Both the position numbers and the translations under genes were made by a program. Of a stretch of DNA of 64,000 nt, positions 1 to 64,000 are shown in pieces (the stretch's first letter is position 1; each line of letters opens with the position of its first letter). The stretch is from an uncultured Candidatus Rokubacteria bacterium (GTDB taxonomy: Bacteria > Methylomirabilota > Methylomirabilia > Rokubacteriales > CSP1-6), in assembly GCA_963758635.1 (NCBI GenBank), contig CAVWWD010000003.1:544001-608000 (forward strand), given 5' to 3'. The notes beneath the pieces were generated by a model that saw only the letters and a list, made by a program, of their open reading frames with translations, did no database searches and was not told where the DNA came from.

Positions 1-1571
1 TTCTCAATCAAACGATCGAGGCCGAGCGCCGCCTCCTCGATGAGCTGAACCGGCGGGACGCCCGCGATCTGAATGTCGGACTGCGTTGTCTCGGCGGCGG
101 CGAAGAATTTCCCATCCTGCCGTATCTCATCGATTCGCCCGATTGTATGGGGACGAATTTTGTCTCGATCCTGCGTGCCCGCGTCGTGTTCTTCAGCATC
201 AACGGGCAGAGCGACGTCACCGTCGCGCCGGGAACCCCCCTGCGGCTCTCGTGGGCCGCCCAGGACGCGGTCGACGTGTTCCTTCAGCGCGTCGGCTCCG
301 ACGGCCCCGACGTTCCCCCAGGAGCCCAGCCGCTATCTGGCTTCGCAGATCTGGGGCCCTGGACCGATAACCGCATCCGGACGGCGACCTACCGCGTCAC
401 GGCCCACAGCCGCTGCCGCACGGATACTGCTGAGGTCCACGCGACCCTCTTTCAACCCGGACTGCTTACGATTGCCGGCCTTGAGCTCGTGCAGGCGATC
501 CAGAGGTGGGATGTCAACGACCCTGCGAATCAGAACACCGTCCGCCTCGCCGCTGGAAAAACAACGGTCGTGCGTACCTATGTCGACTTCGACGGCGCGG
601 GGTTCGACTATGGGGACGGACCCGGCCGGGCGCCGCGTGTCGACGGAGAGGTCCGCCTCAGTCGCCCCGGCGGCGGCCTCGGATTCACCGTCCCCATCGA
701 ACGGTTCACCCAACTGCCTACCGGCCGCCTGCTCGACCGCTCACTCCGGTCTGGCTCTCTCATGGCGATCATCCGCGCCGCCGGCGCTCCGCAGCCGCTT
801 GAGGGCGTCTGGCAAATCAGTGTCGCGGTGGAAGCGACGGACATGAGCGGGCGCAGCATCGCGACGGCGGTGCTTCCCCCGCAATCCTTCACGTTCCACG
901 TTCGCCGCGAGGTGTGGTTTGTCGCGTACCGGGTGCGCGACAACGCGAACAATCTGCCGGCCCCGACGATGAATGCCGTGGCTGTCAGCCTGAACGCCAA
1001 TATCGATCGCCTTCCGCTCGATGACACCGACGCCGTGCCCGCGGTATTTCCGCCGCCGCTTGTCACCGATCATGATTTCACCCTGATGGACGGCGACGAC
1101 CCCGACCGCGAGCCCTGGGAAGACATGCTCGACGATCTTGAAGACGTTGCCGGCGACAATCCGGTGACGCCGGTCAGCTCAGGGCGCGGTACGCCGCTGG
1201 TCACCTATTGCGCATTCCTGCCCGACCCTTCGCCCCTGCCGGCCGGAGGCTACAACGGCATCGGCGGAATCGCGAATTTCGGCAGCCCTGAGCTGGTCGC
1301 CATCACGCTGCCCCTGGGGGCCATCATGGCCCACGAGTTCGGGCACACGCTCGACCTGGATCACGCTCCCGGACCGGATACGCCGAAAGATGAGATTGAT
1401 CCGCGTCTGGTAAACGCGACCGAGGATCATGGGTTCGATTCCGGTGTGGACAGTGGAGCGCTGGGCGCCGTCGTCCGGCAAGGCACGAACGACTTCATGG
1501 GCGATTTCGGCGGCAGCGGTGTCTCGACCCGGACCTGGGATACCGTCTTCGACATCATCGGCCCGCCGTAG
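1..1571 (+). CDS. Zinc metallopeptidase (metzincin, M66-like), 5' partial
   Basis: The frame of ORF 147..1571 is open back to the window edge. Zinc motif HEFGHTLDLDH and Met-turn-like DFMG near the C-terminus; LELVQAIQ...RLAAGKTTVVRTY segment typical of M66-like N-domains. Confidence 0.75.
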   Translation, partial: LNQTIEAERRLLDELNRRDARDLNVGLRCLGGGEEFPILPYLIDSPDCMGTNFVSILRARVVFFSINGQSDVTVAPGTPLRLSWAAQDAVDVFLQRVGSDGPDVPPGAQPLSGFADLGPWTDNRIRTATYRVTAHSRCRTDTAEVHATLFQPGLLTIAGLELVQAIQRWDVNDPANQNTVRLAAGKTTVVRTYVDFDGAGFDYGDGPGRAPRVDGEVRLSRPGGGLGFTVPIERFTQLPTGRLLDRSLRSGSLMAIIRAAGAPQPLEGVWQISVAVEATDMSGRSIATAVLPPQSFTFHVRREVWFVAYRVRDNANNLPAPTMNAVAVSLNANIDRLPLDDTDAVPAVFPPPLVTDHDFTLMDGDDPDREPWEDMLDDLEDVAGDNPVTPVSSGRGTPLVTYCAFLPDPSPLPAGGYNGIGGIANFGSPELVAITLPLGAIMAHEFGHTLDLDHAPGPDTPKDEIDPRLVNATEDHGFDSGVDSGALGAVVRQGTNDFMGDFGGSGVSTRTWDTVFDIIGPP

Positions 1572-1608
1572 TCGAGAGGGAAGCGGGAAAGCGAACGGAG
1601 GAAGGGAA

Positions 1609-2529
1609 ATGGAAGATCCAATGGTCGCGAAGGACGGCGCCGAACGGGAACCGGCTCGTGCCCCTGTGATGTATGTGAAGGTGCGGGGACGCCTCTATGA
1701 CGACAACCGCCTCGCGATTCGCTTCGACGGCCCCGCTGGCCGTCCCCTGGCGGCGGATGACGACGCCGGCCTGCGGTTGTGGGCCGAGATATACGATTCC
1801 GCCGGCGGTTTGCGTCTGCGTCACCCGCTCGCGCTGCGCGAGAGGCGTTTGATCATCATCCATGGTCGCGTTTCACAACCCGGCTACCGTCGCGTGCACG
1901 CCCATCTGCCGCTCCCATCCGATGCGGCGGAGATCCGCTTCACACGAGACGGAATTGTTCTGCGTTCGGCGAAGGTTCCGGCGACCCCGCCTGCTCTCAA
2001 CCTCATGCGGGAACCGCCCCAACGGACCGGTGGCCCGTTCACTGTCGAATGGCAGACCGATGCGCCGGTCCGTTGCCGGTTATTCCTGACCGTGGACGGC
2101 AAAAGCTGGATGCCTTTGACGGGCTGGCTGCGTGGCCGGGCGGTCAGCCTGGACCCTGCCGATCTGCCGGGCGGCCCCGCCTGCCGCCTGCGCCTGCGCG
2201 CAACAGACGGCTTCCGTGCCATCGAACGCACCACGGCACCCTTCGCGGTGCCGGTGAAACCCTGCGCGGCGATGATCATCGCCCCGTCCGATAAGGAGCG
2301 CATGCGTGCCGCTGTTCCTGTTGCTCTACGTGGGCAGGGATGGTGGCTCGAGGAACAGCGCGCTGAGACCGCCGCTCTGCGCTGGGAATCGTCAGTAGAT
2401 GGACCGCTCGGCGCCGGCGCCGTGCTTCGCGCCAAACTCTCACCTGGTCCGCACACGATCACCCTTACCGCCGGGACCGGCCCCAGGGCGGGAAGAGCAA
2501 CAATCACACTGGTCATGGAAACCTCGTAA
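1609..2529 (+). CDS. Hypothetical beta-rich (FN3/Ig/PKD-like) protein, partner of the upstream peptidase
   Basis: ATG 1609 follows GGAGGAAGG. Segments DLPGGPACRLRLRATDG and LRWESSVDGPLGAG...LSPGPHTITLTA resemble Ig/FN3-type modules. Confidence 0.65.
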   Translation: MEDPMVAKDGAEREPARAPVMYVKVRGRLYDDNRLAIRFDGPAGRPLAADDDAGLRLWAEIYDSAGGLRLRHPLALRERRLIIIHGRVSQPGYRRVHAHLPLPSDAAEIRFTRDGIVLRSAKVPATPPALNLMREPPQRTGGPFTVEWQTDAPVRCRLFLTVDGKSWMPLTGWLRGRAVSLDPADLPGGPACRLRLRATDGFRAIERTTAPFAVPVKPCAAMIIAPSDKERMRAAVPVALRGQGWWLEEQRAETAALRWESSVDGPLGAGAVLRAKLSPGPHTITLTAGTGPRAGRATITLVMETS

Positions 2530-2623
2530 GGCTTCTTGGGTGCCGCCGCTTCCACACTGTCGGCGGCGACGGAGGGAAGCGCTCCCGGTGGTGCGTCTGT
2601 CCCCGCGTACGCCACAGGGTCAG

Positions 2624-2902
2624 TCAACGGGGTAAGAGCGGTCCGGGTCCAGAAGACCACGGCCAGCGCCGCCGGAGACTGCGGGCCACGGTGCCCAGGC
2701 GATTCAGGTCGTCGAGGCTGAGCAGCGCATGGCGCCGGGGAGGCCGCCCGACGCGGCCGTACTGAGGGCGGAACCCGAGGCGCCAGTTCCTCCAGCGGAC
2801 GGTCTCGGGGCTCCAGCCGAGCAGCAGGCCGACGGCCTCGCGGGTCAGCCGCACCCCCTTCATCCAGCTGCAGACAGGGCAGCCGGGCGCCCGGCGTCTC
2901 AC
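2624..2902 (-). CDS. Small winged-HTH (Xis/MerR-like) DNA-binding protein
   Basis: 92 aa. LTREAVGLLLGWSPETVRWR is an HTH pattern, followed by a wing-like RPQYGR...LLSLDDLNRL; N-terminal CPVC. Confidence 0.45.
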   Translation of the reverse strand: MRRRAPGCPVCSWMKGVRLTREAVGLLLGWSPETVRWRNWRLGFRPQYGRVGRPPRRHALLSLDDLNRLGTVARSLRRRWPWSSGPGPLLPR

Positions 2903-2946
2903 GAGCGACGACGGCCGCTGCGGCGGCTTGCGCCGGCCGGTCGCGA

Positions 2947-2992
2947 CGTGGGGTGGCGAGCTTTGCTCGGCACCCCACGAACCCTCTATAAT
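2947..2992 (+). promoter_or_regulatory. Sigma70-like promoter overlapped by an inverted repeat
   Basis: TTGCTC (2963) - 18 nt - TATAAT (2987). Inverted repeat CGTGGGGTG-g-CGAGC-ttt-GCTCG-g-CACCCCACG at 2947-2979. Confidence 0.5.
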
Positions 2993-3096
2993 GTCGACAC
3001 TTGGAGCCAGCGGCGCGCCGATGGAGTCCGCGGCTCGTCCGATCCTGCCGAGGGCATCGCGTACCGGCGAGCCCGGCTCACCCCGGAGGTCCTCCC

Positions 3097-3831
3097 ATGC
3101 TCGAGTTCCACGGCGAGACGGACGTAGGGAAGCGGCGGCAGCTCAACGAGGACGCGATCTACGCCGAGGGCACGCTCTTCGTCGTCTGCGACGGGATGGG
3201 TGGCCACAAGGCGGGCGAGGTGGCCTCGAAGCTCGCCACCGACGTGATCGCCAACTTCGTGAAGCGCTCCGAGGAAGACCCCGAGCTGACGTGGCCCTAC
3301 GGTTTCGACCCGCGCATGTCGTACGAAGGCAACCGCCTCAGCACGGCGATCAAGCTCGCGAACCGCGTGGTGTACCGGAAGGCCATGTCGTCCGACGACT
3401 ACAACGGCATGGGCACCACGGTCGTGGCGCTGCTCTTCGCGGCGGGGCGCCCGGAGATGACGTACGGCCACGTCGGCGACAGCCGGCTGTACCTGATCTG
3501 TGGCGACACCATCACCCAGCTCACCCGCGACGACAGCTGGGTGAACCTGGTCTCGCCCGGCGACACCGCGGTCATGAAGAACGTCCTCACCAAGGCCCTC
3601 GGCGCCCGGGAAGAGGTGGAGTTCGACGTGGTGGTCCGGCCGCTCGCCCCCGGGGACATCGCGCTGCTCTGCTCCGACGGCCTCACCAACATGCTCTCCG
3701 ATCCCGAGATCCGCGATATCGTCAGCGCGAGCGGCGACATGGGCGCGGCGTGCCGCCAGCTCGTCGCGGCCGCCAACGAGCGTGGCGGCCGTGACAACGT
3801 GAGCGCCCTCCTGGTGCGCTACACCGGCTGA
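3097..3831 (+). CDS. PP2C-family Ser/Thr protein phosphatase (Stp1/PrpC-like)
   Basis: Motifs RQLNED, VCDGMGGH, GMGTT, HVGDSRLY, LCSDGL, GGRDNVS; GGAGG precedes ATG 3097. Confidence 0.95.
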   Translation: MLEFHGETDVGKRRQLNEDAIYAEGTLFVVCDGMGGHKAGEVASKLATDVIANFVKRSEEDPELTWPYGFDPRMSYEGNRLSTAIKLANRVVYRKAMSSDDYNGMGTTVVALLFAAGRPEMTYGHVGDSRLYLICGDTITQLTRDDSWVNLVSPGDTAVMKNVLTKALGAREEVEFDVVVRPLAPGDIALLCSDGLTNMLSDPEIRDIVSASGDMGAACRQLVAAANERGGRDNVSALLVRYTG

Positions 3832-3860
3832 TCGCTCCCGGAGCCGCCGGCCAACCCACC

Positions 3861-3916
3861 AATGACCCTTGCAGGGTACGGTAACCGCCACGGGCCTCTA
3901 CAATCCCACCGCTCGG
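3861..3916 (-). ncRNA. Structured RNA-like motif, copy 1 (possibly sul1-type cis-regulatory RNA)
   Basis: 50/56 nt identical to 31458-31513; the differences largely preserve pairing. Intergenic between PP2C and kinase. Confidence 0.5.
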
Positions 3917-3952
3917 CATTAGTCTGATGCGCGGGGCTCTGAGCCGGGCGAG

Positions 3953-9346
<5,394 letters not shown>

Positions 9347-9389
9347 ACCGGCGGCCGCGGGCGCCGGGCCGCCCGGTTGCGGGGGGCCC

Positions 9390-10979
9390 TCAGCGGGCCG
9401 GAGGTGGGATCGTGGCCGTCGACTCCGCCCGCTGCTTCATGCCGCGAAGCCGCAGGGCAGGAAGCGGCCCCTCGTGCTTGGTCGTGATCGTCAGGGGCTC
9501 CGCGTGCACGATGCGCCACACCCACTGGTGGACCTGCGGGCTGATCACGATCTCCGTCGGCCCCGCGCCCTCGCAGTAGCGGTTGGCCATGTTGACCGCG
9601 TCGCCGATCACCGTGAACTCCATGCGCTCCTGCGAGCCGATGAAGCCGTGCAGGACCTCGCCGCAGTGGAGCCCGATGCCCATGTCGCACGCGACCTGGC
9701 CGCGCTTGGCCCGCGCCTCGCTCACCGCGTGGACCGCCGCCTGCATGGCGAGGGCGGCGCGCACCGCCTTCTCGTGCTGCTCGGAGTCGGCCTCGGGGCT
9801 GCCGAAGACCACGAGCATCGCGTCGCCGATGAACTTGTCCACGGTGCCGTCGAAGCGGAACACCACGTCGACGAGCGGCGCGAAGTAGTCGTTGAGCATG
9901 TCCACCACGTCCTGCGAGTCCATGCCCGCGGACAGCCGCGTGAAGTCCCGGATGTCGGCGATGAGGATCGTCACCTCGGACTTCTGCCCGCCGAGGCGCA
10001 TCCGCCCGAGGCGCGCGCTGGCGAGGAGCCGGTCGCGCACCTTCGGCGAGAAGTTGGTCATGAGCCGCGTCATCAGGTGCGCGTTCGAGCGCAGCTCCTC
10101 CTGCATGCCGTGCTGCTTCACGGCCATGGCCGCGTACTGGGCCAGCGCGAGGAGGAGCCGGAGGTCGTCGGTGCTGAACGCGTCGAGCCGGTCGTAGTTC
10201 ACCGAGCACAGCACGCCGAACGCCTCGTCCTTCCAGAGGAGCGGCGCGTACATGCCGGACTCGATCGCGCGCCCGAGGGAGACGGTCACGTCGGGGTCGT
10301 GCCCGCGGCGCCACACGAAGCCCTGGCGGCGCTCCATGGCCTGGCGGGCCAGGCTCAGGCTCACGTCGGGGTCGCCGGCGGGCACCTGCGCCTTCAGGAG
10401 GAGCTGGCCGGTCGCGGGGTCCTTCACGAGGAGCGCGCCCCGCATGGCGGCGGGGATGGCCGCGGTGAGGCGCTCGACGATGGTCTGGAGCACCGTGTCG
10501 AGCCGGCTGTCCATGCTGAGCTGCAGCGGCAGGTCGTACAGGAGGGCGAGCCGGCGGCCCATGGCGCTCGACGGCTCCTCGGTGCCGTCGAAGAGGGCGC
10601 CGGCGGCGTCCAGCGCCTGGGTGATGTCGCCGCCGAGGAGCCGCGAGGTGGTGTCGGAGGCGGAGGGCGGGGGCTCGGGGGTGGCATCGAGCACGAGCAC
10701 GGTGTCGCCGATCTGGATGTTGTCGCCGGGCTGGAGCCGGCGCCGGCCCATGCCCTTCACGTCCTCGCCGTTGACGAGCGTGCCGCGGCTCGACCCGAGG
10801 TCCTCGATGAAGAAGCGGCCGTCGTCGACCACGATGGCGGCGTGCGGGCGGGAGACCGCCTTGTCCGGCGAGAGGTCGAGGTCGACGTCGAGGTCGGGAC
10901 GGGCCCGCCCGATCGTCACTCTCCGCTTCGTGGTCTCGAAGACGGAGTCCTTGCCCTCGTAGGAACGCACGATCCGCAT
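9390..10979 (-). CDS. FHA-GAF-class III adenylate cyclase
   Basis: FHA motifs IGRA, VSRPHA, DLGSSRGT; GAF-like middle region; catalytic motifs IADIRDFT, DKFIGDA, FTVIGDAVNMANR. Confidence 0.92.
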   Translation of the reverse strand: MRIVRSYEGKDSVFETTKRRVTIGRARPDLDVDLDLSPDKAVSRPHAAIVVDDGRFFIEDLGSSRGTLVNGEDVKGMGRRRLQPGDNIQIGDTVLVLDATPEPPPSASDTTSRLLGGDITQALDAAGALFDGTEEPSSAMGRRLALLYDLPLQLSMDSRLDTVLQTIVERLTAAIPAAMRGALLVKDPATGQLLLKAQVPAGDPDVSLSLARQAMERRQGFVWRRGHDPDVTVSLGRAIESGMYAPLLWKDEAFGVLCSVNYDRLDAFSTDDLRLLLALAQYAAMAVKQHGMQEELRSNAHLMTRLMTNFSPKVRDRLLASARLGRMRLGGQKSEVTILIADIRDFTRLSAGMDSQDVVDMLNDYFAPLVDVVFRFDGTVDKFIGDAMLVVFGSPEADSEQHEKAVRAALAMQAAVHAVSEARAKRGQVACDMGIGLHCGEVLHGFIGSQERMEFTVIGDAVNMANRYCEGAGPTEIVISPQVHQWVWRIVHAEPLTITTKHEGPLPALRLRGMKQRAESTATIPPPAR

Positions 10980-11010
10980 GGCTACGGCCCGTCTCTCCTC
11001 GCGTCGCCGG

Positions 11011-11352
11011 CTACTGGAACTCGAGCGTCGCGGCCCGCAGGCCGCAGAGCAGCTTGCCCGCCGTCTCGAGGCACCGATCGTTGGCCGGGGGCATCACGGG
11101 GCCGGCGAGGGCGTCCCGGTGCCAGCGTTCCAGCGGCAGCTCCTTCAGGATGCCACGACCGCCGGCCAGGCGCAGGGCGCGTTCGGTGGCCATCAGCCCC
11201 ACGTCCGCCGAGTACGCCTTGGACTGGTTGTACGGGAAGGCGGACTCCGCATCGTAGCGCGCGGCGCGGGCCGCGAACCGCTCGCGCGACAGCGCCGCCA
11301 TCGCGTCGATGATCCGGCGTTGCTCGTCGGTGACGGGGGGCAGGGGAAACAT
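11011..11352 (-). pseudogene. Acyl-CoA dehydrogenase with a large in-frame internal deletion
   Basis: The N-terminal ACAD helix (TDEQRRII...AARYDAESAFP) is joined directly to the C-terminal motif (ALRLAGGRGILKELPLERWHRDA); only 113 aa. Confidence 0.75.
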
Positions 11353-11601
11353 CCGCCGCTCATTTTAGCGCGGGCGGCGGCGCAGGCGACAGCGCGGCGC
11401 GCGCCGCCGCCCTGCGCCTGCCGCCGATCACGTCCTGCTCGAGCGCGATGAGGCCCCCGATCTCGCTGCTGGCGCTCCGGGGCGTCCACGGCGCCCGCCC
11501 GCCCCAGGGTGTGGCCCCGGCGCCCCGGCCGGTCTCCGGTCCCCGGGCGCAAAGACATCATTTTGCGCCGCTCGAAGACTCGCTTAGAATCCCGTGGGCG
11601 G

Positions 11602-11617
11602 TGGCGCGGTTTGTGCA
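11602..11617 (+). promoter_or_regulatory. Sigma54 -24/-12 promoter
   Basis: TGGCGCGGTTTGTGCA (GG-N10-GC) upstream of the cytochrome gene. Confidence 0.55.
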
Positions 11618-11672
11618 CCACCTCGAGCGTTGTCCGTGAGGCACCCAGAAGAGCGCCAGGAAAGGACCACAG

Positions 11673-12845
11673 ATGTTCCACGCCAGGGTTGTGGTCGTGT
11701 CGGCAGCCGTGCTCCTCTTCGCCCTGGGCGGGGCGGAGGCTCAACAGGCCACCCCGGGTCAGGATCCGGCCGCGGGAGCGCGCGTCTTCGATTCCGCCGG
11801 GTGCGTCAAGTGCCACGCGATCAACGGCGTGGGCGGCAAGGTCGGGCCCGACCTCGCGAAGAGCGCGCGAAGCCGTTCGTTCTACGACCTCGCCTCGGCG
11901 GTGTGGAATCACCTGCCGCGCATGACCTCGCGGATGGAGCAGATGGGCATCGCCCGCGTGAAACTGAGCTCGCAGCAAGCCGGTGACGTGGTCGCGTACC
12001 TCTACACGCTGCACTACTTCGACCGTCCCGGCCGCCCCGACAACGGCAAGCGCCTCTTCGCCGACAAGAAGTGTGTCCAGTGCCACCAGGTCGAGGGGCG
12101 CGGCGGCACCGTGGGCCCGGCCGTCGATGCGTTCAAGCGCTTCTCGTCGCCGCTCTACGTGGCCGCCGCGATGTGGAACCACGGCCCGCAGATGGCCGAG
12201 GCCATGAAGGCCCAGGGCATCGAGCGGCCCCGCCTCTCCGCCGACGAGTTGCGGGACCTGATCGCCTATCTGTCCCCCGCCACCAGCCGCACGGGGCCCG
12301 TGCCGACGACGGCGGGCGGCGCCGAGCGGGGCCGGCTGATCTTTGCCGAGAAGGGGTGCGTGAGCTGCCATCCCGCGACGGGAGGCGGCGCCGGCCCGTC
12401 GCTGGTCGGTCGCGGCGTGCGACGAAGTCCCCTCGAGTTCGCCGCCGCGCTCTGGGAGAAGGCGCCAGCGATGCTCGCGGCGCGCAAGCCGGAGATGGGA
12501 CCGCCGCCGACGCTGACCGCCGACGACATGGCCGACCTCGTCGCCTACCTCGACGCCACCGGATACTTCGCGGGCTCGGGCAGCGTGACCGGCGGGTGGC
12601 GCGTCATGGCCGACAAGGGCTGCCTGGTCTGCCACGGTGTGCACGGAGAACGCGGCAAGCCGGCCAGCGACCTCACCCGCGCCTCCGCGCTCGATTCGCG
12701 CGCCGCCGTGCTGGCGAGCTTCTGGAACCACACGACGGTCACGGCGCCCGCGGCGGGAGGCGGGCGCGCCCCGTGGCCGGCCATCTCGCCGCGCGAGATG
12801 GCGGACCTGATGGCGCTTCTGCAGGCGTTCCAGCGCCGCCCCTGA
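11673..12845 (+). CDS. Exported tetraheme c-type cytochrome
   Basis: Signal peptide; CVKCH, CVQCH, CVSCH, CLVCH, each in a repeated domain with W(N/E)H/K...M. Confidence 0.9.
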   Translation: MFHARVVVVSAAVLLFALGGAEAQQATPGQDPAAGARVFDSAGCVKCHAINGVGGKVGPDLAKSARSRSFYDLASAVWNHLPRMTSRMEQMGIARVKLSSQQAGDVVAYLYTLHYFDRPGRPDNGKRLFADKKCVQCHQVEGRGGTVGPAVDAFKRFSSPLYVAAAMWNHGPQMAEAMKAQGIERPRLSADELRDLIAYLSPATSRTGPVPTTAGGAERGRLIFAEKGCVSCHPATGGGAGPSLVGRGVRRSPLEFAAALWEKAPAMLAARKPEMGPPPTLTADDMADLVAYLDATGYFAGSGSVTGGWRVMADKGCLVCHGVHGERGKPASDLTRASALDSRAAVLASFWNHTTVTAPAAGGGRAPWPAISPREMADLMALLQAFQRRP

Positions 12846-13044
12846 CGCGCGACTCCGGCTGACCGGGCCCCCACCGGTGACATGCGGTGGGGGGCCGCGA
12901 GCCCGCGTGCCCGCGGAGTCACCGCGGGCGTCCCCTCCCTCTCCCCGAGCGTGTGTGACGCTACTGCCCCGGCCGGGACACGGGCGCCGCGCACGTCCGG
13001 CCACCAAGGCGTCCAAGGTCGCGATTGTCCAGCCCTCCCGCGCG

Positions 13045-13060
13045 TGGCATTTCGAATGCA
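13045..13060 (+). promoter_or_regulatory. Sigma54 -24/-12 promoter
   Basis: TGGCATTTCGAATGCA, about 75 nt before ATG 13135. Confidence 0.65.
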
Positions 13061-13134
13061 CCTCCCTGCGGTGAGCCTCTGCCGTCGGAGACGCGGGCAC
13101 GAGCCGGAACCCCCCTCGTGAGAGGAGAGCCGCG

Positions 13135-13503
13135 ATGGATCTGTACTTCGAGCCTTGGGAGGCAGGCATCCGCGAAGCGTGGATCGAGAGCGTCCAGGGC
13201 ATGGCCGACGCCATCGGCTCGGCCATGCTGATCGCGCTGTTCGTCCTGGTGCCGATGGCCGTGCTGCTCGCGCCCCGCCGTCAGCGGCGGCGGATCGTGT
13301 GCCCGCTGAAGGGTCAGGCGATGCACGTCCAGTTCGACGCGTGCGGGGTCCCGGGGGTGCTCTGGTCGGCCACGGTCCGGAGCTGCAGCGCCTTTGATCC
13401 GCCCACCGCGGTGCATTGCGACGGCGCATGCCTTCGCGGGTCCGCGGGGCGAAGCGCCGGCACTCTCCACGAGGGGGGCCAGGTTGCCGGGAGGGGACGA
13501 TGA
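13135..13503 (+). CDS. Membrane-anchored Cys-rich hypothetical protein
   Basis: GAGGAG SD; one TM helix; CP...CS...C-x3-C pattern; stop overlaps the next ATG (ATGA). Confidence 0.7.
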   Translation: MDLYFEPWEAGIREAWIESVQGMADAIGSAMLIALFVLVPMAVLLAPRRQRRRIVCPLKGQAMHVQFDACGVPGVLWSATVRSCSAFDPPTAVHCDGACLRGSAGRSAGTLHEGGQVAGRGR

Positions 13504-14210
13504 AGGCCCAGGACGTCATGACCGCGGATGTCGTCACGGTGCGCCCCACGACGCCGGTGGCCGAGGCCGCCCGCCTCATGGTGGATCGGCGGATCAGCGG
13601 CCTTCCCGTGGTCACGGAGGAGGGCTATCCGTCGGAGCTCGAGCGTGTCATCACCGTGCGTGACGGCGCGGTCGTGCGTCTGCGTCCGATCCGCGCCGAC
13701 GACGCGCCGAGGCTCCAGGCGCTGCACGCGAGGCTGAGCCTCCAGACGATCTACCAGCGCTTCTTCAACGTCCTGAGGCGCCTGCCCACCAACTGGGCCC
13801 GGTATCTCGCCAACGTTGACTACCGGAGCCGGCTGGCCCTCGTCGTGGAGTGGACGCGTCCGGACGGGAACGCGGAGCTGGTCGGCGTCGGACGCTACGA
13901 GCCGACCAGCGACGCGGGGCGGGTGGAGGTCGCCTTCGTCATCGACGATCGCTGGCAGGGGAGGGGGCTCGGCACCGTGCTGTTCAATGACCTGCTCGCC
14001 GCGGCGGAGGCGCGGGGGATCCGGGAGTTCTCGGCCGAGGTGCTGGCCGACAACACGCGGATGCTGGACCTCATCGCGCGCTTCGCCACCATCGTGTCGC
14101 GACGCCTCGCCGACGGCATCGTGAGCCTGGTGTTCACGCGTCGATCCGCGACGTTGGACAGCCGCCGCGCGGAGCGCGTCGCGGCCCACGCCCGGGAAGG
14201 AGGACCATGA
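13500..14210 (+). CDS. Single CBS domain fused to GNAT acetyltransferase
   Basis: MKAQDVMTADVVTV...ISGLPVV (CBS), then YPSELER...LRPIRADD...EVAFVIDDRWQGRGLGT (Pat-type GNAT). Confidence 0.85.
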   Translation: MKAQDVMTADVVTVRPTTPVAEAARLMVDRRISGLPVVTEEGYPSELERVITVRDGAVVRLRPIRADDAPRLQALHARLSLQTIYQRFFNVLRRLPTNWARYLANVDYRSRLALVVEWTRPDGNAELVGVGRYEPTSDAGRVEVAFVIDDRWQGRGLGTVLFNDLLAAAEARGIREFSAEVLADNTRMLDLIARFATIVSRRLADGIVSLVFTRRSATLDSRRAERVAAHAREGGP

Positions 14211-14565
14211 TGAGAGCGTTACGGACGATTCTGCTGCTGCTGGTGGTGGTGGTGCTCGGCGCGAGCTCCGCGTTCGCGCAGGGGCCGGCCCCCGGAGCGG
14301 GGCCAGGCGGCGGCGCCGCGCGCCCCGATGATGGGCCACGACCGGGCCATGCCGCACGCCGGAATGCATGGCGGCGGGATGCACCGCGCGATGATGGCAC
14401 GCGGTGACGTGCCCGATGATGCCCGAGGGCATGGCGGGCGGCGCCATGGGGCCGCCCGCGGGCCCGAAGGGGCAGGCGAGGATGCTCCGGATGCGCGGCG
14501 ACATGATGAAGGCGATGGGCGAGGTCATGCTCAAGCACGCCGAGGAGATGGAGAAGGACAGGTAG
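14207..14565 (+). CDS. Exported Met/His/Gly-rich small protein (frameshifted)
   Basis: Signal peptide (14207 frame), MMGHDRAMPHAGMHGGGMH (14328 frame), then MLRMRGDMMKAMGEVMLKHAEEMEKDR* ending at 14565 in the third frame. Confidence 0.6.
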
Positions 14566-14663
14566 GCGCGCCGACGCGCGGCGCGTGAGCGGGCGGGCGG
14601 GTCCCCGCTCACGGCCGCGCGGCCGGGCGGGGGCGTCCCACCAGGAGGAGGGCACAGCGGGCC

Positions 14664-15116
14664 ATGGCTGCCGACGGCTACTACAGGATCGTGGTTCCCA
14701 CGGATTTCTCCGACTGCTCCCGCGCGGCCTGGACCGAGGCGCAACGGCTGGCGCGCGCGTTCGGCTCCGAGCTGATCCTGGTCCACGTCCTCGTCGAGCC
14801 GGCGCCGTTCTCGGGGGCGCCGTTCGGACTGGGGGTCGGCCGGGAGTTCTACGACGCGATCCGGCGCTGGGCCGACGGCGAGCTCCAGCGCTGGATCGAG
14901 CCCGCGAAGGCCGCCGGGCTCGCCGCCCGCGGGGAGATGCGGACGGGCGTCGCCCACCGCGAGATCGTCGATCTGGCGACGGACGAGCGGGCGGATCTCA
15001 TCGTGATCGGAACGCACGGCCGCGGGGGCGTCGACCGCGCGCTGCTCGGCAGCGTGGCCGATCGGGTGCTCCGGGTCGCCCCGTGCCCGGTGCTGGCCGT
15101 GCGCGCGCCCGCGTGA
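14664..15116 (+). CDS. Universal stress protein
   Basis: IVVPTDFS ... DLIVIGTHGRGG...LLGSVA. Confidence 0.93.
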   Translation: MAADGYYRIVVPTDFSDCSRAAWTEAQRLARAFGSELILVHVLVEPAPFSGAPFGLGVGREFYDAIRRWADGELQRWIEPAKAAGLAARGEMRTGVAHREIVDLATDERADLIVIGTHGRGGVDRALLGSVADRVLRVAPCPVLAVRAPA

Positions 15117-15177
15117 GGCGTCGCGGGCAGGGACACGCGGCCGGCTGTCCGGGCGCGGGTCCCTGCCCGTGCGCTCC

Positions 15178-16005
15178 TCAGTGGGACAGGAGGACCGGGA
15201 CGGTCATGGACCGCAGCAGGTTCCGGGTCGCCCCGCCCAGGATCATCTCGCGTAGCCGGGTGTGGCCGTACGCCCCCATGACGATGAGGTCGTTGCCGTG
15301 GTCCGCGGCGTACGAGAGCAGCAGCTCGCCCACCGCCACGTCGCTGCCCTTCAGCACGGTGGTCTGCACGGGCGCGCCGTGCCGGCTGAGGTGGAGCGCG
15401 ATGTCGCCGCCGGGCAGGCGCGGCTCGCCGGTCTCCTCGGGATCGATCGAGAGCACGGTGACCAGCTTGGCCGCCTGGAGGATCGGCAGCGCATCGTGCA
15501 CGGCCCGGGTGGCCTCGCGGCTGCCGTTCCACGCGACGAGCACGTTGTCGCCGGCCGTCGGGAACGTGCCATAGCGCGGCACGATCAGGACGGGGCGGCC
15601 CACCGCGAGGGCGAGGTGCGCGGGCAGCGCCTCGAGGGCGCCCGAGGCCTGGCCGATGTCGATCCCCTGGCCGGCGATGATGAGGTCGGCGTAGCGTGCA
15701 TGGACGGTCGCCACGTCGAGCACGTGGCCCTCGGCCATGCGCCACTCGGTGCGCGCGGTGGTCCCCCGCATCCGCTCGCGGAAGAGCGCTTCGGCGCGCC
15801 GGGCTCCCGCCTCGAGCTCGCGGCGCTGCTCCACCTCCAGGGCCAGCGGCGCCGTCATGTCGGCGTAGACGATGAACGGATGCGGCATGACGTGAAGGCC
15901 GGTGAGATGCGCGTCGTGCGTCTCGGCCAGCCGGCGGGCGATGTCGAGTCGGGACGCGCAGGCCGGATCGTTGTCGACGATGACGAGCAGGTCCTTGAGC
16001 GCCAT
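15178..16005 (-). CDS. Universal stress protein (tandem domain)
   Basis: LVAWNGSREATRA, DLIVMGAYGHTRLREMILGGAT. Confidence 0.93.
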   Translation of the reverse strand: MALKDLLVIVDNDPACASRLDIARRLAETHDAHLTGLHVMPHPFIVYADMTAPLALEVEQRRELEAGARRAEALFRERMRGTTARTEWRMAEGHVLDVATVHARYADLIIAGQGIDIGQASGALEALPAHLALAVGRPVLIVPRYGTFPTAGDNVLVAWNGSREATRAVHDALPILQAAKLVTVLSIDPEETGEPRLPGGDIALHLSRHGAPVQTTVLKGSDVAVGELLLSYAADHGNDLIVMGAYGHTRLREMILGGATRNLLRSMTVPVLLSH

Positions 16006-16113
16006 TGGTCTCTCCCTTGGCCGGCGTCCCGGCCGGACGTGGTGGCTGCGTGCTCCGCCGCCCGAGCCGCCGCCTTCAGCGGCTCTTGGGCGCCCTCCTC
16101 GAGATCAGCATTG

Positions 16114-16128
16114 GCAAGCCGTGGGCCA
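16114..16128 (-). promoter_or_regulatory. Sigma54 -24/-12 promoter
   Basis: Minus strand TGGCCCACGGCTTGC upstream of the Usp starting at 16005. Confidence 0.6.
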
Positions 16129-16298
16129 CCGGCTGTCCCGCCAGGGATTCAGCAACTTGTGAAACGCTGGGCGGAGGAGGTGGGGAGGCGCTGTCACGGC
16201 CGCACGCCGGGGTGAGGCGGACTCGCCCCACCCGGCCGTCCACCACGCATGGCGAAACCGTCGATTCGGCGGCGGATCCTTCTTGGCGCCCGCGTTGC

Positions 16299-17483
16299 TC
16301 AGCAGGCGCCGTGCGCCCGGCCGACGCGCCGGAACGCGGACACGCACTCCTCCAGGTGAGCCTGGGTGTGCGCGGCGCTCACCTGCACGCGGATGCGGGC
16401 CGTCCCGCGCGGCACCACCGGAAACGCGAAGCCCACGACGTAGATTCCCTCGCGGAGGAGGTCGGCGGCCATCGCCACGGCCCGCCGCTCGTCGCCCAGC
16501 ATGACGGGCACGATGGGGTGCTCGCCGGAGCGGATCGCGAAGCCCGCCTCGGTCATGGCGGCGCGGAACCAGCGCGTGTTCGCGGCGAGGCGCTCGCGGC
16601 GCTCGCCGCTCTCCGAGAGCAGGGCGAGGCAGGCGAGCGCGGCGGCGACCAGGGCGGGGGGCAGGGTGTTCGAGAAGAGATACGGGCGCGAGCGCTGCCG
16701 CAGCATCCCCACGATCTCGCGGCGGGCGCTGGTGAAGCCGCCGCTGGCGCCGCCGAGCGCCTTGCCGAGCGTGGAGGTCACGATGTCGACGCGGTCCGCC
16801 ACGCCGCAGTGCTCGGGCGTGCCGCGCCCGGTGGGTCCGAAGAAGCCGGTGGCGTGGCTGTCGTCAACCATCACGAGCGCGTCGTGGCGCTCGGCGAGGT
16901 CGCAGATCTCGCGGAGCGGCGCCACGTCACCATCCATGGAGAAGACGCCGTCGGTGGCGATGAGCCGGGTCCGCGCGCCGCGCGCGTCGTCGAGCGCGCG
17001 GGCGAGCGCGGCGATGTCCCCGTGCTCGTACCGGAGCCGTCGCGCGCGGCAGAGCCGGATCCCGTCGATGATCGACGCGTGGTTGAGGGCGTCGGAGATG
17101 ACGGCGTCCTCCTCGCCCAGGACGGTCTCGAAGAGCCCGCCGTTGGCGTCGAAGCAGGAGGTGTAGAGGATCGTGTCCTCGGCGCCCAGGAACCGGCTGA
17201 TCGCCGTCTCCAGCTCCCGGTGGATCGTCTGGGTGCCGCAGATGAACCGGACGCTGGACAGGCCGAAGCCCCAGCGCGCGAGGCCGGCCTGCGCGGCGGC
17301 GACGAGCCGGGGATCGTCGGCCAGGCCCAGGTAGTTGTTCGCGCAGAAGTTGAGCACGGACCGCCCCGCCACCGTCACGGTGGCGCCCTGCGGGCTCTCG
17401 ATGAGCCGCTCCTCCTTGTAGAGGCCGCCCGCGCGCAGGGCGTCGAGCTCGGCGCCGAGGCGCTCCTTCACCGCTCCGTACAT
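16299..17483 (-). CDS. kbl: Glycine C-acetyltransferase (2-amino-3-ketobutyrate CoA ligase)
   Basis: [50 protein letters not shown]. Confidence 0.96.
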
Positions 17484-17496
17484 GGCCGTCGCCTCC

Positions 17497-18519
17497 TCAT
17501 GAGCCGCCGTAGCGGCGCCGGATCGCCGGGATCAGGTAGTCGTTCAGCGCGCCGTCGAAGTCGTGACGGGGCGCGAAGCCCCAGTCGCGCCGCGCGCGCG
17601 CGTCGTCCAGCTCCTCCGGCCACGAGTCCACGATGGCCTGGCGCCGCGCGTCGGGCTCGAACGTGATGCGCGCGGCCGGAAACGCTGTCCGCACCCGGGC
17701 CGCCCACTCGCCGGCCGTCGCCGCGAACGCCCTCACGTTGTACACGCTCGACGTGAGTCCGCCGGCCGGCGGCTCGAGGAGCGCCACGAGCGCGCGGCTC
17801 GCGTCCGGCATGGCCATGAACGGGATGCGCGTGTCCTCGCGCACGAAGCAGGCGTACGGTCGGCCCTGCGCCGCGGCGTGGAGCATCTCCGGCGCGTAGT
17901 CGCTGGTGCCCCCGGACGGCACCGTCTCCGCGGAGACCAGGCCCGGAAAGCGGATGGCGCGGAAGTCCACGCCCGGGCGCTCCCCGGGGGCGAGCTGCCG
18001 GTAGTGCCGCCCGAAGTAGCGGCCGAGGTGCTCGGCGTGGAGCTTGGTGCAGCCGTACATCGTGACGGGCACGGTCCACCGGTGCTCGTCCACGGGGCCG
18101 GACGTCCGCTTCGTGTCGAGATCGGGCATCCCGTACACGGCGATCGAGCTGGGGAGCAGGAACCGGATCGGATGCCCGTGGGCGCGGGCCTCCTCGAGCG
18201 CGAGCCCGAGGAGGTTCAGCGTGCCCTGCACGTTCACGTCGTGGGCCGTCTCCGGGATGAACTCGGCGCGCGTGGAGAGGATGGCGGCGAGATGGAAGAT
18301 GGCCGCGATCTCGAACTCGGCGCGGAGCCGGTCGAGGAGATGGCGATCCAGGATGTCACCGACCACGGCGTGCGCGCACCGGGCGGCGACGGAGGGATCG
18401 ATCGGACGCGTGTCGAGGGCGACCACGTCGTGATCCTCGCGCGCGGTGAGGTGCCGCACGAGATCGTGGCCCATCTCTCCCGCCGCTCCGGTCACCAGGA
18501 CGATCGGCCTGCGCGCCAT
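17497..18519 (-). CDS. Extended-SDR NAD-dependent epimerase/dehydratase, probable L-threonine 3-dehydrogenase
   Basis: [28 protein letters not shown]; co-oriented directly upstream of kbl. Confidence 0.85.
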
Positions 18520-18816
18520 CGACGGCTCCCGCCGCCCGCGAAGGCGGCCAGCACGTTGAAGATTCGGATGGGCGTGACGCCGCGGATGCGCGGCGACCGC
18601 GCGATCCCTGCGGCGATGCTCCATACAAACGGGCATTCGACCCGATGTCTCTCGTGGAGTCTAGCGTTGGTCTGGCCGCGCTGGCTCATGCGATTCGTCG
18701 GCCGCGTGACGGTCGAGGGTGTGAACCGCTCGAGCGCCGTCTCCCTCGGGTCATGACGACCCATCCACCCACGCGCCCGCGAGGCCAGACCCTCGCGCCA
18801 CACGTCCCCGGAAGGC

Positions 18817-18832
18817 TGGCACCGGGGATGCA
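18817..18832 (+). promoter_or_regulatory. Sigma54 -24/-12 promoter
   Basis: TGGCACCGGGGATGCA upstream of ATG 18968. Confidence 0.65.
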
Positions 18833-18967
18833 AAAGCCAGGAAGCAGTAGATAATCGTCGTGAATGTCCGCGGTCGCGAGGCCAGGTGCCGCGCGAGGGC
18901 CGTGGAGGCTCCTGGCTCCTGCGGTCGCGACGGTCCCAAAACAGGCGGACACGAGGAGGAAGCGAGA

Positions 18968-19741
18968 ATGAGATCAGCGATGACAATGGCCTTGGCGGTC
19001 GCGATCGCAGTGTCACCTGCGGTGAGCGCAGCTCAGACGACGTGCCCGGAGCTGGAGGCGGCCAAGGCAGCGTACGCGGGCAAGCTATCGGCCAGCAACC
19101 TGAAGGACTCCGACGTCAAGACGCCTCGGAGCTTGGCCGGCGCCAGGAAGCAGACCGAGGCTGCGCGCCAGAGCCAGCAGGAGGCGCCACGGCAGAGCCA
19201 GCAGGAAGCCCCGCGCCAGAGTGGGCAGGAAGCGCCCCGGCAGAGCCAGCAGGAGGCGCCACGGCAGAGCCAGCAGGAAGCCGCCCCGCCAGAGCCAGCA
19301 GGAAGCGCCCCGCCAGAGCAGCAGGAAGCCCCCCGCCAGAGCGTGCAGCAGGCGCCACGGCAGAGCCAGCAGGAAGCCCCGCGCCAGAGCCAGCAGGAAG
19401 CCCCGCGCCAGAGCGCGGCAGGAAGCGCCCCCGCCAGAGCGTCCAGCAGGCGCCACGGCAGAGCCAGCAGGAGGCCCCGCGCCAGAGCGGGCAGGAAGCG
19501 CCCCGCGCCAGAGCAGCAGGAAGCCCCCCGCCAGAGCGTGCAGCAGGCGCCACGGCAGAGCCAGCAGGAGGCCCCGCGCCAGAGCGTCCAGGAGGCGCCG
19601 CGGCAGAGCCAGCAGGAAGCGCCCCACTCCACGCTGAGCAGGGCGAAGGGGCTCATCGCCGAGGCTGAGGCCGCTTGCAAGGCCGGCAAGACGACGGAGG
19701 CGGCCAGCAAGGCGAACGCAGCCCTCGGCTTGCTGAAGTAG
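18968..19741 (+). CDS. Exported protein with about 19 RQSQQEAP repeats between two Cys-containing helical ends
   Basis: GAGGAGG SD; signal peptide MRSAMTMALAVAIAVSPAVSAA; local indels in the repeat tract swap frames. Confidence 0.75.
   Translation: MRSAMTMALAVAIAVSPAVSAAQTTCPELEAAKAAYAGKLSASNLKDSDVKTPRSLAGARKQTEAARQSQQEAPRQSQQEAPRQSGQEAPRQSQQEAPRQSQQEAAPPEPAGSAPPEQQEAPRQSVQQAPRQSQQEAPRQSQQEAPRQSAAGSAPARASSRRHGRASRRPRARAGRKRPAPEQQEAPRQSVQQAPRQSQQEAPRQSVQEAPRQSQQEAPHSTLSRAKGLIAEAEAACKAGKTTEAASKANAALGLLK
19166..19625 (+). repeat. 24-bp tandem repeat, about 19 copies
   Basis: Unit approximately CG(C/G)CAGAGCCAGCAGGA(A/G)GC(C/G)CC(A/G/C). Confidence 0.92.
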
Positions 19742-19905
19742 CCGGGATCTTCACGCGCGCGAGCGGGGCAGCACGTTCCGGCGCCCCGCTCGCGCCGCCG
19801 GACGGCCTCACAGCGTGGGGCGCCGGCGCCCCGCCCGCGGCGATCCGGTCCCACGGCAATCGCGCACACCTGCCGGGAACTGCCTGATCGTGAAGGAGTA
19901 CTCGG

Positions 19906-19921
19906 CGGCACTCCGGTTGCA
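19906..19921 (+). promoter_or_regulatory. Sigma54 -24/-12 promoter
   Basis: CGGCACTCCGGTTGCA upstream of ATG 20033. Confidence 0.65.
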
Positions 19922-20032
19922 CACCTCACCCGATGGGAAGCTGCTCCGGGCGGCTGCGCGTGCGCCATCGCGAGATGGCCCGCGAGGCTTGGGCCGTCGG
20001 CCGGCCTGAGGGTCCCTGAAGGAGGGGCACCG

Positions 20033-20717
20033 ATGCTGATCCAGGACGTGATGCGATCGGACGTGGCGGTGGTGCCGCCGTCGACGCGGCTGGCGGACAT
20101 CCTGGCCATCCTGCAGCGGCGCGGGGTTCGCCACGTGCCCGTCGTGAACGACGGCGTGGTGGTCGGGATCGTGTCCGACCGCGACCTCAAGGCCGCCCTG
20201 CTGTCGGCGGCCATCGCCCGGCCCCACGACACGCAGGGGGCGCCCTACCGTCGGCTCACGGCCTCGGACGTCATGACGAGCCCGGTGATCGCGATCGCGC
20301 CGATGTGCCCGGTCGAGGAGGCGGCCCAGCTCATGGTCACCAAGCGCATCAGCGCGCTGCCCGTCACCGCCGGCGGCCGGCTCGTGGGCATCGTCACGGA
20401 AACCGACGTGCTCGACATGCTGGTCCGCGCCATGGGCGCGGCGGAGCCGTCCAGCCGGCTGGACGTTGTTCTCACGGGGGGGGACGACCTCACCGACGTG
20501 GTGACGACGGTGGAAGCGCACGGGTGCCGGATCTCGAGCCTGATGACGCTGGCCGACGCCGCAGGGCGTCGAGGGCTCGCGATCCGCGTGGCGACCATCG
20601 ATCCCGGAGCGGCCATCCGGGCGCTCGAGGCGAAGGGCTACGCGCGTGCGCGACTCGTGGCGCGGCCGACCGATCAGCGCAGATCGGAGCGATGGCGGCA
20701 ACGGCGTGCCTCGGTGA
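20033..20717 (+). CDS. CBS-pair + ACT domain protein (AcuB-like); frameshift near 3' end
   Basis: RHVPVV...GIVSDRDL, ISALPV...GIVTETD, EPSSRLDV. The track ORF runs into the next gene; a shift near 20645 gives VRDSWRG... and a stop at 20717. Confidence 0.8.
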
Positions 20718-20783
20718 AACGAGCGAGGGCGCGCAGTGAACACGATCCCGGTGAAGACCGAGTAGGGGGAAAGGAGCTTGCTC

Positions 20784-21227
20784 ATGAAGCTGCGCCGTGT
20801 CCTGCATCCGTCGGATTTCTCCCGCGCCTCCGCCGCCGCGTTCACGCGCGCCGTGGCGCTCGCGAAGGCGAGCCGCGCCGAGCTGGTGCTGGCCCACGTG
20901 ATGAGCTTGCCGGTGCCGATGGCCGGCGACGGCTACATCCCCCCCAGGGTCTGGGAGGAGATGGAGGCCTCGAGCCGCGCGTATGCGCAGAAGCAGATCG
21001 ACGCTCTGGTCGCGAAGGCGAGGAAGGCGGGCGTGCGGGTCAAGACGCTGCTCCTCACGGGCGTGCCCCACGAGCGCATCGTGAAAGCGGCGCGATCGCA
21101 GCGGGCCGACCTGGTCGTGATGGGGACGCACGGCCGCACCGGTCTGCAGCGCTTCTTCCTGGGAAGCGTGGCCGAGCGCGTCGTGGCGTCGGCCGGCTGT
21201 CCCGTGATGACGGTGCGGGGCAAGTAG
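20784..21227 (+). CDS. Universal stress protein
   Basis: VLHPSDFS, DLVVMGTHGRTG...FLGSVAE; AAGGAG SD. Confidence 0.93.
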   Translation: MKLRRVLHPSDFSRASAAAFTRAVALAKASRAELVLAHVMSLPVPMAGDGYIPPRVWEEMEASSRAYAQKQIDALVAKARKAGVRVKTLLLTGVPHERIVKAARSQRADLVVMGTHGRTGLQRFFLGSVAERVVASAGCPVMTVRGK

Positions 21228-21273
21228 CGCCCCCATGGCTGACGGCTGGCGCGTGCCCGTTCTTGCGCCGGCG

Positions 21274-21690
21274 TCAGCCCTGAGCGTTCCGGAACGCGCG
21301 CAGTACGTCCACGTAGCTCACGATGCCGACCACGCGTCGCGAGTGCCTCTCCACCACCGGCACCGCGCCCACGCGGCTCTCCAGCATGAGGTCGACCAGC
21401 TCGTCGAGGCCATCCTCGGGACCGACCGTGATCACCTCCGGCGTCATCACCTTCACGACCGGCCGGGCGAGATGCGCTCGCAGGCCCTCGACGCCCTCGT
21501 CGCCGATGAGGCGCCCCAGGTCCAGCGAGCCGAGGTCACGGTCGCTCACGATGCCGACGAGGGCGCCCTCGCGATCCACGATCGGCACGTGCCGGATGTC
21601 GCGCTCGTGCATGAGCTCGGCGGCGTCGGCGACCGTCGCGTGCTCGGTCAACGTCATCGGATCTTTCGTCATCAGGTCTCTGGCGATCAT
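21274..21690 (-). CDS. CBS domain protein
   Basis: IRHVPIV...GIVSDRDL; GAVPVV...GIVSYVDVL. Confidence 0.92.
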   Translation of the reverse strand: MIARDLMTKDPMTLTEHATVADAAELMHERDIRHVPIVDREGALVGIVSDRDLGSLDLGRLIGDEGVEGLRAHLARPVVKVMTPEVITVGPEDGLDELVDLMLESRVGAVPVVERHSRRVVGIVSYVDVLRAFRNAQG

Positions 21691-21712
21691 CGGCGTTCCC
21701 TCCCGAGGCCGG

Positions 21713-22288
21713 TCATGCCGGCTGTCCGCGCCGGCCTGCCCGCTCGACCGAGCGCTTCGCGGCCACCGCCTCGCCGCGGATCCGGTCGCGGCACGCCGCG
21801 CAGATCAGGTCATCGGACGGCGTCGCGCACGTGATGCAGTAGGGCAGCGGAGCGTCGGCGACCGCGCCGGTCGCGGGCGCCCCCGCCGGCTCCTCCCCGG
21901 GACGGGCGAGGGGCACGGCGAGGACGGGGCAGGGCGCCAGCCGGAGCACGGCCTCGGCCACGCTGCCCAGGAGCACGCGGCTCATTCCGGTGCGCCCGTG
22001 CGTGCCGATCACGATCAGGTCGATGGCGTTGGCGCGGGCGTACCGGACGATGGCGGTCGCGGCGGATCCGCCGAGCACCGCGGTCCTGACGGCCAGGCCG
22101 CTCTCGGCCAGCGACTGCGCCTCGACCTGCAGGCGCGCGGTCGTCACGGCAGGATCCGTGAGGCGCGGCACCACGTGGACCACGTGGAGGCACGCGCCCG
22201 TCTCCCCGGCAAGGCGCGCGGCATGGACGCGGGCGCCGTCCCCCGCCTCGGAGAAATCCGTCGCGAAGAGCACGTTCGCAATCTTCAT
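21713..22288 (-). CDS. Universal stress protein with C-terminal CxxC-x8-CxxC tail
   Basis: VLFATDFS, IGTHGRTG...LGSVAE, then CITCATPSDDLICAAC. Confidence 0.88.
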   Translation of the reverse strand: MKIANVLFATDFSEAGDGARVHAARLAGETGACLHVVHVVPRLTDPAVTTARLQVEAQSLAESGLAVRTAVLGGSAATAIVRYARANAIDLIVIGTHGRTGMSRVLLGSVAEAVLRLAPCPVLAVPLARPGEEPAGAPATGAVADAPLPYCITCATPSDDLICAACRDRIRGEAVAAKRSVERAGRRGQPA

Positions 22289-22316
22289 GGGCAACCCTCC
22301 CAGGGGACTGCCAACC

Positions 22317-22331
22317 GCAAGGGGGATGCCA
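22317..22331 (-). promoter_or_regulatory. Sigma54 -24/-12 promoter
   Basis: Minus strand TGGCATCCCCCTTGC, 29 nt before ATG 22288. Confidence 0.7.
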
Positions 22332-22508
22332 GGAGGGCGGTCACGTCGAACCGATTGATTTCCCGGGGCGTCGGGCGGGACGCGCGGGGCCCGGTGTGAG
22401 GCCGGGCTGACCCGGCGGGGCGCGGCGGCCACACGCCGCCGGCCTCGGCGCGGGGCTCACGGTCGCGCGTCGCGACAGGTCGGGTCGGTTGTGATACGGT
22501 CGCCGACG

Positions 22509-22961
22509 ATGAGGCCGGCCACCCTCGCTTTGCTCGTCGCGTGCCTGATCGGCCTCCCCGCCGGCGTCGGCGCCTTCACCTTCGTCTACGCGAAGGGCTT
22601 CTCGTACCTGTCCACCGACCCGCGCGCCTGCGTGAACTGCCACGTCATGAACGAGCAGTACGACGGCTGGCTGAAGAGCGGCCATCGCCACGTGGCCGGG
22701 TGCGTGGCCTGCCACCTGCCCGACGCCGGGATCGCCAAGTGGGTGACGAAGGCCCAGCACGGGTTCCGGCACTCGGTGGCGTTCACGCTCCAGAACTTCA
22801 AGGAGCCGATCGAGATCACGCCCGCGGATCGCGACATCGTGCGGGTCAACTGCGTGCGGTGCCACGAGCCGCTGGTGCACGCCGTGGCCGCCGACGCGCG
22901 GCGGCGCGAGCTCGACTGCCTGCACTGCCATGCCACCGCCGGCCACGGGGCGGGCGGATGA
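22509..22961 (+). CDS. nrfH: Cytochrome c nitrite reductase small subunit
   Basis: N-terminal TM helix; [29 protein letters not shown]; upstream of nrfA. Confidence 0.95.
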
Positions 22962-22989
22962 GCCGGGCCGGCGCCGGAGGAGGATCGCC

Positions 22990-24393
22990 ATGAGCACGCC
23001 GCATCCATCGGGGGCCCGGCGCAGGCGCGCCTGGCTGGCCGTGCTGGCCGCGTTCGCCGCCGTCGCCGGCGTCACGATCCTGCTGCTCGCGCTCTTGACC
23101 AACATCTTCGAGCGGAAGCAGGAGGCGCGGCAGCCGTTCGTGCGGCTCGTGGAGGTGACCGAGGACACGGCGGACCCGAAGCCATGGGGGCAGAACTGGC
23201 CGGCGCAGTACGATACCTATCTCAAGACGTCGCTGCCGACCACGACCCGCTTCGGCGGCCGGGGCGCGGGCGCGAGCGACGGCGGCCCCGCGGCGCAGAA
23301 GCTCGACCGCGACCCCTGGCTCAAGCGCATCTTCGCCGGCTACGCGTTCAGCATCGACTACCGCGATCGCCGCGGCCACGCCTTCGCCCTCTTCGACCAG
23401 GAGCAGACGCTCCGCGTCACGGAGCGGAAGCAGCCGGGCGCGTGCATGCAGTGCCACGCCTCCAACCTGCCGCTCTATCGCTTCGCCGGCCAGGGCGACG
23501 TGCAGAAGGGGTTCGAGAAGATCTCGGGCATGCCGTACCAGGAGGCGCGCGGCCTGAAGGACGACAAGGGCCAGCCGCTCGTGCAGCACTCGATCTCCTG
23601 CCTGGACTGCCACGAGCCGAAGACCATGGGCCTGCGCGTGACGCGGCCCGGCTTCATCGCCGGCATCAAGGCGCTCAAGGCCAAGCAGGGCGTGGCCGAC
23701 TACGACCCGAACCGCGACGCCACGCGCCAGGAGCTCAGGTCGTTCGTGTGCGGGCAGTGCCACGTCGAGTACTACTTCAAGGGCGAGGGCAAGGTCGTGA
23801 CGTACCCGTGGGCCAACGGGCTCCGCGTCGAGGAGATCGAGGCGTACTACGACCGCGAGGGCTTCTCCGACTGGACCCACGCGGAGACCGGCAACAAGGT
23901 GCTGAAGGCCCAGCACCCCGAGTTCGAGGTGTGGTCGCAGGGCATCCACGCGCGCTCCGGCGTCGCGTGCGCGGACTGTCACATGCCCTACCAGCGGATC
24001 GGCGCCCAGAAGGTGAGCGACCACTGGGTGCGGAGCCCGCTCCTGAACGTGAACCGCGCGTGCCAGACGTGCCATGCCGTGCCCGAGCAGGAGCTGGCGG
24101 CCCGCGTGCTCAACATCCAGGACCGCCATCACACGCTGCTCCAGCGCGCGGCGAAGGCGACCACGGACATGCTCGACGCCATCGTGGCCGCGCGGAAAGC
24201 CGGCGCCAGCGATGGTGACCTCGCCGCCGCCGCGGCCGCGCACCGGAAGGCCCAGTGGCGGCTCGACTTCGTGGCCGCCGAGAACTCGATGGGGTTCCAC
24301 GCGCCCCAGGAGATGGCGCGGATCCTGGGCGAGACGATCGACTTCGCCCGGCAGGGCCAGCTCGAAGCGGAGCGCGCCACGCGGAAGAAGTAG
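22990..24393 (+). CDS. nrfA: Ammonia-forming cytochrome c nitrite reductase
   Basis: Five heme motifs ([30 protein letters not shown]), [19 protein letters not shown]. Confidence 0.95.
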
Positions 24394-24408
24394 CGGCGAG
24401 CCGGGCCG

Positions 24409-24847
24409 GTGCCGCCGCTCGTCCGCCGCTACGTCAAGACGAGCTTCGTCGTTCCTCGTGGCCGGCCTGCTCCTGGGCGGCTACCTGGTCACGGCCCAGT
24501 TCGTCCTCGGCTCGTACCCCTCGCGGCTCCTCGTGACCGCCCACGTGCACCTCTTGCTGGTGGGCTTCATGCTGATGATCGTGATGGGGGTGGCCACGTG
24601 GATGTTCCCGCGGCCGGCGCGCGACGACACGCGGTACCGTCCCGAGCTGGCCGAGACCGTCTACTGGGTGCTGGCCGTCGCCACCGCGCTCCGGGCCGCC
24701 GGCGAGGTGCTCCTCGGCGTGACCGGCGCCGCGCCGCTCCGCTGGATGATCGCCGCGGGCGGTCTCGGGCAGCTCGTGGCGGCCGGCCTCTTCGTCCTGA
24801 ACATGTGGGGCCGGATCCGCATGCCCGCCGCGGCCGCGGGTCGCTGA
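24409..24847 (+). CDS. Small 4-TM membrane protein with AHVH motif (heme-copper oxidase subunit I-like fragment family), frameshifted
   Basis: MPPLVRRYVKTSF, then after a shift FLVAGLLLGGY...TAHVHLLLVGFMLMIVMGVATWMFPR. Confidence 0.65.
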
Positions 24848-24869
24848 CGCGGGAGCGGCGGCCCGCTCG

Positions 24870-25857
24870 ATGCGTGCCATGGTCCTCGACGCGCCGGGAC
24901 AGCCGCTGCGGCTCCGCGACCAGGCGGACCCGACTCCGCGGGAAGGGGAGGTGCTCGTCGAGGTGGCGGCGTGCGCGGTCTGCCGGACGGACCTGCACGT
25001 GGTGGACGGTGAGCTGCCCGATCCGAAGCTGCCGTTGATTCCGGGCCACGAGATCGTCGGGCGCGTGGCCGCCGTCGGCCCCGGCGTGACGCGCCTGCGC
25101 GCGGGCGAGCGCGTGGGCATTCCGTGGCTGGCCTCGACGTGCGGGGAATGCGCCGCGTGCCGGTCCGGCCGCGAGAACCTCTGCGACGCCGCGCGCTTCA
25201 CCGGCTACACGCGGGACGGCGGCTACGCCGAGCTCGCGGTGGCCGACGCGCGCTTCTGCTTCCCGCTCCCCGCCGCGATCGACGACGTGGCGGCGGCGCC
25301 GCTCCTCTGCGCCGGCCTCATCGGCTACCGGTCGCTCGCGAAGGCGGGCGACGGAGAGCGCCTCGGCGTCTACGGCTTCGGCGCCGCCGCCCACATCGTG
25401 GCCCAGATCGCCCGCTACCAGGGCCGGCGCGTCTTCGCCTTCACCCGCCCCGGCGACGACGCCGCGCAGGCGTTCGCCCTGCGCCACGGCGCCGCGTGGG
25501 CCGGCGCCTCCGACTCGCTGCCGCCCGAGCCGCTGGACGCCGCCATCATCTTCGCCCCCGTCGGCGACCTGGTTCCGCTCGCGCTCCGCGCCGTGGGCAA
25601 GGGCGGCACGGTGGTCTGCGGCGGCATCCACATGACCGACATCCCCCGCTTCCCGTACCGCGACCTGTGGCACGAGCGCACGCTCTGCTCCGTCGCCAAC
25701 CTCACCCGCCGCGACGGCGAAGAGTTCTTCGCCCTCGCCCCCCGCGTCCCCATCCGCACCGAGACCCAGGCGATGCCGCTTAGCGAAGCCAACGCCGCTC
25801 TCACTCAGCCTCCGCTCCGGCCAAGTGCAGGGCGCCCTCGTGCTGACGCCCCGCTGA
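24870..25857 (+). CDS. Zn-dependent alcohol dehydrogenase (AdhP-like); frameshift near 3' end
   Basis: VCRTDLH, GHEIVG, CGECAAC...ENLC, CAGLIGYR; shifted tail LRSGQVQGALVLTPR* ends at 25857. Confidence 0.9.
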
Positions 25858-25876
25858 ACGCACTACCGATCTGCTC

Positions 25877-26171
25877 TCGATCGCGGCATTCGCGCTCGGC
25901 CGGGGCGCCGGGGAGGGGTGGGACGCAACACCGGTGTCAGGCACGGACGCAACGGATCAGCAGCAGTCGCCGTGCAGTCGGATCAGCAGCGCGTGGCCGG
26001 GGGGCGGCGGGGAGGGGGCAGGGGTCGAATGGCCCTTTCCCTCCATCGGGTATCGGACGTCACGCGCCCGGATGGAGCCCAGTCACAGCGGGGCAGCGCA
26101 CGCGTGCGGCGTGGTCTGAGACCCCTGCCCCCTCCCCGCCGCCCCCGGCCGAGCGCGAGGTCGCGACTCGA
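25877..26171. repeat. Nested inverted-repeat (REP/MITE-like) cluster between convergent genes
   Basis: 25995-26026 is the reverse complement of 26120-26150; 25877-25922 is a diverged reverse complement of 26120-26171. Confidence 0.7.
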
Positions 26172-26187
26172 AATGGGGCGGAAACCG

Positions 26188-27492
26188 CTACAGCACGTTG
26201 CGCGGCCTGCCGATGGCGCCTTCCGCGAAGCGCGAGAAGCGGAAGCCGGAGATGTCGAGCGACGGCTTGCCGTCGACGATCAGCTCGGACACGAGCCGCC
26301 CCGCGATGGGTCCCATCGCGAAGCCGTGCCCGCTGAAGCCGGTGGCGAAGACGAAGCCCGGGCACGCCGGCGCCTCGCCGAGGACCGGCGTCAGGTCCGG
26401 CGTGGCGTCGATGTAGCCGGCCCAGCGCGAGGCGATGCCGAGGCGCGGCAGCGCCGGCAGCACGCGCTGGAGCTCGGCGAGGCTCCGGTCCACCTTCGAC
26501 GCGTTCGCCACCGGCTCGAACGCGCGGTCCCACACCAGGGGCTCGCGGCGCGCGCGCGAGCCGGGCAGCACGGAGGCGAGGCTCCGCGCCAGCGGACGGC
26601 CCACGTGGAAGCGGAACAGCGCCTTGTTCTTCCAGAAGTTCGGCAGGAAGAAGCGGAGCTGCCGGAGCGAGTCGAGCGTCACGTCGTGGTCGAGCGCGCC
26701 GCCCGCCGCGATGTTGAAGCTCCCGTCCTTGCGCTGGCGGAACGCGACGCCCGGGCCCCACACCGCGCACGTGGTCACGGGGGGCGCCGCGGTCGTCCGC
26801 GCCACCGTGCCGCGCACCCACCGCTGCGGCAGCGCGAGGCCGATCGTGCGCGCGAGGCGCCACGACCACGCGCCCGCCGCGCAGACCACCCATGGCGCTC
26901 GGATCTCCTCCACGCGCGGGCCGTCCTGGACGAGCACGCCGCTCGCCCGGCCGCCCTGAGTCGTCACCCCGCGCGCCGCGACGCCAAGGCGGATCACCAC
27001 GCCGCGCGCGCCGGCGGCGCGGGCGAACGCGTCGGTGGCCTTGCCGGGATCGGCATGGCCGTCGCTCGGCGTGTGGAGGCCGCCGGCCCAGCCCGGAACG
27101 ATTCCGGGCACCACCGAGGGCAGGTCGTCCGGCCGCAGGAGGCGCGTGTCCAGGCCGAACTGCTTCGCCACGCCGAGCCAGTCCTCGAAGAGGGCCATGC
27201 GCTCGCCGTTGGCGGCGAGGGCGAGGTTGCCGCCCTGGACCCACTCGATGTCCGCGCCAAGCTCCGCCTCGAGGCCGCGCCAGATGCGGTTGGCCTCCAT
27301 CATCAGGGGGACCTCGGCGGGATCGCGGCCCTGCTGTCGCACGAAGCCCCAGTTCTTCCGCGACTGCTCGCCGGGCGCGTCTCCGCGCTCCAGCACCACC
27401 ACCCGCGCCCCACGCCCGGCCAGGTAGTACGCCGCGGAGCTTCCGACGATGCCGCCCCCGACCACGACCACGTCCGCGTGCTGGTCCGCCAT
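26188..27492 (-). CDS. FAD-dependent oxidoreductase (DAO/DadA family)
   Basis: VVGGGIVG, QSRKNWGFVRQQGR, WAGYIDATPD, GFSGHGFAMGP. Confidence 0.92.
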   Translation of the reverse strand: MADQHADVVVVGGGIVGSSAAYYLAGRGARVVVLERGDAPGEQSRKNWGFVRQQGRDPAEVPLMMEANRIWRGLEAELGADIEWVQGGNLALAANGERMALFEDWLGVAKQFGLDTRLLRPDDLPSVVPGIVPGWAGGLHTPSDGHADPGKATDAFARAAGARGVVIRLGVAARGVTTQGGRASGVLVQDGPRVEEIRAPWVVCAAGAWSWRLARTIGLALPQRWVRGTVARTTAAPPVTTCAVWGPGVAFRQRKDGSFNIAAGGALDHDVTLDSLRQLRFFLPNFWKNKALFRFHVGRPLARSLASVLPGSRARREPLVWDRAFEPVANASKVDRSLAELQRVLPALPRLGIASRWAGYIDATPDLTPVLGEAPACPGFVFATGFSGHGFAMGPIAGRLVSELIVDGKPSLDISGFRFSRFAEGAIGRPRNVL

Positions 27493-27550
27493 GACGGCGC
27501 CCATGGTCGGCAAGAGCGCGAGCATTGTCAAACGCCCCGGGCGGGCCAAC

Positions 27551-27685
27551 CCCCTCTCCCCTGCGCGGGGGAGCAGGGGAGAGCGCCGAGGACCCCTCTC
27601 CCCCTGCGCGGGGGAGAGGGGCAGGGGAGAGCGCCGAGGACCCCTCTCCCCCTGCGCGGGGGAGAGGGGCAGGGGAGAGGGGGGG
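27551..27685. repeat. Three tandem palindromic REP-like units (about 48 bp)
   Basis: CCCCTCTCCCCCTGCGCGGGGGAGAGGGGCAGGGGAGAG units at 27551 (shorter), 27593 and 27641. Confidence 0.88.
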
Positions 27686-27690
27686 CTCGA

Positions 27691-27720
27691 TTGACATATC
27701 CACGCTCCGGCGCGTACAAC
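27691..27720 (+). promoter_or_regulatory. Sigma70-like promoter (near-leaderless SDR gene)
   Basis: TTGACA - 18 nt - TACAAC, 8 nt before ATG 27729. Confidence 0.5.
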
Positions 27721-27728
27721 GGGGCGCG

Positions 27729-28572
27729 ATGAAGACGCTCCGGGGCCGCGTGGCCGTCGTGACCGGGGCGGCGAGCGGCATCGGGCTGGCCATGGCCGAG
27801 CGCTTCGCCGCCGAGGGCATGAAGCTCGTGATGGCCGACGTGGAGGCCGGCGCCCTCGACACGGCCGTGGCGGCGCTTCGCTCCCGCGCCCCGGCCGTCC
27901 ACGCGAGCCGCGTGGACGTGTCCAAGCCCGAGGACCTCGAGCGCCTCGCCGGCGAGACCTACGACGCGTTCGGCGCCGCCCACGTCCTCTGCAACAACGC
28001 CGGCGTGGCCGTCATCGGCGCCGTGCACGAGCACACCCTGGCCGACTGGAAGTGGGTCATCGACGTGAACCTGTGGGGCGTCATCCACGGCGTGCGCGCG
28101 TTCGTGCCCCGGATGCTCGCGGGCGGCGACGAGGGCCACGTGGTGAACACGGCGTCGATGGCCGGGCTCACCACCTCGGCGTTCATGTCCGTGTACGACG
28201 TGACCAAGCACGGCGTGGTGGCGCTGTCCGAGTCCATGTTCAAGGAGTTCGCAGATGACGGGGGCGCCGATCGGCGTGTCGGTGGTCTGCCCCGGCCTCA
28301 TCAACACGCGGATCATGGACGCGGCGCGCAACCGGCCGGAGAGCCTCGCCGACGCCGGCAAGCCCGCGCCGGGGGCGGAGGCGTTCGCGCAGGCCCTGGC
28401 CGACCGGCTGGCCGGGGGATATCCGCCGTCCGAGGTCGCGGACCAGGTGGTGCAGGGGATCCGCGACGGCCGCTTCTACATCGTGCCCGCCCAGCCCGAG
28501 GTGAAGTCGCGCGCCGCCGTGCGCGCGCGGGACATCCTCGAGCTCCGGAACCCCACGCTCCCCGGCGCCTGA
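27729..28572 (+). CDS. SDR family oxidoreductase (frameshift near 28250)
   Basis: TGAASGIG, NNAGV, YDVTK; continues in the 28255 frame as VSVVCPGLINTRI. Confidence 0.88.
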
Positions 28573-28657
28573 GCGACGCGCGCGCCGATCGGGCGGCGGC
28601 CGCCCTCGCATTCCCGCGCCGCCGCGAATATCCTATCGGTGCGGCAACGCCCCCAGC

Positions 28658-30268
28658 ATGACGCCTCCAGCGCCGGACACGGCACCGATCCCCTCCGCTC
28701 GGAAGTGGGCCATCACCTTCACGGTGATGGTGGTGGCGTTCATGCAGATCCTCGACACGAGCGTCACCAACGTGATCCTGCCCCACCTGCAGGGATCGCT
28801 CTCGGCGGGGCTGGACGAGGTGTCGTGGGTCATCACGTCCTACCTGGCGGCGAACGCGATCGTCATCCCGGCCACGCCGTGGCTCGTGAGCATCTTCGGG
28901 CGCAAGCGCTTCTTCCTGATCTGCTCCACGCTGTTCGTGATCAGCTCGTTCGTCTCCGGCGCCGCCCCCGACCTGACCTCGCTGATCGTCGCGCGCATCT
29001 TCCAGGGCCTGGGTGGCGGGCCGATCATCCCCCTCTCGCAGTCGATCCTCTGGGAGATCTTCCCGTTCCACCAGCGCGGGCTCGGCATGGCCATCTGGGG
29101 GATCGGCTTCATCCTCGGCCCCATCCTGGGCCCGACGGTGGGCGGCTACCTCGCCGACGAGTGGTCGTGGCGCTGGATCTTCTACATCAACCTGCCCGTG
29201 GGCGTGATCGGCTTCCTCATGGCGAGCGTGTTCCTCTTCGATCCGCCGTACCTGAAGCGCTCCACCGCGCGGATCGACGTCCTCGGGCTCGCCCTCATGG
29301 TGGCGGGGTTCGGGTGCCTCCAGCTCGTCCTCGACCGGGGCGAGCGCGAGGACTGGTTCGACTCCTCGATGATCTTCGCGCTGAGCATCATCGCGGTGTG
29401 CGCGCTCGCCGGCTTCCTCATCCGCGAGCTGACGGCCAAGGACCCGTTCCTGGACCTCACGGTGTTCACCGACCGGAACTTCGCCACCGGGGTCGCGCTG
29501 AGCACCATCGTGGGGTTCGGCATGTTCTCCGGCATGCTGCTCGTCGCCGTGTTCACGCAGAAGCTCCTCGGCTACGACGCGTGGACGTCCGGCCTGGTCC
29601 TGGCCCCGGGCGGCCTCGGCAACATCTGCTCGCTGTTCACCTCGGGGCTCGTGACCCGCGTCGACCAGCGCCTGATGCTGGCGTTCGGCTGCCTGCTGAA
29701 CGGCGTGAGCCTCTACATGATGACGTTACTCACGCTCGGCATGGACTACTGGGCCCTCGCGCTGCCGCGCTTCGTGCAGGGATTCGCGGTGGGGTTCATC
29801 TTCGTGCCGATGTCCACGCTGACCCTGGCCACCATCCCGCGCGACCGGCTCGTCAACGCGACCGCTATCTACAGCATGGCGCGAAACTTCGGCGGCAGCG
29901 TGGGGATCGCGGTGGTCACGACGCTGCTCGCCCAGCGGAGCCAGTTCCACCAGGCCACGCTCGTCGGCCACATCACGTCGTGGGATCCCGAGACGCACGC
30001 GCGCCTGGCCCGCTGGGCCGGGCATTTCGTGGCGCGGGGCAGCGACGCCTTCACCGCCGAGCGCCGCGCGATGGCGATGGTGTACCGGGAGACGGTGGCC
30101 CAGGCGCAGCTCCTCGCCTACGCCGACGACTTCTGGCTCCTCGCCATGATGTTCATGGCGGTGCCGTTCGTGCTGCCGTTCATGCGCCGCATCCGGATGG
30201 AGCGGCCGGCCAGCGCTGACGCGGCCGCGAAGCGCTCGACCGCTCCCGCCGTGGAGGAGTCCGTCTAA
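28658..30268 (+). CDS. DHA2 (EmrB/QacA) MFS efflux permease
   Basis: LDTSVTNV, WVITSYL, GPTVGGYL, WRWIFYINLPVG; many TM helices. Confidence 0.94.
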   Translation: MTPPAPDTAPIPSARKWAITFTVMVVAFMQILDTSVTNVILPHLQGSLSAGLDEVSWVITSYLAANAIVIPATPWLVSIFGRKRFFLICSTLFVISSFVSGAAPDLTSLIVARIFQGLGGGPIIPLSQSILWEIFPFHQRGLGMAIWGIGFILGPILGPTVGGYLADEWSWRWIFYINLPVGVIGFLMASVFLFDPPYLKRSTARIDVLGLALMVAGFGCLQLVLDRGEREDWFDSSMIFALSIIAVCALAGFLIRELTAKDPFLDLTVFTDRNFATGVALSTIVGFGMFSGMLLVAVFTQKLLGYDAWTSGLVLAPGGLGNICSLFTSGLVTRVDQRLMLAFGCLLNGVSLYMMTLLTLGMDYWALALPRFVQGFAVGFIFVPMSTLTLATIPRDRLVNATAIYSMARNFGGSVGIAVVTTLLAQRSQFHQATLVGHITSWDPETHARLARWAGHFVARGSDAFTAERRAMAMVYRETVAQAQLLAYADDFWLLAMMFMAVPFVLPFMRRIRMERPASADAAAKRSTAPAVEESV

Positions 30269-30509
30269 CCTCGCGCCGCGGGCGCCCGGCAGCTGCGCCA
30301 GGCGTGTCCCGCGGGCCGCTTCTCCGAGGCGCACGGCGTGTCGGACAATGTTCTCTTCTCTGACGCCCCCGTCACGGACACTGCCCGTCCACGGTGGCCG
30401 GCGCTCGACATGGGCATCCCGCCCCCTGGTCTCCTCCGCCAAAACGCGATCCAGGCAAGCGTGCTGGACGGCGTCACGACCGCGAGGAAGCTTCCGGCGC
30501 CACGACGGG

Positions 30510-31460
30510 TCAGTGACGATGGCGGTGCCCCACGTCGGGGTAGTGAGGGTGCGCGTGCGTGAGGTCACCGTGCGCGTGCTCGTGCTCGTGCCGCTCGCTG
30601 GCGTGTAGCGCCACGCCTGCGGCCATCAGCGCCGCCGCCACGCCGAGGCGGGCCGTGACGGGCTCGCCGAGCGCTGCCACCGCCGCGATCGCCGAGACGA
30701 ACGGCGCGGTGGAGAAGTAGGCCGACGCCCGCGCCGTCCCCAGGTGACGCAGCGCCACGATGAACAGCACCAGGCTCATCCCGTAGCCCAGCACGCCCAC
30801 CACGCCGGCGCCGGCGATCGTGGCCGCGCCCGGCACGCGCGCGCCGTGAGCGAGGCCGATCGTGACGTTGACGGCGCCGGCCACGAGTCCCTTGAGGGCC
30901 GCGATCCGGACCGGGTCGCCGCCAGACACCTGCCGGGTGAGGTTGTTGTCGGCGGCCCACGCGAGGCACGCGGCCACGATGAGGACGGCCGGGTCCCGCC
31001 CGATCGCCCCCGGCGGCCACGCGAGCGTGAGCGCGCCCGCCCCGATGGCGGCCATGCCGAGCGCGATCCGCGCGTCGACGTGCTCGCGGAACACGACCCA
31101 GGCGATGAGCGCGGTGAACACGCCCTCGAGGCTCAGCAGCAGCCCGGCCTCCGACGCGTCGCGCGCGGCCAGCCCCGTCATGAGCAGGACGGGAGCGATC
31201 ACACCGCCGGCGACGATGGCCGCGCCCAGCCAGAGCCAGTCCGCGCCGTGGAGGCGTTTCGCATCCGGCCCGCTCCGGCGCAGCAGGCGGTACACGCCCA
31301 GGCCGACGCCCGCGCCCAGGTACAGGAGTCCGGCGAGGAGCCAGGGATCGGCGCGGTCCAGGAGGTGCTTCGCCGCGGGAATGCTGATGCCGAACAGGAC
31401 GGACGCGCCGAGGGCCGCGGCGATGCCGCCCGCGCCGCCTCGGGACCGGCGGGGGTTAAT
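30510..31460 (-). CDS. EamA/DMT transporter with His-rich C-terminal tail; probable non-canonical start
   Basis: Family-like sequence (ALGASVLFGISIPAAK...LLAGLLYLGAG) extends upstream of the track's GTG 31295 to ATT 31460. Also WAADNNLTR and tail HEHEHAH...HPHYPDVGHRHRH. Confidence 0.85.
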   Translation of the reverse strand: MNPRRSRGGAGGIAAALGASVLFGISIPAAKHLLDRADPWLLAGLLYLGAGVGLGVYRLLRRSGPDAKRLHGADWLWLGAAIVAGGVIAPVLLMTGLAARDASEAGLLLSLEGVFTALIAWVVFREHVDARIALGMAAIGAGALTLAWPPGAIGRDPAVLIVAACLAWAADNNLTRQVSGGDPVRIAALKGLVAGAVNVTIGLAHGARVPGAATIAGAGVVGVLGYGMSLVLFIVALRHLGTARASAYFSTAPFVSAIAAVAALGEPVTARLGVAAALMAAGVALHASERHEHEHAHGDLTHAHPHYPDVGHRHRH

Positions 31461-31513
31461 GACCCTCGCAGAATGCGGTAACCGTCACGGGCCTCTACAG
31501 TCCCACCGCTCGG
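31458..31513 (-). ncRNA. Structured cis-regulatory RNA candidate, copy 2 (possibly sul1-type motif)
   Basis: CCGAGCGGUGGGACUGUAGAGGCCCGUGACGGUUACCGCAUUCUGCGAGGGUCAUU lies directly 5' of the EamA gene; duplicated at 3861-3916. Confidence 0.6.
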
Positions 31514-31700
31514 AGCAGACCCACGCGACGATCATAGCGCCGTGCGGGTCCCTTCCAGCCAAGGAATTCGCGGGCTTTCCCGCCTCGATGACGCCTCCGG
31601 GCGCCCCGCCCACACGCGCTGGACGACGGCCGGGGCGCGCTTCATGTCGGCACGACGCGCGCGCTCGGGGGGCCGATGAGCAAGGCATGGTCCACGAGCG

Positions 31701-32105
31701 CTACTGGCTGGCGGCGGCGCGAGCGATGGCGTCGTCGTTGTCCGCGGGCACGGCGCCGCTGACCCCGACGGCGCCGACGACCCGGCCCGCCTCCATCAGC
31801 GTGACCGCGCCCTTGCCGAACACGAACTGGTACTGGTCGAGCCCGGCCACGTTCAGCGCGAACAGCTGGCGGGCGCCGGCGAAGCGGCCCTCGAGGTCGT
31901 CGGTGGACGCGCGGAACGCGGCGGCGGCGTTGGCCTTGCCGCGCGCGATCTCCGGGGTGACCCAGAGCGCGCCGTCCATCCGATGGCAGGCCACGAGGTG
32001 GCCCGCGTCGTCCACGACGGCGATGGCCACCTGGAACCCGAGCTCACGCGCCTTGGCCAGACCCGCGTCGATACACCGCACCGCCCGATCGAGCGTCAGC
32101 GCCAT
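31701..32105 (-). CDS. GlcG/HbpS family heme-binding protein
   Basis: AIAVVDDAGHL...RMDGA...IARGKA, VGAVGVSGA. Confidence 0.9.
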   Translation of the reverse strand: MALTLDRAVRCIDAGLAKARELGFQVAIAVVDDAGHLVACHRMDGALWVTPEIARGKANAAAAFRASTDDLEGRFAGARQLFALNVAGLDQYQFVFGKGAVTLMEAGRVVGAVGVSGAVPADNDDAIARAAASQ

Positions 32106-32197
32106 GGGTCAGGTCTCAGGGTTGATGTGCGAGCCGAGCCACAACGGCGAGGCGAGCGTACATGGAGTGACGGTCGCCAGCGTCCGCTCGCCATCGG

Positions 32198-32506
32198 TCA
32201 GGGCAGGTCGACGAGGACGCTGTCGCCCTCGATGCGGACGGGATAGCTCGGCACGGCTTCGCCGCGCGCCGGGAACAGGCACTGGCCGGTCCGCACGTCG
32301 TAGAGCCAGCCGTGGAGCGGGCATGCGAGCTTGGTTCCCGAGAGCTTCCCCTGGGAGAGCGAGCCGCCGCGGTGGGAGCACACGTCGCCGCAGGCATGGA
32401 TGGCGTCGCCGACGCGGACCAGGACGACGCGGACGCCGCCCACCTCGGCCAGCCGCGGCTGGCCAGGCGCGACGTCCGCGAGCGCGGCGGCCCGGTGCTC
32501 GGGCAC
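32198..32506 (-). CDS. Rieske [2Fe-2S] ferredoxin
   Basis: CSH...CPLHGW...DVRTG. Confidence 0.92.
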   Translation of the reverse strand: MPEHRAAALADVAPGQPRLAEVGGVRVVLVRVGDAIHACGDVCSHRGGSLSQGKLSGTKLACPLHGWLYDVRTGQCLFPARGEAVPSYPVRIEGDSVLVDLP

Positions 32507-32522
32507 GGGGGCGAAGGCCCGG

Positions 32523-33206
32523 CTAGACCTCTTCCTTGAGGACGTAGGCGCGGTGCAGGCCGGTCATGTACTGCCAGCGCATCTCGGTGGCCTGGCGCAC
32601 CGCCTCGATCGCCTCGGCCTGGCGCTCGGGCGTCCCGCTGTGCCGCTCCACGATCTGGTAGCCGCGCTCACCGTGGATCTCGTCGGCCTCGATGTGGATC
32701 GCGAAGAACTCCACCTCGTGGTCGGTGAAGCCGTAGTGCGTCTTGAGCGGGGGCAGGTTGCGCTTGTAGATGCCGGGCACCTGCGACTCGAGGCCCACGA
32801 GCAGGCCGGCGGCGGCCACGTGGAAGGGCTGCCGCGACATCTCGTAGCACCAGGCGGTGAGCCCGCGCGTGGTGGGGAGCTGCCGAGCGGTCTCCACCTC
32901 GTGACGGCTCACCCCGCACGCCTCGGCGAAGCGGATGAGCAGGTCCACGTGCTTGGTGCCCGACTCCTCCTCGATGATGTTCTCCAGCAGGAAGTCCCGG
33001 GCGTCCGGGTCCGGGCACGACCCGTACACGGTGGCGCACCAGCGCGCGAACTGCGAGACGTACTGGTAGTGCTGGCGCGCCCACGCGCCGAGCTGCGAGC
33101 GGGTCAGGTCGCCGTTCACCCACTTCTCGGTGAACGGGTTCATCCGGCTGTGGCGCGCGTTGACCGCGTCCTGGAGCTGGGTGCGGAACGGGCTCATCTG
33201 CGTCAT
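32523..33206 (-). CDS. Heme-oxygenase-like diiron enzyme (CADD/PqqC/TenA fold)
   Basis: ENIIEEESGTKH, LESQVP, FFAIHIEADEIH give a full E/H/E/H/D/H ligand set; GAGGAG SD before ATG 33206. Confidence 0.88.
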   Translation of the reverse strand: MTQMSPFRTQLQDAVNARHSRMNPFTEKWVNGDLTRSQLGAWARQHYQYVSQFARWCATVYGSCPDPDARDFLLENIIEEESGTKHVDLLIRFAEACGVSRHEVETARQLPTTRGLTAWCYEMSRQPFHVAAAGLLVGLESQVPGIYKRNLPPLKTHYGFTDHEVEFFAIHIEADEIHGERGYQIVERHSGTPERQAEAIEAVRQATEMRWQYMTGLHRAYVLKEEV

Positions 33207-33316
33207 TCGGCGGTCTCCTCGTGCGGCCCCGCGGCGGGCCGGGTCGGTATCCTCGTGCGCCTCAGCGGGCCCGGTCGCTTTCCACGCGCACCGTCGGCGT
33301 GTCTCCGCGTGTCCGT

Positions 33317-34159
33317 TCAGCCCGCGATCTCGCTCCAGACCACCATGCCGGTGCCCGTGCGCCAGGCCACGGCGGGCATGTAGGCCAGCACGTCCGCCGC
33401 CCCGGTGGTGAACGCGAGGGTGAGGATCCAGGACAGCAGCTCGGCGGTGCCGCCCGAGCCCGCGGCCTCCATGCGCTCGAGCGTGCATTCGCGCAGGAGT
33501 GCCGCGTGGTCGCCGGCCTTCAGGAGGTCGAGGAACCAGCGGTCGAACTCCTCGTCCACCCAGAAGTAGCGCGGGCCGCCCGGCTCGTGGGAGAGGCCGC
33601 CGGTGCCGATCACGGCCACGCGCTCCTGGCCGGGGTAGGCGCGCACGATGTCGGCGATGGCCGTGCCCACCTGGTAGGCGCGCTCGGGTGTGGGGATGGG
33701 CGGCACCGTGCAGTTCATCGACACGGGGACCAGCGGGATCCGCATCTCCGGGTTCAGGTAGTGCAGCGGCACCGAGAAGCCGTCGTCGAACTCCATCTTC
33801 CGGAGGTACGCGAAGGCGATGCGCCGGCGCGCGCCCTCGCTCACCAGGTGCCGGGCCAGCGCGGCATGACCGGGCACGCGGTACTTGGGCAGCGCGAGCC
33901 ACTCGTCGTACCAGTCGGCGGGGCCCACGTGCTCATCCGCGATGCCCACCGTGAACTCCGGCGTGTTGTTGATGGGCCAGTTCAGCAGGTGATCGTTGCT
34001 GAACATCAGGAGCACGTCCGGGCGCGCGGCCTCGAGCCGGTCGCGCATCTCGCCCAGCGCGTTCTTGGCGAGGCGCTGGTGCTCGTCCGGCGCGGCGGTG
34101 AACCACCCGGTGAGCCCGGGGGAGTGGGTCAGGGCCATCGCGGCGACGATCTCGGCCAT
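33317..34159 (-). CDS. Class III extradiol ring-cleavage dioxygenase, LigB-like catalytic subunit
   Basis: THSPG, RPDVLLMFSNDH, GTGGLSHEPG, GGTAEL. Confidence 0.92.
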   Translation of the reverse strand: MAEIVAAMALTHSPGLTGWFTAAPDEHQRLAKNALGEMRDRLEAARPDVLLMFSNDHLLNWPINNTPEFTVGIADEHVGPADWYDEWLALPKYRVPGHAALARHLVSEGARRRIAFAYLRKMEFDDGFSVPLHYLNPEMRIPLVPVSMNCTVPPIPTPERAYQVGTAIADIVRAYPGQERVAVIGTGGLSHEPGGPRYFWVDEEFDRWFLDLLKAGDHAALLRECTLERMEAAGSGGTAELLSWILTLAFTTGAADVLAYMPAVAWRTGTGMVVWSEIAG

Positions 34160-34162
34160 GGC

Positions 34163-34507
34163 TCAGCTCCGCGAGTCGGCCTGCGCCTGGGCGGCCAGGG
34201 CTCGCGCGGACTCCTCCGGGTAGGCGCGGCGGTACGCGTCCAGCACCGGATGCGCGTTCGAGTTCGCGGCGGCGCCGTGGAACAGGCGCAGGATCTGCGG
34301 CACGTAGTACTGGTGCACGCCCATCTCGTGGAGCCGGCGCACGTCCTTGTCGCGGAGCGCCTCGTACTCTGCGGCGGAGAGGCCAAACTCGCGCGCCAGG
34401 CCTTCCAGGTCGGTGAGCCAGCGCTCGCGGAGCGCGCGGTCGCGTCGCACGTAGAAGATCATCTCGTTCAGCGGCAGCGTCTTGTCGCAGCGGTCCACGC
34501 TACCCAT
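34163..34507 (-). CDS. LigA-like small subunit of aromatic ring-opening dioxygenase
   Basis: LNEMIF...RERWLTD...FGLSAAEYEAL...LHEMGVHQY; directly upstream of the LigB-like gene. Confidence 0.8.
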   Translation of the reverse strand: MGSVDRCDKTLPLNEMIFYVRRDRALRERWLTDLEGLAREFGLSAAEYEALRDKDVRRLHEMGVHQYYVPQILRLFHGAAANSNAHPVLDAYRRAYPEESARALAAQAQADSRS

Positions 34508-34892
34508 CGGCGCTACCTCGCCGCTGCTCCGCCTTGAGCACCTTCGGGTTCAGCTTGAGGAACATGATCACGCAACGCTCCGGCCCCAGGTTCCGCACGT
34601 CGTGGAGCACGGCGTTGGGGAACTGGACGATGGAGCCCGCCCGCACGACGACCTCCTGGCCGTCGATCTGCATGTGGGCGGTCCCCTCCAGCACGTAGAT
34701 CGCCTCCTCCTCACGCGGGTGCTGGTGCATCACCGTGGACTGGCCCGGCTCGTAGCAGGCGATCTCCGACCAGAGCTGGTCGGTCTTGAAGAGCATCTTG
34801 CGCACGCGCTTGTCCGGCGCGAACGCCTTGAGGGCGTGGAGGTCGAACACCTGAGCGACCCCGGTCGTGGTCGCCACCGCGGTCTCGTCCAT
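34500..34892 (-). CDS. Cupin domain protein
   Basis: PGQSTVMHQHPREEEAIYVLEG...FPNAVLHDVRN. Confidence 0.9.
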   Translation of the reverse strand: MDETAVATTTGVAQVFDLHALKAFAPDKRVRKMLFKTDQLWSEIACYEPGQSTVMHQHPREEEAIYVLEGTAHMQIDGQEVVVRAGSIVQFPNAVLHDVRNLGPERCVIMFLKLNPKVLKAEQRRGSADG

Positions 34893-34996
34893 GCGGGGTT
34901 CTCCTTGGTGGTGGGCGCAGTATACCCGATCAGTCCGCGGGCCGGATCGGCGAGGACGGAGGCGGCACGGCTTGCGGCGGGGGGGGCCGTTGGCGC

Positions 34997-35449
34997 TCAG
35001 CCCGGGAGCCGCAGCTCGCGGCCGGCCTGGATCTGAGCCGCGTCGAGGCTCACGAATCGCGCCAGCGGCTCCCGCTCGTGGAACCACAGCGCGGTCCTGA
35101 GATGGGCCAGGTCCAGGGAGCGAGGCGTGGAGACGATCGGCATCGCCTGGGATCGGCATAGATCGAGCGTCAAGTCCCGCAGCGTGAACTGCGCCAGATC
35201 GGCGGCCAGCCGGTCCAGCGCCTCCTGCAGATGCTCGGGCGAGAGCCGACCTGCGCGCGAGAGATGCACGAGGGTGCGCTCGGCTTCCAGAGCGAGCAGT
35301 GAACTGGACAGGAGGCGCCCTCCGGCCAGTTCCTTGACGAGGCGTTCCCATCCGGCCTCGCCGAGCAACACGCACAGGTACGCTGACGTGTCGACGTAGT
35401 AGCGCCGGGCGGGCACGGCCCGCCTATTTCGGGCGACGGTCGTCGGCAC
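34997..35449 (-). CDS. PIN-domain (VapC-like) toxin
   Basis: YVDTSA, LEAER, RSLDLAHL, FVSLD. Confidence 0.85.
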   Translation of the reverse strand: MPTTVARNRRAVPARRYYVDTSAYLCVLLGEAGWERLVKELAGGRLLSSSLLALEAERTLVHLSRAGRLSPEHLQEALDRLAADLAQFTLRDLTLDLCRSQAMPIVSTPRSLDLAHLRTALWFHEREPLARFVSLDAAQIQAGRELRLPG

Positions 35450-35681
35450 GACGATCGTCGGCCAGGACCTGGAGGTACGCGCCCCGTGTCGGGGCCTTCA
35501 ACAAGGGGCGTAGCGCCGCCCGCCCGGCGCGCACGCCGACGTGTACGTGCTCCAGATCGACCCGTGTCAGGGACGCCACGGGGCGCTGGTGCCGCGTGAT
35601 CACGACGCGCTCTCCGGCTGCGGCCTCGTCGACGAGCGAGGACAGGTTGCGCTTCAGTTGGTCAATCGATACCGTTTTCAT
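35424..35681 (-). CDS. Phd/YefM family antitoxin
   Basis: MKTVSIDQLKRNLSSLVDEAAAGERVVITRHQRPVA; overlaps the toxin gene. Confidence 0.9.
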   Translation of the reverse strand: MKTVSIDQLKRNLSSLVDEAAAGERVVITRHQRPVASLTRVDLEHVHVGVRAGRAALRPLLKAPTRGAYLQVLADDRRADDRRPK

Positions 35682-35781
35682 CTTCTAACCGTACCACTGT
35701 CGGATCCATTTGGGGATGGGTTCGGCACGGTCACGGCCGGTCCCGGCGGGCGCTCGATCGCACAGGTGCGCGCCGCCGGGC

Positions 35782-37572
35782 TCAGGGGCGGAGGGGGACG
35801 AGCAGGAGGCGGTTGTCCTTCACGCCCATCGCGAAGGGAGCGCGGCCGGGCATCGCCTGCATGATGGCCTGGTTCCGCTCGGGGCCGAGATCCTTCACGA
35901 AGAGGACCGGGTCGGAGAGGTCGGGGGACGGGTTGCGGTGGAAGTACACCCAGGCGCCGGGCCGCCACGTGAGCGACGGGAGGCCGTGGACGAAGACCAC
36001 GGCGCGGTCCAGCCGGCGCTCGGCCACGAGATCGTAGGGCAGGCGAGCGAGGGCCGACATGGCGCGGAGGGAGCCGCCGTAGACGGGCAGGAACGCGACG
36101 CACGCGCAGATCACCGCGGCGGCGACGGCGCCGAGGACCAGGCGCTCGGCGCCGAAGGCTCGCGCGCGTTCCACCAGCCGGTCGAGGCCGCTGGCCGAGA
36201 GCATGACGAGGAAGGCGGCGAGCTCGGAGTAGTGCGCGGGCCCGGTGGCGTTGATCGTGGGCAGCGTGCTCGCCGCGTACGCGACCACCACGGCCGCGGT
36301 GGAGAGGAAGATGAGCACATCCGCCGCGGACCGCCGGAAGAACGGCAGCAGCGCCAGCGAGAGCGGCCAGCCGAACACCCAGAAGTTGAAGCGCTCGACG
36401 GTGTAGCCGAGCTCGTACACGCTGGGGAGCGGCGCCGCCGCCTTGACCGCGCCGATGTCCACCGGGAAGCGATACAGCGCGCTGTAGGTGTGATAGCCCG
36501 TGGTGAGCGGATGACCGGCGAGCGCGACGTTGTAGACGCAGAGCACGCCGAAGGCGATCAGGCCGCCCGTGGTCAGGAGCGCGGTGCCGAGAACGCGGGC
36601 GCGCGTCGGGTCGTGTCGCAGCCGGAGCAGGACCCAGACGCCCCACGGAACGACGAACGCCGCCGCGGCGAGCGGCCGCGTCAGCCCGGCACATCCCACG
36701 GCCAGCCCGGCGATGAGCCACCAGGCCGGCGACGCGCCGTCGTCCTGCGCGCGGAGCAGCGCGTCCACGAAGATCATCAGGAAGAGCGCGGACGTCGAGT
36801 GCGCGAGGAGCGTCGCCGAGGACATCACGAAGTAGGGGGAGACGACGAGGCCGGCCAGCGTGAGGATGGCCACGCGCGGCCCGAAGACACGACGCGCCAC
36901 CGCGAACGCGAGCGCGGCGGTGGCGAGGGCCGAGAGCATGGGGACCCAGCGCACGAGACCCAGGAGCTCACCGGCGGCGAGCAGGAAGCCGTGGCCGGGG
37001 AAGAACATCCCGTACCACTTCCCGTTGTTCACGATGAACTGGTTGTCGAAGAACGCGCGGATCGGCTCGGGCGGCGACGGCGCCCAGAGCCCGCCCGCCG
37101 CGAACACACGCGCCATGAAGGCGTAGACGTGCTCGTCGTCCGTGATCGCCGTGTCGCGCAGCAGGAAGAGCCTGGTCGTGGTGATCAGGACGGCCAGCGC
37201 GGCGAGCGCGACCAGGACCACGGCGCGGACACACGTGGGCGCGAGACGGCCGAGCCCGTCGACGGCGGCGGCGAGGCGCGGGCCGCCACCGAGCGCGATG
37301 GCGGCTCCGCCGAGCGCGATCGCGATCGTGCCGAAGACGAGGTAGTTGACGAGGAACGCGAGCTCGAACGGACCCCAGCCGAAGCGGCCGTAGTGAACCT
37401 CGTAGCCGGCGTACGGGATCCCGCCCGCGTAGAGGGCGCCCAGGGAGAGCGCGGCGCCCGCGGCGAGCGTGAACGCGCGCAGCGCGACCGGCCGTGCCTT
37501 GCCGGCGGCCAGCGCGGTCATGCCGCGTGCGTCGAGCTCGGCGGCTTCCGTCGAGGCGTCCAGGTCGGCCAT
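35782..37572 (-). CDS. GT-C fold membrane glycosyltransferase (ArnT/PMT, GT39-like)
   Basis: ITDDEHVY acidic loop after the N-terminal TM helices; multiple TM helices; GLTRP motif. Confidence 0.75.
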   Translation of the reverse strand: MADLDASTEAAELDARGMTALAAGKARPVALRAFTLAAGAALSLGALYAGGIPYAGYEVHYGRFGWGPFELAFLVNYLVFGTIAIALGGAAIALGGGPRLAAAVDGLGRLAPTCVRAVVLVALAALAVLITTTRLFLLRDTAITDDEHVYAFMARVFAAGGLWAPSPPEPIRAFFDNQFIVNNGKWYGMFFPGHGFLLAAGELLGLVRWVPMLSALATAALAFAVARRVFGPRVAILTLAGLVVSPYFVMSSATLLAHSTSALFLMIFVDALLRAQDDGASPAWWLIAGLAVGCAGLTRPLAAAAFVVPWGVWVLLRLRHDPTRARVLGTALLTTGGLIAFGVLCVYNVALAGHPLTTGYHTYSALYRFPVDIGAVKAAAPLPSVYELGYTVERFNFWVFGWPLSLALLPFFRRSAADVLIFLSTAAVVVAYAASTLPTINATGPAHYSELAAFLVMLSASGLDRLVERARAFGAERLVLGAVAAAVICACVAFLPVYGGSLRAMSALARLPYDLVAERRLDRAVVFVHGLPSLTWRPGAWVYFHRNPSPDLSDPVLFVKDLGPERNQAIMQAMPGRAPFAMGVKDNRLLLVPLRP

Positions 37573-37695
37573 CTGAGGCGGTTGCGACGGGAGGGTCCGA
37601 GCCGGTTCGACGAGGGTCTGGGCGCCGCGTTGTACCGGGTGGGCGTTCCCTGGTGGAAGAGCATCTGCCAGCCACTCTCGGTCAGGGCGGCCGAA

Positions 37696-40600
37696 TCACT
37701 GCTGTCGATTCTCGTGTGCGACCGCCTGGGCGATGGCGCCCAGACGTGCGCGAATGCGGCTGCCGAGCCGCTCGAACGGCAGCTCGTCGAAGATCTCGCG
37801 GATCAGCTCCTCGTCGGTTCGCAACAGGCCGTCCGAGACGATCCACTCGGCAAGCTGACGCAGATCGTGGTCGCTGTAGTGATCGATCGACTCGCGCTCA
37901 GGAGCGCTCGGCCTCGGTCCTCGTGGCCGCGCGACGGGGTGCGACGGCGGCGCGGTGGCGGGCGGGCGCAGCCACCGCCGCGCGGTCGGGGACGTCGGCG
38001 TCCATCCGGTCGGCCAGGTGAACGGCTTCCTGGTAGGCGGCGAGGGCACGCTCAGTCTCCTGCTCACGGCCGTAGAACCAATCCGTGGACCAGATGCGGA
38101 GGAAGCGCCAGCCGAGTCGCTGCAGGTGGGCCTGCCGAAGCCGATCGCGGTCGCGCGCCGTGGCGCTGGAGTGATACGACGCGCCGTCGCATTCGATCGC
38201 GAGGACCGGCCGGCCCGGCCTCGCCGGGTGCATGGCCACCAGGTCGATACGGTAGCGGGACGCGCCGAACTGCGGCCGTGTCCTGATGCCGCGACCCTCC
38301 AGCGCATCGCGAATGTCGGCCTCGAACGGGTTGAGAGGGACCTCCCCGGCGCGCTCCGCGTCGGGAAGGCGCCGGCCCCCGCTCGCCGCGTACTCCAGGT
38401 AGGCCTTGAGGAGCTGCACGCCACGGCTCCCTGAGCGCTCGAGGTCGATCTCGTCATGTGAGAACGAGCTGATGACGGACATCCGGCGCCTCGCCCGGGT
38501 GACGGCCACGTTCAGGCGGCGGTACCCAACGTCCTGGGTGAGGGGGCCGAAACGGTGCGGCAGGTCCCCATTCGCCGACTTGCCGTAGCCGATCGAGAGG
38601 ATGATGGCGTCGCGCTCGTCGCCCTGAACGCGTCTCGAGGTTCTTGACGAAGAAGCGCTCCTCGCGCTCGAGCGAAGAGAACTCTGCGAGGTCGGGATGG
38701 AGGTCCACGACGCGGTCCAGCGCGGCCTGGACGCGGTTTGCGTGCTTGATGCCCATGGTGATGACGCCCAGCGATTCGTCCGGTCGCGTCTCGACGTGCC
38801 GCAGCACCTGGCGGACGACCTCGTCGACCTCGCGCGACGCGCTCTCTTCCTGCCCGCCCACCGAGGCATCGTGCGGCACCAGGACGTGGCGGAGTGCCTC
38901 GTGACCGCGCGCGCTCGGGAAGGTGACGAGGCGCCCATCGTAAACGTGGCTGTTGCTGAAGGTGATGAGCCGCTCGTCCTCGCTGCGGTAGTGCCACTCG
39001 AGGAGCCAGTTCGGGAGGAACGCGCCCAGCGTGTCGAGCAGGCTCTCGAACCCGCCGATCGCCGCCGTGGCCGCGCGAGGGCGTCCTGACCGCCTTCGCC
39101 GCCGGAGATCTCATCCTCGCCTTCGACCGCGGTCGCGAAGAACGTGGTCGGAGGCAGCTGGTGCCGGTCGCCGGCGACGACGACCTGCTCGGCGCGGTAG
39201 AGCGCGGGGATCGCTTCCTCCTGGAGGATCTGGCTCGCCTCGTCGAAGATCACAACGTCGAAGTGGCGCCTGCCACCGTCCAGCAGCTGACTGACCGAGA
39301 GAGGGCTCGCGACCCAGCAGGGCGCGAGCCTCGTGAGGACGTGGGTGCCGGGCCAGGAGCTCGCGTAGCGGGATGTGCCGCGAACGCTTGGCCGCCTCCC
39401 GTCGGACGAGGTCTGCCTGATCGAAGTGCTCGTTCATCGCCGCGACGGCCCGCTCGGCGTGGAGGCGGCGCACGCGCTGAGCGTTCAGGCGGATGCGCTC
39501 CCGGTCGAGGCGGACGAACGCATCGACGATCTGCTCGTGCGTCCGGCCGTTGAAAGAGGCGAGCGCCAGGATCCGACGCGAGCGCCTCGTCCAGGGTGGA
39601 GTGCAGCCAGACGTGCTCGAACCTGTGGGCCCAGTGCTCCGGAGCCACGCCGCTCTCGCGGAGATCGTCGAGGAACCGGGCCAGGCCGGCGGCGACGAGT
39701 CGCGCCCGCGTGCCGTGGACGGCCGGCAGGAGGTACGGCGTCCGCTGGTCGGCGGCCAGCGCCCGCAGCCGCGATGCTAGCGCCCCGAGTGGCATGCTCG
39801 TGAGCGGGCTCCCGTCGGTCAGCGCGCCGAGGGAGGACGTCGCCTTCGCGACCTCCTCGAACACCGTCGCGAGCTCCTTCTCCGAGGGCGCTTCCGCGGG
39901 CGCGGCCGAGGTGGGGCCAAGGGCGTGCCAACGGCGAAGGATGTCCTCGGCCTCCAGCGCCTCCTGCCGCAGCGTTGCCGACGGCGCCGGCGCGGCCCGC
40001 AGCGCGAGCAGGCGCTTGCGGGAGGCCCGGTAGTCTTCTTTGCCAGGAACGCCCAGGCGCGGTGTGCCCGACCACCGGTGGCTGGCGCCAACGCCCGTGC
40101 GAGCTCGGCGGGCTGTGCCCGAACAGCTCGGCGGCATAACGCGCACGGAGCTGACGGACGTCGTGCAGCACGGACAGGAGGGCCGCCACGTCGTCGAGGC
40201 TTCCGGGACCCGGACGCCGAGCTGCTGCACGACCTGGCCGAGCATCCGCTCGAAGGAGGGCCAGAGCTCGGAGGCCTTGGCCGCCAGGTCCAGCGCCTCT
40301 TGTGCTTGGCGACCGTCCACGATCCCGGCGTTGTTCCAGGGAGACGGGTCGGTGCCCAGGAGCAAGCCTCGGATTGGCGGTGCCGTCCACGATCGATCGC
40401 TTGATCTCGTCCGCGCGGCTCGGCGGTCAGGGCGGCGAGCGCGTCACCTCGGAAGCGAAGCGCCGACCGCGCCACAACCGGCAGGCGCAGGAGCATGCCC
40501 ATCATCCGGTTGACGGAGAGATCCGAGGGCGGGCGAGGGGCATTCACGCGACGGGCGTGCTCGTTGAGCTGACGGCGCCGAGCCTCGAACTCTCGCTGCA

Positions 40601-41811
40601 CGACGTTTGCGCCGTCGGCCGGCGCCGCGTGACGTATGTGGTCCAGGGCTTCGGCGAGCCGGGCCATCACGTTTCCTGGACACGGAGGCGCCGTGCAGGT
40701 CGAGCACCAGGTGGTTGAGCCGAACGTTCTCATGGCTCAATCGCTTGATCACCGCCTCGAGCGCGGCTCGCTTCTCGGCCACGAAGAGCACTCGGCGGCC
40801 CTCGGCCACGCTCTGTGCCATGAGGTTGGCGATCGTCGGCTCTTGCCGTGCCCGGCGGGCCTTGCATGACGCCGTTCTGCCCGGCACCAGCCTGCACGAT
40901 GGCACGGTGCTGCGTGGAGTCCGCGTCGAGCACCAGATAGTCATCGGACGCCGGCAACTCGTCGAGCGCGGCAGGCTCGAGGTCGGCCACCGCCTGCGCC
41001 AGGTGCCGGCGTGACGCCGGATGTCCGGCCACCGCGGCCACGATCGCGCTCGCCGCGATGGTGTCGGCGTTCCGCTTCAGGTCCTCGACCATGGCCATCT
41101 TCGCGAACTGGAAGTTGGCCAGGATGGCGCGCCGGTTCACCGCGAATCCCGGAACCGCGGCCGCCGCCCGGGCGATGTGGGCGCGACGCCCTCGGGATCA
41201 ATCCGCCACTCTCCCGAATCATCCTCGCCCCCGCACTCGCTCAGCACGGCGTTCACATCGAGGCGGATCCCGTGGGTTTCCTCGATCACGTACAGGAGCA
41301 CGGGGTTGATCTGCGGCTCGCCCGTGAGCAGGAGCCGTAGCTCGTCGCCCGTCCGGCCGCGCGCCTCGATGCGGGCCGGGAGCAACAGGATCGGCGCCTC
41401 GTACGGCCGCCCGCCGTCGGCCGCCGGCCACGTGGCCATGCCCAGCGCCAGGTACAGCGTCTCGAGACCCTTCTCCTCGAGGTTGCTCAGGGCCTTGCGC
41501 TGCAGGGCCACGAGCGCGCCGCGGACCTTCTGGCGTGCGGCGGTCTCGGCTTGAGCGACAGTCACCTCGGAGGTCTCGGGGGACCGGGCCGCCGGCGCCA
41601 GCAGTTCGGGCGTGAGCGCATCGCCCGCCAACAAACGGTCCACCGCCTCGGTCTCGGTGCTCAGATCGAGGGTGCCGACCTTGAGGTCGCGATAGAAGAG
41701 GAGGGAATTGGTCCGTGAGTAGTCGATGAGCCGACGGGTCCACACCGCACGCGCGGCATCGACGATGTGTCGAATCTCCGGGTTCAGCTCTTCGGCGTGA
41801 GGTTCAGGCAT
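37696..41811 (-). CDS. DUF4011 - SF1 helicase - Vsr-like endonuclease protein (Hhe-like defence gene), multiply frameshifted
   Basis: WTRRLIDYSRTNSLL; DADSTQ...QGPPGT; VLFVAEKRAAL; IFDEASQI; GDRHQLPPT; VQGDERD; RRLNVAVTRAR; IECDGASYHS...RDRDRLRQ...GWRFLRIWSTDW. These occur in collinear order across frames. Confidence 0.85.
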
Positions 41812-41825
41812 CGAACCGGGCCTTA

Positions 41826-41956
41826 GGGCGATGGCGCCAGACGTGCGCGAATGCGGCTGCCGAGCCGCCCGAACGGCAGCTCGTCGAAGAGCTCACGGAT
41901 CAGCTCCTCGTCGGTTCGCAACCGGCCGTCCGGTCGGCCAGGTGAACAGCCTCCTG
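41826..41956. repeat. Duplicated 3' end of the helicase gene (matches 37728-37835 and 38005-38032)
   Basis: Near-identical direct repeat, visible base by base. Confidence 0.9.
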
Positions 41957-41959
41957 CTC

Positions 41960-42414
41960 GACGCGCAAAACACCTATGTCATCCGCACATTCCAAAAAAC
42001 CGGCGCGGTGAACTGGAGGATGCCCTGAACGTTCTTCCGGAAGGCCGTCGGAGGAACGACTCTCCCCACGGCACATACGCCACCTCGTCGAGGGCAATTT
42101 TCTGGATCTCAGCGGCGAGCTGCCTTTGTCTACTTGATCGGTCGCCCGCGCCCAGTCGAGGGTGAGCTTCTCGAGCTGCGGAACGCTGGGCCAGCCGAAC
42201 CAGGCGTTCTCCCCGGCGCCAGACAAAGCGAAGTGGACGGCGGGATTCATCACGTCTGGTGCGGACGGGATCCACGACCGTCAAGTCGGCCTGCGCCACG
42301 AACCGGAGGTCCCGACGGCTCTTTTGTGCATGAACCGTTGGCGAGCCAAGGGCCAACGGCCGCGCCGGTTGCAGCGGCACCTCCGAGGATCTGTCGCCGG
42401 CTGAGATGGTTCAT
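41960..42414 (-). pseudogene. Remnant of family 5 ABC substrate-binding protein (Tat signal, middle deleted)
   Basis: MNHLSRRQILGG..., LRFVAQADLTVVDP, then NPAVH...AWFGWP...LAAEIQKIALDEVAYVPWG across frames. Confidence 0.75.
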
Positions 42415-42686
42415 GGTGTGCGCTCCATCGCGGCGGCTCAAATCGCCTCGCTGTGCGACGAACTCGATGCGACGGAAACCGGGGGCCCCCTTTCGGAGCG
42501 CCCGAGAACATAGCACGCGACGATCACCGGGGTAAACCGGGCCGCGGGTGTCTCTGATGGAGACACGCGGCTTGACGCGGACCTCGTGAAGGCTCTCACG
42601 TCGACCACCCCGCGGAAGATGCGATACTCGCTCGGGTCGCCCGCGGGGCAGGCCTCACGCCCAAGACCGGCCAGGAGGCCCCGAGC

Positions 42687-44573
42687 TTGACGAGGTTACT
42701 CGAAGCGTCCCGTCGCGGTGGGGTCGTCCCGGCGCTCCTCCTGGGCGTCGTGGTCAGCCTCGCCACGATCGGCCTGTCGAGCATCGGTGTGTTCGAGGGG
42801 TGGCAGACCCGCGCGGTTGACGCCTTCCAGTTCCTCCGGGACCGCGAGCCTCCGTCCGAGATCGCGCTCGTCCACATCGACGAGGACACCTTCCGCGAGC
42901 TGGGAGAGCGACAGCCGCTGTCGCGCCGATTCCTGACCGAGCTGGCGGACTTCCTCCTGCGGAGCGGGGCGCGGGTGGTGGCGCTGGACATCCTGCTCCA
43001 GGCGCCGACCTCGCCGGAGGAGGACGAGGCCTTCGTGGCGATGGCCAGGCGGTGGCCCGGGCGGCTCGTGCTGGCTCAGGAGGCCGTTCCGGGAGCGGAT
43101 GGGAAGTTCGAGGCCAAGCCGCACTTCTCGCCGGAACTGAACGGGCCCTCCGGCTTCGTCAACGCGCCGGTGGAGAAGGACGGGCTGGTTCGCCGGTTCG
43201 ACCCCGTGCTGCCCGCGGCCAACGGCGGCTTCCTCCCCTCGCTGGCCCTGGCCGCCGTGGCGGCGCATGGTGGGCTCGCCCCGGCCGACCTGGCGCGCGC
43301 TCTCATCGCGGGCGGCAGCGTGCTCTTGCCCGCCGCCGGCTCGGGCGGCGAGCGGCGGGCGCCCGAGGCCGTGAGTGTGCACACCCTGGCCGGAGACCGC
43401 TGGCGCATCGGCTACGCTGGCCCGCCGGGCACGCTCACCGCCTTCCCCGCCGGGCCGCTCGTCATGCTCGCCCGGTCGGGGCAGGAGGTGAGCATCGACA
43501 ACCCCTTCCGGGACCGGATCGTCTTCGTGGGAGGAACGTTCGCGGCGAGCCGCGACTTCTATCCCACGCCCACCGGGTTCATGGCCGGCGTGGAGATCCA
43601 GGGGAACGCGGCGCACACGCTGCTGGCCCGGCGGATCATGCGACCGCCGCCCGCGTGGCTGAACCTGGCCGTGCTCGTGGGGGCGTGCCTCGTGGTGGCG
43701 CTGGCGCCGCTCTGGCTCCGGCCGCTCTGGGCCACGCTCGTCAGCCTGGCGCTGGTGGCGGGCATCGTGGCCGTGAGCTTCGAGGCCTACCGGCGGGGCG
43801 GGTACTGGCTGGACTTCGTGGCGCCGGTGGCGGCGATGCTGGTCTACCAGCAGGCGGCGCGCGTGGTGGCGCGGCGGCGCCTGCGCGCGGCGTTCGGGCA
43901 GTACGTGAGCCCGGAGGTGATGGGCCGGGTGCTGCGCGAGGGCTCCGCGCTCGGCGGCGAGATGCGCGAGGTGACGGTGCTGGTCTCGGACCTCCGCGGG
44001 TTCACCACGCTCTGCGAGCGCCTCGCGCCCGCGCAGGTGACCGAGGCCATGAACGAGTACCTGACGGCCATGGTGGACCGCATCCTCAACCGGCGCGGCA
44101 TGGTGAGCGACTTCATCGGCGACGGGATCATGGCGTTCTTCGGCGCGCCGCTCGACGACCCCGACCACGCGTGGCACGCTGTGCAGGCGGCCGTGGAGAT
44201 GCAGGCCGCGCTGGAGGCGCTGAACGCGCGCTGGGCGACCCAGGGGAAGATGGCCCTCGCGATGGGGATCGCGCTGAACACCGGCGTGGCCTACGCCGGC
44301 ACCATCGGGGCGCCGCGGAAGAAGAAGTTCGCGGTGCTCGGCGACACGGTGAACACGGCGGCACGGATCGAGGGGCTGAACCGGCAGTTCGGCACGCGCA
44401 TCCTGGCCGGCCGGGCCACGGTGGACGCCGTGCGCGGCCGGGCGGAGTTCACGCGGCGGGACGCGGTGCCGCTCAAGGGCAAGGCGGAGCCCGTCGAGAT
44501 CTTCGAGATCACGGGTCTGACGCCGGCGCCGGCGCGGGAAGCGGCCGGGCGACCGGCGGAGGTGAAGGCATGA
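42687..44573 (+). CDS. CHASE2 domain class III nucleotide cyclase
   Basis: IALVHIDE, VVALDILL, DGLVRR, DFYPTP...MAGVEIQ (CHASE2); three TM helices; VSDLRGFT, DFIGDG, GDTVNTAARIE. Confidence 0.92.
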   Translation: MTRLLEASRRGGVVPALLLGVVVSLATIGLSSIGVFEGWQTRAVDAFQFLRDREPPSEIALVHIDEDTFRELGERQPLSRRFLTELADFLLRSGARVVALDILLQAPTSPEEDEAFVAMARRWPGRLVLAQEAVPGADGKFEAKPHFSPELNGPSGFVNAPVEKDGLVRRFDPVLPAANGGFLPSLALAAVAAHGGLAPADLARALIAGGSVLLPAAGSGGERRAPEAVSVHTLAGDRWRIGYAGPPGTLTAFPAGPLVMLARSGQEVSIDNPFRDRIVFVGGTFAASRDFYPTPTGFMAGVEIQGNAAHTLLARRIMRPPPAWLNLAVLVGACLVVALAPLWLRPLWATLVSLALVAGIVAVSFEAYRRGGYWLDFVAPVAAMLVYQQAARVVARRRLRAAFGQYVSPEVMGRVLREGSALGGEMREVTVLVSDLRGFTTLCERLAPAQVTEAMNEYLTAMVDRILNRRGMVSDFIGDGIMAFFGAPLDDPDHAWHAVQAAVEMQAALEALNARWATQGKMALAMGIALNTGVAYAGTIGAPRKKKFAVLGDTVNTAARIEGLNRQFGTRILAGRATVDAVRGRAEFTRRDAVPLKGKAEPVEIFEITGLTPAPAREAAGRPAEVKA

Positions 44574-45560
44574 CACCAGGCATTCGTGCGATGGCGGCCC
44601 TCCTCGGCGTGGCGCTCGGCCTGACGCTCGCCCTGCCGCAGGCCGCCCACGCGCAGGCGGCCGAGACCGTCGGCCTCATCACGGAGATCAAGCCGGGCCG
44701 CGGCCGCGTGGAGGTGAAGCCCGCCGCCGGCGGCGACTGGAAGCCCGCCGGCCCGCTCCTCGCGCTCCGCGCGGGCGACAGCGTCCGCGCCAGCGAGGAC
44801 GCCATCGCCGTGATCGTGCTCAGCGGGGGCCGTGGCGTGGTGCGGGTGGCCGCGGCCTCGCCCGCGGTGCTCGGGCCCGCGGCCGCGCCGGACGGCAAGG
44901 CCGACAAGGCGCGCGCGCTCGTGGAGTCGAGCCTCGGCTTCCTGTCGAAGACGACGAAAGAGGCTCCGAAGGGGCCTGCTGGCCACGCGCGGCGTGGTGC
45001 CGCCTCCCGTGGTGCTGAGCCCGCGCGCCTCGCTGGTGCGCGCCGAGGGGCTCACGTTCGAGTGGGTGGGCACCGCGCGGGGGCGCTACTCGGTGCGCGT
45101 GGTCGGCCCGTCGGGTCCCGTCCTGGAGCAGCCGGAGGTGACGGGCACGCGCCTCGTGTACCCCGAGGGGGCGCCCGCGCTCCAGCCCGGCGCGCGCTAC
45201 GCGGTCGAAGTGAAGTCGGCGGCCGCGCACCCGGTTCAGCGCGCGGAGTTCGAGGTGCTCGACGCCGAGCGCGCCCGGGCCGTGACGCGCGACCTGGCGG
45301 ACATCGACGGCGCGCTCGGCGCCGGCGCATCGCCCACCTCGGTGGCCGTGCTGCGCGCGGGCTACCTCGCCGAGAACCGTCTCTTCCACGAGGCCCGCGA
45401 TGTGCTGCTCCGCGCCATCCGCGCGGACGCCGAGCAGTCGTCGCTGTACGTCCTGCTCGGCAACGTCTACGAGCGCACGGGCCTCGGCGCGCAGGCCGCG
45501 GAGGCCTTCGAGGAAGCGCAGTGGCTGGCCACCAAGGGCGCCGCGCCGGCGCGGCAGTGA
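44570..45560 (+). CDS. Exported protein with FecR-like N-terminus, Ig/DUF928-like middle and TPR-like end (frameshift near 44970)
   Basis: ATGA overlap with the cyclase stop; signal peptide; LRAGDSVR; continues LATRG...LTFEW...LQPGARY...NRLFHEA in the 44832 frame. Confidence 0.7.
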
Positions 45561-45583
45561 AGCAGACGCCGGGGAGGGAACTC

Positions 45584-48551
45584 ATGATCGGGAAGGCAAC
45601 CGCGGTCCTGCTGGCCGCCGCCGCACTGGCGTGGGCCGGCGCGCCCGCGCGCCCCGCCGAGGCCCAGCCACTCAAGAACGTGGGCGACGAGGTGGTGCTC
45701 GGCAAGAACAAGACGGGCGAGGACTGTCGGCTGCGCTTCGTCGGGAGCCAGAGCGGCTCGGACCGCTTCAGCTTGTTCTGCGAGGGCTGGACCCAGTCGA
45801 GCGGCGACATCCGGCGCTTCCGCGCGGGGCCGCAGTTCACGGCCGAGCGCCTGCTCACGGACAGCAGTCTCCAGAAGGGCTTCGAGACCCGCCTGGCCTG
45901 CGGCGCGGTCGAGCCGAGCACCCTGGCCAGCGGCACCGCCGCGGCGCTCCGCGAGTGCAAGCGACTGGACGGCGGCTGGAAGATGCTCGTCGTGGCCGTC
46001 GTGATCCCGGCACGGGCCGTGGGCTACGGGCTCGAGACGTTCCCGACCAACCTCCCGCTCCTCGAGATGGCGGTGGAGGCGCTCGAGGGCAAGCGCCGTC
46101 TCGACCAGCCGGGCACGCCGCCGCTCTCCGCGGCCATCCGGCGCGCGGAGACCATGGTGGGCGCCACCGGGCGCCTCATCGGCATCCAGGACGTGGGCGC
46201 CTACGTGGCGCTGTACCGTCTGGGCGAGGCGCAGAACTGGCAGGCGCACTACCCCGAGTCCGAGGCGTCGTTCCGCCGCCTCCTCGAGATCGAGGAGCGC
46301 CTGCAGGGAAAGAACACCTCGCAGGCCGGCGTCATCCTCGGCTGGATCGCGCTCAACGTGGGCAACCAGTTCCGCTTCGCCGAGGCCGACCAGATCTACG
46401 CCCGCGCCGAGCCCCTCGTGACGGCCTCGCTCGCCTTCGACGACGCTCCGCGGTTCCTCTCCTTCCGCTCTCTCACCGAGCTCCGGCGCGGCAAGCCGGA
46501 GGCGCAGCTCGCCTACGCCGAGGCCGCCATGCGCGCGTACGAGCAGCGTGGAGCCGAGTCCACCGGCGTCGGCTATGGCGCGCTCAACGTGGCCATGGCC
46601 CAGCACGGCCTCAACCGCCTCCCCGAGGCCGAGGCGAACGCCCGGCGCGCCATCGACATCCTGGAGAAGTGGGGCCCGCGGCCGGACTTCCGTCTCTGGT
46701 GGTCGGGCGAGGCGTACATGCACCTCGGCCGCATCCTGACCGACCAGAAGCGTTACGCGGACGCGCGGAAGGCCTTCAACGCCGCGGTCGAGCGGCGGCG
46801 CCTCCAGATGGGCGACTCCGTGCGCACGGACATGACGCTGCGCGAGCTCGGGCGTCTGGGGCTGGTGGAGGGGAACCTGCCCGCCGCCCTCGACGCCTTC
46901 CGCCAGGCGGCCGCGATCGAGATCCTCGACCGGCCCACGCGCGAGCGGACGCGCGCCGACTACCTGGCGGGCTATCTCGACGCGCTGCTGGCCTCGGCGG
47001 CGGCCACCCCCGCGGAACGCGAGACGCTCCACGCCGAGGCGTTCACCGCCGTGCAGATTCCCCGCGGCGGCGAGACGGCCCGCGCCATCAGCAACATGTC
47101 GGCGCGCCTCGACGCGGCCGACCCCGCCATCCGGGCCGTGGCGCGCGAGTACCAGGAGGCCAGCCCGCGAGCGGGACCGGCTGCGGCAGGCGCTGACCGC
47201 GGAGACGATGCGCGAGCCGGCCGAGCGCAAGCCGGGCGCGGAGGAGGCGCTCAAGCGCGACATCCGGGCCGCCGAGGAGAAGGTCGCGCGCCTCGAGGAG
47301 CGCCTGCAGGCCGAGCTGCCTCGTTATGCCCAGCTCACGGCCGCGCGTCCCGTGCCCGCGGCCGAGATCTCGCGGCTCCTGAAACCGGGCGAGGCGATGA
47401 TCGCGTTCCTGCCCACGCGGGAGGCCACCTACGTCGTGGCCCTCCACGGCGGCCGGGCGCACGCGCACCGCGCGGCGATCCCGCTGGCGGATCTCTCCCG
47501 CGCGGTGCATTCGATCCGCGCCACGCTCGAGCCGGCGGACGGCGGCCAGCTGCGCCCGTTCGACACGGCGACGGCCCAGCGTCTGCACGAGCTCCTGCTC
47601 GCTCCGGCGGCCGGGGCGCTGCAGGGGGCGAAGCAACTGGTCGTGGTGCCCGCCGGTCCGCTCCTGAGCCTGCCGCTGGCGCTGCTCGTGACGAAGCCGA
47701 CCGCGGCCAGCGCCGATCCCGCGCAGGTGCCGTGGCTCGCGCGCGACGTGGCGATCAGCACCGTTCCCGCCGTCTCGTCGCTCCGCGAGCTGAGGCAGGT
47801 GGCGCGCGGATCCGCGGCGCCGCGCCCCTTCATCGGCTTCGGCGATCCCGCCTTCGCGGGGGCGCCGGGCGACACGCGCAGCATGAAGGCGATGGCCGAT
47901 CTCTGCCGCGACGGGACGCCGGTGGACGCGGACATGGTGCGCGGGCTCCCGCGGCTTCGCGAGACGGCGCGGGAGCTCACGCTGATCTCACGCGCGCTCG
48001 GCGGCGACCCGGCCAGCGTGGTGCTGGGCGCCGACGCGAGCGAGGCGAAGGTGCGCGCCACCGACCTCGCCCAGTACCGCGTGGTGGCCTTCGCCACGCA
48101 TGGCCTCTTGCCCGGCGAGCTCAAGTGCAAGGCCGAGCCCGCCCTGGCCTTGACGCCACCCGCGACGGCGAGCGGCGCGGATGACGGACTCCTGGACGCG
48201 GGCGAGGTGGCGCAGCTCAAGCTCGACGCCGACTGGGTCGTCCTCTCCGCGTGCAACACCGCCGGACCCGACGGAAAGCTCGGCGGCGAGAGCCTCTCCG
48301 GCTTGGCCCGCGCGTTCTTCTACGCGGGGGCCCGCGCGCTCCTCGTGTCCCACTGGGCGGTGGCCTCGCAGGCCACCGTGGCGCTCACCACCGCGACCTT
48401 CGACGCGCAGGCCAAGGACGCCACGCTCGGCCGCGCGGAGGCTCTCCGCCGGGCCCAGCTCGCCCTGGCCGGCCAGAAGGACACCGCTCACCCGTTCTAC
48501 TGGGCGGCGTTCACGCTAGTGGGCGACGGAGGGGCGCCCGCGCGGCCCTGA
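45584..48551 (+). CDS. Exported TPR + CHAT (caspase-like) protease (frameshift near 47165)
   Basis: Signal peptide MIGKATAVLLAAAALAWAG; TPR helices; FIGFGDP, FATHGLL, VLSACNT, VSHW, HPFYWAAF. Confidence 0.9.
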
Positions 48552-48606
48552 GCCGGGCGGCCGCAGTCAGGCTGGGCGGACGTCGTCGTCCGTGGCGCCC
48601 GGGCGC

Positions 48607-49626
48607 ATGAACGGGGACCTGATGGAGGTCGGCTTCTTCTTCTGGCCCTACGACGTGCCTCTCGTCCGCGCGATGGCGGAGGCGGCCGACCGCCACCGCT
48701 ACGACCTGGTGGGCGTCGCCGATACCCCGGGGAACGCGATGGACCCATGGGTCGCCGCCACGCTGGTGGCGAGCGTGACGCGCCGGGCGCGGGTGGCGCT
48801 CTGCGTGACCAACCTCGTGACCCGGCATCCAGCGGTGTCGGCCGCGGCCATCGCGTCGGTCGACCTCGTCGCGCCGGGGCGGGCCGTGCTCGGGATCGGC
48901 GTGGGGCACAGCGGCACGCGCAACCTCGGCGCGCCCAGCCTGCCCGCCGGCGAGCTGGCCGAGGGCGTCACGTTCGTCAAGGAGCTCCTGCGCGGGCGCC
49001 CGGCGACCTTTCGGGGCGCCTCCGCGCACCTGCCGTGGGTGGCGCGGCCGAGCCCGGTGTTCCTGGCCGCGTCGCATCCGCGCTCGCTCCGGGCTGCCGG
49101 CGCCGCCGCCGACGGCGTCTTCGTCAACTACGGCCTCGGCGCGGAGAACGTCGCCGAGTCGCAGGGGATCGTGGCGGATGCGGCACGCGTCGCCGGGCGG
49201 GCGCCCGGCAACGTCGAGACGTGGCAGATCGCGTGCCTCGACTGCCACGACGACGGGGACGTGGCGCGAAGCAAGGTCGGCGCGATTCTCGCCTTCGTCT
49301 CCGCCTACGTGATGGGGGCGGGCGATCTGGCGCGCCGGGGCGTCCCCGCGGAGCATCGCGAGCCCCTGCGCGAGCTGCGCCGGCGCTACAGCACCCGACC
49401 CGGTGAGGCGGACGCGGCCCTGGTCAGGGAGCTCGGCCTCTTCGACTACCTGTCGCGCCGGCTCGCCGTCTGCGGCACGCCCGACGAGTGCCTCGCGCAG
49501 GTCCGCGCGGCACGAGCGGCCGGCGCGGAGCGGCTGATGTTCACCGTGAGCCTGGCCGCCGATCCCGTGCGCGCGGTGACGCTGTTCGGCGAGCGCGTCC
49601 TTCCCGCCATCCGCGCCGGCGTCTGA
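48607..49626 (+). CDS. LLM class flavin-dependent oxidoreductase
   Basis: DPWV...VTNLVTRHPAVSA, GRAVLGIGVG, FLAASHPRSL...ADGV. Confidence 0.88.
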   Translation: MNGDLMEVGFFFWPYDVPLVRAMAEAADRHRYDLVGVADTPGNAMDPWVAATLVASVTRRARVALCVTNLVTRHPAVSAAAIASVDLVAPGRAVLGIGVGHSGTRNLGAPSLPAGELAEGVTFVKELLRGRPATFRGASAHLPWVARPSPVFLAASHPRSLRAAGAAADGVFVNYGLGAENVAESQGIVADAARVAGRAPGNVETWQIACLDCHDDGDVARSKVGAILAFVSAYVMGAGDLARRGVPAEHREPLRELRRRYSTRPGEADAALVRELGLFDYLSRRLAVCGTPDECLAQVRAARAAGAERLMFTVSLAADPVRAVTLFGERVLPAIRAGV

Positions 49627-49701
49627 CCGGCGTCGGGCGGTGTTGTGGAGGATCGCGCGCGTGCGGGACAATGCGTGCGCTCGGTACGGAGGCCGAGGAT
49701 C

Positions 49702-50381
49702 ATGACGGATGCCGGCAATCTGCTTCCCTGCATCGAGATCGAGACGCGTCCTTCGCCCGACGCGAGCGTCGTCTGGCTCCACGGGCTGGGCGCCGACGGG
49801 CACGACTTCGAGCCGATCGTGCCCGAGCTCGGGTTGCCGCGGTCGCTCGGCGTGCGCTTCGTGTTCCCGCACGCGCCCATGCGGCCGGTGACGGTGAACG
49901 CGGGCATGGTGATGCGCGCCTGGTACGACATCCGGATCGAGGGGAACCGGCGGGAGCCGGACATGGGCGGGATGCGCGAGTCCGCCCGGGCCGTCACGGC
50001 CCTCATCCGGCGCGAGCGCGAGCGGGGCGTGACCGCCGAGCGCATCGTGCTGGCCGGCTTCTCTCAGGGCGGCGCGCTGACGCTCTACACGGGGCCTCGC
50101 CATGACGAGCGCCTGGCCGGCCTGATCGCGCTCTCGTGCTCGCTCCCCGCCGCGGACGCGCTCGCCGCGGAGGCGGCGGCGGCCGGGCGCGGCATGAAGG
50201 TGTTCGTCGGCCACGGGAGCGACGACGACCTGGTCCCCGCGGAGCGTGGCCGGCACGCCTCGGAGACCCTCGCGAAGCTGGGCTACGCGGTCACCTGGCG
50301 GGAGTATCCGATCCCGCACTCGGTGAGCGCGCAGGAGATCGCGGAACGTTCTCGGCGTTCCTGCAGGAGTTGCTCAAGTAG
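49702..50381 (+). CDS. Carboxylesterase/phospholipase (alpha/beta hydrolase); frameshift near 3' end
   Basis: WLHGLGADGHDF, MRAWYDI, GFSQGG, HGSDD, PHSV; shifted tail SAFLQELLK* ends at 50381. Confidence 0.9.
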
Positions 50382-50419
50382 GCGGGGGAGGATGATGTGC
50401 TGCGGGTGCTGGGGCTACC

Positions 50420-50461
50420 GCCCCTCACCCTGCCCTCTCCCCCGAGGGGGAGAGGGTGAGG
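50420..50461. repeat. REP-like palindrome (same family as 27551-27685)
   Basis: CCCCTCACCCTGCCCTCTCCCCCGAGGGGGAGAGGGTGAGG between convergent genes. Confidence 0.7.
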
Positions 50462-50476
50462 CGAGGAGCCCGTCGA

Positions 50477-51415
50477 TCAGCGTCCGGCGGTGGCGGGGAC
50501 GCTCTTGCTCCGGTAGATGGCGCTGCGCCACTCGGCGTGGCTCTTGTCGATGCCGCGCACCAGGTCCAGATACGCCTTGGACAGGCGCTGCGTGAGCGGG
50601 CCCGGACGACCGTCGCCGAGCTGGAACCGGTCGATGGAGACGATCGGCGTGATCTCGTAGCCGCTGCCGCAGAAGAACGCCTCTTCGGCCACGTAGATCT
50701 CGGTGCGGTCGATCTCCCGCTCCACCACGCGCTGGCCGAGCGCCCGCGGCACCAGGTCCTCGATGAGCGTGCTGCGCGTGATCGACTCCAGGATGTCCGC
50801 GGACAGCGGCGGCGTCGTCACCTGGCCCTTCCGCACCATGAAGAACGTGGCCCCGCTGCCCTCGGCCACGTGCCCCTGGTTGTTCAGGAAGATCGGGCCG
50901 TCGTACCCGTCGGCCTTCGCCTGGAGGGTGGCGAGCCGGCCGTTCTGGTAGTTCGAGCCGCTCTTGAGCCGGATGGGGATGGCGTTGTCCGACGTGCGCA
51001 CCCACGAGCTGACGCAGCAGCGGATGCCCGCGTCGTTGACGCGCGCGCGCCGGCGCGGGTTGATGTAGAGCCCGGTCGGCTCGGTGGCGTCCAGCCCCAC
51101 GCCGGCCACGTACGCGACCAGGTGCATGTGGATGTCCTCGCGGAACTGGTTGCCGGAGAGGAGCTCGCGCACCGCGGCGTGGAGATCGTCGTCGGTGTAG
51201 GGGACGGTGAACCGCATCATCTTCATGGACTCGCGGATGCGGGCGAAGTGCTCGGCCAGCCGGAAGCAGTACAGCTCCTCGTCGGCGGGGTTCCAGTACG
51301 CCCGGATGCCCTCGAACACGTTCGTGGCGTAGAAGACCGCCGCGCTGTTCACGGGCAGCTTCGCTTCGGGCTCGGGGACGAGGCTGCCGTTCATCCAGAT
51401 CTTGACCGTGCTCAT
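50477..51415 (-). CDS. ilvE: Branched-chain amino acid aminotransferase (class IV PLP)
   Basis: VFEGIRAY, FRLAEHFAR, VAEGSGA, ILESITR, EEAFFCGS. Confidence 0.88.
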   Translation of the reverse strand: MSTVKIWMNGSLVPEPEAKLPVNSAAVFYATNVFEGIRAYWNPADEELYCFRLAEHFARIRESMKMMRFTVPYTDDDLHAAVRELLSGNQFREDIHMHLVAYVAGVGLDATEPTGLYINPRRRARVNDAGIRCCVSSWVRTSDNAIPIRLKSGSNYQNGRLATLQAKADGYDGPIFLNNQGHVAEGSGATFFMVRKGQVTTPPLSADILESITRSTLIEDLVPRALGQRVVEREIDRTEIYVAEEAFFCGSGYEITPIVSIDRFQLGDGRPGPLTQRLSKAYLDLVRGIDKSHAEWRSAIYRSKSVPATAGR

Positions 51416-51562
51416 CGTTCCTCCTTGGGCGCGGCCCGTCCGGGCGCGCGCGGGGTTCCGTCGACCGACCGCCCTACGTTACGGCTGGTCGGACCACGTT
51501 GTCAAAAGCGCTCTTGGGCGTGTTTCGGCCCATCTGGCATCTCGCGCGTTGGTACATACAGC

Positions 51563-51703
51563 ATGAGCGAGCGGCAACGAAAGGGTAAGTTCCGGCTGCG
51601 AAAGGCGTCGTTCAAGGGAACCGGCCTGCATCCTGACGTTGCCGTGCCTCCTGGGAGCAGATCCGGCCAGGATCTACAAGCGCGTGCCACGTCAGCCGAG
51701 TAG
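51563..51703 (+). pseudogene. Degenerate type II antitoxin (VapB-like) remnant
   Basis: ERQRKGKFRLRKASFKGTGLHPDVA, then shifted SWEQIR...IY; no toxin gene follows. Confidence 0.4.
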
Positions 51704-52878
51704 GACGACACGAAAGTCCCGCTGACCCCGGCGCCGGCGAAGCGGGCCAGGCGGAAGGGCGCGAGGCTCACCGGGGGCGTCGCGCCGGTGACGCGGGCGG
51801 CCATCATCTCGCCCACGGCGGGGGCCAGCTTGAACCCGTGGCCGGACATGCCGGCGGCCACGAAGAGGCCGGCCACCGGCGTCTCGTCGAGGATCGGCAT
51901 CCAGTCGGGCGTGATGTCGAAGGCGCCCGCGTAGCTCGTGTGGAGCCGCGCGTCGGCCAGCTTCGGCACCGCGCGCGCCGTTCGCTCGAGCGCCTCGGTG
52001 GCCTCCCCGAAGCCGGCCTCGCTGCCCAGGAGCTCCGGGTCCATCGGGTGCTGGGTCTCGTCGTCCGTCAGCGAGCCGGTGAGGGTCAGGCCGCCGGTCT
52101 CGGGCCTCACGTAGCTCCCGCCCGCCAGGTCGAGGTACACGGTATGGGGAGGTCCGAAGTCCGCGCTGCGCTCCAGGACGAACACGGGGTGGCGCCCGAT
52201 CATGATCGGCAGCTCGACGGCGGCCAGCGCGGCCACGGCCGGCGCCCAGAGGCCGGCGGCGTTGATCACGACCGGCGCGTCGATCGTCTCTCCCGAGCGG
52301 AGCGTCACGCCGGCCACCCGGTCGCCGTGGCGACGGATGGCCGTCACCTCCGCTCCCTGCTCGATCGTCACGCCGCGCTTCCGCGCCGCCTCGGCGTAGC
52401 CGGCGGTGACCGCCGAGGGATCGCCGTAGCCGGACTCGGGCTCGTGGAGCACCGCGCCGAGGCCGGCGGGATCGATGCGGGGCTCCACGCGCGCCACGTC
52501 GGCGGGATCGAGGATCGAGGCGCGGATGCCGAGGGACTGCTGGAGCGAGAGCGTCCTCTCGAGCGTGGGCCGCATCGCGGCGGACACGCCGATCAGGACG
52601 CCGCAGCCGACGTACCCGGAGTGGCCCGCCACCGCCTCGCCGAAGCGCTGGAACACGCGGAGCGAGCGCAGCACCATCTGGCTCGTCTCCGGCGTGGGAT
52701 AGAGCTGCCGGATGATGCCCACCGAGCGTCCCGTGCCGCCGGCGCCGAGGAACTTCCGCTCGAGCACCACGATGCGGCCGGCGCGGAGGCCGGCCAGGTG
52801 GAAGGCGATGGAGACGCCCGTCACGCCGCCGCCGATGATCACCACGTCGGCGGCGCGAGGCAGCCCGCCCGGGGTCAT
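51692..52878 (-). CDS. FAD-dependent oxidoreductase (sarcosine oxidase beta/DAO family)
   Basis: IIGGGVTG, GTGRSVGIIR, DITPDWMPILD, GMSGHGFKLAPAVG; probable one-base slip before the stop at 51692. Confidence 0.9.
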
Positions 52879-53345
52879 GGAAGGAGGCGGATGGGATCGC
52901 CCGCGCGGATCCCGCCCGGGCGCAGCACGCGCGCGTACACTCGGCTGTCGCCGGGGTTCTGCTTCTGGGAGACGCGCGCGAAGTCGCCGTTCTTGAACGC
53001 GGCCTTGATCTTGAAGCACGGCGACGTGTAGCGAGTGACCTCGACCAGCACCTCGTCACCCAGGGCGAGACGGGCGCCGGGCACGACCGCGCTCCAGTCG
53101 ATGCCGGCCACGGTGATGTTCTCGCCGATGGCGCCGGGGACGATCGCGTGGCCCTCGGCCTGGAGCGCGTGGATGCGCTCGAGGGGGAAGAGGCAGACGG
53201 CCCGCTCCGGGCCGCCGTGGTATCGGAGGTCGCGCTGCTGATCGCCTTGCACGCCGAGCGTGGTCACCCGGGCCTCGGGGACCGGCAGCTTCGGTACGCC
53301 GCCACCGGACACGTTGATCTGCGCGATCTTCCCGATCGCACTCAC
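52875..53345 (-). CDS. MOSC domain protein (YiiM-like)
   Basis: INVSGGGVPK, HGGPERAV, GENIT, SPCFKI, YARVLRPG. Confidence 0.9.
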   Translation of the reverse strand: MSAIGKIAQINVSGGGVPKLPVPEARVTTLGVQGDQQRDLRYHGGPERAVCLFPLERIHALQAEGHAIVPGAIGENITVAGIDWSAVVPGARLALGDEVLVEVTRYTSPCFKIKAAFKNGDFARVSQKQNPGDSRVYARVLRPGGIRAGDPIRLLP

Positions 53346-53412
53346 CGCCGCGCCCGTCTGCCGATCTGCCTCGGCGCTCACAGCCGCACCCGCCGGCCGA
53401 TGTTTCTCACGC

Positions 53413-54387
53413 TCACAACCGCACCCGCCGGCCCATGTTCCTCGCCATGGCCCGATCATACGCGAGCCGCGCGGTGGCGGCGTCCTCGGCGGCCCAGCCC
53501 ACGGACTTGAAGAGCGTGATCTCGCGATCGGAGCGGCGGCCCGGCTTCCGGCCACTGACCACCTCGGCGAGCTCGGCGACCACGTGCCGGCGCGGGAGCG
53601 CGCCCGCGCGGATGGGGATGAGCACGTCGCCCGCCTCCGTCCACGCGCCCTCGTACGTGTCCACCACCACGCGGGCGCGCCGCACGCCCTCCGTATCCAC
53701 CTCGCGCGCGTGGGGCAGGAAATTGCCGACCGCGTCCACGTGAGCGCCCGGGCGGAGATCGCGGCCCCTGAACACGGGCGTGGTGGCCGTGGTGGCGCAC
53801 ACCACCACGTCGGCGTCGCGGACGGCGGCGCTCCGATCAGTCGTGACCGTGACGGGCACGCGGAGCGCGCGACGCATGCGCGCGGCGAAGTCGCGGGCGC
53901 GCGCCGGGCTCCGGCCCACGACGGTGACGCGGTCGATCGGCCGCACCGCCTGCAGGCAGCGGAGCTGGAACTCCGCTTGCACCCCGGCGCCGAAGCAGGC
54001 GACGGAACGCGCGGCGGCGCGCGCGAGATGACGGGAGGCCAGCGCGGAGGCGGCGCCGGTGCGGATGGCGGTGAGGAAGCCGGCTTCCATGAGGGCCAGC
54101 GGCACGCCGGTGGTGGCATCCGTGAGCAGGTACGAGCCATGGATCGTGGGGAGGCGCCGCGCCTTGTTGCCGGGCACCCAGGTCACGAGCTTGGTGCCGA
54201 GCGTGCGACGTCGGGAAAGGCTCGCCACCATGGAGAGGAAGATGCCGCCGCCCGTCATCGGGAGCATGGCCCGGGGCAGCGCGCGCACCTGGCCCGCGGC
54301 CGCCTCCTGGAAGGCGGTCTCCACCGCGCCGATCACGTCGGCGGGTGACAGGAGGCGCTGGAGGTCCCGGCGCGTCAGGATCAGCAC
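53413..54387 (-). CDS. Ornithine cyclodeaminase/mu-crystallin family protein
   Basis: LTAIRTGAAS, FGAGVQA, ADVVVCAT, LFKSVGWA. Confidence 0.92.
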   Translation of the reverse strand: MLILTRRDLQRLLSPADVIGAVETAFQEAAAGQVRALPRAMLPMTGGGIFLSMVASLSRRRTLGTKLVTWVPGNKARRLPTIHGSYLLTDATTGVPLALMEAGFLTAIRTGAASALASRHLARAAARSVACFGAGVQAEFQLRCLQAVRPIDRVTVVGRSPARARDFAARMRRALRVPVTVTTDRSAAVRDADVVVCATTATTPVFRGRDLRPGAHVDAVGNFLPHAREVDTEGVRRARVVVDTYEGAWTEAGDVLIPIRAGALPRRHVVAELAEVVSGRKPGRRSDREITLFKSVGWAAEDAATARLAYDRAMARNMGRRVRL

Positions 54388-54425
54388 GATGTCAGCCCCC
54401 CAGGCAGGCCACGATCGGCACGCGC

Positions 54426-55130
54426 TCAGCCTTCCCCGAGGTAGGCACGGCGCACCTCGGGGTTGTCGGCCAGCTCGCGCGCCGCGCCCTCCAGCACGAT
54501 GCCGCCCGTCTCCAGCACGTACCCGCGCCCGGCGATGGCCAGCGCCATCGCGGCGTTCTGCTCCACGAGCAGGATCGTGACGCCCTGGCGGTTGATGTCC
54601 TGGACCGTGTCGAAGATCTGCTCGACGATGACCGGGGCCAGGCCCATCGACGGCTCATCCAGCAGGAGGAGCCGCGGCCGCGCCATCAGCGCGCGCCCGA
54701 TGGCCAGCATCTGCTGCTCGCCGCCGGAGAGCGTGCCCGCGACCTGCACGCGGCGCTCCTTGAGCCGCGGGAAGATGGAGAACACCCGCTCCATGTCCGC
54801 GCCCACCTCGGGGTCGGCGCGGGTGTAGGCGCCCATCTCGAGATTTTCCACCACGGTGAGCCGGTTGAAGATCCGGCGGCCCTCGGGGACGTGGGTGATG
54901 CCGCGCGCCACGATGGCATGGGCGGGCACGCCGACCAGCGACACGCCCTCCAGCGTCACCTCGCCCGCGCGCGGGCCGAGGAGCCCGGAGAGCGTGCGGA
55001 GCGTCGTGGTCTTGCCCGCGCCGTTGTTCCCGAGGAGCGCGACGATCTCGCCCTGTCCCACGCGGAACGTGACGCCCTTGAGGGCGTGGATCTCGCCGTA
55101 GTAGACGTGCAGGTCGCGGACGTCGAGCAT
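54426..55130 (-). CDS. livF: Branched-chain amino acid ABC transporter ATPase
   Basis: GNNGAGKT, VPEGRRIF, LSGGEQQM, LLLDEPSMGLAP. Confidence 0.95.
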   Translation of the reverse strand: MLDVRDLHVYYGEIHALKGVTFRVGQGEIVALLGNNGAGKTTTLRTLSGLLGPRAGEVTLEGVSLVGVPAHAIVARGITHVPEGRRIFNRLTVVENLEMGAYTRADPEVGADMERVFSIFPRLKERRVQVAGTLSGGEQQMLAIGRALMARPRLLLLDEPSMGLAPVIVEQIFDTVQDINRQGVTILLVEQNAAMALAIAGRGYVLETGGIVLEGAARELADNPEVRRAYLGEG

Positions 55131-55138
55131 GGCGCGCG

Positions 55139-55927
55139 TCACCCCGTCCCCGCCGTGCCGACCCGCCGGCGGCCCAGGTACGCCTCGATCACGCGGGGGT
55201 TCCGCTGCACGTCCGCGGGGCGGCCCTCGGCGATCTTCTGGCCGTAGTCCAGCACCGTCACGTGGTCCGACACCTCCATGACCACGCGCATGTTGTGCTC
55301 GATCAGGAGGATCGTGACCCCGCGCTCGCGCACGAGCACGCGCAGGAGGTCCATGAGGCTCCGCGCCTCGCCCTGCGTCATGCCCGCGGTGGGCTCGTCG
55401 AGGAGCAGGAGCGCGGGCTCGGAGGCGAGCGCGCGGCCCAGCTCGAGGCGCCGCTGGTCGCCGTACGGCAGGTTCCGGGCGAGCGCGTTGGCCTTGTCGC
55501 GGAGGCCGACCACGCTCAGGATCTCGGCGGCCCGCGTCCAGAGCCGCTGCTCCTCGCCGTGCCACTTCGGACCGCGGGCCAGCACCTGCCAGAGCCCGAG
55601 CGGCACACGGCTGTGCATGCCCACCAGCACGTTCTCCGCTGCCGTCATGTTCGCGAAGAGGCGGATGTTCTGGAACGTGCGGCAGATGCCGAGCGCGGTG
55701 ATCTGGTCCGGCCGTCGCCCGATCACCGGCTGGCCGCGGAACGTGACGGCGCCGGCCTCCGGCACGTAGATCCCGGTGAAGACGTTGAAGAACGTCGTCT
55801 TGCCCGCGCCGTTGGGGCCGATGATCGACGCGATGTGCCCCTCGTCGAGCGTGAAGTCCACCTCGTCCAGCGCGGTGAGGCCGCCGAACCGCTTGGAGAC
55901 GCCCCTGGCCTCGAGGAGGACGGCCAT
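55139..55927 (-). CDS. livG: Branched-chain amino acid ABC transporter ATPase
   Basis: GPNGAGKT, RTFQNIRLF, LPYGDQRRLE, LLDEPTAGM. Confidence 0.95.
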   Translation of the reverse strand: MAVLLEARGVSKRFGGLTALDEVDFTLDEGHIASIIGPNGAGKTTFFNVFTGIYVPEAGAVTFRGQPVIGRRPDQITALGICRTFQNIRLFANMTAAENVLVGMHSRVPLGLWQVLARGPKWHGEEQRLWTRAAEILSVVGLRDKANALARNLPYGDQRRLELGRALASEPALLLLDEPTAGMTQGEARSLMDLLRVLVRERGVTILLIEHNMRVVMEVSDHVTVLDYGQKIAEGRPADVQRNPRVIEAYLGRRRVGTAGTG

Positions 55928-57210
55928 CAGGACGCGGGCGGGCCGCCCGCGGGCCCGTCGGTCAGCTCGCGATGGCGGCGCCGGGCGGGGAGGATGCCGG
56001 CGGGACGGAAGATCATCATCACCACGAGGATCAGGCCGAACACCATGCGCTCGTACTTGGCCGGCTCGAGCTGCGTGGGGAGGTTGGCGAGGCTCCAGCC
56101 GAAGATGGTCACGCCGGCGTTCCTGAGCTCGTTGAGCCAGAGCGAGAGGCCCTTCAGGACCTGGAGGTTCAGCACCGTCACCACGGTGGCGCCGAGCACG
56201 GCGCCGGGGATGGATCCCATGCCGCCCAGGATGACCATGGCGAGGACGCCGATCGACTCCATGAACGTGAACGACTCCGGGTTGATGAACACCTGCTTGG
56301 CCGAGAAGAGCACGCCCACCGCGCCCGCGAACGACGCCCCGCACGCGAAGGCCAGGAGCTTGGTGCGCACGAGGGGCACGCCCATCGCCTGGGCGGCGGT
56401 CTGATCCTCGCGGATCGCCTCCCAGGCGCGGCCGATGTGCGAGTCCTCCAGGCGCCGGTTCACGAGGATCGTGACCCCGACGATCACGAGCACGAGGAAG
56501 TAGAGGTAGAGCGGGATAGATCACGTTGGGGTTCGGGTCGATGCCGAGCGCCTGCAGCAACGGCGCGAAGAAGATGGGCGGGCGGGAGATGGGCGTGATG
56601 CCCTTCGGGCCCGTTGGTGAAGTTGATCGGCTTGTCGAGGTTGTTGGCGAGGACGCGGATCACCTCGCCGAAGCCCAGCGTGACGATCGCCAGGTAGTCG
56701 CCGTGGAGGCGGAGCACGGGCAGGCCCAGCAGGATGCCCGCGCCCGCGGCCACGCCGATGCCGACCAGCAGGAACACGAAGAACCACGCGGGCGACAGCG
56801 GGAAGAATGTGCCCCCGGCGATCTGGTTCGCCTGGGGCGAGCCGAACACCGCCCACGAGTAGGCGCCGACGGCGAAGAAGGCGACGTAGCCCAGGTCGAG
56901 GAGCCCGGCGAGGCCCACCACGATGTTGAGGCCCAGCGCGAGGGCCACGAAGATGCCCACCTGGATGGCGATCTCCAGGTAGTAGCCGTTGATCGAGCCC
57001 AGGACCGGCATGAGCACGCCCAGGGTGGCCACGGCCATGAGCGTCTTGAGCCGGCCCGGGATGTTCGCGAAGTAGAGGAGGAGGATCGAGGCCTGGAACA
57101 GCATGAAGACCACGATCGAGCGCGGGAAGTGGGCCACGCCGTAGGAGGTCATGGCGATGGCGGCGACGGTGATCGCCAGGGCGGAGAGCGGACGACCGAG
57201 GAGGTTTCAT
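55927..57210 (-). CDS. livM: Branched-chain amino acid ABC transporter permease (frameshifted)
   Basis: [42 protein letters not shown], split over three or more frames. Confidence 0.9.
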
Positions 57211-57232
57211 GTGCGTCTGCGGTCAGGCGTTC

Positions 57233-57401
57233 GCGGTCGTTTCCAAGGCATTTCCATATACGCTCGGCTCGCCTTCGGCTCACCTCGCAAAGCAGGTGCC
57301 CCAGTCATGAGCGCTGGCGGACGACCGGTTGCGGTCGTTTCCAAGGCATTTCCATATGCGCTCGGCTCGCCTTCGGCTCACCTCGCAAAGCAGGTGCCCC
57401 A
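57233..57401. repeat. Two 71-bp direct repeats (period 98) between livH and livM
   Basis: GCGGTCGTTTCCAAGGCATTTCCATAT(A/G)CGCTCGGCTCGCCTTCGGCTCACCTCGCAAAGCAGGTGCCCCA at 57233 and 57331, one mismatch. Confidence 0.92.
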
Positions 57402-57403
57402 AG

Positions 57404-58390
57404 TCAGGCCCGCTCGCGGACGACTTCACCCAGGAGCCCCTTGGGGCGGAAGATCAGGATGAGGATCAGGATCGAGAACGCGAAGATGTCCTTGTACTCG
57501 GCGCCGAAGGCGCCGCCGGTCAGGAGCGAGAGGTAGGAGGCGGCGAAGGCTTCCAGCAAGCCCAGCACGAGGCCGCCGATCATGGCGCCCGGGATGTTGC
57601 CGATGCCGCCGAGCACGGCGGCGGTGAACGCCTTGAGCCCGGGGATGAAGCCCGTGTAGGGATTGATGAGGCTGTACTGCACGCCGAACAGCACGCCCGC
57701 CGCGCCCCCCATGGCCCCGCCGATCAGGAACGTGAGCGAGATCATCCGGTTCACGTTGATGCCCATGAGGCTGGCGGTGGCCTGGTCCTCGGCCACGGCG
57801 CGGATGGCCTTGCCGATCTTGGTGCGGTTCACGAGGACGTGGAGGCCCCACAGCATCAGCAGCGAGGCCAGGATGACCACCAGCGACTTGATCGAGACGT
57901 CCACCGTCTCGGTCAGGCTGAAGCGGAGGTTCAGGTCCTCCATGGTCGGGTAGACCAGGTTGAAGGAGTTCCGCCAGATCGACTCGAAGAGGCGGATGGC
58001 GTCCTGCAGGAAGAACGACACACCGATGGCGGAGATGAGCGGGATGAGCCGGGGCGCCGTGCGGAGCGGCCGGTAGGCCACGCGCTCGACGGTGACGGCC
58101 AGGAGCCCGCTGGCCAGCATGCCGAGCAGGAGCACGACGGGCAGCACCAGCAGCGGCCACATCACGTCGAGCCAGCCCAGCGCCTTCAGCGTCAGGAGCA
58201 CCTCAACGCCGACGAAGGCGCCGACGATGAAGATCTCCGAGTGGGCGAAGTTGATGAACTCGAGGACGCCGTAGACCATCGTGTAGCCGAGCGCGATGAG
58301 GGCGTACATGAACCCCAGGACCAGGCCGTCGATCAGGACCTGGGGGAGGATGGCGAGGAGGAGCGGGAAGTCCATGCCGGCCCCTGACAT
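57404..58390 (-). CDS. livH: Branched-chain amino acid ABC transporter permease
   Basis: YALIALGYTMVYG...INFAH, GLKAFTAAVLGGIG. Confidence 0.95.
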   Translation of the reverse strand: MSGAGMDFPLLLAILPQVLIDGLVLGFMYALIALGYTMVYGVLEFINFAHSEIFIVGAFVGVEVLLTLKALGWLDVMWPLLVLPVVLLLGMLASGLLAVTVERVAYRPLRTAPRLIPLISAIGVSFFLQDAIRLFESIWRNSFNLVYPTMEDLNLRFSLTETVDVSIKSLVVILASLLMLWGLHVLVNRTKIGKAIRAVAEDQATASLMGINVNRMISLTFLIGGAMGGAAGVLFGVQYSLINPYTGFIPGLKAFTAAVLGGIGNIPGAMIGGLVLGLLEAFAASYLSLLTGGAFGAEYKDIFAFSILILILIFRPKGLLGEVVRERA

Positions 58391-58392
58391 GA

Positions 58393-58427
58393 CGAAGGGG
58401 AGGGGCCTAGCGGGCCCCTCCCCTTCG
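58393..58427 (-). terminator. 15-bp perfect stem-loop after the binding-protein gene (mRNA stabiliser/attenuator)
   Basis: CGAAGGGGAGGGGCC-tagcg-GGCCCCTCCCCTTCG; no U-tract. Confidence 0.6.
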
Positions 58428-58444
58428 AGGGCGCATGCGGCGAG

Positions 58445-59647
58445 CTACGACTTCTTGAGCGGCGGCGCCGCGATGTCGAGCGTCTTGATCGGCTTGTTCT
58501 CGTTCCACTTCGCGGGGTCGTCGGAGGCCACGGTCAGGACGAAGTACTTCGCCTTCTTCGGGTCGCCCTTCTCGTCGAACTCGACGCCGCCCGTGATGCC
58601 CGTGTGCTTGGTCTTCCGGATCGCCACCGAGACCTGCTCACGGCTGGGCAGCTTGCCGCCCGCCGCCTTCACCGCCGCCTCGATGCCCTTCAGGCCGATC
58701 GCCGTCGCGTCGTAGGCCTGGGCCGCGAAGGGCTCCGGATCCTTCTTGAACTTGTCCTTGTACTCCTTGGCGAAGGCGGCGGCGTCCTTGTACACGGACA
58801 CCGGGCCGGCGACCGACGTGTAGAACATGCCCTGGACGGCCTTGCCGGCGATCTTCGTGAGGTCCGACGAGTCCAGCCCGTCCGGCCCCATGAACACGGC
58901 CTTGACGCCCTTCTCGCGCGCCTGCTTGAAGAACGGCGCGGCCTGGTCGTAGATGCCGCCGAAGTAGATCAGGTCGGGATTCTTGGCCTTCATCGGGGTG
59001 ATGATCGGGTCGAAGTTCGACTTCTCCTCCGTCCCCTCGAAGCCGAGGATCTTGATGCCCTTCTTCTCCGCGTCGGCCTTGAAGAACTCGGCCACGCCCT
59101 GCCCATACGTGGTCTTGTCGTGGATCACGTACGCCGACTTCCAGCCCTTCGACTTCGCGAACTCCGCGCCCACCACGCCCTGCACGTCGTCACGGCCGCA
59201 CACGCGGCTGACGTTCAGGTAGTTGCGGTCGGTGACGGTGGGGTTGGTGTTGGCGGGGGAGATCATCGCGAGCTGCGACTCCTTGTACTTCTCGGAGGAG
59301 GGGATGGCCACGCCGGAGTTCAGGTGGCCGATGACCAGCAGGATGTCCTTGTCCGCGATGATGTTGGCGGCGTTGGCCACGCCCACGTCGGGCTTGGCCT
59401 GGTCGTCGAACGGCACCAGCTCCACCTTGTAGCCGGCCTTCTCCAGCGGGCCCTTCAGCTTGTCGATGGCGAGCTGGGTGCCGAGCTTGATGCCCTCGCC
59501 GAGGGCGGCCTGGCCGCCGGACAGCGGGCTCTGCGTGGCGATCTTGATGGTGCCCTTGGACTGCGCGTCGGTGAGCGTCGTGATCGGCAGCACCAGCGCG
59601 AGGGCGATGAGGGCGACGAGCCAGTGACGCAGTCGCATGGTCCGCAT
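58445..59647 (-). CDS. livK: Branched-chain amino acid ABC transporter substrate-binding protein
   Basis: Signal peptide; PLSG, DDQAKP, GHLNSG, RDDVQG, HDKTTYGQG. Confidence 0.9.
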   Translation of the reverse strand: MRTMRLRHWLVALIALALVLPITTLTDAQSKGTIKIATQSPLSGGQAALGEGIKLGTQLAIDKLKGPLEKAGYKVELVPFDDQAKPDVGVANAANIIADKDILLVIGHLNSGVAIPSSEKYKESQLAMISPANTNPTVTDRNYLNVSRVCGRDDVQGVVGAEFAKSKGWKSAYVIHDKTTYGQGVAEFFKADAEKKGIKILGFEGTEEKSNFDPIITPMKAKNPDLIYFGGIYDQAAPFFKQAREKGVKAVFMGPDGLDSSDLTKIAGKAVQGMFYTSVAGPVSVYKDAAAFAKEYKDKFKKDPEPFAAQAYDATAIGLKGIEAAVKAAGGKLPSREQVSVAIRKTKHTGITGGVEFDEKGDPKKAKYFVLTVASDDPAKWNENKPIKTLDIAAPPLKKS

Positions 59648-59698
59648 CAGGTTCCTCCTGAAAGAGGGAAGCGTGAGTTCGGTTGAAAAATCGACGCC

Positions 59699-59726
59699 AT
59701 TATAGCGATTTCACCCAGTGCGTCAA
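59699..59726 (-). promoter_or_regulatory. Sigma70 promoter of the liv operon
   Basis: Minus strand TTGACG - 16 nt - TATAAT. Confidence 0.7.
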
Positions 59727-61174
59727 CGACGAGCGGCGGCCCATCCGGTTCCCGGCGGCGCGCGACCGTGGCGCTCCCGGCAGGAGCACGCGGACCGACG
59801 AGCGGCCACAGCCGGAGCTCTCACGCCGGCTCGCATCGAGGCCCCGACGTCGAGCCGCGGCACAGGTCCGCAGCCCCGGGCCACGAACTCCGGGTCGGCG
59901 AGGAGCTTGAGGTGGTACGGGATCGTGGTCTTGATCCCCTCCACCACGGTCTCGCCGAGCGCCCGTTGCATCCGCACGATGGCCTCGGCGCGGTCACCCC
60001 CGTGCACGACGATCTTGGCGACCAGGGAGTCGTAGTGGGGCGGCACGACGTAGCCGCTCCGGAGATGGCTGTCCACGCGCACCTTGGGTCCGCCCGGCGG
60101 CACCCAGGCGGTGACGCGGCCCGGGGACGGCGCGAAGGTCTCCGGGTCCTCGGCGTTCACCCGGCACTCGATGGCGTGGCCCGTGAAGCGGATGGCGTCC
60201 TGCCGGTAGCCGAGCGGCTCGCCCGCCGCGATGCGGATCTGCTCGTGGACCAGGTCCAGGCCGGTGAGGATCTCCGTCACGGGGTGCTCGACCTGGATGC
60301 GGGTGTTCATCTCGATGAAGTAGAAGCGCCCGTCGCGCGCCACGAGGAACTCCACGGTGCCCGCCGACACGTAGTTCACCGCGTTCGCCACCGCGAGGGC
60401 GGCCTTGTGGAGGCCGGCGCGCGTCTCGGGCGAGATGAAGACGGCGGGCGCCTCCTCGAGGAGCTTCTGGTGGCGGCGCTGCACCGAGCAGTCCCGCTCG
60501 CCCAGGTGCACGCGGATGCCGTTCTTGTCGCCCAGCACCTGCACCTCGACGTGGCGGGCGTCCTCGACGAACTTCTCCAGGTAGAGGTCGGCGCTGCCGA
60601 AGCCCTTGAGGGCCTCGGACCCGCACGTGGCGTAGGCCCGCTCGAGCTCGGCCGCCTCGCGCACCACGCGCATGCCGCGGCCGCCGCCGCCCGCCGAGGC
60701 CTTCAGCATGACCGGGTAGCCGACCTCGGCGGCCAGCTCGCGCGCCTCGTCGACCCCCCGGAGCGGGCCCGGGCTGCCCGGCACCACCGGCGCGCCGGCC
60801 TGCTCGGCCATGCGGCGGGCCTGCGCCTTGTCGCCCATGAGCCGGATGGCCTCGGGCGACGGGCCGATGAACGTGATGCTGCAGCCGCGGCAGATCTCCG
60901 CGAACGCCGCGTTCTCGGCGAGGAGCCCGTAGCCGGGGTGGATCGCTTCGCTGTCGGAGATGGCGGCGGCCGAGATGATCGCGGGGATGTTCAGGTAGCT
61001 CGCCCGCGCCTCCGCCGGGCCGATGCAGATGGACTGGTCGGCCAGCTTCACGGGCAGGGAGTCCGCGTCCGCGGTGGAGTGCGCGATCACCGCGCGGATG
61101 CCCATCTCGTGGCAGGTGCGGATGATGCGCAGCGCGATCTCGCCGCGGTTGGCGATGAGGATCTTGTTGAACAG
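59723..61174 (-). CDS. accC: Acetyl-CoA carboxylase biotin carboxylase (CTG start; 3' end uncertain)
   Basis: LFNKILIANRGEIA begins at CTG 61174; HPGYG, GGGGRGM, ERDCSVQRRHQK, EMNTRIQVEHPVTE. Confidence 0.93.
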   Translation of the reverse strand: MFNKILIANRGEIALRIIRTCHEMGIRAVIAHSTADADSLPVKLADQSICIGPAEARASYLNIPAIISAAAISDSEAIHPGYGLLAENAAFAEICRGCSITFIGPSPEAIRLMGDKAQARRMAEQAGAPVVPGSPGPLRGVDEARELAAEVGYPVMLKASAGGGGRGMRVVREAAELERAYATCGSEALKGFGSADLYLEKFVEDARHVEVQVLGDKNGIRVHLGERDCSVQRRHQKLLEEAPAVFISPETRAGLHKAALAVANAVNYVSAGTVEFLVARDGRFYFIEMNTRIQVEHPVTEILTGLDLVHEQIRIAAGEPLGYRQDAIRFTGHAIECRVNAEDPETFAPSPGRVTAWVPPGGPKVRVDSHLRSGYVVPPHYDSLVAKIVVHGGDRAEAIVRMQRALGETVVEGIKTTIPYHLKLLADPEFVARGCGPVPRLDVGASMRAGVRAPAVAARRSACSCRERHGRAPPGTGWAAARR

Positions 61175-61281
61175 GGTGCGGCCTCTCGCGAATGCCGCCG
61201 ACTACAGCGGACGAGTCATGACCGGGTTCACCGGACGCACGCGCTGTTCCAGGTCCGCCTCCGATCGCGAATGATGCGGGC

Positions 61282-62481
61282 CTAGAGCTCGATGGGCACG
61301 GACTCGACCACCTCGAGGCCGAAGGCCTGCAGGTGGTGCAGTCGCCTCGTGCTGTTGGTCAGGAGGCGGAGCCGGGTGAGCCCGAGGTCGCGCAGGATCT
61401 GACCGCCCACGCCGAAGTCGCGCCGGTCCATCGGGATCGCCTCGGCGCCGATCCCGCCCGCGCTCGTCAGGTCGGGCTCGTTCACGCTGCCCGCGGGATG
61501 CCAGGGTGGATACACCCGCGTCTGCAGGCGCTCGTGCAGGCCCTCGCCGACGCTGTCCGAGCGCAGGTAGACGAGCACGCCGTGCCCCTCGGCCTGGATC
61601 CGCCGCAGCGAGGCGGCGAGCAGGCGATTGGACGGGCGCGACTTGTCGCCGAAGACGTCGCCGAGGAGGTTCCGGCGGTGCATGCGCACCAGCGTGGGCT
61701 CGCGGGTCTCCGCCGGGTGCCCGCCGGGATCGAGCCGGCCCACGCCGCCCAGGCAGAACGCCAGGTGGGGCAGCGGGTCCACGACGCTCCGGTACGCGAT
61801 CAGGTCGAACCGGCCGTGGTCGGTGTCGATGGGCACGCCCTCGTGGGGCGGCAGGCGGTGCACCAGCCGCTCCCGCCGGAGCCGGTAGTGGATGATCTGC
61901 TCGACCGAGCAGATCTTGAGCCCGTGCTCCCGGGCCAGCGCCTGGAGCTCGGGCAGCCGCGCCATCTCGCCGTCCTCGCGGCACACCTCGCTGATCACCG
62001 CCGCGGGGTTCAGCCCGGCCAGCTGCATCAGGTCCACCGAGCCTTCGGTCTGCCCGGTGCGGACGAGGACGCCGCCGTCGCGGGCGCGCAGCGGCACCAT
62101 GTGGCCGGGCCGCACGAGGTCGTCGGGGCGCGTGGCGGGATCGGCGAGGAGGCGCGCGGTACGCGCGCGGTCGGACGCCGAGATCCCCGTGCCCACGCCG
62201 TGGCGCGCATGACCGTCCACCGACACCGCCATGGCCGTGCCGCGGAGCGCGGTGTTCGTGGGTGTCTGCGGATGCAGCTCGAGGCGGTCGCAGTCGGCCG
62301 CGGTGAGCGTCACGCACAGGTAGCCCGGCGTGTGCCGGGTCATGAAGTTGATCATGGCGGGGGTGACGCTCTCGGCGGCGCAGACGAGGTCACCTTCGTT
62401 CTCGCGGTCCTCGTCATCGACGAGGATCACCATCTTCCCGTTCCGCAGGTCCTCGATGATCTCGGGAACGGTGCTCAGCAT
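61282..62481 (-). CDS. ribB: 3,4-DHBP synthase fused to a degenerate GTP cyclohydrolase II domain (RibBX-type)
   Basis: [23 protein letters not shown]; the C-domain has [15 protein letters not shown] and lacks the Zn-binding cysteines. Confidence 0.9.
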
Positions 62482-62496
62482 GATGGCCCCCGCCGG

Positions 62497-62970
62497 TCAG
62501 GCCCTGGGGTCGAGCAGGAAGAGCGCCTGGCCGTATTCCACCGGCTGGCCGTTGTCGACCAGGATCTTGACGATCCGTCCCGCCGCCTTGGCCTCGATCT
62601 CGTTCATGAGCTTCATCGCCTCGATGATGCAGAGGATCTGGCCTTCCTTGACGACCTCGCCCTCGCGGGTGAACGGCGCGGCCTCGGGGGCCGAGGCGCG
62701 GTAGAAGGTGCCGACCATGGGCGCCTCCAGCGTGACGAGCCCCGAGGGCACCGCCTCGGCGGCGACCACGCCCGGCTGCTCATGTCCGGACGGGAGAGGC
62801 GCGGGACGCGCCACCGACGGGCCGGCGGGACGCTCCCGGACGACGTGCACGCGGAGGCCGGCCTGCTCCACCTCCAGCTCGGCGAGGTCGTGCTTCACGG
62901 CCAGCTCGACAACGTCACGGGCCGTCAACGCCTTCGTCCGGTCCGCGCCCGCCGTCTTCCGCGTCGCCAC
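62497..62970 (-). CDS. accB: Biotin carboxyl carrier protein
   Basis: [19 protein letters not shown]. Confidence 0.95.
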
Positions 62971-62972
62971 GG

Positions 62973-63542
62973 CTACCCCGCGGTGGCGACGCGGTTCAGG
63001 TACTCGCTGGTGCGCGTGTCCACCTTGACCACGTCCCCGACGTTGAGGAACAGCGGCACCTGCACGACGGCGCCGGACTCGAGCTCGGCCGGCTTGGTGC
63101 CGCCCGTCGCGGTGTCGCCGCGCACGCCGGGATCGGTCTTGACGATGGCCAGCTCCATGAAGTTCGGCAGCTCGACGGTGACCGGGCTGCCTTCGATGAA
63201 GAGGATCTCGACCTCGGTGTTCTCCTTGAGGAACTCGCGGGCGTCCCCCACCTCGTCCTCGGAGAGCGAGATCTGCTCGTACGACTCCAGGTCCATGAAG
63301 TGGTAGCGGTCGTCGCGGTAGAGGAACTGCATGCCCTTTTCCTCGAAGTCGACCAGCTGCACCTTCTCGCCGGCGCGGTAGGTGTGGTCGATGACCTTGC
63401 CCACCCGCATGTGCTTGAGCTTGGTGCGCACGAACGCGCCGCCCTTGCCCGGCTTGACGTGCTGGAAGTCGACGATCGAGTAAGGCTCGCCGTCGAGCGC
63501 GATCTTCATGCCCTTCTTGAACTCCGCGGTGGAAGCCTGCAT
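62973..63542 (-). CDS. efp: Elongation factor P
   Basis: HVKPGKGGAFVRTK, PGVRGDTATGGTKPA, VDTRTSEY. Confidence 0.97.
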   Translation of the reverse strand: MQASTAEFKKGMKIALDGEPYSIVDFQHVKPGKGGAFVRTKLKHMRVGKVIDHTYRAGEKVQLVDFEEKGMQFLYRDDRYHFMDLESYEQISLSEDEVGDAREFLKENTEVEILFIEGSPVTVELPNFMELAIVKTDPGVRGDTATGGTKPAELESGAVVQVPLFLNVGDVVKVDTRTSEYLNRVATAG

Positions 63543-63546
63543 GTCG

Positions 63547-64000
63547 CTATGACCCTTTCCGTTTCTGAGTCTTGACCCGGAGGGCCTGATCGAGCCCATC
63601 CCGAGCCCGGGCATCTCCCGGGTGCGTGCGGAGGCGCCGCAGGAACACCTGCGCCGCCTCCTCGGCGAGGCCCTGCTCCAAGCAGAGCGCGCCGAAGGCC
63701 AGCGTGGCAAACGTGTCGTCCGCGAGCACCGCGGCGAGCGGCGAGTGTCCGGGCACGCGCCCCTGCGCCTCGAGCGACTCCAGCGTGAGCCGCGCCTCGC
63801 GGTCGCTCGGGTCCAGCCTGACCGCCTCGGCGAGACGCTCGACGGCCTGGTCCAGCCGGCCGGCCCGGCGATGCAGCTCGCCGGCGAGCCGATGCGCCTC
63901 CGCGTCGCGCACGCCGGCCTCGCGCATCGTCTCGAGCACGGCGAGCGCCGCGTCCGCGTTGCCCTCGTCGAGGTGCGCCTTGGCGAGGATCAGCCGCGCC
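63547..64000 (-). CDS. Tetratricopeptide repeat protein, 5' partial
   Basis: TPR helices (AHRLAGELHRRAGRLDQAVERL...LDPSD; TLAFGALCLEQG); frame open to the window edge. Confidence 0.75.
   Translation of the reverse strand, partial: ARLILAKAHLDEGNADAALAVLETMREAGVRDAEAHRLAGELHRRAGRLDQAVERLAEAVRLDPSDREARLTLESLEAQGRVPGHSPLAAVLADDTFATLAFGALCLEQGLAEEAAQVFLRRLRTHPGDARARDGLDQALRVKTQKRKGS

Follow-up and report, generated by a model that had tools for sequence, protein, structure and literature searches.

Six small genes in the genome of an uncultured Candidatus Rokubacteria bacterium raise the question of whether a heme-oxygenase-like dimetal enzyme (HDO) can be the oxygenase with which ring catabolism starts. 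An initial annotation had read these genes as a candidate new pathway of aromatic oxidation, the HDO making a ring ready for cleavage by a LigAB-type dioxygenase. The window, meaning the whole stretch of DNA that was analyzed, comprises 64,000 nt (assembly GCA_963758635.1, contig CAVWWD010000003.1, positions 544,001-608,000 of the forward strand), and its source is placed by GTDB in Bacteria; Methylomirabilota; Methylomirabilia; Rokubacteriales; CSP1-6.

Two conserved cassettes in a six-gene block

The genes proved to be closely spaced and co-oriented, as had been described, and all are encoded on the minus strand. The first three, here termed cassette A, encode a Cupin_2 protein of 130 aa (34500..34892), a LigA-like small subunit of 114 aa (34163..34507; PF07746, E 6.5e-10), and the 280-aa large subunit of a LigB-family extradiol dioxygenase (33317..34159), assigned by Pfam and by a fold match. 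Cassette B follows with the HDO of 227 aa (32523..33206; Haem_oxygenas_2, PF14518), a Rieske [2Fe-2S] ferredoxin of 102 aa (32198..32506), and a GlcG/HbpS (DUF336) protein of 134 aa (31701..32105). Cupin and LigA overlap by 8 nt, and the later gaps along the block are 3, 110, 16, and 92 nt, the 110-nt gap being the junction between LigB and HDO (33207..33316, minus strand). Each protein exceeds the cut-off of its own Pfam family (Cupin_2, LigA, LigB, Haem_oxygenas_2, Rieske, and HbpS-like). These reading frames are not chance occurrences, because 80 loci encode relatives that share 80-90% identity with the HDO, most of them in records titled Rokubacteria or Methylomirabilota. An ESM Atlas search returned family-level matches only, and an Rfam scan of positions 30800-36000 gave no matches.

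A survey of gene neighborhoods, which the initial annotation had suggested as a check, found HDO-Rieske-GlcG and cupin-LigA-LigB each to be conserved, but not the six-gene block as a unit. On the cassette A side, LigA was no more than four genes away from LigB in 34 of 35 LigB loci, and the cupin orthologue, present in 64 of the 151 genomes of the class that we searched, was within 1.6 kb of LigB in all but one of these (63/64). On the cassette B side, the Rieske gene directly followed HDO in 76 of 80 loci, and GlcG was the first or second gene after HDO in 77. Across the junction, LigB immediately preceded HDO in only 2/80 loci; the gene in that position was otherwise GGDEF (16), PurE (14), GntR (10), cupin (2), or another gene (34), with two contig edges. 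The six-gene arrangement is mainly a local feature of gene order.

HDO orthologues were detected in 70 of the 151 genomes (70 of the 105 searched in the window's order) and LigB orthologues in 78, with both in 66, HDO only in 4, and LigB only in 12. All three genomes of one genus and six of another are among the LigB-only genomes, three of which are 98-99% complete in 10-30 contigs. Because the genomes are kin, neither these counts nor those of loci are independent. Where both genes occurred, they were at most 11 kb apart in 20/66 genomes, representing 10 genera, and at most 1.5 kb apart in 4 genomes of 2 genera; they lay on separate contigs in 44/66, some of which may be assembly splits. Contrary to the split into two cassettes, the cupin remains with HDO in G027, L026, and L028.

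Signals resembling promoters were likewise separate for each cassette, including in loci L052 and L054, where LigB abuts HDO. Of 29 cupin orthologues, 17 are preceded by a minus-10-like hexamer pattern (shuffled mean, 0.3); in the window it occurs at 34919..34924 on the minus strand, where it is a candidate promoter element of cassette A. A minus-35-like word precedes HDO in 37 of 80 loci (shuffled mean, 3.7) and is not present in the 110-nt junction of the window; a strict scan for sigma-70 promoters and terminators gave no sites. In four metatranscriptome runs from one study, short contigs matched all six genes, and a near-identical contig of 445 nt spans LigB and HDO (33114-33558), although such contigs cannot prove a single transcript and DNA was possibly present.

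We consider it rather probable that the block consists of two separately conserved cassettes lying side by side, one encoding a ferredoxin-fed dimetal oxygenase and the other a separate dioxygenase that cleaves N-aromatic rings; the reactions of the two need not be consecutive. The alternative is a single pathway, in which HDO, fed by the ferredoxin, hydroxylates an amino- or heteroaromatic ring, a LigAB with an active-site His-to-Asp exchange cleaves it, and the window preserves what trimming has left as the core of a cluster ancestral to Rokubacteriales. Several observations agree with a single pathway: 66 of the 70 HDO genomes carry a LigB orthologue, close to HDO in 10 genera; trimmed clusters retain these same six genes (the window, L052, and L054, with an added GntR in L034 and L044), while the source genome yields no formamidase match; and three of the four HDO-only genomes are also without a Rieske orthologue. 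Against it stand the 12 LigB genomes without HDO, entire genera included, the separate promoter-like signals, and the absence of lower meta-pathway genes from the 48 common neighbors scanned in Pfam. Both cassettes are, moreover, near-core in one family, so their co-occurrence is expected from descent. The pathway proposed by the initial annotation was further undercut by the nearest HDO relatives in cultured bacteria, which have no LigAB nearby. A functional HDO-LigAB link is possible, given that most Rokubacteriales genomes carry both cassettes, but we think it unlikely that a single pathway explains the block. It is equally doubtful whether the block forms the minimal core of an aerobic route not described before, itself near-core in Rokubacteriales, where a Rieske-fed, CADD-derived enzyme replaces the classical ring hydroxylase and passes an amino- or heteroaromatic compound on to the His-to-Asp LigAB; if it did, ring catabolism would have a heme-oxygenase-like enzyme as its entry oxygenase.

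Relation of the dimetal enzyme to CADD and PqqC

The HDO scores 114.8 bits against PF14518 (cut-off, 28.9), and its structural model (pLDDT 96) finds its best fold match in CADD (CT610 of Chlamydia trachomatis), with a TM score of 0.88 and an rmsd of 1.6 to 8VA9; CADD and related 4-aminobenzoate synthases (PDB 1RCW, 8VA9, and 9PJ4) are the closest known enzymes of this kind. CADD and HDO have in common the heme-oxygenase-like fold and an E-H-E-H-D-H ligand set. Alignment to 1RCW pairs E80, H86, E140, H171, D175, and H178 with CADD E81, H88, E142, H174, D178, and H181, confirming that the full set is kept, and these residues are invariant in two alignments of 20 and 51 rows. The same alignment bears out the predicted replacement of CADD Tyr27 and Lys152 by Thr26 and Asn150. 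Other aromatic residues of CADD have been replaced as well (Tyr43 by W42, Tyr47 by H46, Trp92 by L90, Tyr141 by L139, and Tyr170 by F167), and HDO, unlike CADD, is encoded next to a ferredoxin gene.

These differences bear on the possibility that HDO makes p-aminobenzoate (pABA) or a related folate precursor, turning over repeatedly on a free substrate and closing a gap in Rokubacteriales. No relative of solved structure is closer than CADD, the source genome encodes a dihydropteroate synthase over cut-off (as do 71/91 genomes of the family) with anthranilate synthase as its sole chorismate-binding enzyme, and PabB exceeds its cut-off in none of the 70 HDO genomes. PabB is, however, missing from genomes without HDO as well. 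A general reliance on vitamin salvage is suggested by NadA and NadC, each of which was detected in just 9 of the 91 family genomes. The Y27F change in CADD abolishes pABA formation (PMC9522330), and HDO lacks both Tyr27 and Lys152. HDO also scores 138.9 bits against TIGR04305, the family of CADD-type pABA synthases, below the cut-off of 200, and falls outside the 31-row CADD clade that retains these residues in a quick IQ-TREE analysis (77 of 90 rows used, the 13 that covered fewer than 175 residues having been dropped); this tree separates the CADD clade and does not resolve the sister of the present one. No folate gene was found among the 48 common neighbors scanned, and the gene cluster of the sister clade looks catabolic. 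The view of the initial annotation that HDO is unlikely to be a pABA synthase therefore holds, and we regard a role in folate precursor synthesis as very improbable. The idea that loss of Tyr27 had created a pocket for free tyrosine was weakened in turn: because Tyr27 of CADD lies ~14 A from the metals (PMC9522330), its loss opens no active-site pocket. An NAD precursor route, with HDO as hydroxylase and LigAB as 3-hydroxyanthranilate dioxygenase, was rejected, since most of the family lacks NadC as well as NadA; in five genomes, neither tryptophan dioxygenase nor kynureninase over cut-off was found (0/5 each).

Databases name relatives of HDO PqqC, and the fold is indeed shared (PDB 1OTW and 3HLX; TM 0.85-0.86). 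HDO nevertheless scores only 70.6 bits against the PqqC family TIGR02111 (cut-off, 240) and keeps its metal ligands, whereas PqqC is described as working without a metal (PMC11363339). The true PqqC of a relative, genome G103, scores 315 and lies beside pqqB and pqqE in a separate cluster. Comparison with both families, another of the suggested checks, thus identifies HDO as neither a self-sacrificing pABA synthase nor a PqqC.

Proposed electron supply and substrate of cassette B

The initial annotation assigned the Rieske ferredoxin to HDO. Adjacency upholds this: besides following HDO in nearly all loci, the Rieske orthologue lies less than 1 kb from it in 63/64 genomes with both, and it is found in 0/12 LigB-only genomes. 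The protein is a stand-alone polypeptide of ~100 aa with a CxH...CxxH motif, in which C43, H45, C62, and H65 are invariant. Six of the 70 HDO genomes gave no Rieske orthologue; in two of these, HDO lies at a contig end. HDO is 50% identical to proteins of Cupriavidus, Skermanella, and Caballeronia, members of a proteobacterial clade of more than 1,100 proteins, where in all three loci examined the gene cluster also contains two [2Fe-2S] ferredoxins, an FAD/[2Fe-2S] reductase, an aldehyde dehydrogenase, GlcG, a cyclodeaminase-family protein, and GntR, without LigAB nearby (3/3). Of the three proteobacterial HDO replicons searched, all plasmids or chromids, one carries a 30%-identical LigB ~80 kb away and two carry none. 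The pairing of HDO in this clade with different, plant-type ferredoxins and a reductase is an independent indication that HDO needs electrons.

We consider it likely, on these grounds, that the dimetal site of HDO activates O2 and oxidizes a small, soluble, free substrate, and that the enzyme is fed by the Rieske protein through multiple turnovers instead of sacrificing itself as CADD does. The Rieske protein would pass electrons one by one to HDO from a reductase encoded elsewhere; we propose that HDO could turn over many times without CADD-like sacrifice because the Rieske protein would resupply these electrons. No NAD(P)H-flavin reductase is linked to HDO in the cluster of the window or in other Rokubacteria, and the Reductase_C domain was not found in the source genome. 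A universal reductase acting in trans was considered and rejected, the stand-alone candidate on contig C10 being present in only 30 of 151 genomes. Co-folding of HDO with the Rieske protein scored 0.01, against a mark of 0.32, which speaks neither for nor against their pairing.

A different reading, in which the Rieske protein serves Rieske oxygenases in trans or reactivates oxidized LigAB while HDO is a stand-alone oxidase or, together with GlcG, a metal or oxidative-stress protein, takes its support partly from the rest of the genome. The cluster has no Rieske oxygenase large subunit, as the initial annotation had noted, but genes for such subunits occur at three other places. HDO-GlcG pairs without Rieske were seen in 3/80 loci and also in G045 and G108, and a more distant HDO clade lies beside enoyl-CoA hydratases with no called ferredoxin, gene calls there being incomplete. 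The constancy of the Rieske neighbor, its absence from LigB-only genomes, and the different ferredoxins and reductase of the proteobacterial clade argue against this reading, which we judge improbable.

Provision of an HDO with a dedicated redox partner has a precedent. Canonical HDOs require an auxiliary reductant (PMC11363339), and MboA, a biosynthetic desaturase that acts on a peptide, is served by its own [2Fe-2S]/flavin reductase MboB, described as perhaps the earliest known case of an HDO with a redox partner dedicated to it (PMC13185094, PMC13725569). Like MboA, the present HDO is encoded with its own electron-transfer protein, and the reductase of the proteobacterial sister cluster is of generally similar architecture to MboB. 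Cassette B differs in three respects: the partner is a stand-alone Rieske ferredoxin, GlcG comes as an additional component, and the setting looks catabolic; the likeness is one of gene context, not of an alignment with MboA. In the cited literature, HDOs have roles in natural-product or cofactor biosynthesis, and the clade described here is a candidate for a catabolic, multi-component HDO oxygenase.

The GlcG protein has EfgA as its best solved relative (E 2.3e-17) and belongs to the same DUF336/GlcG family as NahX, PduO-C, and HbpS. Two GlcG subtypes replace each other after HDO, as second gene in 47/80 and 27/80 loci, and the subtype of the 27 shares 63-65% identity with the proteobacterial GlcG. 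Pathways that generate aldehydes repeatedly include DUF336 proteins, and formaldehyde is a ligand of EfgA (PMC8153426). GlcG does not point to nonaromatic substrates alone, because the family member NahX is also part of meta-cleavage operons (PMC5336314), an association that a single HDO-LigAB pathway would accommodate. Tentatively, and by analogy with the neighbors of the 50%-identical relatives, from which the substrate class is taken, HDO may hydroxylate the carbon adjoining nitrogen in a small amino, imino, or N-heterocyclic acid, with release of an aldehyde. The nearly invariant Arg210 would then hold the substrate by its carboxylate, and the released aldehyde would be bound or sensed by GlcG; no aldehyde dehydrogenase was found among the common neighbors scanned in Rokubacteria. 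A more specific guess, pyrrole-2-carboxylate or a pyrroline acid, had come from the aldehyde dehydrogenase and cyclodeaminase-family neighbors and is no more than a guess: both are under their family cut-offs (565 versus 770 and 145 versus 322), and the papers listed in a literature search showed no link. In Cupriavidus metallidurans CH34, HDO lies in a chromid cluster, at about 169.3-170.0 kb of NC_007974.2, and a term search of the genome paper of this strain found no mention of the cluster. Since the clade occurs in cultured Proteobacteria, its substrate can be sought genetically in that strain, and cassette B is well suited to testing what GlcG/DUF336 proteins do.

The altered active site of cassette A

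Full-text literature searches listed no paper that describes this HDO clade or the LigAB clade of cassette A. The LigB model matches LigAB (1BOU) and DesB with TM scores of 0.81-0.84 at 24-26% identity in the fold search, and the protein falls under every NCBIfam cut-off (best, 136 versus 290 bits). With LigAB protocatechuate 4,5-dioxygenase (1B4U/1BOU) and the gallate dioxygenase DesB, cassette A shares the small and large subunits, the Fe triad, and the base: the predicted Fe ligands H12, H57, and E240 and the base H191 are all invariant in 22 rows. It departs from them at Asp126, which replaces a conserved His (LigB His127, DesB His124). The initial annotation had correctly pointed to DDG in place of DHG, taking it as a hint of a different substrate; the active site is indeed changed, and the motif is kept in 118/120 homologues and 50/52 locus orthologues, making this His-to-Asp LigAB a new active-site variant. 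In DesB, His124 binds a substrate hydroxyl and is essential (PMC3962378).

Cassette A differs further from LigAB and DesB in its partners, which include amidase and F420-type enzymes without the usual lower pathway. The genes most often downstream of LigB in the 35 loci encode formamidase-family (19), F420-type LLM (17), DoxX (10), VOC (9), and PPOX (9) proteins; the formamidase had no match in the source genome, which is 87% complete. A LigB-family enzyme that cleaves an N-heterocycle to an amide-bearing product is PydA, the 3-hydroxy-4-pyridone dioxygenase of Rhizobium. The comparison with PydA is one of description, the rhizobial matches, ~31% identical, being annotated only as extradiol dioxygenase. 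We think it reasonably probable that cassette A opens a ring beside two heteroatoms, using Fe(II) on H12, H57, and E240 with H191 as base. Asp126 would bind NH or NH2 where catechol enzymes use His for OH, and the amidase would usually trim the ring-opening product. Relatives of this LigB with 41% identity in Bosea and Corynebacterium lie beside amide hydrolases and without HDO.

Conservation of the two cassettes

The genome is 6.17 Mb and 87% complete, and the window is part of its contig C3. As the initial annotation described, the genes for a cupin (34500-34892), LigA (34163-34507), LigB (33317-34159), the heme-oxygenase-like dimetal enzyme HDO (32523-33206), a Rieske ferredoxin (32198-32506), and GlcG (31701-32105) are co-oriented; all six lie on the minus strand and score above Pfam cut-offs, and none of their products reaches an NCBIfam function-level cut-off. 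This observation and the accompanying residue assignments are confirmed, and the interpretation built on them is partly supported: the genes do not form a conserved six-gene unit but two cassettes, cupin-LigA-LigB and HDO-Rieske-GlcG, which adjoin directly in this window.

HDO relatives at 80 to 90% identity bear titles mostly from Rokubacteria or Methylomirabilota. In the best 80 of 103 confirmed HDO loci, with genes called by a simple codon model, the gene directly after HDO encodes the Rieske protein in 76 and GlcG in 3, and the second encodes GlcG in 74; because the genomes are kin, these and the following counts overstate independence. The gene before HDO is GGDEF (16), PurE (14), GntR (10), LigB (2), cupin (2), or another (34), with a contig edge in the remaining 2; thus the LigB-HDO junction of the supposed unit recurs in 2 of these 80 loci. 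LigB occurs anywhere in the fetched sequence in 16 of the 80, many loci being short. Among 151 genomes of the class (105 in the window's order), 70 hold an HDO ortholog (at least 75% identity) and 78 a LigB ortholog (at least 65%), all within that order; 66 carry both, 4 HDO only, and 12 LigB only, the last group also counting against a single unit. A Rieske ortholog, in a slightly different sample (67 matches, 3 in genomes not searched for HDO), lies within 1 kb of HDO in 63 of 64 genomes holding both; the 12 LigB-only genomes all lack it. That the ferredoxin is unrelated to HDO seems quite improbable; it would accord with the Rieske oxygenases at three other places in the window's genome and with the 6 of 70 HDO genomes that have no Rieske ortholog.

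The cupin and LigB are at most 1.6 kb apart in 63 of 64 genomes. Within four genes of 35 LigB loci were LigA (34), cupin (23), a formamidase-family protein (19), an F420-type LLM protein (17), DoxX (10), a VOC protein (9), and a PPOX protein (9), and LigB relatives in Bosea and Corynebacterium (41% identity) adjoin isochorismatase, amidohydrolase, hydantoinase, or formamidase genes. The initial annotation had HDO, as an oxygenase, preparing an aromatic or heteroaromatic ring that LigAB then cleaves. Such a single pathway, which we consider unlikely, is favored by the 20 of 66 genomes, in 10 genera, that carry both cassettes within 11 kb (4 genomes, in 2 genera, within 1.5 kb) and by the cupin kept beside HDO in genome G027 and loci L026 and L028; in 44 of the 66 the cassettes are on different contigs, and in 2 they are more than 800 kb apart. 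The present gene order probably descends from an ancestral catabolic neighborhood that was trimmed in the window's genus. The window's genome (87% complete) yielded no formamidase match, and its LLM ortholog is on another contig than the cassettes.

HDO is preceded by a minus-35-like word in 37 of the best 80 loci, among them both in which LigB abuts HDO, where shuffling gives a mean of 3.7; for the cupin, 17 of 29 orthologs have a minus-10-like hexamer upstream, where shuffling gives 0.3. In the window, the cupin hexamer is present (34919-34924) but the HDO word is not, which makes read-through from the cupin cassette into HDO plausible here.

Directly upstream of the cupin, on the same strand, is a Phd/YefM antitoxin and PIN-domain gene pair (34997-35681; PIN match below cut-off). 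Downstream, also on the same strand, is a gene for an EamA-family transporter whose C-terminal tail is His-rich (30510-31295); it was not seen among the conserved neighbors of HDO loci. A 57-bp intergenic repeat (31457-31513; second copy, 3861-3916) that can form two small hairpins has about 135 genome copies of at least 45 bp (148 blastn hits) and no Rfam match; it resembles REP-type or miniature mobile elements. A long gene at 37700-41750, which we take to be a DUF4011-type helicase, appears split into several frames and may reflect a pseudogene or assembly indels.

Active sites of HDO and LigB

Alignment to the Chlamydia pABA synthase CADD (1RCW) bore out the full ligand set claimed for HDO: E80, H86, E140, H171, D175, and H178 match CADD's six ligands and show no variation in either of two alignments (20 and 51 rows). 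The predicted HDO model (pLDDT 96) best matches CADD 8VA9 (TM 0.88, rmsd 1.6). Although fold and ligands are shared, CADD's substrate residues are missing: Tyr27 and Lys152 are replaced by Thr26 and Asn150, as the initial annotation had stated. Tyr43, Tyr47, Trp92, Tyr141, and Tyr170 are also changed, to W42, H46, L90, L139, and F167. The source of CADD's pABA is its own Tyr27, and product formation is lost in Y27F (PMC9522330). A quick 77-row tree groups the 31 rows retaining three CADD tyrosines and the lysine in a single clade (support 100), with HDO outside it.

A folate role for HDO is very improbable. The family mostly holds dihydropteroate synthase without PabB, but HDO-less genomes show the same pattern, and the CADD substrate residues are lost. 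Of the Rokubacteriales genomes searched, most encode dihydropteroate synthase but no PabB over cut-off, and NadA and NadC were each found in 9 of 91 (main family), which suggests that the order depends widely on salvaged pABA and niacin or has an unknown pABA route.

PqqC was ruled out as an identity for HDO, which scores 70.6 bits against a cut-off of 240, whereas the true PqqC of a relative lies within a pqq cluster and scores 315. A second CADD-like clade in Rokubacteria (L121-L123), about 36% identical and scoring under the TIGR04305 cut-off, has an unrelated context, adjoining glycosyltransferase-like genes and a gene that is presumably CinA/molybdopterin-binding-like.

LigB retains H12, H57, E240, and the base H191, and its predicted fold resembles LigAB and DesB. 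In DesB, His124 binds a substrate hydroxyl and is essential (PMC3962378), whereas LigB has Asp126 at that position, so the motif change originally noticed is real. Asp is found in 118 of 120 homologs and 50 of 52 locus orthologs; the His-to-Asp change is clade-wide. Asp126 would suit an NH or NH2 group of the substrate.

Electron carriers and the proposed reaction

The best full-length match outside the HDO clade (49% identity) is a member of a proteobacterial family with at least 1,153 proteins. Of seven matching plasmid or chromid records, three were analyzed; the HDOs of Skermanella, Caballeronia, and Cupriavidus are 50% identical to that of the window. Their cluster encodes two [2Fe-2S] ferredoxins, a small unknown protein, an FAD/[2Fe-2S] reductase, an aldehyde dehydrogenase closest to alpha-ketoglutaric semialdehyde dehydrogenase, GlcG (in Cupriavidus 63 to 65% identical to a second Rokubacteria subtype), a cyclodeaminase-family protein, a membrane protein, and GntR; the 18.7 kb read contains no LigAB. 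HDO is thus linked to an electron carrier in both phyla, of a different type in each. Both clades have eight non-ligand sites in common (W42, H46, Y49, F53, W119, Y147, R210, Y213), a weak test because they were partly chosen from an alignment holding both. Another HDO clade (45%) adjoins enoyl-CoA hydratases, with no ferredoxin called.

The literature reports that canonical HDOs require re-reduction after turnover (PMC11363339), that MboA requires MboB in what is possibly the first dedicated HDO-partner pair (PMC13185094), and that ferredoxin-like genes accompany SznF and RohS, with about 40% of HDO clusters said, citing a review, to encode an electron-transfer protein (PMC13725569). HDOs with a redox partner are already a known kind of system; the apparent novelty is a stand-alone Rieske ferredoxin and GlcG beside HDO in a catabolic setting, together with the His-to-Asp LigAB. 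In keeping with the claim that the arrangement is uncharacterized, the open full-text literature, with subscription journals mostly outside its coverage, yielded no study of the HDO or LigAB clade, and the available passages of PMC13133933 and PMC2864759 held nothing relevant.

We propose that NAD(P)H, acting through a reductase and the Rieske protein, would reduce the dimetal site, which would activate O2 and oxidize a free small substrate. More tentatively, an N-containing acid may be hydroxylated next to the nitrogen to give an aldehyde, an idea in line with the aldehyde dehydrogenase, the cyclodeaminase-family protein, Arg210, and GlcG. Among solved relatives of GlcG the best is EfgA, a formaldehyde-binding protein, and DUF336 genes are found repeatedly in aldehyde pathways (PMC8153426). 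GlcG cannot decide between aromatic and non-aromatic substrates, because NahX, a GlcG-family protein of unknown function, sits in meta-cleavage operons (PMC5336314). No reductase for HDO and the Rieske protein was identified in Rokubacteria. Contig C10 of the window's genome encodes a [2Fe-2S]/FAD reductase and a small Rieske ferredoxin (L153:5091-6433), with no oxygenase called beside them; orthologs of this reductase occur in 30 of 151 genomes.

A 106-aa protein encoded between the proteobacterial cluster's two ferredoxins (L083:5400-5720) matches nothing in Pfam or NCBIfam and is a candidate coupling protein. About 16 kb upstream of the window's cluster, on the same strand, 50477-59647 holds cyclodeaminase-family, MOSC, and FAD oxidoreductase genes, with what we take to be a branched-chain-type ABC transporter and an aminotransferase. 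The cyclodeaminase-MOSC-oxidoreductase run is also found at loci L001, L023, L052, and L067, a few genes upstream of HDO; the window-side cyclodeaminase-family protein is only 33% identical to the proteobacterial one.
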